NCBI RefSeq assembly: GCF_037902255.1
Contig: NZ_CP147990.1
Span: 4,380,001-4,412,000 of the forward strand
Length of the DNA: 32,000 nucleotides
Reading direction: 5' to 3'
Origin: Candidatus Electrothrix sp. GW3-4
GTDB taxonomy: Bacteria; Desulfobacterota; Desulfobulbia; Desulfobulbales; Desulfobulbaceae
Shown here piece after piece: positions 1-32,000 of this stretch. Both the position numbers and the translations under genes were made by a program. How positions within the stretch are numbered: position 1 is the first letter of the stretch; each line of letters begins with the position of its first letter. A model generated the notes under the pieces. The model was not told where the DNA came from and searched no databases. It saw only the letters and a list, made by a program, of their open reading frames with translations.

Positions 1-2300
1 TGCCCAAGCTCACCTTGGACACCTCCACCGAAGGTTTTCTCCACGAGCAAGACCCCGCCTTGTTGGCCTATAATGATTTCCGGGATCAGTTCGGTAATAC
101 AGAGATGGTCATTGTCGCCGTCAAAAGCAAGGACATCTTTGCGCCGGAGTTTTTGCAGAAGCTGAAGAAGATGCATGTGGAGCTGCGCGATACGGTTCCC
201 TATCTGGATGATATTAATAGCCTGATCAATGCCCGGAATACCAGGGGAGAGGGCGACCAGCTTATCGTCGAGGATCTGCTGGAACACTGGCCAGAGACCC
301 CGGAAGAACTGGCTGCGGTGAAGGAACGGGCTGTAACCAATCCGCTCTATAAAAATCTCCTTATCTCAGAAGAGGGAGATTTCACCGCCATTGTCTTGCA
401 GATGCAGGCCTACTCCTCGCAGGGAGAGGAGGTTGATGATGTCCTCGCTGGTTTTACAGAGGAGAGCGACAGCACTGAGCAGAAAGAAAGGGTTTATCTT
501 ACGGATGCGGAAAACGGTGAGGTCGTTCAGGCGGTGACCCGCATTGTCGACGCCTACCGTGCTGCGGATTTTGAGATCTATGTTGCCGGTGGTCCGGTGG
601 TGACGGATTTTCTCAAAAAGGCCATGATGAAGAACATGCGGAAATTTATGATACTGGCCATCCTGACCATTGGCATATGTCTTTTCCTGATGTTTCGTCG
701 GGCCTCAGCGGTTTTTCTGCCGCTCTTTGTGGTTATTCTTTCTCTTCTCTCCACCTTGGGGCTGATGGCTGCCTGTGGGACACCGATAAAACTGCCCACC
801 CAGATCCTCCCCTCCTTTCTCCTGGCTGTCGGTGTGGGTGATTCTGTCCATATCCTGGCAATTTTCTTTCACCGCCTCCGCCGTAATTCGTGGGATAAGG
901 CAGAGGCCGTGCAATATGCCGTCGGCCATTCCGGGCTTGCTGTATTCATGACCTCATTGACCACGGCAGGCGGTCTGCTCTCCTTTTCCACCGCTGATGT
1001 CGCCCCTATTGCTGATCTGGGAATCTATGCCGCTGCCGGAGTGATGTTGGCCTTACTCTACACCCTTATTCTCTTGCCCTCACTCCTTGCTCTTATTCCT
1101 CTGAAAAAGAAAAAAGAAACGCATAAGATGAAGGGCACCTCCCGGCTTGATGGTATTTTGTCCTCAATCGGCCATTTTGCTACCGGCAATCCCAAGGCAA
1201 TCCTGGCAATCACCGCCCTGATTTTTATAGTATCCATCATAGGCATTACCCGAATCAAATTCTCCCATGATATTGTCCGCTGGTATAAAAAGGACTCGTC
1301 TATTCGTATTGCCTCAGAAACCATTGATGAGGAGATGCGGGGTTCCATCGCCCTGGAGATTGTCCTGGATACAGGCAAGGTCAATGGACTGTATGACCGG
1401 GACCTTCTGCAACGCATAGATAGTTCGGTCAAGTATGTGGAGCAGGTACAGGAAGGGGAAATCTTTGCGGGCAAGGCCTGGAGTATCACCACTATTCTCA
1501 AAGAAATCCACCAGGCCCTGAATGAAAACAGAGCAGAATTCTACAAGATTCCAGATAATCCCCAGCTAATCCCCCAAGAATTTCTCCTCTTTGAAAACAG
1601 CGGTTCCGATGATTTGGAAGATGTGACGGACAGCCAGTTTTCCAAGGTCCGCTTCACCATTAAGGTACCGTTCCAGGATGCGGTAGCCTATACGGATTTT
1701 ATTCAGACCATTAATGAACACTTCAGTCAGACCTTTCCTGAGCTGAAGATCACCACCACCGGGATGACGTCTATCCTTTTTCAGACCATGGCCCGGGTGA
1801 TTCGCAGTATGGCCAAGAGCTACACCATTGCGCTCATCGTCATCACCGCCTTGATGATTTTGCTTATAGGTAAACTACGCACCGGCATCCTGAGCATGGT
1901 TCCCAATCTCTTCCCTATTATGTTGACGTTGGGAGTGATGGGCTGGTTCCAGGTGCCTCTGGATCTGTTTACCATGTTGGTGGGAAGTATCTCCATTGGT
2001 CTGGCAGTGGACGATACCATCCACTTCATGCATAATTTCCGTCGCTACTATGAGCATACCGGTGATGCCAAGTTGGCCGTCATGGAGACTCTGCACAGTA
2101 CTGGTCGGGCCATGTTGATTACCACCTGCGTGTTATCTCTAGGCTTTTTTATTTTTATGTTTGCCAATATGAACAATCTCTTTAATTTTGGTTGGCTGAC
2201 CGGTTTTACCATTATCATGGCCCTGTTGGCAGATTACTTCATTGCCCCGGCCCTGATGGTGTTGGTGAATCGACCGAAGCCAGCCGCTGTGAATGAGTAG
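1..2300 (+). CDS. RND-superfamily MMPL/HpnN-like (COG1033-type) exporter, 5' end cut by the window edge
   Basis: The frame is open from position 3. The TTG at 15 is only the first start-like codon in the ORF track. The first residues PKLTLDTSTEGFLHE align with residues 42-56 of the downstream paralog, so about 41 N-terminal aa lie upstream of the window. The layout is two multi-TM bundles separated by large soluble loops, as in MMPL/SSD proteins. Identity to 2426..4867 is high by eye. Confidence 0.9.
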   Translation, partial: PKLTLDTSTEGFLHEQDPALLAYNDFRDQFGNTEMVIVAVKSKDIFAPEFLQKLKKMHVELRDTVPYLDDINSLINARNTRGEGDQLIVEDLLEHWPETPEELAAVKERAVTNPLYKNLLISEEGDFTAIVLQMQAYSSQGEEVDDVLAGFTEESDSTEQKERVYLTDAENGEVVQAVTRIVDAYRAADFEIYVAGGPVVTDFLKKAMMKNMRKFMILAILTIGICLFLMFRRASAVFLPLFVVILSLLSTLGLMAACGTPIKLPTQILPSFLLAVGVGDSVHILAIFFHRLRRNSWDKAEAVQYAVGHSGLAVFMTSLTTAGGLLSFSTADVAPIADLGIYAAAGVMLALLYTLILLPSLLALIPLKKKKETHKMKGTSRLDGILSSIGHFATGNPKAILAITALIFIVSIIGITRIKFSHDIVRWYKKDSSIRIASETIDEEMRGSIALEIVLDTGKVNGLYDRDLLQRIDSSVKYVEQVQEGEIFAGKAWSITTILKEIHQALNENRAEFYKIPDNPQLIPQEFLLFENSGSDDLEDVTDSQFSKVRFTIKVPFQDAVAYTDFIQTINEHFSQTFPELKITTTGMTSILFQTMARVIRSMAKSYTIALIVITALMILLIGKLRTGILSMVPNLFPIMLTLGVMGWFQVPLDLFTMLVGSISIGLAVDDTIHFMHNFRRYYEHTGDAKLAVMETLHSTGRAMLITTCVLSLGFFIFMFANMNNLFNFGWLTGFTIIMALLADYFIAPALMVLVNRPKPAAVNE

Positions 2301-2349
2301 TTTTTTTTCTGATCAGCAAGAAACTGCGTAGAATGCTGACGATCCATGT

Positions 2350-2389
2350 CCTTCTGTGAAAACGTTTTTCGCAGAAGGCCCCCTTTTTC
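2350..2389 (+). terminator. Hairpin plus T-run between the two RND paralogs (possible intrinsic terminator or attenuator)
   Basis: ccttctgtgaaaa-cgt-ttttcgcagaagg forms a 13-bp stem (one G.U pair) with a 3-nt loop at 2350-2378. It is followed by ccccctttttcc. The five C residues between the stem and the T-run weaken the call. Confidence 0.4.
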
Positions 2390-2425
2390 CACAGCAACGT
2401 GTCCTGTCTTTTGAGGTAACGACGT

Positions 2426-4867
2426 ATGCAGAATATCAGAGAGCGTATCGAAGAACAATTTGCTGCTGCTGCCCGCCTGTTCTATCGACATAACCTCATC
2501 ACCCTGCTGTTTTTAGCTCTTTTTACCGGGGGATTACTCTCTCAGCTGCCAAAGCTTACTTTAGATACCTCGACAGAGGGCTTTCTCCACGAAAAAGATC
2601 CTGCCCTATTGGCCTATAATGATTTTCGTGATCAATTCGGTAATACTGAGATGGTCATTATTGCCATCAAAGGCAAGGATGTCTTTGCTCCCGATTTTTT
2701 GGAGAAGTTAAAAAAACTGCATGTGGAATTGCGGGATACTGTTCCCTATGTGGATGATATCAACAGCCTGATCAATGCTCGAAGCACCAGGGGAGAGGGT
2801 GACCGGCTGATTGTTGAAGACCTGCTGGAGCACTGGCCGGAAAGCCCGGAAGAATTGGCTATGGTAAAAGAGCGGGCCTTAGCCAATCCGCTCTATAAAA
2901 ATTTGATCGTCTCTGAAAACGGGAGCTTCACCGGTATCGTTCTTCAGATGCAGGCCTATTCCTCTGAGGGAGAAGATGGGGCTGATGATGTACTGGCGGG
3001 CTTCACAGAGGGAACCGATGTCACTCTACAGGAGGAGCGGCCCTTTCTCACAGATGCGGAAAAAGGAGAGGTGGTTCAGGCTGTGAGCCGTATCGCCGAT
3101 GCCTATCGCGCTCCAGATTTTGAGATCTATGTTGCTGGCGGGCCCGTGGTGACGGATTTTCTTAAAAAAGCCATGATAGAAAATATGCGGACGTTCATGC
3201 TCCTGGTCGGTATGGTTATCGCGACTTTTCTCTTTCTCATGTTTCGCCGGGCTTCAGCAGTGTTTCTGCCTTTATTGGTGGTTCTGACCTCACTCCTTTC
3301 CACCTTAGGGCTGATGGCGGCCTGTGGTACACCATTAAAAATGCCAACGCAGATTATGCCATCATTCCTGCTGGCCGTAGGCGTCGGAGACTCGGTTCAT
3401 ATCCTTGCGATTTTTTTTCATCGGCTCCGTAGTAACGGGTGGGATAAGGAAGAGGCTGTCATATATGCTGTCGGCCATTCCGGTCTTGCTGTGCTTATGA
3501 CCTCAGTGACGACAGCGGGTGGTCTTCTCTCCTTTGCCTCTGCTGATATTGCTCCTATTGCGGATTTAGGTATCTATGCTGCCAGCGGAGTCATGCTGGC
3601 GCTACTGTATACCATCGTCCTTTTACCAGGTTTGCTGGCTTTGATTCCCTTAAAAAAAGGTCAGGAGAAGAAAAAACAGCGCAAGGAAAAACGGCTCGAT
3701 AAGGTCTTATCTGCCTTCGGCCATTTTGCCACCCAATATCCTAAGACCATTCTGGCAGTTACGGTGTTGATCTTTCTTTTCTCCATTGTCGGCATGACCA
3801 GGATTCGATTTTCTCATTATATCGTTGGCTGGTACCCGAAAGACTCACCGATTCGTATCGCTTCGGAGACCATTGATGAGGAGATGCGTGGTTCTATCTC
3901 TCTGGAGGTTATCCTGGATACCGGTAAGGTCAACGGGCTCTATGATCCGGATCTCCTCCAGCGGATCGATAGCTCTGTGCAATATATGGAGCAACTGAAG
4001 AAGGGGGAGATATTTGCGGGCAAGGCCTGGAGCATCACCACCATCCTGAAAGAAATTCACCAGGCCCTGAATGAGAACCGGCCGGATTTCTATAAGGTAC
4101 CGGATGATCCTGCGCTTATTCCTCAGGAGTTTCTCCTCTTTGAAAACAGCGGCTCAGATGATCTGGAAGACGTGACAGACAGTCAATTTTCCAAAGCCCG
4201 ATTCACTGTCAAAGTGCCATATCGTGATGCAGTGGCGTATACAGATTTTCTACAGGCTGTTCAGGAACATTTTCAGCAGACTTTCCCTGAACTACAGATA
4301 ACCGTCACAGGTCTGAGTTCTATAATATCTCAGACTATGGCTCGGGTTATCGACACAATGGCCAAGAGTTACCTCATTGCCTTGATTGTCATCACCGCCC
4401 TGATGATCCTGCTGATTGGGAAGCTACGGACAGGTGTTTTGAGCATGATTCCTAATCTTTTTCCTATCTGTCTGACCTTGGGTATCATGGGATGGTTTCA
4501 TGTCACTATGGATCTGTTCACTATGCTGGTGGGGAGTGTCTCCATTGGCCTGGCAGTGGACGATACCATCCATTTTATGCATAACTTCCGGCGATATTAT
4601 GAACAGAGCGGTGATGCCAAGCAGGCTGTTATGGACACTCTGCACAGTACAGGACGGGCCATGTTGATCACCACCTGCGTTCTTTCGCTTGGTTTTTTCA
4701 TTCTTATGTTTTCTTCCATGAATAATCTGTTCAACTTTGGCTGGTTGACAGGTTTTACCCTTATTATGGCCTTGGCGGCGGATTATTTCATTGCCCCGGC
4801 CCTTATGATGCTTGTCCATCCATCGCAGCAATCCTCTAACCTTTTTTTTTCAGGAGAACTTTCATGA
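2426..4867 (+). CDS. RND-superfamily MMPL/HpnN-like (COG1033-type) exporter, full-length paralog
   Basis: An 813-aa ORF with an N-terminal TM helix, large periplasmic loops and two hydrophobic bundles. Conserved blocks are shared with 1..2300, for example GVGDSVHILAIFFHRLR and GLAVDDTIHFMHNFRRYYE. Its stop overlaps the next gene's start. Confidence 0.9.
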   Translation: MQNIRERIEEQFAAAARLFYRHNLITLLFLALFTGGLLSQLPKLTLDTSTEGFLHEKDPALLAYNDFRDQFGNTEMVIIAIKGKDVFAPDFLEKLKKLHVELRDTVPYVDDINSLINARSTRGEGDRLIVEDLLEHWPESPEELAMVKERALANPLYKNLIVSENGSFTGIVLQMQAYSSEGEDGADDVLAGFTEGTDVTLQEERPFLTDAEKGEVVQAVSRIADAYRAPDFEIYVAGGPVVTDFLKKAMIENMRTFMLLVGMVIATFLFLMFRRASAVFLPLLVVLTSLLSTLGLMAACGTPLKMPTQIMPSFLLAVGVGDSVHILAIFFHRLRSNGWDKEEAVIYAVGHSGLAVLMTSVTTAGGLLSFASADIAPIADLGIYAASGVMLALLYTIVLLPGLLALIPLKKGQEKKKQRKEKRLDKVLSAFGHFATQYPKTILAVTVLIFLFSIVGMTRIRFSHYIVGWYPKDSPIRIASETIDEEMRGSISLEVILDTGKVNGLYDPDLLQRIDSSVQYMEQLKKGEIFAGKAWSITTILKEIHQALNENRPDFYKVPDDPALIPQEFLLFENSGSDDLEDVTDSQFSKARFTVKVPYRDAVAYTDFLQAVQEHFQQTFPELQITVTGLSSIISQTMARVIDTMAKSYLIALIVITALMILLIGKLRTGVLSMIPNLFPICLTLGIMGWFHVTMDLFTMLVGSVSIGLAVDDTIHFMHNFRRYYEQSGDAKQAVMDTLHSTGRAMLITTCVLSLGFFILMFSSMNNLFNFGWLTGFTLIMALAADYFIAPALMMLVHPSQQSSNLFFSGELS

Positions 4868-5670
4868 AACACCTTGTTTTTTCTATCCTGCTGTCCTGTT
4901 CCTTCTTCACGGCTGTTAATCCGGCCCTTGCCAAAGATGATCCCAAGGCCAGGGAAATCATGCAAAAGGTCGAAGATCGGGAGGATGGTGATAATCAGGA
5001 AAATGATATGACCATGATCCTTATTGATAAAAACGGCAGTGAGCGGGTTCGCAAGATCCATTCTTTTGCCAAAGATTTTGGTGAGGATACCCACCGAATT
5101 ATGTTTTTTCTTCATCCACCGGATGTCAAAGACACCGGCTTTCTCACCTATGATTATGATGACGAGGCCAAGGACGACGATCAATGGCTTTACTTGCCTG
5201 CCCTGCGCAAGACCAAGCGCATTGCCACGGATGATAAGAGCTCCAGTTTCATGGGCTCGGACCTCAATTATGCGGACATGACCTCGCGCGACCTGGAGGA
5301 CTATGACTTTACCCTGCTCAAGGAGCAGGAGGATAACGGCCATAAGGTCTGGCTGATCCAGGCTATCCCCCGCAGGCCGGAGGTGATTGATGAGACCGGC
5401 TATGAAAAGGCCATTGTCTTTGTCCGCCAGGATAATTATTACGTGGTCAAGGCCGTGCGTTGGGTGCGTGATGGCGGCTATCTCAAGTATTTTGACGTCA
5501 AGAAACTGGAGCAGATCGACGGGATATGGGTGGCGACAGAGACCCATGTGACCAAGAAAAAGGGCAAGGTGACCGAGCATAAGACTATCCTCAAGCTGGA
5601 TAATGTGGTGTTCAAGGACGAGATGGACGAAGGCATCTTCACGGTGCGAAGGTTGGAGAAGGGGCTGTAG
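4864..5670 (+). CDS. LolA-like outer-membrane lipoprotein-sorting protein
   Basis: The N-terminal signal peptide is MKHLVFSILLSCSFFTAVNPALA. It could be cleaved after ALA, or ILLSC could act as a lipobox. The family-typical block DDQWLYLPALRKTKRIATDDKSSSFMGSDLNYADM is present. The ATGA overlap at 4864-4867 with the upstream RND gene suggests translational coupling. Confidence 0.8.
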   Translation: MKHLVFSILLSCSFFTAVNPALAKDDPKAREIMQKVEDREDGDNQENDMTMILIDKNGSERVRKIHSFAKDFGEDTHRIMFFLHPPDVKDTGFLTYDYDDEAKDDDQWLYLPALRKTKRIATDDKSSSFMGSDLNYADMTSRDLEDYDFTLLKEQEDNGHKVWLIQAIPRRPEVIDETGYEKAIVFVRQDNYYVVKAVRWVRDGGYLKYFDVKKLEQIDGIWVATETHVTKKKGKVTEHKTILKLDNVVFKDEMDEGIFTVRRLEKGL

Positions 5671-5878
5671 GTATGATCGTTTGAAGTTTGTATTCTGGAA
5701 TATATTCATTGTAATATATAAAATAACTACATAATATAATGTATACTCTTATCGTCAGCAATCCGTTGCTAACAGAAATTTCATCCGACAGATTGACTGC
5801 ATTGAACGCAAGACGGTCGTTTGCCCGTCCGCCTTGAGTTCAGCAACGTCTCACAGAACCTTACCTCCCAAGGTGAAT

Positions 5879-8800
5879 ATGATGAATTTTTCTTGCAAAC
5901 TCTTTGTTTCATTTTCCTTAGTTGGACTTATCGCGCTGTCTTTTTCAGGAGGATCATCCTATATCTATACAAAGGACAGACTGAGGCAGGGAGCAGTTGA
6001 CCGACTTGTTGCCATTCGTGATAACCGGGCAAAAAGTATAGAATATTATTTTAAACAAAAAGAATTCGCAGTACGTCTTTTGGCTGAAAATGAGCAAGTG
6101 ATCAGGGCGGCTGAGGATTTTGCAGCCGGTTGGCGAGTTTTGGAGAAAGAACTCGCTCTCAGCGAGAATGCACGAAAAAGTATTACCAGTAGACTTTATG
6201 AGTATTACAGGAGGATAGCCAATCCTGAAAATGCTCATATCTATACCTATCAGGAAAGGAGCCTGCCCTCCTCGTCTGAGGGGAAAATCCTACAGTCAAT
6301 GTACATCGGAGGAGAAGGGAAAAAAACGATTCCTTCGGTGTATGAGAAGATTCTCCAGAGCTCTTACGGTCGAGCGCACAGCATATATCATCCTGTCCTG
6401 CTGGACAGCCTGTCTCGCTTCCATTTTGAGGACCTCTTTATTATCGATGCCGAAACTGGCATTATCATCTACAGCGTAAAAAAAGAAATCGATTATGGAA
6501 CGAGCCTGTTGTTGGGGCCGTATAAAAAATCCAACCTGGCAAGACTTTTTGCGCAGGTACAACGTGCCACGAAGCCTACCGTTTTTTGTGCTGATTTCGA
6601 CCAGTACCCACCCTCCCCGGATCATTCGGCAGCTTTTCTTGCCTATCCAGTCTACAGGGGTGGCAAGCAACTATCTGTTTTTGCTGTTAAACTTTCAATT
6701 GATGGGCTCGACGATCTTCTGAGTGACGGCAGACAGTGGGTTGCAGCCGGTCTTGGCAGAACCGGAGAAAGCTATCTTGTTGGTCCGGATTATTATATGC
6801 GAAATAATTCAAGGTTTTTACTAGAAGATGCAGAGAGCTATTTACGGAGTATGGAAAAAACAGGTCTTGATTCCAGAGCAAAAGAGGGGATAGTACAGGG
6901 AAAAACAACCCTTCTTCATCAGCTGGTGCGTACCACCAGTGTGGCTCAAGCACTTTCTGGAAAAAGTGGGGTTGCCTTTATTAAAGACTATCGAAATATT
7001 GATGTGGTTTCCGCATTTCGTCCGATCAATATACCCATTCCGGGCTGGGTCCTTCTCGTGGAAATGGATACGGAAGAAGTCTTTCATGATTTATATACGT
7101 TTAAAATGCGTATGATTATCATCATGACGATCCTTTTCCTCCTTGTTCTTCTCTTTAGTTATTATATGGCAGATCTTTTTTCCCGCCCGGTAAAAAAAAT
7201 CGTTAAGGGGATAGAACAGTTCGGTGCGACGTCTCTTGCTTACCGAATGACCTTTTCTGGTAAGGATGAATTTGCCGAGATTGCGAAGGCCTGTAACGAG
7301 ACCGCAGAAAAGCTGCAAACGAAAACCGTTGCCCTGGATTATTTTGATATGGTCATCACTTCGATGACCGATATGTTATTGGTTATCAAGATTGACGATT
7401 GTTCGAAACGACCCATTATTCAGGATGCAAATCAGGCGGCCTGCAAGCTGCTTGGATATGAGAAAAACGAAATCATAGGGATGCGTTTCGAAAAAATATT
7501 CCTCAATCCGCAGGGCACGGAATTATTTGAGGCGGAGCAACTGAAAGATTTTTCCCATAGCTGCTCCGTTCGAGGGGTTGAACTCAGTTATCGTACAAAG
7601 GCGGGCAATGAACTTCCTGTTCTTTTCTCTCTCTCAACGCTCACCCCGAAAGAAGGCGGCGTGGCGAAAGGTGTTGTTGCTCTTGCTCAGGAAATCAGTG
7701 CATTAAAAAGAGCCCATCGACGGATGGAAGAGCAAATCCGCGTTCTCTCCCTTGATAGTAAGGTCGGTATGACGCTTACCCAGAAAAACAACCAGCAGGA
7801 AATGCTGCACCAGTGCTGTGTCTTGCTGGTCAGTCATCTGCATCTCTCCTTTGCCCGGGTTTGGCTGCTTGATGACAGGAAAAAGACACTGGTTATGCAG
7901 GCCAGTGCAGGTCTCTATACCAATACGGACGGAGAAGAAGCCATTAAAGGTATTTATGATCATGATCGAATAAGCGATATCGCCTTAACCGGGGATCCTC
8001 ACATAAGAAATACCGTTTCAAAAAAAAGAAATATCTACGATCATGAATGGTTTATAAGAGAATATTCTCTATTTTTCGCGGGATATCCTCTAGTTATTGA
8101 TGATGAAATTGTTGGTGTTATTGCCCTGTTTTCTGAGAATATTTTGTCGGAAACGGCAATTAAATCAATACAGGGGGCGATCAACGAGATTGCCTTGGGG
8201 GTACAGAAAAAAAGAACAGAGTCATCGCTTATTGCAAGTGAGAAGTTGCATAAAAAGGCCCAAAGGATAGCCAAAATAGGTCATTGGGAGATAAACATTG
8301 CTGCTGATGAGCTGACTTGGTCGGACGAACTCTTTCATATGCTTGAGATAAGCAGAAAAGATAACGATGTTTCACCTAAACTTTTTCTTCAAAAGGTCCA
8401 TCCTGATGATAAGAAGTCGCTTATAAAAGAGTATAGAGTATCAGTACAAAAGAGGACGGAATTGGATCTCACCCATAGAATCCTTTTTGAGGATGGGCGG
8501 ATAAAGTACCTGCATGAACGATGTCGAACAGAATACGATGAAAGCGGGACCCCCTTACGTTCCATAGGAACTACACAGGATGTCACCTCCTTGATGGAGG
8601 CGGAACTGGAAAAGGAAGAGGCTGAAAAACGGTTTCGCCAGGCCCAGAAAATGGAAGCTATTGGTACGCTGGCAGGTGGGATAGCGCATGATTTCAATAA
8701 CCTTCTGAATGCAATTATCGGCTACTCTGATATCTTGCTTATGGAGTTACCCGAGAGCAGTGAAACGCATCAATATGCCCAGCAAATCAATAGCGCTGGC

Positions 8801-9775
8801 AACCGCGCGACACGACTTGTCAGTCAGATCCTGACCTTCAGCAGACGAACAGAAGAGGAGCGCCAGCTCATACAGATTCATTTGCTCGTTAAAGAGGTGA
8901 TAAAACTCCTGAGAAGCTCCCTGCCGACCACTATTGATATTCGTCAGAATATTGACGATTGCGGTTGGGTGATGGCCGACAGTACCCAGCTTCATCAGGT
9001 CATAATGAACCTATGTACAAACGCATTTCATGCCATGCGGGAAGGAAAGGGGGTACTTGAAGTGAAACTAGAGCAGGTTGCTCTTGATCAGGATGCCCTT
9101 TTGCAGGCAGGAGCCCTTCCTGAAGGTCGGTATACCTGTTTAACGGTCAGCGATACAGGGCACGGAATAGATAAGATAACGATGGAGCGCATCTTTGAGC
9201 CCTACTTTACCACCAAAAAGAAAGGGGAAGGGACCGGGCTTGGTTTGTCCACAGTGCATGGTATTGTATTAAGTCACGGAGGAGGTCTTTCTGTGCAAAG
9301 CGAGGTCGGCCAAGGGACGACCTTTAAGGTCTTTCTGCCGATTGCCGAAGCCTACGCTGCTCTTCCCCAGGAAAAAGAAGCCGTCAGAATAATTCCGAAA
9401 CCGAAACTTTCTGGACGAATTTTATTTGTTGATGATGTGGAATTCAATGTGCAACTCGGTACCAATGTCTGTCAACGGATAGGCTGCCGGGTAAAAGGGG
9501 TAACCAGCAGCCTGGAAGCGCTTGCCCTGTTTCGCAAGGCTCCGCAAGATTTCGATATTATTATTACTGACCAAACCATGCCAAATCTGACCGGTTTCGA
9601 GCTGGCTATCGAGATGATGAAAATTCGTTCGGATATTCCCATCATCATGTTAACCGGCCATAGCGATATCGTTGACGAACACAAGGCAAAGGAGGTGGGG
9701 ATACGAGCCTTTCTCGCCAAGCCCTTGGATATGAAGATCCTTGCGGAAACAATCGATGAGATCATGTCCTCATAG
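5879..9775 (+). CDS. Hybrid sensor histidine kinase/response regulator: TM, double-Cache-type periplasmic sensor, TM, HAMP, PAS, GAF, PAS, HisKA, HATPase_c, REC
   Basis: I place the start at ATG 5879, behind AAGGTG (5870-5875); the track's TTG at 5834 is less likely. The extracytoplasmic region contains GRTGESYLVGPDYYMRNNSR. The second TM is MRMIIIMTILFLLVLLFSYY, at about 7106. The H-box GIAHDFNNLLNAIIGY has its His codon at 8687-8689. The G-boxes are DTGHGI and GTGLGLS. The C-terminal REC has DIIITDQTMP (Asp codon 9569-9571) and a KP motif. Confidence 0.95.
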   Translation: MMNFSCKLFVSFSLVGLIALSFSGGSSYIYTKDRLRQGAVDRLVAIRDNRAKSIEYYFKQKEFAVRLLAENEQVIRAAEDFAAGWRVLEKELALSENARKSITSRLYEYYRRIANPENAHIYTYQERSLPSSSEGKILQSMYIGGEGKKTIPSVYEKILQSSYGRAHSIYHPVLLDSLSRFHFEDLFIIDAETGIIIYSVKKEIDYGTSLLLGPYKKSNLARLFAQVQRATKPTVFCADFDQYPPSPDHSAAFLAYPVYRGGKQLSVFAVKLSIDGLDDLLSDGRQWVAAGLGRTGESYLVGPDYYMRNNSRFLLEDAESYLRSMEKTGLDSRAKEGIVQGKTTLLHQLVRTTSVAQALSGKSGVAFIKDYRNIDVVSAFRPINIPIPGWVLLVEMDTEEVFHDLYTFKMRMIIIMTILFLLVLLFSYYMADLFSRPVKKIVKGIEQFGATSLAYRMTFSGKDEFAEIAKACNETAEKLQTKTVALDYFDMVITSMTDMLLVIKIDDCSKRPIIQDANQAACKLLGYEKNEIIGMRFEKIFLNPQGTELFEAEQLKDFSHSCSVRGVELSYRTKAGNELPVLFSLSTLTPKEGGVAKGVVALAQEISALKRAHRRMEEQIRVLSLDSKVGMTLTQKNNQQEMLHQCCVLLVSHLHLSFARVWLLDDRKKTLVMQASAGLYTNTDGEEAIKGIYDHDRISDIALTGDPHIRNTVSKKRNIYDHEWFIREYSLFFAGYPLVIDDEIVGVIALFSENILSETAIKSIQGAINEIALGVQKKRTESSLIASEKLHKKAQRIAKIGHWEINIAADELTWSDELFHMLEISRKDNDVSPKLFLQKVHPDDKKSLIKEYRVSVQKRTELDLTHRILFEDGRIKYLHERCRTEYDESGTPLRSIGTTQDVTSLMEAELEKEEAEKRFRQAQKMEAIGTLAGGIAHDFNNLLNAIIGYSDILLMELPESSETHQYAQQINSAGNRATRLVSQILTFSRRTEEERQLIQIHLLVKEVIKLLRSSLPTTIDIRQNIDDCGWVMADSTQLHQVIMNLCTNAFHAMREGKGVLEVKLEQVALDQDALLQAGALPEGRYTCLTVSDTGHGIDKITMERIFEPYFTTKKKGEGTGLGLSTVHGIVLSHGGGLSVQSEVGQGTTFKVFLPIAEAYAALPQEKEAVRIIPKPKLSGRILFVDDVEFNVQLGTNVCQRIGCRVKGVTSSLEALALFRKAPQDFDIIITDQTMPNLTGFELAIEMMKIRSDIPIIMLTGHSDIVDEHKAKEVGIRAFLAKPLDMKILAETIDEIMSS

Positions 9776-9890
9776 GGACAGCGGTTGGAAAAAGGCTTGT
9801 AAGGAAGGCCCGAACACGTTGATCAGGCAAAGGGTCGTCCCACTGGCCTATCAGTCAGTCCGCAGACATTGCAGAAAGGAGAAAGATACT

Positions 9891-10595
9891 ATGGATATTA
9901 TAAAAGCAGCAGATCGTCATTTTACCGATTTTGGATGGTTAAAGACCTTTTGGCTTTTCTCGTTCTCTGATTATTATGATCCCAATAACCTGCAACTTGG
10001 CGCGTTGCGGGTTTTTAATGATGATATCGTCGAGCCGGGAACAGGGTTTGGAACCCATCCCCATGAGGAGATGGAGATTATCACCATAGTCTTGCAGGGC
10101 GAGATAACCCATGCAGACAGTATGGGGAATAAGAGCGTCATCAAGGCCGGAGATGTGCAGCGGATGTCCGCAGGGACTGGTCTGACCCACTCAGAGCATA
10201 ATCTTGCCGAGGAAGGAGTCTTTTTTTATCAGATTTGGATCTTGCCGGATACAGCGGGGCTGGAACCAAGCTATGCCCAGAAGAATTATGATGCCAGTCT
10301 GTGGCAGAATACCCTGCTGCCGGTGGCCTCTGGCCAGGGGTTTCCCGGAGTCGTTTCTTTTCACACCGATGCCACCATCTATCGTTGTCAGCTAGGTCCA
10401 GGAAAGGAGGTAGGGCATAACTGCGCTGAAGGGCGTTGCGTGTTTCTCTATCTGACCGAGGGTACACTCTCGGTAAATGGGCAGATAATTTCGGCAAGAG
10501 ATCAAATTCGGGGCAAAAATCCTGAGCAGCTTGCTATCAAGGGAGACGAGCTGGCTGATTTTATCCTGATTGACGTCCCAGCTCTTACTGACTAA
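9891..10595 (+). CDS. yhhW: Pirin-family protein, YhhW-like (quercetin 2,3-dioxygenase type)
   Basis: The start is ATG 9891, behind AAAGGAGAAAG. HFTDFGWLKTFWLFSFSDYYDPNN, GFGTHPHEEMEIITIVLQGEITHADSMGN and SAGTGLTHSEHN closely parallel E. coli YhhW as I recall its sequence. The track's upstream extension to 9741 overlaps the kinase and is unlikely. Confidence 0.88.
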   Translation: MDIIKAADRHFTDFGWLKTFWLFSFSDYYDPNNLQLGALRVFNDDIVEPGTGFGTHPHEEMEIITIVLQGEITHADSMGNKSVIKAGDVQRMSAGTGLTHSEHNLAEEGVFFYQIWILPDTAGLEPSYAQKNYDASLWQNTLLPVASGQGFPGVVSFHTDATIYRCQLGPGKEVGHNCAEGRCVFLYLTEGTLSVNGQIISARDQIRGKNPEQLAIKGDELADFILIDVPALTD

Positions 10596-10652
10596 CGTGA
10601 ACAAGTGAAACAGGAGAAGATAACGTTCAATAATACGAAAAACAGGGGAGAC

Positions 10653-13418
10653 ATGAAAGAAATACCTGAAGAGCAATGGCACCTGTTAGAAAAAGATAAC
10701 GTTCTTTCCCGCCTGGAGAGCAATGAAGAGGAAGGGCTTGATCAGCAGGAGGTGGAACAGCGGCTGCAACGCTTTGGACCCAACGTCCTGACCACCAAGG
10801 CGGGCAAGAGCAATCTCATCCGCTTTCTCCTCCAGTTTCATCAACCCCTGATATATATCCTGATTGTTTCCGGGGTGATTACGGCCCTGCTCCAGGAATG
10901 GGTGGATTCCGGGGTGATCTTCGGAGTGGTGCTGGCTAACGGTATTATCGGCTTTATCCAGGAGTCCAAGGCTGAGAGCAGTCTTGCGGCCCTTGCTCAG
11001 ACTATGGTTGCCGAGGCCACAGTGCTGCGTTCCGGGGCGAAGCAGCGGATTCCTTCAACTGAGCTGGTGCCAGGAGACGTGGTTCTGCTTACGGCAGGAG
11101 ATCGGGTGCCAGCGGATATGCGCCTTCTTCATTGTCGAGACCTCCAAGTGGCAGAATCGGCCCTGACCGGCGAATCCGTCCCGGTGACCAAGAATGTTTC
11201 CCCGCTGCCTGAAGAGACCGATCTGGCAGAACGGAACAACATGGCCTATGCCTCGACTATGGTGACCTATGGACAGGCCAGCGGGATTGTTACGGCAACC
11301 GGGGATCAGACAGAGGTGGGCCGAATTTCCCAGCTGATCTCCACGGCCCAGGACCTGGCCACGCCTCTCACCCGCAAGATTGCCCAGTTCAGTCAGGTGC
11401 TTCTGTACGCCATCCTTGGACTGGCCGCCCTGACCGTGGCGGTGGGCCTGTTGCGCGGTCAGCCGCTGTTCGACCTGTTCATGGCTGCGGTTGCCCTGGC
11501 AGTGGGGGCTATTCCAGAAGGTCTACCAGCAGCAGTCACCATCACCCTGGCTATCGGCGTTTCCCGGATGGCGAAGCGACAGGCCATTATCCGTAAACTG
11601 CCTGCGGTGGAAACTTTGGGCAGCACCACGGTGATCTGTTCGGATAAGACCGGCACCCTGACCGAGAACCAGATGACCGTACAGGCCATCCTTGCCGGAC
11701 AGGAGGAGTACGAGGTCAGTGGGGCCGGTTATGCCCCGTATGGGGAGATTTCCCGCCAGTCTGATCAACAAGATAATCCACAAGCAGGGGCTGATCAAGG
11801 AGCACCACCCCCTTCTGAGCAGGATGCCCCGGTCCTTCATCGCTGTCTCCGGGTAGCAGCCCTATGCAATGACGGTGTCCTCCAGGAAAATGAGGAGGGT
11901 TGGCAGATTCAGGGCGATCCCACAGAGGGAGCTCTGCTCACCGTTGCTGGCAAAGGGGGATATGCGATGCAGGAACTTCGGGACCAGTATCCCCGCCTGG
12001 ACAGCATTCCCTTTGAATCCCAGCACCAGTTCATGGCCACCCTGCATGAGGAACAGGCGGAAGAGGCAGGAGATTCCACCGATGCTACGGAGGGCATAAT
12101 CTGCATCAAAGGAGCAGTGGAGCAGGTGCTGGCTAAATGTGAGCATGCGCTGACTGTTGAGGGAACGATCACTCCCCTGGATCAGGAGAAGATCCATGAA
12201 GAGGTTACGCGACTTGCGGCACGGGGGTTGCGGGTGCTGGCCTTTGCAGAGAAGAAAATAGAGGGTAGAACAGGCATTGCGTCCGGGGATGTGCAGGAAG
12301 GTTTCACCTTCCTCGGGTTGATGGGGATGATTGATCCACCCAGGGCCGAAGCTGTGGCAGCGGTCAAGACCTGTCGTCAGGCAGGGATTCGTATCAAGAT
12401 GATTACGGGTGATCATCCGGCCACCGCAGCAGCCATTGCCGGTCAGATAGGGTTGGCAGACGAGCACAAGGAAGGTGAACAGCCCAAGGTGCTGACAGGC
12501 TCTGAGCTGGAAAAGTTTGACGATCAGGAACTGATTGACGCTGCTGCGGACACGGATGTCTTTGCCCGAGCCACTCCGGAACAGAAGATTCGCCTGGTGC
12601 GTGCCCTCCAGGCCAGGGGCAACGTGGTAGCCATGACCGGTGACGGGGTCAACGATGCCCCGGCCCTGAAGCAGGCCGATATCGGGGTGGCCATGGGCAT
12701 CACCGGTACGGATGTGTCCAAGGAGGCAGCGGACATGGTGCTGACCGATGATAATTTCAGCTCCATTGAGGCGGCGGTGGAAGAGGGGCGGGGTGTGTTT
12801 GACAACCTGACCAAGTTCATTGTCTGGACCCTGCCCACCAATCTCGGGGAAGGACTGGTCATCATGGCAGCCATCTTTTTCGGCCTCACCCTGCCCATCT
12901 TGCCGGTGCAGATCCTCTGGATCAACATGACCACAGCCGGTTTCCTGGGCCTGATGCTGGCCTTTGAGCCCAAGGAGCCTGGCATTATGCTGCGTAAGCC
13001 TCGTGATCCAGACACCCCGATCCTGACCAACGAGCTGATCATCAGGATACTGCTGGTGGGCACGTTGTTATTGATCGGTGCCTTCGGTCTTTTTCAGTGG
13101 GAGCTGGCTGCGGGTGCTTCCCTTGATGCGGCCCGGACCGTTGCGGTCAATGTCTTTATCGTGATGGAGCTGTTTTATCTCTTCAACTGCCGTTCATTGA
13201 CCAAGAGCGTCTTCCAGCTCGGCTTTTTCTCCAATATCTGGGTCTTTGTCGGGGTTTCGGCTATGCTGCTTATCCAGATGGTGTACACCTATGTCCCGGT
13301 GATGCAGCAGCTTTTTCACAGCACGTCCATCGGTATCGGCTCCTGGGCCCGGATTATGCTGGCCGGGGTGATCGGTTTTTTGATTGTTGAGGCGGAGAAG
13401 AAGTTGCGGGCTGGGTGA
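10653..13418 (+). CDS. Type-II P-type cation-transporting ATPase (Ca2+/Mg2+-type; ion not determinable)
   Basis: The motifs are TGES (ALTGESVPV), IPEGLP in TM4, the phosphorylation site [17 protein letters not shown] and [22 protein letters not shown] 10-TM architecture is implied. ATG 10653, behind AGGGGAG, is preferred over the track's GTG 10605. Confidence 0.95.
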
Positions 13419-13573
13419 ACGCAGGAGCAAGAGAGGCGCGGGATGAATGATTTTTTGCATGAACTTGGAATGTATTCCTGGAATAAGCAATTATTTTTGG
13501 AGTACACTCCAGTTTTGTTTACTTATGCTCTGCAATTCTGCTTCGATTGCGGGGACAGACTGTTTCGGGAGAG

Positions 13574-13699
13574 CCGACGGGCATGGTGCGCAGTTGTTTT
13601 CGGCGACTGAACAGGGTATCTCCATTGAGCGCGGATGTGTTGGCCGGGGCCATTGTTTTTTTGATTGTGGAGGGGGAGAAGAAGTTGCGGGCTGGGTGA
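13574..13699 (+). pseudogene. Decayed ghost copy of the last ~40 codons of the P-type ATPase gene
   Basis: The 26-nt string ggagaagaagttgcgggctgggtgaa, which includes the stop codon, occurs at 13394-13419 and again at 13675-13700 (offset 281 bp). Upstream of the second copy, QLFSATEQGISIE then (after a frameshift) ADVLAGAIVFLIVEGEKKLRAG* parallels [37 protein letters not shown] of the intact gene. Confidence 0.7.
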
Positions 13700-13959
13700 A
13701 AAGTAATGTGAGGTAATCGATCATAATAAACCGGAGGCGTACTTGGCATGCCTAAAAAGGGAAGAATGGAAATAACTTGCGTATCAACCTGTAACGGGTT
13801 AAAGAAAGATTGAATTTCGTTCAGAAATTTCTGCAAGTTGGCGGAGGCGAATTAATCTATTCGTAAAAAAACAGAAAGGGTTTGTGTAATCTTCTGCTAT
13901 GTGAAAAAGATGTATCGTGCGGTGAACTGATCTAACAACGAAAAACAAAGCGGGTTTGT

Positions 13960-15465
13960 ATGAGGATACTTCTTGATACGAATATCTTGATCCCGTTGGA
14001 GGATTCTTCCAAGGCTCTGCATGATAGTTTCTCAGAGTTTGTTCTTTTGGCACATTCAAATGAACATTGTCTCCTTGTACATCCAAGTTCTCGTGACGAC
14101 ATTCAGCGTGATCGCAATATAACTCGCCGAGAAATCAGTCTATCACGATTTAAAAAATATTCTCTGCTGTCTCCTTCACCAGCTCCACCCACAGAAGTTG
14201 AATTAGCATCATACCACCTCAGGCAGGACAACGAGAATGATCGAGTAGATAACGAAATTCTCTTCTCGATATTCCGTAATGCTGCAAATATATTAGTCAC
14301 TGAGGATAGAAAACTCCATCGGAAAGCGAGCAGGATGGGGTTATCAAACAGAGTTCATTATCTTCAGCAGGCGGTTGCTTTTTTAAGGCGTCTACACGCC
14401 GTTATTCCAATTACACTGCCGAATATTGAGGAAGTTCCTCTTTATCAGCTTGACCTTAATGATTCTTTTTTTGATTCGTTAAGGGAAGATTATGATGGTT
14501 TTAATGAATGGTACGAAAAGAAAGCAAGAGACGGGCGTCGATCTTGGATACACAGAAACCCTCTTGGGAAAATGGGTGCCGTCTGTATATTTCACATCGA
14601 AAATGATCCTATATTGACAGATGACCATCGGAGTATCCCGGGAAAAGTATTGAAATTGTGTACCTTCAAAGTCGGGGGATCTGTACGAGGACGGCGAGTT
14701 GGAGAATTATTTTTAAAAGCAGCTTTCCGGTATGCATTTGAGAATAAAATAGAACATATCTATCTACATACCCGTGCTGAAAAACAGGAGTTTCTTATAG
14801 ATTTTTGCCGAGAATTTGGATTCCGCCATTTTGGCGAGTATAAAAATGATGAGGTATATGTAAAAAAGCATCCTCATGAGCCACCCGTAGATTCCAATAC
14901 AGACCCTGTTGAATATCATAGAAAATTCTTCCCGCATTTTATGGCAGGCAAGGTGATCACCAAATATATTATACCGATCCAACCAAAATATCATAAAATT
15001 CTCTTCCCAGACGGCCAAGTTCAATCACTTCTTCCATTTGGAAATGCGGGAACGGGTCAAGTGGTTGGTAATGCGATACGGCAGGCTTATCTTTGCCATG
15101 CGAGGATTGGCGGAATAACACCTGGAGATATCGTACTGTTCTATAGGTCAAAGGATCAAAAATCTATTACTTCTGTTGGAGTTATAGAGAAGGTTGGTGA
15201 CTATAGTAGCTTTGAAGACATCGTTCAGATCGTATCGAAAAGAACGGTCTACTCTCATAAAGAAATAGGTGAGATGGCGAAGAAGAAAACGAAAGTTATA
15301 CTTTTTCGTCTTGTTCAGCATCTCTCAAATCCTATTTCGATTAAATGGCTTGAGAAAAATGGTCTAGTAAAAGGCCCCATTCAGACTATAAGAAAAATTA
15401 AAGATGAATCATTTGTCGAGATTATTAAAAAAGGAGGGATCACGAATTGCCTTCTTGCCGATTAA
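13960..15465 (+). CDS. Three-domain fusion protein: N-terminal PIN-like nuclease, central GNAT acetyltransferase, C-terminal PUA-like (ASCH/EVE-type) domain
   Basis: A 501-aa ORF in an AT-rich island. The PIN motifs are MRILLDTNILIPLED (D6, E14/D15), VDNEILF (D97) and ILVTEDRKL (D116). GNAT motif A is VRGRRVGELFLKAAFRYA (14683-14712 and following), then HIYLHT and FGFRHFG. The PUA-like motifs are IIPIQPKYHKILF and GDIVLFYRSKDQKSITSVGVIEKV. Domains were called by motif only. Confidence 0.75.
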   Translation: MRILLDTNILIPLEDSSKALHDSFSEFVLLAHSNEHCLLVHPSSRDDIQRDRNITRREISLSRFKKYSLLSPSPAPPTEVELASYHLRQDNENDRVDNEILFSIFRNAANILVTEDRKLHRKASRMGLSNRVHYLQQAVAFLRRLHAVIPITLPNIEEVPLYQLDLNDSFFDSLREDYDGFNEWYEKKARDGRRSWIHRNPLGKMGAVCIFHIENDPILTDDHRSIPGKVLKLCTFKVGGSVRGRRVGELFLKAAFRYAFENKIEHIYLHTRAEKQEFLIDFCREFGFRHFGEYKNDEVYVKKHPHEPPVDSNTDPVEYHRKFFPHFMAGKVITKYIIPIQPKYHKILFPDGQVQSLLPFGNAGTGQVVGNAIRQAYLCHARIGGITPGDIVLFYRSKDQKSITSVGVIEKVGDYSSFEDIVQIVSKRTVYSHKEIGEMAKKKTKVILFRLVQHLSNPISIKWLEKNGLVKGPIQTIRKIKDESFVEIIKKGGITNCLLAD

Positions 15466-16408
15466 ACCACAATTCGCTAGCAAAATAGTAAAAGGTGAAA
15501 AACTTTTTGAGTACCGTAAACGTATATTTAATGAAGATACATCTTGTATTATTATTTATTCGTCATCTCCTGAAAAGAAGATTGTAGGTGTCGCAAAAAT
15601 CAATAAGATATTGGAAGGAGCACCGACCAATATCTGGGAAAAAACAAAAAAACACTCTGGAATAACCAGAAAATTTTTCCGAGAATATTTCCTTGGAGTC
15701 AAAAAGGCCTCTGCGATTGAATTGACAGAAATATATCCCCTGAAGGTTCCCTTGAGTCCTTTTCAAATTCAAGAAGGATTTACTATTCCTCAATCGTTTT
15801 GTTATGTTGACTTGTCTTTTCTGGAGAAAGTTATCTGTTCTGGAAACTGTGTCTTTCCCTCTCTTAACAGCAAGAGTGTGGTCTTAATCGGTGGGATACA
15901 TGGTGTTGGGAAAACGACCATTTGTAAAGAGATCTCAGATCAAGAAAATATTGTCCACTTAGTAGCAAGTGAGCTCATTAAGGGTAAGTTGAACTGTGTC
16001 GCTGGTACAAGTGCTTCTTCTGAAAAAAAAGTTCGTAACATAAAGGACAATCAAGAACTCTTGATATCTGCATTAGATGAAATAACTCTACCTGGTGGTA
16101 GATTTATCCTAGATGGTCATTTTGTTCTTTTTAATAAAAATGCAGAAATTCAGAAGGTACCTCTTACTACCTTTGAAAAAATAGAACCAGATAAGCTTGT
16201 CGTAATAACAGGAGAACCCAAGATCCTTCAGAAAAGATTACACAAACGAGATGGCAAAGTATATCCGGTTGAAAAATTGAAGGAAATGCAGGAGCAGGAA
16301 GTTGAATATGCCTCTATTGTTGCCGAGAGACTTGGTATTCCTTTAAAGTTAATAGGATTCGACGACAAAGTGGCAATTGCCGACTTTATAAACAATAAGT
16401 CAGCTTGA
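15404..16408 (+). CDS. ASCH-domain / P-loop nucleoside(nucleotide)-kinase-like fusion protein
   Basis: The N-terminal ASCH pattern is FLPIKPQFASKIVKGEKLFEYRKR, then CIIIYSSSPEKKIVGVAKINKI. The C-terminal Walker A is GGIHGVGKTT (15890-15916), followed by ILDGHF and a lid-like LQKRLHKRD as in adenylate/AAA_18-type kinases. The start is uncertain. ATG 15404 has no SD and overlaps gene A by 62 nt. A strong AAAAAGGAGGG (15427-15438) lies 8 nt upstream of an in-frame ATT at 15446. Confidence 0.75.
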   Translation: MNHLSRLLKKEGSRIAFLPIKPQFASKIVKGEKLFEYRKRIFNEDTSCIIIYSSSPEKKIVGVAKINKILEGAPTNIWEKTKKHSGITRKFFREYFLGVKKASAIELTEIYPLKVPLSPFQIQEGFTIPQSFCYVDLSFLEKVICSGNCVFPSLNSKSVVLIGGIHGVGKTTICKEISDQENIVHLVASELIKGKLNCVAGTSASSEKKVRNIKDNQELLISALDEITLPGGRFILDGHFVLFNKNAEIQKVPLTTFEKIEPDKLVVITGEPKILQKRLHKRDGKVYPVEKLKEMQEQEVEYASIVAERLGIPLKLIGFDDKVAIADFINNKSA

Positions 16409-16425
16409 GTAAAACGCAAGCTGAC
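16399..16425 (+). terminator. Perfect 9-bp hairpin spanning the stop codon of the ASCH-kinase gene
   Basis: The hairpin is gtcagcttg-agtaaaacg-caagctgac. No T-run follows, so its function as a terminator is doubtful. Confidence 0.3.
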
Positions 16426-16440
16426 AACTCACTGCATCAG

Positions 16441-16607
16441 AAAAATTCCTTTCTGTAACAGGATAATCCCTCGCTGCACCGGGAGAAACTCGTCCTGAGG
16501 CGGCGAAAATCACCCTGAAGCAGGAGAAAGAGGCTTCGGAGCAGGCAGAACTCATCCTGGAGCAGGAAAAAGTCGTTCTGTAGCGGGAAAAAACGGCTCT
16601 GTAGCAC
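16441..16607. repeat. Array of 8 degenerate ~21-bp tandem repeats in an intergenic region
   Basis: The units read in register are: aaaaattcctttctgtaacagg / ataatccctcgctgcaccggg / agaaactcgtcctgaggcggc / gaaaatcaccctgaagcagg / agaaagaggcttcggagcagg / cagaactcatcctggagcagg / aaaaagtcgttctgtagcggg / aaaaaacggctctgtagcac. The approximate consensus is aAAAAnTCnTcCTGnAGCAGG. Confidence 0.8.
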
Positions 16608-16740
16608 TGCAATGCCATTTTCTCCCCCTGCACCCGCGTATCTTCCGGGAATGAGGACAACGCATTTCATACCTGTCTGATTTTGTTGCACGCAATCCGA
16701 CCTACGTAAATGATTTATTTAATAATTTGAATATAATTGT

Positions 16741-18309
16741 ATGATGCACGATACAAAAAACAACCTGTCTCCCAAAAAATCGGCAATCCTTGCTGCCCTG
16801 CTCGCTGTCCCTCTCTTTCTCTCCCCATTACCCGCTATCGCCCAAACCGACAGCAGTCTCAGTGAGTTGGATGCCGTCCTTGAAGGCTTTGAGGAGGAGG
16901 CAACAGAGCAGGCCCCTGCGAATGAGCTGGATTCAGTACTGGATGGCTTTGACGATGAAACTGGTGACCAGTCTGCTGAGCCTTCATCGGATCAGGGACT
17001 TGATGCCGTGCTGGGTGGTTTTGAGGAGGAGGGGCAGACCGAGGTCCAGGCAGAGGCTGAAGGAGACTCCTCCTGGCTGCCGGGCTGGCTGAGTATAGAC
17101 GGCTGGCTCCAGTTTGGCACGACCTATAATATGGCCCATGATGCCCCGGCAGAGGGAGAGACTGATTGGCGGGGCTTTTCCAAGGCCCGTACTGATCTCC
17201 AGCTCGACCTTGAGGCCCGTTTTTCTGATTCCTGGTCGGCAAAGATAGGAGGAAAGGCCTTTTACGATGGGATCTACTCGCTGCAAGGCCGGGAGGAATA
17301 CACCAGCTCTGTCCTGGATGAGTATGAGGATGAAGTGGAATTGCGTGAAGCCTATGTGCAGGGTAAGCTCACGGACAAGCTGGATCTCAAGTTTGGTCGC
17401 CAGATCGTGGTCTGGGGAAAATCAGATAATATCCGGATCACCGATGTGCTCAACCCCCTGGATATGCGCGAGCCCGGCCTGACCGATATTGAAGACCTCC
17501 GTCTCCCCCTGGCCATGACCAAGCTGGATTATTATTTCGGCAACTGGCAACTCTCTGGTATGGCCATCCACGAGATCCGCTTTAACAAGACCCCGGTCTA
17601 TGGTTATGATTTTTACTCCTTTGACGAGCCCATGCCCCCGGCCGACGAACCGGCCAACACCCTGGAAAACAGCGAATGGGCCCTCTCTATGAGGGGGATC
17701 TTTACCGGTTGGGATCTGGACCTCTATTATGCTCGTATATTCAATGATAGTCCTCATCTGGAATATACCCTGGTCGACGACGAGCCCACAGATATACGGC
17801 AAAAGCACGAGCGCTTGCACATGTTTGGCTTTGCCTATAATAAGGCCTTGGGTAACTGGTTGCTGAAGAGTGAAGGGGCCTTGCTGAACCGGGTCCATTA
17901 CACCAATCGACCCGGTAAAGGTTATACCCGTATTGATGGGCTTGTGGGGGTAGAATATTCAGGATTTGCTGAAACCTCCATTGGCCTGGAACTTGCCAAT
18001 CGGCATATCAATAATCACCGCCCCTATTTGGAAGAATCCCCAGACGGTGTGCTCCAGGATATGTATCAACTGGCCTTTCGTTATACCAGGAATTTTCTCA
18101 ACGAGACCCTGAGTCTCAGCCTGCTGGCGATGCTCTATGGTCCTTCCGAGGTTGACGGCGCCTTTGAGCGGCTGTCTCTGGAATACGACCTGACCGATAC
18201 CATCACTCTGCGCGGCGGCGCAGTGCTCTATCAGTCCGGTGATCTCTTGACCATGCAGGAGGTTGGGGAGAATGATCGGCTGTTTGCCGAGCTTCGCTAT
18301 TCTTTTTAA
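16741..18309 (+). CDS. Outer-membrane beta-barrel protein, DUF1302-like
   Basis: The signal peptide ends PAIA|QTD. An acidic repeat region follows. The block LKFGRQIVVWGKSDNIRITDVLNPLDMREPG resembles the DUF1302 signature. Amphipathic strands alternate along the rest, and the C-terminal ...AELRYSF ends in Phe, as is typical of OMPs. Confidence 0.7.
   Translation: MMHDTKNNLSPKKSAILAALLAVPLFLSPLPAIAQTDSSLSELDAVLEGFEEEATEQAPANELDSVLDGFDDETGDQSAEPSSDQGLDAVLGGFEEEGQTEVQAEAEGDSSWLPGWLSIDGWLQFGTTYNMAHDAPAEGETDWRGFSKARTDLQLDLEARFSDSWSAKIGGKAFYDGIYSLQGREEYTSSVLDEYEDEVELREAYVQGKLTDKLDLKFGRQIVVWGKSDNIRITDVLNPLDMREPGLTDIEDLRLPLAMTKLDYYFGNWQLSGMAIHEIRFNKTPVYGYDFYSFDEPMPPADEPANTLENSEWALSMRGIFTGWDLDLYYARIFNDSPHLEYTLVDDEPTDIRQKHERLHMFGFAYNKALGNWLLKSEGALLNRVHYTNRPGKGYTRIDGLVGVEYSGFAETSIGLELANRHINNHRPYLEESPDGVLQDMYQLAFRYTRNFLNETLSLSLLAMLYGPSEVDGAFERLSLEYDLTDTITLRGGAVLYQSGDLLTMQEVGENDRLFAELRYSF
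16864..17031 (+). repeat. Three intragenic copies of an acidic 12-aa motif (ELDAVLEGFEEE / ELDSVLDGFDDE / GLDAVLGGFEEE)
   Basis: Read directly from the translation of residues 42-97 of the 16741..18309 product. The copies are separated by acidic linkers of 8 and 12 aa. Confidence 0.8.
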
Positions 18310-18337
18310 CCCAGACTGATCGTTTGAAGGGGGGAGG

Positions 18338-18361
18338 GGAAGCAGGGGCGACCCTGCCTCC
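18338..18361. terminator. GC-rich hairpin between convergent genes (possible bidirectional terminator)
   Basis: ggaagcaggg-gcga-ccctgcctcc forms a 10-bp stem with one mismatch. It lies between the stop at 18309 (+) and the stop at 18383 (-). There are no flanking T-runs. Confidence 0.45.
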
Positions 18362-18382
18362 TTGAGGCGGGAATAACTTAGG

Positions 18383-19096
18383 CTACTGGATCTTGACCTC
18401 TTTTACCACCGGTTTCGGCATATCCTTTCTCGGCATGGTCACGGTCAGCACCCCCTGTTGAAAGCTCGCCTTGATCCCCTCCTGGTCAGCGTCTTCCGGT
18501 AAGGAGAGCACACGCTGAAAAGAACCGTAAAAGCGTTCCTGCCGGTAATAGTCCTTGTCCTCTTCCTTTTTCTCCTGCTTCTTCTCACCGCTGATGGTCA
18601 TGACATTATTGGCCACTTCGATCTTGATATCGTCTTTTTCCGCGCCAGGGACCTCGACGGTGATGGTGTATTCCTTGTCATTTGCAGCGAGATCTGTAAC
18701 CGGTCGGAACATCCCGCCGGAAGTATGCTGAAACGGCCTGTCCATATCAAACGCGGAAAATCCGAAATCGCGGAAGGTCTGGTCAAAGAGCCGATTAATA
18801 TCGCGATGAAAATCCCGCAAGGGACCAGCAAGTTCATCCTGGTCTTCTTTACCGTCTTTCCGTTGAATAGGCACCTTGTTGCCGCTTTTCTCTTCCTCTT
18901 TGCTGAACCAGTTCCAGGGAGACCAATTTTTCTCCTCTGCCTTCTGGTCCGGCTTGGTGTTTTTCTGTTCTTTGGTGATCACGTCTGGAGAATTTGCCGA
19001 CTCGGCGGCATAACTCAGCGGCGTTATTGATGAGATGAGTGTCAGTGCTGTTATTCCTGTCAATACCCATGCCTTTGTTTGCATTCGCCCATTCAT
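18383..19096 (-). CDS. Hsp20/alpha-crystallin family protein with an N-terminal signal peptide (predicted periplasmic small heat-shock protein)
   Basis: The RBS is GGAGG, 7 nt upstream of the ATG. The N-terminus MNGRMQTKAWVLTGITALTLISSITPLSYAAE has a basic n-region, a hydrophobic core and an A-x-A-like site. The C-terminal alpha-crystallin domain is FRPVTDLAANDKEYTITVEVPGAEKDDIKIEV...ISGEK...ERFYGSFQRVLSLPEDAD...GVLTVTMPRK. Confidence 0.85.
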   Translation of the reverse strand: MNGRMQTKAWVLTGITALTLISSITPLSYAAESANSPDVITKEQKNTKPDQKAEEKNWSPWNWFSKEEEKSGNKVPIQRKDGKEDQDELAGPLRDFHRDINRLFDQTFRDFGFSAFDMDRPFQHTSGGMFRPVTDLAANDKEYTITVEVPGAEKDDIKIEVANNVMTISGEKKQEKKEEDKDYYRQERFYGSFQRVLSLPEDADQEGIKASFQQGVLTVTMPRKDMPKPVVKEVKIQ

Positions 19097-19139
19097 TGCT
19101 GTACCTCCAGAATAAAAAAAGAGTTATAAAATAAAAGAG

Positions 19140-19169
19140 GTAAGGGGTTTCGTAAAATCCCTTGCCAAG
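19140..19169 (-). promoter_or_regulatory. Sigma-32 (RpoH)-like heat-shock promoter candidate for the 18383..19096 sHSP gene
   Basis: The minus strand reads CTTGGCA-N15-CCCCTTAC, compared with the E. coli consensus CTTGAAA-N13-17-CCCCATNT. It lies about 45 nt upstream of the ATG. The call rests on consensus similarity only. Confidence 0.35.
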
Positions 19170-19216
19170 GCCTCCTGTGCGTGAGCACGGTGTCTATGTT
19201 TAAATGGTTTTGCTCT

Positions 19217-19339
19217 CTATCGGAGATCAGGTTGATCGCCTTGCTGACAGCTCGCCTGCATGCCGTCCTGGTCCGCACCTTCCGGCAGAGAGACTATCTG
19301 CTGCAACGAACCGTCAAAACCTTCCTGCCCGATACGCTG
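19217..19339 (-). pseudogene. Ghost of the 3' end of an hsp20 paralog
   Basis: The minus-strand translation QRIGQEGFDGSLQQIVSLPEGADQDGMQASCQQGDQPDLR* parallels YRQERFYGSFQRVLSLPEDADQEGIKASFQQGVLTVTM of the 18383..19096 gene. Nucleotide identity to 18455-18545 is about 70% by eye. It has no N-terminal part or start, and it begins immediately after the stop of the 19341..19778 gene. Confidence 0.65.
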
Positions 19340-19340
19340 T

Positions 19341-19778
19341 TCAGTTGACCTTCACCTCAATCTGCTTGGGTTTGGCCTGCTCCATCTTGGTCAGGGTCAG
19401 GCTGAGTACCCCGTTTTTACAGGCCGCCTCGACCTTATCCACATCCACATCCTGGGGCAGGGTGAAGGTTCTGATAAAGGTACCGTATCTGCACTCGTTT
19501 CTGTGGACCTTTTTGTCCTTATCATCACCCTTCTTTTCCCCTTTGATGGTCAGAATACGGTTGTCGATACCAACCTGGACATCATCTTTTTCCACTCCAG
19601 GGAGTTCAACCTTTAAAACAAATTCGTTGTCTGTTTCAAGGATATCGACGACAGGTGCCCAGTCGCCAGTTTCAACAGATTCGTTGTCTTCAGCGGTTGA
19701 TTTTCTTCTTGCGGGCATTGTGTAGGTGTTCAACAATGCCTCCATCTCACGAAAAGGATCCCAAATACTGACGTTCAT
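19341..19778 (-). CDS. Hsp20/alpha-crystallin family small heat-shock protein (cytoplasmic type)
   Basis: The RBS is AAGGAGGG upstream of ATG 19778. The domain reads WAPVVDILETDNEFVLKVELPGVEKDDVQVGIDNRILTIKGEKK...RYGTFIRTFTLPQDVDVDKVEAACKNGVLSLTL. There is no signal peptide. Confidence 0.92.
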   Translation of the reverse strand: MNVSIWDPFREMEALLNTYTMPARRKSTAEDNESVETGDWAPVVDILETDNEFVLKVELPGVEKDDVQVGIDNRILTIKGEKKGDDKDKKVHRNECRYGTFIRTFTLPQDVDVDKVEAACKNGVLSLTLTKMEQAKPKQIEVKVN

Positions 19779-20264
19779 AATACCCTCCTTGGTCGTTTGT
19801 TGAAGAATAATATACTGTCTCTGCTTGAGTCGCTTATCCTTATTGAGTATTTTTTTGTTGTTTATGTTTCCTTTACTCTAAAGGATAAAGCATCTTTTCC
19901 TTCTTTCTTGTCGATAACCTCTCATGTTAAAAAATGCATGTATCACTCCTTACGATATTTCTCTTTGTTAGGCATGATAAACTATATTTTCCTGTTTGGT
20001 TGAATAAATAATTATGATGGGAGATGTCGTCAAGGGCATAAAAGTAAAAAAAGGAATAATGCCATCACAAAATATATCATGGGAGAGGAAAGAAGGTCGT
20101 ATGGGGCGGTGGTTCGAACGGGGGTGCAGAATGGAGGGGCCGTCGCCGGATTGCTGCTCTTATGCTTGTGAAGGAAGGGAGAGAAGGGCAGCGGATGGGC
20201 TATACCCCATGCCGGTACCATACCGGAATGACGCAGCTTGGTTAAAGTAGCAGGCTCTGTTCGT

Positions 20265-20287
20265 CCCCCTGCCGTCCCGGCAGGGGG
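20265..20287. terminator. Strong 10-bp GC hairpin downstream of the minus-strand OMP gene
   Basis: ccccctgccg-tcc-cggcaggggg is a perfect stem, 35 nt beyond the stop at 20322. No U-run follows on either strand. Confidence 0.45.
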
Positions 20288-20321
20288 AAAGATGTGTCGA
20301 ACAATCATCTTGGCCAAGAGA

Positions 20322-21014
20322 TCAAAACAAGAGGGCAAAGTTGAGAAAGAAGCTTTCGGTAGATCCTTCAAGATCTTCTTCAGAATAGGTGATATATCGG
20401 TCGTATGTATAGTAATAGTTTAGACTTGCCGTACCTTTTGTTTCGAGAACCCGAAAACCAATGGATGAAGAAAAGGTCATATATGGATTGACCTTGAAAT
20501 TTATACCTGTCACGATCCCTAATCCATATTGGACAAAATCGTACTCTACATCGTAGGGATAACCATATTCATCGAAAACCGTATCGCCTTCGCCGCTGTG
20601 GGCACTGAGATGGAGCAATGGGCCCAGCCACCAACGGAAAGAGGGGGCTTGGACTAAGGAAAAGGCAAAGATGTTTTCCATAGTGATTCCGACTAAATCG
20701 AGGTCGTTGTTGAACTCGTCCTCAAGTTCCTTGCCTTCAAGCCCGATATTCAGGCGGTAGTTGAAGAATGATGGAACGGTAGGGTTGGCAGGAGCGGTAT
20801 CCAGGACAAAGCCTACGGCTGCGGTATTCATGTCGATATCAAACTCCTCGCCGGAACGATCCCATTCCAGGGTTCCTGAGCCAGTGGATATATCAAGATA
20901 GGGGCCCATGGAGAGGGCCTCGGCGCGAGGAATGAAGGTTCCCCAAAAAGCTGTGAGCATCATTGCGATGAAGAATATTTTTGGTAGGGATAATGCTTTA
21001 CTCAATCGGGCCAT
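20322..21014 (-). CDS. Small outer-membrane beta-barrel protein
   Basis: The signal peptide is MARLSKALSLPKIFFIAMMLTAFWGTFIPRAEA|L. Aromatic and polar residues alternate in strand-like segments. The C-terminus FFLNFALLF ends in Phe. Confidence 0.7.
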   Translation of the reverse strand: MARLSKALSLPKIFFIAMMLTAFWGTFIPRAEALSMGPYLDISTGSGTLEWDRSGEEFDIDMNTAAVGFVLDTAPANPTVPSFFNYRLNIGLEGKELEDEFNNDLDLVGITMENIFAFSLVQAPSFRWWLGPLLHLSAHSGEGDTVFDEYGYPYDVEYDFVQYGLGIVTGINFKVNPYMTFSSSIGFRVLETKGTASLNYYYTYDRYITYSEEDLEGSTESFFLNFALLF

Positions 21015-21088
21015 TTTTCTCTCCTTGTTTCTTTATCGTTTATCGGTAAAAAAGAGGGGCTGTTGCCGCTCAACAGGGCTGGCTAAAT

Positions 21089-21319
21089 TCAATACAACTT
21101 CTTCGCGTCTTCCAGGTAGGTCTGAATAGTGTTGATATCATCTGCGGTTAGTTTAAATTCATAATCGCATCCGGTGCATTTTATGTGTTTGTCCGGGGTC
21201 AGCACCTCTGAAGGCATTTTGGTTACGGTTGAACAGTTGCCGCAGGTTATGACAAGTGCTGCGTTGAAATCATCATCTATTTCAAAGTCGATTTTGGGTG
21301 TTGCAGGTTGGTTTTCCAT
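21089..21319 (-). CDS. Small zinc-ribbon protein (CxxC...CxxC)
   Basis: The 76-aa product contains CGNC and CTGC 23 residues apart (ITCGNCSTVTKMP...HIKCTGCDYEF). The gene sits 44 nt downstream of the REC-TIR gene on the same strand. Confidence 0.6.
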   Translation of the reverse strand: MENQPATPKIDFEIDDDFNAALVITCGNCSTVTKMPSEVLTPDKHIKCTGCDYEFKLTADDINTIQTYLEDAKKLY

Positions 21320-21363
21320 TGAATATGCCTTTGGTTGAGATTGGGTCGTTTTTAAACGAGAGG

Positions 21364-22218
21364 TTAGAGGGATAAGATTTTTTTTATGGAAAAGCTGAGC
21401 GAGCGAATTTGATCAGCTCTCTTGTCTGCTGATGTAAGATCTACACAGTGCATGGAGCTGATTTGGCGAGGCACTTCTGTTGGTTGTATGTTATACAGAA
21501 CAGGGATAATGAAGAAGCTGTTGCCGTCGCGTTTTTTTCTGTTAAAGGCCTGGATAATTTCTTGCTTCATATAATCAGATCGCAGGGTATCCTGAGTGAG
21601 GATCAAAAGAAATATTTTGCAGGTATTGATTGCTTCCAGTAAGATAGGACGCCATATATCATCTGCTAACAACTCTGCGTTTTCACAGCTTGATCCTATA
21701 TTATTTTTCATAAACTCATCTCTTAAGAATGAAGCGAGTTTTTCGTTCGCAGATGAATGACTTATGAATATATCCCTCTCTTCTACTTTAATCTTTGCCA
21801 GTGGGGCGTTATTGTATTCTGAGATATTTCGGGCAATATTGACATGTCGTTTTACGGAAGAGAGAAATTTTTCTTCGGAAAAAGGTTTGATCAGATAGCT
21901 GTCCGCGCCTTTAGAGTAAAATTCTGCGAACTCATTTGGTGATAAGCGACCTGACATGATAATAACCTGTGTTCGCTTTCTCTCTCTTGTTAACAACTCC
22001 AGCAGCGCAACACTCTCTTCCTTTGTCCCGTCTTGTAAGTAGATGTCGAGTAAAACAAGATCGACTTCCCGTCCTTGCGAGGAAAAGGTGTCCAGGACGT
22101 TCTTTGCTTCTTCGGCAGAGGTAAAAAAATGAACGTCGAATGTCTTTGAATCAAAAAGCTTTTCAATAAGTTTATGGACGAATTTGCTATCGTCAACTAC
22201 AACGACTAAATATTTCAT
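21364..22218 (-). CDS. Response-regulator receiver (REC) domain fused to a TIR domain
   Basis: The REC has the acidic pair VVVVDDS (D9/D10), the phospho-acceptor LVLLDIY (D58, codon 22047-22045), IIMSG (S89) and LIKPF (K111). The TIR has DIFISHSSANEKLASFLRDEF, then KIFLLILTQDTLRSDYMKQEI. E220 (codon 21561-21559) aligns with the catalytic Glu of the W-x-x-x-E motif in RPS4 (WCVRE) and SARM1 (WVHKE). Confidence 0.8.
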   Translation of the reverse strand: MKYLVVVVDDSKFVHKLIEKLFDSKTFDVHFFTSAEEAKNVLDTFSSQGREVDLVLLDIYLQDGTKEESVALLELLTRERKRTQVIIMSGRLSPNEFAEFYSKGADSYLIKPFSEEKFLSSVKRHVNIARNISEYNNAPLAKIKVEERDIFISHSSANEKLASFLRDEFMKNNIGSSCENAELLADDIWRPILLEAINTCKIFLLILTQDTLRSDYMKQEIIQAFNRKKRDGNSFFIIPVLYNIQPTEVPRQISSMHCVDLTSADKRADQIRSLSFSIKKILSL

Positions 22219-22510
22219 CGACGCCTCACAAGTGTGGATTCTCCCCGTCTGTATACCTTTCGGATGCTTTTTGATATGCTCTTAAAAAGTTGACCCTTCT
22301 TACGCGTATATTGGTTTTTAAAGACTAAAATGCTGGCCTTGAAAAGTAAACAGAAAATCTTGTTTATGATGGGAAAAAGGGTGAATATTGAGGAGGGAGG
22401 GGAAAAATCTCGCTGAAAAGGTGCATGCTGGCTTTGATTCGGAATTGCTGAAATACAAAACCGGGCCATGCGCTCCCCTGGCACCGACCCGGCAAGAGAG
22501 AAGATATTTA

Positions 22511-23065
22511 TCAGTTACAGGTTAAATCACATGGTACACGTCGCTTAACGACTGCTCCGGTATATGTGTCTACTGTTTCATCATGGCAACCTTTTCCGGG
22601 AACAGAAACTCGTCTCAGAAGTTCGCCCGGTGCCACCCTGTTCTGGCATAATAATTTTCCAGCGTTATCATTGCAGGCTGGTCCGGTATCAGCATAGGCA
22701 AAGTGGAAAATTTCATTAAACGCGATTGGCTGAGAAAAGGTTTTTAGACCTACCCAACGAAACATGGCAGGAGATTTAGTTCTTTCAATCTTAAGCAAAA
22801 CGTCTCCTGATGCACAAACGATAGCTCCTACATGCATATCACTGCTGTTTTTAATAGAAAAAAAATTTCCTTTGCTACACTCATAATTTCTTTCCCATAA
22901 TTCGTTTTGCTCAATCGCCATTTGGGACGTACCAAACGGAGCACCAATTTTTTTTGAATGATAAAATTCCCAAAAAGTAGGAATTGAGCATGCAAGTGCA
23001 GTAAAAATAAGAGGATATATCAAGGATCGTAGGTGCCATTTTGTGGAAGTTTGTTCCGTTGCCAT
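22511..23065 (-). CDS. Hypothetical membrane-anchored or secreted Cys-containing protein
   Basis: I place the start at ATG 23065, behind AAGGAGGAG; the track's longer start at 23122 is less likely. The N-terminal hydrophobic helix is LRSLIYPLIFTALACSIPTFW. I recognise no family. Confidence 0.6.
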   Translation of the reverse strand: MATEQTSTKWHLRSLIYPLIFTALACSIPTFWEFYHSKKIGAPFGTSQMAIEQNELWERNYECSKGNFFSIKNSSDMHVGAIVCASGDVLLKIERTKSPAMFRWVGLKTFSQPIAFNEIFHFAYADTGPACNDNAGKLLCQNRVAPGELLRRVSVPGKGCHDETVDTYTGAVVKRRVPCDLTCN

Positions 23066-24131
23066 ACTGTTCTCCTCCTTACGTAAGTTTTCTTGTAGGT
23101 CAATCGCTCGGTGTAACGACAAGGTATGTCACTTTGCCTTTTATGATAGCAAAGAGTCATCTTTGAAATTATTGTCTTTTTTTATAAGCTATTGTAAGAG
23201 AAGGTAACTGGTGTTACGCTCTGTATTCGGGGCCATGAACAACGGGTCCCTGAGAAAATTCAATCCTTGTTCCACCTTTTGCTGATCTTTATACGTCTCT
23301 TGGGTAACAGGCGGCCAGCATTCTTTTAAAACCCAACGCCCATTTTTAAAAAAGAGAGGCCTATTTTGAAAAGGTGAGTGCCCGCTTTGTACCGTAGCAT
23401 GATAGGTTGCTTTGTTGAACAGGCTGATGTCTATTGTAGACTTGCCTAGAATATATAGAACATGCTCCTGTAAACGTAGTCAATCGAAAAAACATTATAT
23501 CAGGGTGTTAAGAATGATTCAGATTCCCAGGATTCCTGAATTTCATTGCGAGGCAAGCAAAGAAATTCGTTCTTTGGCCCCAAAAAAACGTTTAGAGGAA
23601 AGTGCTCGGCGAGGTCGATTGTTTCCCGCTTTTTTTGGGGACATGCCTGGCAATGGGCATTAACGCCGCATCGAAACAGCGGAAAAGAGCGTGCCATGGG
23701 GTACGACGAGTAAGAAAATGACGAAAATACAATGGGAAACGGCTTGTCGGCAAGGGGTGGGAATTCTATAAAAAGCGCTCCCCCCCGGCCTGCGGCCGGG
23801 ACCAAACTTCCAAATAACAACAATATAAATGTGTTGTTACTTAGAAGGATAACCAGCAGGCAGTGATCCTCTATTATTGCTCTCGTAAATTTGACAGCAG
23901 TAATTTTGAGGCCTATTATTGGAGGGGTATGGCCTTTGTTTCGCTGCAAGAGAATGGATTCGCCGTATCTGATATGAAGTAAGGGTATGGAGAGCGCTAT
24001 GAGAGATCTGCCCAGAGGGCCTGCGACCTGGGGGGGAGGATGCCTGCAAGCAGTATCGTAAGATGAAGAGATGAGGTCACTGGGCCAGACGATTTTTTCA
24101 CAGCCCTTTGCATTGAATATGTTTTCTTTGT

Positions 24132-24932
24132 ATGACAAGACGATCAGAAAGAAAGATCCCAGCTGATACTGTTACGGACCCAGAGGATGTCCCGGCCCTC
24201 TTGGCCCGTTCCCTGTGCAAGCAGTATAAAGGTACTGAACACCCTGCCTTGGATAATCTCGACCTGGAGGTAGAAAAAGGAGAGTTCTTTGGCCTGCTCG
24301 GTCCCAACGGGGCCGGAAAAACAACAGCTCTGTCCATCTTCAGCGGTCTCTTTCCCCCGGACAGCGGCACCCTTCAGATTGCAGGTAAACAGTTTGGCAA
24401 TCAGAACAAGGCAATTAAACAGCGCTTCGGTCTTGTGCCCCAGGAAATCGCCCTGTATGATAACCTGACCGCGCAGGAGCATCTGGTCTTTTTCGGCAGA
24501 CTACACGGACTGAGTAGGGAACGACTGTGCAAGCAGGTGGCCAGCTGTCTGGAGCTTGCGGGCTTAGTTGATCGGGCCTCCTGGCTGGTGAACACCTATT
24601 CCGGCGGCATGAAACGGCGCCTGAACATCGCTGCAGCCCTGCTTCATGAACCAGAGATCCTGTTTCTTGATGAACCCACCGTCGGTGTTGACGCCCAATC
24701 ACGCAATATGATCCATGAACAGTTACAAGCGGCCAATCAGGGTGGGACAACGATTATCTATACCAGCCATTCCATGGACGAGGCCCAAAAACTCTGCACC
24801 CGTATCGGTATTATCGATCAGGGAAGGATTATCAGGCAGGGGGTACCCACAGACCTGATTGCGGAGAAAGGCCTCAATAATCTGGAAGAACTCTTCCTCC
24901 AGTTGACGGGCAGGCAGCTGCGGGACGCATGA
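24132..24932 (+). CDS. ABC transporter ATP-binding protein (ABC-2/DrrA-like subfamily)
   Basis: The motifs are Walker A GPNGAGKTT, signature YSGGMKRRL, Walker B ILFLDEPT and an H-loop TSHSMDE. The ATGA overlap at 24929-24932 joins it to the permease gene. Confidence 0.92.
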   Translation: MTRRSERKIPADTVTDPEDVPALLARSLCKQYKGTEHPALDNLDLEVEKGEFFGLLGPNGAGKTTALSIFSGLFPPDSGTLQIAGKQFGNQNKAIKQRFGLVPQEIALYDNLTAQEHLVFFGRLHGLSRERLCKQVASCLELAGLVDRASWLVNTYSGGMKRRLNIAAALLHEPEILFLDEPTVGVDAQSRNMIHEQLQAANQGGTTIIYTSHSMDEAQKLCTRIGIIDQGRIIRQGVPTDLIAEKGLNNLEELFLQLTGRQLRDA

Positions 24933-26227
24933 TGGTGAAGCTCTGGGCCGCTGTAAGCAAGGAACTCCTGCTCCTCTGGCGGGATCGGGCAGGTCTGGCT
25001 GTCCTCTTTCTCATGCCGGTTATCCTGGTGGTGGCCATCACCCTGGTGCAAAAAAACGTTATGGAGTTGACCGGGCAGAGCAAGGCCCGGTTGCTCATGG
25101 CAGATCTGGACAAAGGCTCCTTGGGCAAGGCTTTATCTGCCTCTTTAGAGGAGGGCCATGTTGCGGTTATCTGCCAGGATGGTGAGGAAACAGGGCTAGA
25201 GGATATTCGGGCCGCAGTCCTGGAGGGTGATTTTCAGGTCGGCATCGTCGTTCCTGCTGGTTCTTCAAAGCGTCTGTACGAGGAGGCCACAGCCCTCTTT
25301 ACCGAGAGTGAGCAGGTTGCCCTGGAGGGCAAGCTCGCTCAGATTCCTATTTTTCTTTTTTTTGATCCAGCGGTAATGCCCGGTTTTCGCACCGGCCTAA
25401 CTGCCCAGCTGCGGATGGCCCTGGAACGGGTGGCCATGCAGGCCAAGGTCGAGCAGCTGCAAAGGGAATTGGCAGAACAGACCAATATCATGCTCCCCTG
25501 GCCCGTTGCCGCAGGGCCCTCAGGAAAGCGTATCGCAACCGTTTTTGATCAATCTTTATTTGAGATCACCGATCCCGCTTCTTCCGAATCTTCAGGACAG
25601 GAAAAGGAGGCCTCGGAGTATAACCCAGTGCAACAGAACGTACCGGCCTGGGCCCTCTTTGGTATTTTTTTTACGTCTATTCCCATTGCAGGCGGTCTCC
25701 TGCAGGAGCGAAGGAGCGGTATCCAACTTCGCCTGAGCACCCTGCCGGTCTCGACCGTTCTCCTTCTCACTGCCAAGGTCCTGGCCTATCTGGCGGTTTG
25801 TTGTTGCCAGTTTTTCCTGATTACCCTGATCGGGGCCCATCTCTTTCCCCTCCTGGATCTTCCGGCCTTTTCCCTGGGATCGAATTTCCTGCCCCTCCTC
25901 ATCGTTATCCTGTTGACTGGTCTGGCTGCCTGCGGTTACGGTATTTTTCTAGGAACCGCCTGCCGGACCTATGAACAGGCATCCACCCTGGGATCAACCA
26001 CAGTTGTGGCAGCTGCAGCCATCGGCGGGGTGATGGTACCGGTCTATGCCATGCCCCAGATCATGCAGCGGCTCAGTATTCTCTCTCCTTTAAACTGGGG
26101 CCTGACCGCCTTTCATGATATCCTCTTACGAGGTGATTCGCTGGTCAGGGTAGGGGATGATCTGCTTCGCCTGGGATGTTTTTTTCTTTTGACCGTCCTG
26201 CTGGCCTGGAAACTGACCCGTCCCTAA
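24929..26227 (+). CDS. ABC-2-type transporter permease
   Basis: The protein is 432 aa. One N-terminal TM is followed by a soluble loop of about 200 aa and then five to six C-terminal TM helices, as is typical of ABC-2 membrane proteins. It is translationally coupled to the ATPase. Confidence 0.8.
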   Translation: MMVKLWAAVSKELLLLWRDRAGLAVLFLMPVILVVAITLVQKNVMELTGQSKARLLMADLDKGSLGKALSASLEEGHVAVICQDGEETGLEDIRAAVLEGDFQVGIVVPAGSSKRLYEEATALFTESEQVALEGKLAQIPIFLFFDPAVMPGFRTGLTAQLRMALERVAMQAKVEQLQRELAEQTNIMLPWPVAAGPSGKRIATVFDQSLFEITDPASSESSGQEKEASEYNPVQQNVPAWALFGIFFTSIPIAGGLLQERRSGIQLRLSTLPVSTVLLLTAKVLAYLAVCCCQFFLITLIGAHLFPLLDLPAFSLGSNFLPLLIVILLTGLAACGYGIFLGTACRTYEQASTLGSTTVVAAAAIGGVMVPVYAMPQIMQRLSILSPLNWGLTAFHDILLRGDSLVRVGDDLLRLGCFFLLTVLLAWKLTRP

Positions 26228-26285
26228 GCGCTCAAGGTCAGGCAAGGCTTGGCAAGGGACTCCTTTTAACGGTATAATGTGAAGT

Positions 26286-26564
26286 ATGATAACTAACGCC
26301 TTTGAAAAAGAACTGTTTGATTTGATTTGTACAACCTGCAAACTGGATGATATTGACCCGGACACAGTTGCCAATACCGATCCTTTGATTGGGCCGGAGT
26401 CACCCCTGGGCATTGATTCCATTGATGCCCTGGAAATCGCGGTGACTGTACAGCGGGAATATGGCGTGCGCATGGATTCGGAAAATACCAGCAGGACGGT
26501 CCTGCAATCTTTAGCCACCCTGGCTGAGTATATCCGGCAAAGCGATGGAGCAGGAGAGCGATGA
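26286..26564 (+). CDS. Acyl-carrier-protein-like phosphopantetheine-binding protein
   Basis: The 92-aa acidic protein carries the carrier-protein motif LGIDSIDALEI, with Ser as the attachment site. The ATGA overlap at 26561-26564 joins it to the next gene. Confidence 0.8.
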   Translation: MITNAFEKELFDLICTTCKLDDIDPDTVANTDPLIGPESPLGIDSIDALEIAVTVQREYGVRMDSENTSRTVLQSLATLAEYIRQSDGAGER

Positions 26565-27862
26565 AGATTCTGCTTGTCAACCCACCCAATTGCGGACGCA
26601 GCATCCCGGAAGAACGCTACGGGATCACTTCTGTCAAACAGATTTTTCGGGGCGAGCCCCTTGCCCTGGAGGAGTTGGCAGGAAACCTGCTGGAGCACGA
26701 TGTTCGTATCCTGGATCTGAAGGCGGAGCCGGAGGACCTAGAATCTATGTTGGCAGAGTTCCAACCCGATCTGGTGGGTATCACCGGTTTGACCTGTGAG
26801 GCAAATACCATGCTTTTTCTTGCTGGGCAGGTCAAAGCGCATGGTCAGCCCTTGGTGGTCGTGGGCGGGATTCACGCCAGTAATGATCCGGCCTTTTTCA
26901 ATCAGGCAACCATTGATTATATTATTGTTGGCTTGGGCAAGAGAACCTTTGCTGAGCTCATTGCCTGTCTGCTCAGCGAGGAAGAGGTTGTCATCCCCGG
27001 TGTCATTGCCACCAATCCAGGTGGGGAAATCCAGGTGCCGGACTATCGCTGTTATCGCTACACAGCTGCTGATATTATGGAGGAACTGCCCCCGGCTTAT
27101 GACAAGGTAGCGCAATACCGTTCCCATTATATCCTGGAAAAGCTCAAGGTGACCATGGGCTTTGTCGCCTCGGCCTATGGCTGTCCCCATCGTTGCTCCT
27201 TTTGCTCCATTAAGGGCCAGACCCATGGCAGGTACCTGACTAAGTCCATTGCTGCGGTGTTGCGGGAGATCCAACTCCTGCCCGATATCCCGGTGATCCG
27301 CTTGGTAGATGCCAATACCTTTGGCGATATTGAGCGGGCCAGGGCCTTAGCTGAGGCCTTGAAGGACTCAGGGCTGCGTAAACAATACCTTGCTGATATC
27401 CGTTCTGATACCGTTGTCCGTTATCCAGACTTGCTCAAGAGTTGGAAAGAGGCCGGGCTGCGAGCCGTGGTCATCGGTTTTGAGGAAATAGATGATCAGC
27501 GGCTGACCGCCATGAACAAGGCCAATCGGGCAGATATCAATACAGAGGCTGTGGCTGTGCTCAAGGAGCTGGGGATCACCGTAGTAGGCGATTTCATCAT
27601 TGACCCTCAATATGAGGAAAAGGATTTTCTTCGCCTTGATGCCTATCTTGAGAAGGTCCAGATTGATTTACCCATGATTACGGTGATGACACCGCTGCCA
27701 GGCACTGAACTCTATCAACAGCAGCAGGATCGGATCATCAATCATGATCTTGATTATTACACCCTGACCAATGCCGTCACTGCAACGCGGCTGGCGGAAA
27801 AGGAATTCTATACATTTTATGCGGAGCTTATCCGAAAAAGTCATGAGCATGCGAAGATATAA
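26561..27862 (+). CDS. B12-binding-domain radical SAM enzyme (class B rSAM)
   Basis: The N-terminus MKILLVNPP...VGITGLT...VVVGGIHAS is typical of the B12-binding domain. The CxxxCxxC cluster is YGCPHRCSFCS. The RBS AGGAGAG precedes the ATG. Confidence 0.88.
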   Translation: MKILLVNPPNCGRSIPEERYGITSVKQIFRGEPLALEELAGNLLEHDVRILDLKAEPEDLESMLAEFQPDLVGITGLTCEANTMLFLAGQVKAHGQPLVVVGGIHASNDPAFFNQATIDYIIVGLGKRTFAELIACLLSEEEVVIPGVIATNPGGEIQVPDYRCYRYTAADIMEELPPAYDKVAQYRSHYILEKLKVTMGFVASAYGCPHRCSFCSIKGQTHGRYLTKSIAAVLREIQLLPDIPVIRLVDANTFGDIERARALAEALKDSGLRKQYLADIRSDTVVRYPDLLKSWKEAGLRAVVIGFEEIDDQRLTAMNKANRADINTEAVAVLKELGITVVGDFIIDPQYEEKDFLRLDAYLEKVQIDLPMITVMTPLPGTELYQQQQDRIINHDLDYYTLTNAVTATRLAEKEFYTFYAELIRKSHEHAKI

Positions 27863-27865
27863 AGG

Positions 27866-29002
27866 ATGAATGCGTTTATAACAGCGGTTTCTGCCTTTCT
27901 GCCCGGTGAACCGGTGGGAAATGATGCCCTGGATGCGTATCTGGGAAAGACAGACAGGATATCGGCCAGGACCCGACAGATGATCTTGGCTGGCAACGGT
28001 ATTCAAACCAGATATTATGCCATTGATCCGGCAACAGGGGAAACCACCTTTACCAATGCCCGCCTGGCAGCCGAGGCCGTGCGCGCTTTAGGGATTGATA
28101 TAGAAAAACTGGAATGCCTCTGTTGCGGTACTTCTTCAGCGGATCAGCTTATGCCTGGCCATGCCTCAATGGTACATGGCGAGCTAGGAGGAGGGCCCTG
28201 CGAGGTTATCTCCACCAGCGGGATTTGCCTGAGTGGAATTACTGCAATGAAGTACGCAGCCCTGTCTGTGGCCTTGGGCATGAGCACCGCAGTGGCCACC
28301 GGATCGGAACTGGCTTGCACCTATATGCATCAGGATTTCTTTCAAGCTGCGGCTGAGAAAAAACAAAAAGACAATGGTGAAAAACAGCGCCATCCAGCCT
28401 TCTCTTTTGAAGCAGATTTTCTTCGTTGGATGCTTTCTGATGGGGCAGGGGCTGTACTCATTGAGCCCGAGCCTGCAACGGGGCAATTGAGTTTGCAGAT
28501 TGACTGGATTGAGCTGACTTCTCATGCCCATGACTTGGAAACCTGTATGTACGCTGGTGCTCTCAAACAGGAAGATGGTAGCCTTGTGGGATGGCGGGAG
28601 TATCTGCGAGCTGGTCGCCAAGACGGGATTTTTACAGTGAAACAGGATGCCCGTTTACTGAACCGTGAGATAATCAGAGTTATAGTGGAAGAGAGCCTTT
28701 CGCTCGTTATTTCCCGGCATGGCCTTAAACCTGAAAGTATTGATTGGTACCTCCCCCATTATTCATCGGAATTTTTTCGGGAACCACTTAAAGAGGGACT
28801 TCGGGATATCGGTTTTCCTTTGCCCGAGGAAAAATGGTTTACCAATCTCCACACCAAGGGCAATACCGGATCAGCCTCATTCTACATTATGCTGGAAGAA
28901 CTTTTCTCTTCAGGAAAACTGCGGGCGGGAGACCGCATTCTTGGGATGATCCCGGAAAGTGGCAGGTTTTCTGTGGGCTGGGTGCTGTTGACAGTCGTAT
29001 GA
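27866..29002 (+). CDS. KAS-III (FabH)-like ketosynthase / thiolase-fold condensing enzyme
   Basis: A Cys-His-Asn triad is inferred from TSGICLSGITAMKYA (Cys), LPHYSS (His) and HTKGNTGSASFYIML (Asn; compare the GNTSAAS motif of FabH). The start is 3 nt after the rSAM stop. Confidence 0.85.
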   Translation: MNAFITAVSAFLPGEPVGNDALDAYLGKTDRISARTRQMILAGNGIQTRYYAIDPATGETTFTNARLAAEAVRALGIDIEKLECLCCGTSSADQLMPGHASMVHGELGGGPCEVISTSGICLSGITAMKYAALSVALGMSTAVATGSELACTYMHQDFFQAAAEKKQKDNGEKQRHPAFSFEADFLRWMLSDGAGAVLIEPEPATGQLSLQIDWIELTSHAHDLETCMYAGALKQEDGSLVGWREYLRAGRQDGIFTVKQDARLLNREIIRVIVEESLSLVISRHGLKPESIDWYLPHYSSEFFREPLKEGLRDIGFPLPEEKWFTNLHTKGNTGSASFYIMLEELFSSGKLRAGDRILGMIPESGRFSVGWVLLTVV

Positions 29003-29070
29003 GATGGATGTTGCATCGTATATGCAACAGGGCTCTTGTGGTAGGTAAAGAGTATCCGTATGGGCGAGAG

Positions 29071-29119
29071 ACCAGGAAGGGCCTTCCGGGTACAGGAGGT
29101 GTTTTTTTGTCTTTTTTCT
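29071..29119 (+). terminator. Hairpin(s) followed by a long T-rich tract downstream of the KAS-III-like gene
   Basis: accaggaagg-g-ccttccgggt is an imperfect palindrome, with an alternative pairing CCTTC...GGAGG. The tract tgtttttttgtcttttttc follows at 29100-29119. The stem geometry is ambiguous. Confidence 0.4.
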
Positions 29120-29419
29120 TGCTATCCCGATGAAAGGGCGTGGAAAGCTTTTTGTTGTACGGTTTGTACGTGGACGTGCTAATGCTTGGTATTGTTTTTG
29201 CAAGGACCTCTCTGGGGTATTAAAGAGCTCCCTGCTTTTTAGGCCTCAAGGAGCATGCATTCTGTTCTGATACATTGCGTTGCATAGTGGGATGAAGAGA
29301 GTTGTTAGAGGATTGATAAAAGTGTATATGAGAATGTTTACGCTCGTTATATTATTAGGTTGGAGCGACGATTCTCTTCATCAAAAGACTCTGAGGCATG
29401 AATTAGAATAGAACCAGTT

Positions 29420-30229
29420 GTGAAATCAGATAGGATGCATGACGGCGTTAAACGTTTTTTGAGAAAAATAGGCATGGTTCTTCGCGCCTGCCTATCGCGG
29501 CTCAGCCCTTCTAAGGAAGCTTGCTGCTCAGCAGATTCCTATACCGTAGTTGCACCGGTCAGTATGGTCAGGGTTGGGGGACATCGTTACTCGCAACGGG
29601 TGCATATCCTCGTCTATGGCCAAATTGATCCTCCAGATCCCGAGGTTGAAGTCCAGGTAACCTTTCAAAGTCATCAGCTGGATCTTGACTCCAGTGGTCA
29701 GGCCCGGCCGGTAACAACCTTGACTGATCAGGCAGGTGAGTTTGTTGTTGATGAAAATTTTATCTGTGGCCCACAGGTGAAATTTATCACCAGTGTTACC
29801 TCCCTTCCCGGCATTGATGCCCCAACAGTTATCGCCTCCTTACCTTTAGAAAAAGAAACAGAGGGTGGCTCGAAAAAATGTGACTCCCGGGAACCCAAAG
29901 AGCCATTACCTCCGGCCACGATTACCATTGATTTTGAATCACATTGCCAACGCGAGGTTACCTATTGGTTTGAAAATCCCTATAAGAAAGGAACCATCTC
30001 ACGGACCACGGAAATTGCCTATTGTCCAACAGGTTCCTCTGCGCTGTATCTTAAACTCTGTCCTTATAAGGAGAAACATGCGAGTATCATAGATGTTTTT
30101 ACGACGACTGAGGAGCATCCTGTCCCCCGCTATCAACGAGTGCATCCAGCAAGAACGGATGAAGAATTCACCCGTATTGCCATATTCGGTCCTGATGCAA
30201 CATTGAAGTCTGCCCTCATTCTTGTGTAA
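29420..30229 (+). CDS. Hypothetical protein (no family recognised)
   Basis: A 269-aa ORF starting at GTG; alternative ATG starts are at 29435 and 29474, and none has a strong SD. The central part looks beta-rich. I saw no recognisable motifs. Confidence 0.55.
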   Translation: MKSDRMHDGVKRFLRKIGMVLRACLSRLSPSKEACCSADSYTVVAPVSMVRVGGHRYSQRVHILVYGQIDPPDPEVEVQVTFQSHQLDLDSSGQARPVTTLTDQAGEFVVDENFICGPQVKFITSVTSLPGIDAPTVIASLPLEKETEGGSKKCDSREPKEPLPPATITIDFESHCQREVTYWFENPYKKGTISRTTEIAYCPTGSSALYLKLCPYKEKHASIIDVFTTTEEHPVPRYQRVHPARTDEEFTRIAIFGPDATLKSALILV

Positions 30230-30425
30230 CCGAATAGTTTTCTTTGTTTTCCCTTTTGTTTTTTCTGTAAACAGGATAAATTTTGAATCGTTATTCAAAA
30301 TATCGGACAGGATAAGACAGAAGAGCGGATTCTGTGTCCAGGAAAGGCGCATCGAATACATCGGCTGGTTATATTCTGTTGTGAATCTCCGCCTCATCCT
30401 CTTGTTGTTGAGTTAAGCAGGGACC

Positions 30426-31205
30426 ATGGATGCAACTAATCGTATACTTTGCCCGATTCCAGACGACGAACGAACCCCGTTTGTTGATGTCTTGTTGAAG
30501 TTTATTGACTGGCAGAAGGTGCGTATTGACAACGCAGAAGAGGAGAATGAGCGGCTGCAAAAGGAGATTAACAAGCTGCAAAAGCAAGCGCTCAGTGAGA
30601 GAGAGCAAAGACCCTTTAAGAGCATTGCCAACAAGAAGATAAAAAGAATACCAAAGCGCAGCAAGGTTTTTGCCCCTATCAAAATCCAGCAACAGGACCC
30701 TGTAAAACCGGAAAACGTACAGCAGTTGTTGGTAAAGAATATTCAACAACTGCTGGTGAGTATCGGCAGTAAAAACAAGCGCCAATTCACTCGGCTACAT
30801 ATTCATTTAGATGCTAATTTGGATTTTGGCGCACAGCGCTATTACAGACATGCTGTAGAGAATATCAGTCTTGGCGGCCTTTATGTGCGGGGAGATTTTA
30901 AGCAGCAGTTGGGGGATATTTGTACAATCAGTCTCAATCAGTCAGAACTTGACGCTACTCTTGAGATTCACGCCACCTGTTCAGTGATCAGGAGCAGCGA
31001 ACAGGGGATAGGGCTTGAGTTTATCTCTATGAAACTGGATGATTTTTGTCATTTGCAAACCGTTCTTCTCTATCAGGCCGATGATCCTTTTGTTCTGGGG
31101 ACGGAATTTGTCAATAATATGAACCTGGAATTGGAAAACGACCTCATCTTATGTAAGGCCTTTCATTTTCATCGAGATAGGGACGTAGAAAGGGGCGTTG
31201 GCTGA
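30426..31205 (+). CDS. PilZ-domain protein (predicted c-di-GMP receptor) with an N-terminal coiled-coil/basic region
   Basis: The PilZ signatures are RQFTR (RxxxR) followed by ENISLGG (D/N-x-S-x-x-G) about 26 aa later. The N-terminal region is a heptad-like stretch, EEENERLQKEINKLQKQALSEREQ. Confidence 0.75.
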   Translation: MDATNRILCPIPDDERTPFVDVLLKFIDWQKVRIDNAEEENERLQKEINKLQKQALSEREQRPFKSIANKKIKRIPKRSKVFAPIKIQQQDPVKPENVQQLLVKNIQQLLVSIGSKNKRQFTRLHIHLDANLDFGAQRYYRHAVENISLGGLYVRGDFKQQLGDICTISLNQSELDATLEIHATCSVIRSSEQGIGLEFISMKLDDFCHLQTVLLYQADDPFVLGTEFVNNMNLELENDLILCKAFHFHRDRDVERGVG

Positions 31206-31220
31206 AACCTGTTCTTTTTT

Positions 31221-31847
31221 TTACCAGCTTGTCTGCTCAATCCCCTTTTGTCCGTTGTTGGCTTCCTGTTCTGCCAGCAGCCTGACCACGGTCTTGTTGA
31301 ACAGGGGATGCGTAAGCTGCGGCCCAATCTCTGCCAACGGAACCAGCACGAACAGCCGCTCATGCATTGCCGGATGGGGGAGGACGAGCCGTTCGGTCTG
31401 CCTGATACAGTCATCATAGAGGAGGAGATCAAGGTCCAGGGTCCTGTCCTGATAGCCTTCCAGTTCTGGATGCCGGACCCTGCCAAATTGCTGCTCTGTT
31501 GCCAGGAGGAGATCCAGGAGGGCCTCTGGAGACAGTGCCGTCTGCAGCCGTCCCACGGCATTGATAAACCAATGGTCGCTCTCCATGCCCATTGGCCGGG
31601 TGCGATAGGGCGAAGAAAGGGTCTGGAGGCTGATCAAGGGATGCTGATCAAGGGCCTGCCAGGCCTCCCGCAGCAGGCTGCGGGAGTTGCCAAGATTGGA
31701 GCCAAGGCCGATGGAGGCGGAATGGGAAAAGGGAATGCTGTTCATGAACAGGTTCGGAGAAAGCTGGGCGTATTTATCCTGAAAGGGGCTCAGAGGCCTA
31801 CCTGAAAAATGAGAATATTTTGTGAAGGAGGCCCTTATGTTCCTCAT
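31221..31847 (-). CDS. folK: 2-amino-4-hydroxy-6-hydroxymethyldihydropteridine diphosphokinase (HPPK)
   Basis: The sequence IGLGSNLGN...L...SSPYRTRPMG......WFINAV.......SPEALLDLLLATEQQFGRVR...GYQDRTLDLDLLLYDD...LVLPHPAMHERLFVLVPLAEI matches HPPK. The start is uncertain. ATG 31847 is preceded by GGAGGAAG, but using it would overlap a possible upstream ORF. ATG 31745 gives a canonical 174-aa length but has no SD. Confidence 0.88.
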   Translation of the reverse strand: MRNIRASFTKYSHFSGRPLSPFQDKYAQLSPNLFMNSIPFSHSASIGLGSNLGNSRSLLREAWQALDQHPLISLQTLSSPYRTRPMGMESDHWFINAVGRLQTALSPEALLDLLLATEQQFGRVRHPELEGYQDRTLDLDLLLYDDCIRQTERLVLPHPAMHERLFVLVPLAEIGPQLTHPLFNKTVVRLLAEQEANNGQKGIEQTSW

Positions 31848-32000
31848 GCTCCTCTGCTTCCTCCACCTCAGGTTCTTGTGACCTATCAGGCCCAGCCTGT
31901 TGCACCTCTTGTTCCGGTGTGCTCACTTTCGCTTTTGGGGCGCCTTCTGATGAAGGTTTTTCCAGAAAAACGATTTCAACCGCTGTTTCGCTTTTTTGGG
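31798..32000 (-). CDS. Possible 3' end of an upstream minus-strand gene (acidic, low-complexity tail), cut by the window edge
   Basis: The frame is open from the window end to TAG (plus strand cta, 31798-31800). It translates as ...EIVFLEKPSSEGAPKAKVSTPEQEVQQAGPDRSQEPEVEEAEEHEEHKGLLHKIFSFFR*. No domain is recognisable. The ORF track does not list it because no start lies within the window. Confidence 0.3.
   Translation of the reverse strand, partial: QKSETAVEIVFLEKPSSEGAPKAKVSTPEQEVQQAGPDRSQEPEVEEAEEHEEHKGLLHKIFSFFR

Follow-up and report, generated by a model that had tools for sequence, protein, structure and literature searches.

The operons that most resemble the locus described here have been defined computationally. 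Matelska 2017 described an operon in which a PIN-GNAT-PUA fusion, with its PIN domain assigned to the PIN_15/PIN_17 families, is accompanied by an ASCH gene and in some cases by an ATPase gene, and Bell, Wolf & Koonin 2020 described a (PIN)-GNAT-EVE and ASCH (+AAA_17) operon, both accounts citing Iyer 2013. According to the passages of these two papers that deal with the operon, the three-domain protein comes with an obligatory ASCH gene and an optional AAA_17 gene, the ASCH and AAA_17 proteins are separate, the ATPase is a non-essential regulator, and the whole is associated with type I restriction-modification (R-M) systems. The system is also catalogued in PADLOC as PDC-M11, with the status of a candidate; the literature that we found on PDC-M11 consists of genome-survey mentions, and no experiments on PIN-containing members were found in the literature searched. 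A further relative is encoded by the Escherichia phage PhiR47_2 (GenBank PV340567.1), in which the pair is annotated as the toxin GevT (GNAT-EVE) and the antitoxin GevA (ASCH). No paper on GevT/GevA was found, and the toxin and antitoxin roles are those given in the GenBank annotation.

The cassette of Candidatus Electrothrix sp. GW3-4 is located within a 32-kb stretch of DNA (the window), and consists of two ORFs on the plus strand, to which all the domains and motifs given below also belong. Gene A (13960..15465, 501 aa) encodes a PIN - GNAT-like - EVE/PUA-like fusion, the predicted effector or toxin (PDC-M11A), and gene B (15404..16408, 334 aa) encodes an ASCH domain joined to an NMP-kinase-like P-loop domain, a predicted neutraliser or antitoxin with an accessory kinase. 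The two ORFs share 62 nt, in agreement with an earlier note on this DNA that had reported two tightly coupled or overlapping genes, and an alternative in-frame ATT start of B is located at position 15446, 8 nt downstream of a GGAGG sequence. The PADLOC profile of PDC-M11A (PDLC04422) matched A with an E value of 1.2e-142, residues 1-497 corresponding to profile positions 1-497 of 501, and that of PDC-M11B (PDLC04424) matched B with an E value of 5.5e-44 in residues 10-143 only. Judged by these matches of A and of the ASCH domain of B, and by the adjacent, co-oriented and overlapping genes, the cassette almost certainly belongs, in intact form, to the (PIN)-GNAT-EVE / ASCH / AAA_17 system, PADLOC candidate PDC-M11. 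The PDC-M11B models span about 130-165 residues and cover ASCH alone, whereas no PDC-M11 model exists for the kinase-like half of B (190 residues), which gave a weak match to VakA (1.7e-4). The cassette also differs from the operons presented in Bell 2020 and Matelska 2017 in that ASCH and kinase form one polypeptide. The phage pair is a shorter version of the same arrangement: GevT shows 30% identity to residues 164-499 of A (E 1e-35) and GevA 41% identity to residues 17-135 of B, i.e. its ASCH domain (E 2e-29), with the same gene order as A-B and overlapping ORFs, but GevT lacks the PIN domain and seems to lack four residues of the GNAT motif A loop, GevA lacks the kinase, and the pair is phage-borne between cI and kil. 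Because both proteins of the window match PDC-M11A/B and the operon had been published, the view of the earlier note that the combination was undescribed and corresponded to no named system is refuted, the note having itself taken a previous cataloguing of the pair as grounds for its refutation. The system was predicted in the literature between 2013 and 2020 and is not a new one.

Homologs of A form more than 2158 clusters with a uniform length of about 490-500 aa, and the AF2 model of A reached a pLDDT of 87. The PIN-like domain (residues 1-148, 13960..14403) carries acidic residues at D6, E14/D47, D94/D97 and E115-D116, and D6, D94, D97, E115 and D116 are invariant in 35 homologs. Although Pfam PIN_3 matched 9 of 35 homologs, the A protein of the window gave no Pfam PIN match at E<=1. 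In the PDB, the sole profile matches were the PIN proteins 3ix7 and 1o4w, both weak (E 0.3-0.5), and no PIN structures appeared among the 50 Foldseek matches listed for the A model. The PIN domain that had been read in A from its acidic positions is, therefore, supported at the level of the family rather than at that of the individual protein. The GNAT-like domain (residues ~155-305, 14422..14874) was recognized by Pfam Acetyltransf_1 (E 3.6e-6, 27.7 bits versus a gathering cut-off of 20.7), and Foldseek matched the model to many GNATs with a probability of 1.0, with NatD, TacT and AtaT as neighbors. These structural neighbors bring A close to the GNAT-RHH type II toxin-antitoxin (TA) systems TacAT, AtaRT and ItaRT; in those systems, however, the toxin is a small single-domain protein, whereas A has three domains, 501 residues and a non-canonical motif A. 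Moreover, profile searches of A and B returned no match to an RHH antitoxin, the partner being here the ASCH-kinase protein. Active GNATs bind the pyrophosphate of acetyl-CoA through the motif A pattern Q/R-x-x-G-x-G/A. The A family keeps the first and last positions of this pattern but has R/K in place of the central Gly (R243-G244-R245-R246-V247-G248 in A, 14671-14727), which departs from the pattern and contradicts the earlier description of the motif as intact. In agreement with this observation, Matelska 2017, in its treatment of this domain, considers the motif degenerate and the domain probably not an active acetyltransferase. The C-terminal β-barrel (residues ~330-497, 14947..15450), which may be of the EVE or the ASCH subfamily, was recognized by Foldseek, which aligned it with ZmASCH (5y6b, TMt 0.74-0.81), and by Pfam EVE, which was found in 17 of 35 homologs and stayed under its cut-off in A of the window (E 3e-3, 17.9 versus 23 bits). 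Bell 2020, where it discusses A-type proteins, places this barrel in EVE.

Gene B has 192 fused ASCH-kinase homologs, and its AF2 model showed a pLDDT of 88.7. The ASCH domain (residues 14-146, 15443..15841) is under the Pfam ASCH cut-off (17.6 versus 21.2 bits), and it was assigned by homology and fold to ZmASCH (sequence E 3.6e-14; TMt 0.85, rmsd 1.6, 28% identity). The octapeptide G31-E-K33-L-F-E36-Y-R38 (15494-15517) has the GxKxxExR pattern of ZmASCH (PDB 5GUQ/5GUS), whose residues Y47/K53/S128 correspond to Y52/K58/S131 of B, and K33, E36 and R38 are invariant in 38 B homologs. By contrast, the deposited ZmASCH belongs to a "helix-turn-helix domain-containing protein", to which no kinase is attached. 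From its octapeptide and β-barrel, B's ASCH falls into the GKER subgroup, for which competence as a deacetylase is predicted. In vitro, ZmASCH binds ssRNA and cleaves it, an RNase activity reported for in vitro conditions only, and takes ac4C34 off tRNA, the Lys/Glu dyad of its octapeptide being essential; in vivo it left ac4C unaffected, and the free nucleoside is not a substrate. YqfB differs in that Thr replaces the octapeptide Glu and in acting, unlike ZmASCH, on the free nucleoside. The deacetylation of tRNA ac4C in vitro by a relative of B's ASCH makes the eraser idea of the earlier note a concrete hypothesis, and gives the writer/eraser scheme outside support through a dyad that is invariant in the B family; on this analogy, B's ASCH is plausibly an RNA deacetylase. 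The second half of B (residues ~155-330, 15866..16393) is an NMP-kinase-fold P-loop domain according to AAA_17 (1.8e-16), AAA_18 (1.3e-10) and the fold of archaeal adenylate kinases (TMt 0.72-0.76), and includes the Walker A sequence GGIHGVGKTT (15890-15919), the conserved motif LDGH (16100-16126) and the conserved R282-D283. NCBIfam adenylate and UMP-CMP kinase models matched B at 3e-6 to 1e-5, with every NCBIfam kinase model far under its cut-off, and the residues invariant in this domain are G164, H166, G169, K170, D237, G238, H239 and R282.

The profile and fold searches thus bore out the GNAT, PUA-like barrel, ASCH and P-loop kinase anatomy that had been proposed for A and B, and the active-site residues of all five domains are kept across homologs. 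In contrast, the proposal that the PUA-like modules of A and B share motifs did not survive: hhalign pairs the same stretches with an E value of 0.31 and a probability of 0.2%, which leaves a likeness at the level of the fold and gives no statistical support to the idea that both proteins read the same ligand.

The cassette has a G+C content of 38.4% (GC3 33%), compared with 57.2% in the neighboring ATPase gene; the wider gap reported earlier (27-35% versus 68%) came from the extremes of single lines. A gene ghost had been suspected next to the cassette, and such a remnant does exist: the 3' end of the P-type ATPase gene is present a second time in degenerate form (63 nt including the stop codon; 13638..13700, plus strand, direct repeat D1, 89% identity to the original copy at 13357-13419). 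In the homologous locus L001 the ATPase 3' end occurs only once, and both copies match it. A related Electrothrix MAG holds the cassette at the same site, and the dN/dS value of A and B against L001 is 0.145, equal to that of the flanking gene, which shows purifying selection on both genes. The neighbors of the cassette in the window are housekeeping genes; no hsd genes are present in the 32 kb, and no R-M, integrase or tRNA genes adjoining the cassette were found in the window. The cassette is here an orphan islet, kept by two Electrothrix lineages with no other defence gene in the window.

The surroundings of the family were analyzed in 80 genomic loci around A homologs. An ASCH gene directly follows A in every one of the 77 loci for which some sequence 3' of A was available, which shows that the linkage of A and ASCH is obligatory. 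The kinase is also present in 72 of the 75 loci whose downstream sequence was long enough, as a separate gene in 66 and fused in 6, and is missing from L005, L006 and L015. On the A tree, fusions of ASCH and kinase are scattered over at least three separate places, and when fused B homologs were checked from the B side, all three lay directly 3' of a full-length A homolog; the fused form present in Electrothrix is the less common form of the system. The loci on plasmids and phages have the ASCH partner in 9 of 9 cases, and 6 of these 9 lack the kinase. As to defence genes, beside which the earlier note had asked whether homologs are enriched, R-M, Septu or DUF4365 genes lie within four genes in 26 of the 80 loci, type I R-M genes adjoin 18, and Septu PtuB, DUF4365, HNH, type IIG/ISP R-M and integrase genes are recurrent neighbors, so that relatives stand in a defence-island setting. 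Five pairs (L003, L005, L068, L090 and L092) lie inside a type I hsd operon, the layouts being hsdM-hsdS-[A-B]-hsdR or hsdR-hsdS-[A-B]-hsdM, with the start of A overlapping the stop of hsdS in R-M-embedded relatives. Thus, the type I R-M association reported in the sections of Bell 2020 and Matelska 2017 on these operons is reproduced, together with the obligatory ASCH gene and the optional kinase, but the copy of the window has no R-M partner. The position between hsdS and hsdR or hsdM recalls PrrC of the EcoprrI type Ic R-M locus, described in the source consulted as an RNase with an NTP-sensing domain that is activated when a phage inhibits the R-M enzyme (PMC1484252), although PrrC is unrelated in sequence and fold, and the window's copy is not linked to R-M.

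Taken together, we lean slightly towards explaining the cassette as a TA-like module of the abortive-infection type that would act on RNA, most likely tRNA. The toxin and antitoxin annotation of the GevT/GevA pair, the in vitro RNA activities of ZmASCH and the conflict-gene setting of many relatives speak for this explanation; the non-canonical motif A, the lack of an in vivo effect of ZmASCH on ac4C, the DNA binding favored for ASCH in Bell 2020 and the absence of R-M, integrase and tRNA genes beside the cassette speak against it. Within this explanation, a TA or defence role in which A is the effector and B the neutralizer is reasonably probable, whereas a chemistry of acetyl writing and erasing is doubtful. 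The general reading of the earlier note, a conflict or TA-like module with a possible writer, PUA-like readers or eraser, a nuclease and a kinase, was in this sense right. We infer the direction of toxicity, the RNA target, the acetyl transfer, the role of the kinase and the trigger as follows. The EVE/PUA-like barrel would dock A on a (modified) nucleic acid, and the GNAT-like domain would acylate an RNA-linked amine and/or the PIN domain would cleave the RNA. The ASCH domain of B, with its Lys/Glu GKER motif, would remove the mark left by A or compete for the same RNA; in DarT/DarG, the mark of the toxin is likewise reversed by an enzyme antitoxin. The adenylate-kinase-fold domain might couple the activity of B to ATP or to the nucleotide state, which is guesswork, and the kinase appears to be accessory because it is absent from many relatives. 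Infection would upset B or the nucleotide pool, or else the type I R-M enzyme to which the pair is linked in relatives, so that A would win and translation would stop.

The same features could serve DNA rather than RNA. Following Iyer 2013 and the relevant parts of Bell 2020, the cassette would be a restriction accessory acting on modified DNA, in which EVE and ASCH read DNA bases, the GNAT-like domain acetylates a base or merely binds, and the PIN domain or a linked type I R-M enzyme cuts. The frequent location of relatives in or beside type I R-M operons agrees with such a role, as do the HTH-ASCH partners found on alphaproteobacterial plasmids; in the passages of Bell 2020 concerned, EVE domains are known to recognize 5mC/5hmC in DNA, and ASCH is concluded to bind modified DNA on the basis of its fusions to HsdS and XRE-HTH and of the R-M linkage. 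However, ZmASCH, the sole characterized homolog of B's ASCH, acts on ssRNA/tRNA in vitro, the PIN domain belongs to a group that Matelska 2017, in its classification, treats as VapC-like RNases, the embedding in R-M operons fits a tRNA-directed backup of the PrrC type (as that source presents it) equally well, and no R-M partner exists in the window. We therefore regard an action on modified DNA as unlikely.

Plain addiction, i.e. a TA pair that stabilizes an islet or mobile element and takes no direct part in phage defence, would account for the toxin and antitoxin annotation of the phage homologs, for the relatives on plasmids, in phages and prophages and beside integrases and transposases, and for an orphan copy kept in two Electrothrix lineages with no other defence gene in the window. 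It is, however, less easily reconciled with the listing of the pair in PADLOC as a phage-defence candidate, with the R-M, Septu or DUF4365 genes close to about a third of the loci, or with the lambdoid phage pair between cI and kil, where rexAB, a classic exclusion locus, is situated, and we consider plain addiction quite unlikely. One and the same module can serve both addiction and defence. Finally, a housekeeping turnover of RNA modifications with nucleotide salvage, in which an ac4C-type writer and an ASCH eraser would be joined by a CMP/NMP kinase recycling the product, is most improbable, since the deacetylation of tRNA ac4C by ASCH proteins, the resemblance of the kinase domain to adenylate, UMP-CMP and thymidylate kinases, and the setting of the window's genes among housekeeping genes that evolve at the same rate are outweighed by a taxonomically patchy distribution with 396 of 434 neighbor clusters being singletons, no synteny with translation genes conserved across phyla in the loci surveyed, the anomalous G+C content, the occurrence on plasmids, in phages and in R-M operons, the invariant PIN nuclease, a kinase that is often missing, and invariant columns of the B family among which no equivalent of the NMP-phosphate-binding Arg of true NMP kinases is evident.

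Returning to the RNA-directed abortive-infection module, a bolder version of it would be a reversible acyl writer/eraser immune switch on a tRNA or nucleotide, in which A marks and/or cuts RNA, ASCH erases, the fused kinase-fold domain detects or phosphorylates a nucleotide that infection sets free or alters, and the R-M-embedded copies are a PrrC-like guard that fires when a phage disables the type I enzyme. Such a switch is very unlikely as a whole; if true, reversible RNA acetylation would for the first time be the basis of a defence system. The presence of the kinase in nearly all the sampled chromosomal PIN-containing loci, together with several independent fusions to ASCH, argues that ASCH and kinase work as a unit and that the kinase is not a dispensable regulator. 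Although the system is not new, the family still matters modestly because it is large: its proteins fall into more than 2000 clusters, and it occurs in at least 335 species of the GTDB representative set, in bacteria, archaea, plasmids and phages. Many of its copies are inserted in type I R-M operons, arranged as prrC is.

The two genes of the cassette lie exactly where the earlier note had placed them, gene A as a 501-aa ORF at 13960-15465 and gene B as a 334-aa ORF at 15404-16408, both on the plus strand. The longest ORF of B starts 62 nt within the 3' end of A. A strong GGAGG (15433-15437) is also present around this start, and the sole in-frame codon 8 nt after it is ATT. Because the GGAGG precedes only this in-frame ATT, the start of B was kept at the ATG at 15404, with the ATT as an alternative. 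The suggestion that the cassette is undescribed was refuted, since both proteins match PDC-M11, a candidate phage-defence system of PADLOC (E 1e-142 for the entire length of A; E 5.5e-44 for B, in which the match is confined to the ASCH part), and the operon appears in Bell, Wolf & Koonin (2020) and Matelska et al. (2017). Bell et al. (2020) describe "(PIN)-GNAT-EVE" operons that almost always encode a second PUA-like protein, of the ASCH type, and often an AAA_17 ATPase, located near type I restriction-modification (R-M) and CRISPR genes; they also place PIN-less GNAT-EVE proteins in prophages and state that no member had been characterized at that time. In Matelska et al. (2017) this architecture appears under the family names PIN_15 and PIN_17, and Iyer et al. 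(2013) is cited in both studies. Moreover, the lambdoid phage PhiR47_2 (INPHARED) carries between cI and kil a GNAT-EVE/ASCH pair annotated as "GevT toxin" and "GevA antitoxin", GevT being 30% identical to residues 164-499 of A and GevA 41% identical to the ASCH domain of B. A literature search found no paper behind the GevT/GevA names and no experimental work on PDC-M11, the sole mention of which was in a genome survey. The cassette is an additional member of a known, experimentally unexplored candidate defence/toxin-antitoxin (TA) family.

The domain reading of the cassette made from the sequence was good, and the observation behind it is real. In A, Pfam detected the GNAT domain above threshold and gave a weak EVE match. 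In an AlphaFold model built on an alignment of 35 homologs (pLDDT 87), the middle domain aligns structurally with NatD, TacT, AtaT and other GNATs, and the barrel at the C-terminus with the ASCH protein of Zymomonas (ZmASCH; TMt 0.74-0.81). The PIN assignment rests on family-level evidence, i.e. the invariance of D6, D94, D97, E115 and D116 and Pfam PIN_3 matches in 9 of the 35 homologs; a PDB profile search with the PIN region alone returned weak matches only, all of them to two PIN proteins and over the D97 and T-E-D116 motifs. GNAT motif A, which had been described as intact, is non-canonical (R243-G-R-R-V-G248), the central glycine of Q/R-x-x-G-x-G/A being replaced; the same point is made for this PIN-GNAT-PUA family by Matelska et al. 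(2017), who doubted an active acetyltransferase.

In B (structure model pLDDT 88.7), the ASCH domain makes up the N-terminal half and shares 28% identity with ZmASCH (sequence E 3.6e-14; TM 0.85, rmsd 1.6), and the C-terminal half has the fold of archaeal adenylate kinases (TM 0.72-0.76; AAA_17 1.8e-16). The ASCH octapeptide G31-x-K33-x-x-E36-x-R38, the P-loop, L-D237-G-H and R282 are invariant across 38 fused B homologs. The proposal that the barrels of A and B read the same ligand had been drawn from shared motifs, and hhalign pairs the same stretches, yet without significance (E 0.31, probability 0.2%). The likeness of the two barrels is thus one of fold only, and the common ligand is unsupported.

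The A family is large: among the candidates scored, more than 2158 clusters at 90% identity reached E<=1e-5, and at least 335 species of the GTDB representative set encode a relative, a minimum count since relatives were scanned for with peptide patterns. Its distribution is patchy, with members in Thermodesulfobacteriota, Nitrospirota, many Burkholderiales, Verrucomicrobiota, one cyanobacterium, Saccharibacteria, Sulfurovum, Holophagaceae, haloarchaea and a methanogen virus. Among 80 loci fetched, an ASCH gene directly follows A in all 77 that have any downstream sequence. A separate kinase-like gene of about 175 aa follows ASCH in 66 loci, usually with a 4-nt overlap; the two are fused, as in the window, in 6 loci, and the kinase is missing in 3. 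In a neighbour-joining tree of A, the fused forms occupy at least three separate positions (the window with L001-L003; L007/L008; L069), and the kinase was lost in the sister group of the window clade (L005, L006 and L015). In Acidithiobacillus, Prosthecochloris and an ENA contig, three fused B homologs that were looked up from the B side have a full-length, 41%-identical A immediately upstream. The ASCH partner occurs in each of nine plasmid and phage loci and the kinase in three of them, and the gene order varies, with an HTH-ASCH gene upstream in alphaproteobacteria. Hence the invariant core is (PIN)-GNAT-EVE plus ASCH, and the kinase is a frequent accessory prone to fuse with ASCH. This tendency to fuse argues that ASCH and the kinase act together. 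A co-occurrence of the kinase with the PIN domain was discarded, because a PIN-less Vibrio plasmid copy has the kinase and the PIN-containing copies of psiM100, Halalkaliarchaeum, L005, L006 and L015 lack it.

Several individual loci deserve mention. A Mesorhizobium huakuii plasmid (L083, 3061-6189) carries an ASCH gene upstream of A in the same orientation and a second one downstream on the opposite strand, together with an AAA-type kinase and a DUF4365 gene; gene order in the family is very plastic. The archaeal virus psiM100 of Methanothermobacter (L089, 3501-5346) has a PIN-GNAT-EVE gene (ORFD) that coincides for the most part with the annotated "inserted fragment IFa"; the next gene (ORF5) encodes an ASCH protein, and its annotation gives a similarity to ORF5 of phage psiM2. 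Four phage tRNA genes (Ser, Glu, Tyr and Phe) directly precede the GNAT-EVE/ASCH pair of the Lactobacillus prophage Lj965 (L088, 2801-4896), an anecdotal hint of a tRNA connection. An Azonexus MAG (L007) and a cyanobacterial Stenomitos MAG (L008) have near-identical A proteins and identical gene lengths in spite of belonging to different phyla, which suggests a very recent transfer or MAG contamination.

In the window, the cassette is preceded by genes for MMPL transporters, a LolA-like protein, a hybrid histidine kinase, pirin and a P-type ATPase, and followed by genes for DUF1302, HSP20, a receiver-TIR protein, an ABC transporter and others. It is compositionally distinct, as had been claimed, but the contrast is smaller, 38.4% G+C (GC3 33%) against 57.2% (GC3 66%) in the upstream ATPase gene; the former figures of 27-35% and 68% were extremes of single 60-nt lines. 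The downstream DUF1302 gene has 53.5% G+C and the whole window 48.2%. The "gene ghost" reported beside the cassette is a 63-nt, 89%-identical direct repeat of the ATPase gene 3' end (13357-13419 and 13638-13700), whose second copy, 281 nt downstream and just upstream of the cassette, includes the stop codon. A related Electrothrix MAG (L001) has one copy only, and the duplication could be a scar of integration or excision. A search for att-like repeats around the cassette found only this upstream duplication, with no downstream counterpart; an Rfam search gave nothing except a chance miRNA match (E 0.41), and no meaningful tandem repeats were found.

A recent horizontal insertion into the window genome was rejected, because L001 carries the cassette at the same site, in the order ATPase-cassette-DUF1302, with 80-83% nucleotide identity in flanks and cassette alike. 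Between the two, dN/dS was 0.145 for both A and B and 0.142 for DUF1302, with similar dS. The cassette has thus been inherited vertically since the two Electrothrix lineages split, and it is under purifying selection. L001 contains three extra ORFs at this site (7123-7740, 10590-11402 and 11664-12599), i.e. a SLATT_4 two-TM effector-domain protein upstream of A and, downstream of B, a 270-aa ORF without assigned family and a RhuM-family gene. The window has none of the three, and the ATPase/DUF1302 site is thus a small variable defence islet.

The window in turn has segments extra relative to L001 at 5834-10595 (a 1313-aa hybrid histidine kinase and pirin, between the LolA-like gene and the ATPase) and 18310-21055 (HSP20 and unannotated ORFs after DUF1302), and several low-G+C ORFs without Pfam match lie at 19204-24138. 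The minus-strand gene at 21364-22218, conserved in L001 (14215-15568), encodes a response-regulator receiver fused to TIR (Response_reg 5.8e-16; TIR_2 5e-15) and could be a signalling or NADase-type immune protein.

The neighbours of the relatives are mostly unique (396 of 434 clusters are singletons), and the recurrent ones are defence or mobility genes: type I hsdS/hsdR near 18 of the 80 loci, HNH_5 near 11, hsdM near 8, DUF4365 and integrases near 4 each and Septu PtuB near 3, with type IIG/ISP R-M also recurring. Three loci (L003, L005 and L068) have the order hsdR-hsdS-A-ASCH(-kinase)-...-hsdM, the start of A overlapping the hsdS stop, and Acidithiobacillus and Prosthecochloris have hsdM-hsdS-A-B-...-hsdR. 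These copies sit within hsd operons as the anticodon nuclease gene prrC does in the EcoprrI locus. According to the abstract of PMC1484252, the R-M enzyme keeps PrrC in a latent state, and a phage anti-restriction peptide together with nucleotides activates PrrC. The window copy differs from the hsd-embedded relatives in that its 32 kb contains no R-M gene; integrase and tRNA genes are likewise absent.

The model with the best support is a TA-like module that acts on RNA, based on the toxin (GNAT-EVE) and antitoxin (ASCH) annotation of the phage homologs, the data on ZmASCH and the invariance of catalytic residues in each of the five domains. In vitro, ZmASCH binds nucleic acid and cuts ssRNA, with Y47, K53 and S128 implicated, and these residues correspond to the conserved Y52, K58 and S131 of B. 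According to a 2026 preprint, 19 ASCH proteins including ZmASCH removed ac4C34 in vitro from tRNA of E. coli, for which the Lys/Glu dyad in the GKER octapeptide was essential; ZmASCH did not act on the free nucleoside and showed no significant effect in vivo. The choice between RNA and DNA is one of the weakest links of this model, as R-M linkage and the HTH-ASCH and HsdS-ASCH fusions favour DNA in the reading of Bell et al. (2020). In the RNA-directed model, A would be the effector, with EVE providing the targeting and the GNAT-like domain acylating and/or PIN cleaving, the ASCH domain of B would neutralize it, enzymatically or competitively, and the fused kinase-fold domain would couple B to the nucleotide state. 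The acetyltransferase activity of A, given its motif A, and the role of the kinase domain are the other weakest links. What is new for this family is that the kinase is almost always present and has repeatedly fused to ASCH, that the ASCH partner is homologous to a protein with demonstrated tRNA deacetylase activity in vitro, and that several copies are embedded in hsd operons in the manner of prrC.

Follow-up and report, generated by a model that had tools for sequence, protein, structure and literature searches.

What does a protein do that joins a two-component receiver to a TIR domain? The question has two parts: whether the receiver gates a TIR enzyme, and whether such an enzyme serves anti-phage defence or the ordinary physiology of its host. 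The gene concerned lies on the minus strand at 21364..22218 of the window (the whole 32,000-nucleotide stretch of Candidatus Electrothrix sp. GW3-4 DNA that was analysed) and is an open reading frame with an ATG start, encoding 284 amino acids plus a stop. The preferred reading, with a probability of roughly 0.5, is an orphan response regulator whose phospho-gated catalytic TIR domain would act as a fixed chromosomal signalling or stress output in Electrothrix, not as a mobile anti-phage module.

Domains and key residues

According to the Pfam scan, the protein (hereafter REC-TIR) contains two domains, Response_reg and then TIR_2, and no DNA-binding domain. The gene product is a two-component response regulator in which a TIR output replaces the DNA-binding domain. 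The original prediction had described this architecture, a REC-TIR fusion with no DNA-binding output domain, and had proposed HMM and structure searches as a check. Both points are confirmed, with Response_reg and TIR_2 above their Pfam cut-offs and with Foldseek matches to receivers and TIR domains. NCBIfam adds nothing above threshold: its matches are to ordinary response regulators and lie in the receiver domain. The full-length AlphaFold2 model has a pLDDT of 87.5 and a pTM of 0.82, the linker (residues 131-147) being its weaker stretch.

The receiver domain occupies residues 5-122 (21853..22206, minus strand) and matches Response_reg (PF00072) with an E-value of 5.8e-16 and 59.1 bits, the cut-off being 30.2. 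Its phosphorylation set is complete and consists of D9, D10, the phospho-acceptor D58 (codon GAC at 22045-22047, minus strand), S89, Y108, and K111, the last of these within the motif KPF. All six residues are invariant across 29 Electrothrix sequences, and the earlier claim of a complete receiver (DD pocket, D58, S89, and K111) stands. When the full-length model was submitted to Foldseek, only receiver-type matches were returned (TM about 0.8 on the target, PleD among them), because the two flavodoxin-like domains confound the search. To get round this confusion, the TIR part was modelled separately with AlphaFold2 (pLDDT 88.5).

The TIR domain covers residues 150-272 (21403..21771, minus strand) and matches TIR_2 with an E-value of 5e-15 and 56.5 bits versus a cut-off of 28. 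Regarding the TIR-only model, the best PDB matches reported by Foldseek are the TIR domains of SARM1, L6, RPS4, RUN1, and SPARTA, with a probability of 1.00 for SARM1, L6, RPS4, and SPARTA; the scaffolding TIRs MAL and MyD88 are matched likewise. In the HMMER alignment the segment SDYMKQEI falls on SKWCLMEL of the flax L6 TIR (3ozi), which places the putative catalytic E220 (codon GAA at 21559-21561, minus strand) on the L6 Glu. The latter is chain position 110 by our own count, and we take it to be E135 of L6, the glutamate that acts as the catalytic residue in plant TIR NADases. The original prediction had assigned E220 to a W-x-x-x-E catalytic motif. As for the glutamate, this agrees with the L6 alignment; the aromatic position, however, is occupied by tyrosine, is variable across the family, and gives the window protein the motif Y-x-x-x-E, not W-x-x-x-E. 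Judging from these matches, the TIR output is probably an NAD+-cleaving enzyme.

Conservation and inheritance

Beyond the close homologues, a profile run against 1.84 billion representative proteins yielded about twenty more clusters of ~290-aa proteins with a full-length match at 20-35% identity, and a second profile search about fifteen further REC-TIR clusters. Longer TIR-X-REC-TIR forms were found alongside the ~290-aa proteins. The sources of this wider family include Candidatus Sumerlaeota, Kiritimatiellia, and unnamed metagenomes, and the ~290-aa family is rare.

The family alignment comprises 67 sequences, namely 29 from Electrothrix and 38 from distant relatives (20-35% identity between the groups). 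D58, K111, and F151 are present in all 67 sequences, S/T89 and R148 in 66 each, and E220 in 65, the two exceptions (Ca. E. laxa and P0047) having Gln. Non-conservation of E220 among homologues had been named in advance as a finding that would speak against a catalytic TIR, and the residue is kept in 65/67 family members. The joint retention of D58 and E220 across distant lineages is the strongest argument for a putative functional switch and a putative catalytic centre. The aromatic residue four positions before E220 is not conserved in the family alignment: Tyr is found in 27/29 Electrothrix sequences, and distant members are variable, with W in 5/38. The replacement of the W of W-x-x-x-E by Y in Electrothrix, together with the two members that have Gln for Glu, is an observation that weighs against the preferred reading.

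Within Electrothrix, the close homologues fall into about 30 clusters (90% level) and are 65-82% identical to the window protein; both domains are present in all of them. Those with a named source all belong to Candidatus Electrothrix (marine cable bacterium), except one labelled Desulfobulbus sp. US4, and the gene is kept by all marine cable bacteria (Candidatus Electrothrix) sampled. According to pairwise Nei-Gojobori estimates for 8 Electrothrix orthologues, the median dN/dS equals 0.13 for the receiver, 0.15 for the TIR domain, and 0.20 for the linker; purifying selection acts on both domains alike. How similar each REC-TIR is to the window copy follows the similarity of the core genes beside it (75-82% identity for REC-TIR versus 77-86% for DUF1302). 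At locus L002, for example, REC-TIR has 82% identity, DUF1302 86%, and the ABC ATPase 88%; at L010 REC-TIR has 75% and DUF1302 77%. The tblastn searches gave no match on plasmids and no full-length match on phages, with a single receiver-only match among the latter. No bracketing tRNA, Rfam family, or long repeat was detected around the gene as a mark of a mobile element. Because of the cluster spread, the tracking identity, the dN/dS values, and the missing plasmid and full-length phage matches, inheritance in Electrothrix looks genus-wide and vertical, not like that of a patchy mobile module.

The G+C content of the whole gene is 39.5%, versus 48.2% for the window, and the figure of about 33% given earlier is to be corrected accordingly. 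The gene is low in G+C at every Electrothrix locus (0.335-0.447 versus 0.45-0.48 locally), at third codon positions too, and agrees with the local composition in distant homologues. Persistently low G+C is typical of accessory genes. The low G+C in Electrothrix and the candidate defence genes within a few kb at some loci are a further observation against the preferred reading.

A contig scan on receiver-domain patterns recovered at least 2 true orthologues (L010 and L011) and otherwise many unrelated response regulators. A metagenome scan with the narrow pattern RTxRDVF[LF][SIC][YH] returned nothing beyond the query's own contig. One candidate homologue with 22% identity (L014) was dropped, its match running across a stop codon.

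Genomic settings in Electrothrix and beyond

REC-TIR has a likely operon partner in the window, a 76-aa CxxC...CxxC zinc-ribbon ORF at 21089..21319 (minus strand), 44 bp downstream of the REC-TIR stop codon, for which Pfam reports sub-threshold Zn_ribbon matches only and which could be assigned to no family. Eight Electrothrix loci were compared (the window, L001, L002, L004, L005, L006, L010, and L011). In L002, L004, L005, and L010 REC-TIR is immediately followed by a zinc-ribbon gene with 64-75% identity, which makes 5/8 loci with the pair, window included; the small gene is absent at L001, L006, and L011. Homologues of the 76-aa protein are found in Electrothrix only. The consensus scan reports no terminator-like site between the two genes and one after the zinc-ribbon ORF, a hairpin plus T-tract at 21050..21076 (hairpin 21060-21076, minus strand) that reads CTGTTGAGCGGCAACAG and then CCCCTCTTTT and is a pattern match only. 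On this layout the two genes are probably co-transcribed; that the zinc-ribbon protein modulates the TIR domain is conjecture. The 5' intergenic region of REC-TIR (22219..22510, minus strand) has GAGG 7-10 nt ahead of the ATG and no minus-strand sigma-70 promoter according to the sigma-70 scan.

As for the remaining neighbours, in the window, L002, and L004 the gene is flanked by an ABC-2 transporter/radical-SAM lipid cluster on one side and a DUF1302 gene on the other. L010 has the zinc-ribbon and DUF1302 side in common with these three loci (only that side was compared). In the other settings REC-TIR is located between sdhA and DUF1302 with IS elements near (L005), between ispH and dapF (L006), and between a hydrolase-family gene and a TonB/ExbBD cluster (L001). 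In the window, the REC-TIR/zinc-ribbon pair is flanked by ORFs of 203 aa (22511-23122) and 230 aa (20322-21014), which belong to no family and have no counterparts at the other seven loci; the conserved pair is thus surrounded by filler genes specific to the strain.

No histidine kinase or second receiver gene adjoins REC-TIR at any of the 8 Electrothrix loci, in line with the earlier statement that this is not canonical Detocs. Among the window ORFs scanned, the lone histidine kinase is the hybrid at 5834-9775 (plus strand; Cache-HAMP-PAS-GAF-PAS-HisKA-HATPase-REC), 11.6 kb off, as had also been stated. It was considered as the cognate kinase and rejected: several unrelated genes lie between, nothing ties it to REC-TIR, and no kinase is present in the flanks retrieved for the other Electrothrix loci. 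A cognate kinase gene beside the response regulator gene is usual but not obligatory; the missing neighbour kinase at all 8 loci counts against the preferred reading.

Candidate defence genes occur near some Electrothrix copies. A full-length PDC-M11 A/B pair lies at 13960-16408 in the window, 5 kb from REC-TIR, and is present in L004 too, and L006 has an R-M pair 2 kb away. With about 16 genes viewed per locus, their presence is not clearly above chance. The window ORFs scanned include no candidate receptor (SLOG, Macro, SAVED, or SIR2) for a signal produced by the TIR domain, which also weighs against the preferred reading.

Seven loci of distant members were viewed (L007, L008, L009, L090, L091, L092, and L094), the last of which is fragmented by frameshifts. 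The Sumerlaeota locus L009 carries, on one strand, flhA, flhF, flhG, fliA, a 126-aa receiver, a GAF-HisKA-HATPase_c kinase, and REC-TIR, which begins 20 bp downstream of the kinase gene. The 126-aa receiver was considered as a Detocs-like buffer receiver and set aside, since the CheY equivalog model recognises it with 170.6 bits and it follows fliA. In L091 and L092, whose homologues fall into different 50%-identity clusters, a standalone gene for MshEN, a c-di-GMP-binding domain, ends 18-29 bp before REC-TIR, and in L091 a divergent T2SSE/T2SSF/GspH cluster adjoins. At L007 REC-TIR comes after a gene for a ThsB-type TIR, a SLATT/DUF4231 gene, and an ORF of 146 aa. The neighbours in L008, L090, and L094 are uninformative. 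A linked kinase is thus present at 1/7 distant loci, a motility or secretion setting at 3/7, and a defence-type setting at 1/7.

The original prediction had held that homologues turning out to be ordinary signalling adaptors in conserved developmental or motility operons would speak against it. Flagellar/chemotaxis or MshEN/type-II-secretion-like settings are indeed found at 3/7 distant loci. It had also proposed a survey of homologue neighbourhoods for kinases and defence genes; in the 8 Electrothrix and 7 distant loci viewed, kinases adjoin at 0/8 and 1/7, respectively, and defence-type genes are present at 1/7 distant and some Electrothrix loci. That contexts differ among lineages and indicate no single role is likewise an observation against the preferred reading.

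Proposed mechanism, rival readings, and known systems

TIR enzymes need assembly to form an active site (SARM1, plant TIRs, TIR-STING, and SPARTA), and phosphorylation of receivers drives dimerisation, as in PleD. We infer that REC-TIR is phosphorylated, is activated by oligomerisation, uses NAD+ as its substrate, and has a physiological role, the mechanistic steps because of this established behaviour of receivers and TIR enzymes. A histidine kinase encoded elsewhere would phosphorylate D58; phosphorylation would, as in other receivers, alter the alpha4-beta5-alpha5 face and favour self-association; self-association would gather the TIR domains into a competent active site around E220; and the assembled TIR would cleave NAD+, leading to local NAD+ consumption or to an ADP-ribose-derived signal. 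Such a phospho-gated catalytic TIR is considered to have better-than-even chances. Given this mechanism, an endogenous signalling or stress role and anti-phage defence would be about equally probable.

The most probable rival is a Detocs-like abortive-infection effector, in which an unlinked kinase would sense phage infection and phosphorylate the receiver, and the TIR domain would deplete NAD+ and halt growth. Detocs provides the precedent for a receiver that gates a toxic effector, the best PADLOC matches of the TIR domain are defence TIRs (PDC-S66, Argonaute-associated TIR, and ThsB), and the neighbourhood adds the PDC-M11 pair 5 kb off in the window and again in L004, the R-M pair 2 kb off in L006, and the ThsB-TIR plus SLATT genes directly upstream in L007. 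The low G+C of the gene at all Electrothrix loci fits as well. However, defence genes are usually patchy and fast-evolving, whereas this gene is genus-wide and vertical-looking with a dN/dS of 0.14. Furthermore, dtcA-like or dtcB-like genes adjoin it at no Electrothrix locus, it has no plasmid match and no full-length phage match, several distant homologues lie in motility or secretion contexts, and TIR is missing from the effector types given in the Detocs preprint (doi 10.1101/2023.01.24.525353). The reading is regarded as unlikely, and the defence framing of the original prediction is a poor fit for Electrothrix (genus-wide, vertical-looking, no plasmid or full-length phage match), despite the PDC-M11 and ThsB-TIR/SLATT neighbours. 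The same motility and secretion contexts might instead suggest a non-catalytic role in a motility, secretion, or c-di-GMP network, with the TIR domain as an assembly module or the receiver as a sink that drains a phosphorelay. The Sumerlaeota homologue closes the flhA-flhF-flhG-fliA-cheY-kinase string, two homologues with <50% mutual identity follow a standalone MshEN gene, one of them beside T2SSE, T2SSF, and GspH, the scaffolding TIRs MAL and MyD88 are among the Foldseek matches, and the W of W-x-x-x-E is not conserved. Retention of the Glu in 65/67 members over very divergent lineages, however, would be unexpected for a pure scaffold, the best matches in both structure and sequence are catalytic TIRs, and the TIR domain is constrained as strongly as the receiver; this possibility is judged quite improbable.

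Less probable still, to the point of being very doubtful, is a receiver that works without a kinase, either as a nucleotide- or ligand-responsive switch or as a cRec-like hydrolase that processes the TIR product. The missing linked kinase in Electrothrix is consistent with it, as are two precedents from the literature, receiver domains of conflict systems that work independently of a kinase and cRec domains tied to 1''-2'' cADPR processing. On the other hand, the canonical phosphorylation set is complete in Electrothrix, S89/Y108 switch pair included, the match to the ordinary Response_reg model is well over threshold, and one homologue is directly coupled to a HisKA kinase. A bolder version of the preferred signalling reading places REC-TIR at the output end of a housekeeping His-Asp pathway, where the TIR domain would produce an NAD+-derived messenger or tune NAD+ locally for behaviour, not immunity. 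In Electrothrix this could concern filament-level stress, motility, or cell fate, and in other phyla the protein would act alongside chemotaxis kinases and MshEN c-di-GMP receptors. The idea is put forward as a long shot; if true, this would be the first bacterial TIR signalling pathway that is driven by a phosphorelay and lies outside immunity.

Among known systems, Detocs is a three-gene operon that encodes the sensor kinase dtcA, the stand-alone receiver dtcB, and the receiver-effector dtcC (Rousset et al. 2023 preprint, doi 10.1101/2023.01.24.525353). The effectors given there are PNP, REase, TOPRIM, and transmembrane, and in DtcC the receiver is fused to a PNP ATP nucleosidase and gates this toxic effector (doi 10.1101/2023.01.24.525353). 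REC-TIR shares with DtcC an N-terminal receiver with a phospho-acceptor Asp, an effector (nucleotide-degrading in DtcC, predicted here), and the lack of a DNA-binding domain, as well as, putatively, the logic by which phosphorylation releases a potentially toxic enzyme. In contrast to Detocs, the effector is a TIR domain, neither dtcA nor dtcB adjoins at any Electrothrix locus, and distribution is genus-wide with vertical-looking inheritance, whereas Detocs is patchy. PADLOC, whose library may or may not include Detocs models, reports no Dtc-named match.

Thoeris ThsB and the PADLOC candidate PDC-S66 are, like the domain described here, TIR_2-type bacterial TIRs. The best PADLOC match is PDC-S66, with an E-value of 3.8e-5 and residues 122-252 (linker and TIR) aligned to positions 125-252 of the 282-position profile, whose overall length is similar to that of REC-TIR. 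PDC-S66 also matches distant members, in the TIR part only (E-values 4e-11 and 7e-12). PADLOC matches to ThsB are weak (E-value 6e-4 or worse). Unlike in Thoeris, where a ThsB-type TIR is paired with a ThsA effector (SIR2 or Macro/SLOG), no ThsA-like neighbour was found among the window ORFs scanned, and the ThsB_TIR Pfam score is below threshold (13.2 versus 21.2 bits). By membership, REC-TIR belongs to neither Detocs nor Thoeris.

Regarding the way in which the TIR domain would be controlled, TIR-STING of CBASS, SARM1, and the SPARTA TIR-APAZ protein likewise combine a TIR fold with a catalytic Glu, putative in REC-TIR, and a controlling sensor domain, fused or in a partner, which in those systems governs NAD+ cleavage upon assembly. 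By sequence and by structure, their TIRs rank among the best matches. Their control modules are a cyclic-dinucleotide receptor, an NMN/NAD+-sensing ARM domain, and an Argonaute, respectively, whereas in REC-TIR it is a His-Asp receiver. PleD (REC-REC-GGDEF) and CheB (REC-methylesterase) share the fusion of a canonical receiver to an enzyme, here a putative TIR enzyme, and differ in the output domain. In functional terms, the closest counterparts of REC-TIR are DtcC and the sensor-gated TIR NADases. The architecture is what one would expect from the recombination of known modules, and no receiver-TIR response regulator was found described or tested in the literature searched, most subscription journals being outside its scope.

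To our knowledge, the bacterial TIR enzymes described so far are activated through modules that sense phage, such as cyclic-nucleotide receptors, Argonautes, or STAND NTPases. A TIR domain under a two-component receiver would tie NAD+ cleavage or signalling to the commonest signal-transduction system of bacteria. Because the gene appears fixed in Electrothrix, a multicellular and electrically conductive genus, and both domains are under purifying selection, TIR chemistry possibly serves ordinary physiology there and not only abortive infection. Fixation in a multicellular lineage, together with the motility and c-di-GMP links elsewhere, leaves room for non-immune TIR signalling, which would be notable if true. 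REC-TIR is also practical to study, being small and having one obvious switch residue (D58) and one putative catalytic residue (E220); since both lie in one polypeptide, the hypothesis is directly testable in vitro. In databases, REC-TIR proteins already carry the labels "response regulator" or "TIR domain-containing protein".

Base composition and flanks of the REC-TIR gene

The G+C content of the gene for the receiver plus TIR_2 response regulator (REC-TIR, window 21364-22218, reverse strand) was compared with that of its surroundings, along with the orthologues in seven other Electrothrix loci (L001, L002, L004, L005, L006, L010, and L011). In every Electrothrix locus the gene has the lower value (0.335-0.447 vs 0.45-0.48 for the surroundings), and G+C at its third codon positions is likewise below that of the surroundings. 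Distant REC-TIR homologues have a G+C content in line with the local level. The low G+C of the Electrothrix copies is found despite inheritance that looks vertical.

REC-TIR and the downstream zinc-ribbon gene form a conserved pair, with a reverse-strand ORF without a family on each side: one of 203 aa (window 22511-23122), having a transmembrane segment as well as a Cys-rich region, and one of 230 aa (window 20322-21014) with a signal-peptide-like start. Neither gave a tblastn match in the seven other Electrothrix loci; these 2 ORFs are strain-specific fillers.

Contexts of distant homologues

In L009, a locus from a Sumerlaeota MAG, fliA, a cheY-like receiver, a GAF histidine kinase, and REC-TIR follow one another (5302-7894) at the end of an flhA-flhF-flhG flagellar cluster, which makes the kinase and REC-TIR a ready-made candidate cognate pair for experiments. 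A standalone MshEN-domain gene lies directly upstream of REC-TIR in two other distant loci, L091 (6672-7873) and L092 (226-1639), whose REC-TIR proteins share <50% identity; in L091 a divergent T2SSE/T2SSF/GspH cluster adjoins. As for longer relatives, P0053, P0054, P0058, P0095, P0128, and P0168 (420-570 aa) carry an additional TIR_2 stretch N-terminal to the REC-TIR module, so that their domain order is TIR-X-REC-TIR.

Other gene groups of the window

A low-G+C island (0.36-0.40) contains two overlapping forward-strand genes (window 13960-16408) with matches to PDC-M11, a candidate defence system in PADLOC. The match of M11A spans its full length (E = 1e-142), with Pfam assigning GNAT and a sub-threshold match to EVE. 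For M11B, the N-terminal 143 aa match the PADLOC profile (E = 5e-44), with ASCH below threshold, and the C-terminus that follows is AAA_17, kinase-like. The PDC-M11 pair is also present in L004, where it adjoins a RhuM gene.

Two tandem HSP20 small heat-shock genes lie on the reverse strand (window 18383-19096 and 19341-19778); L002 has the pair as well, and L004, L005, and L010 are without it. In the 237-aa HSP20, the N-terminus resembles a signal peptide and a long Lys/Glu-rich spacer precedes the alpha-crystallin domain, features that suggest an exported sHSP.

At one window end, two transporters of the MMPL/RND type are encoded on the forward strand together with a LolA-like protein (window 15-5670), and a DUF1302 protein (window 16741-18309, same strand) is found 11 kb beyond them, the hybrid kinase, a pirin, a P-type ATPase, and the PDC-M11 island lying in between. 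By function, these families look linked to the handling of outer-membrane lipids or lipoproteins.

The conserved forward-strand cluster at window 24132-31205 comprises an ABC-2 transporter, a small ACP-like ORF, a B12-binding radical SAM enzyme, a KAS-III-like protein, a 269-aa ORF without assignment, and a PilZ-domain protein. The cluster probably encodes a pathway for lipids or secondary metabolites, close to a c-di-GMP receptor. Its synteny is kept in L002 and L004, both of which also have the small ACP-like ORF.
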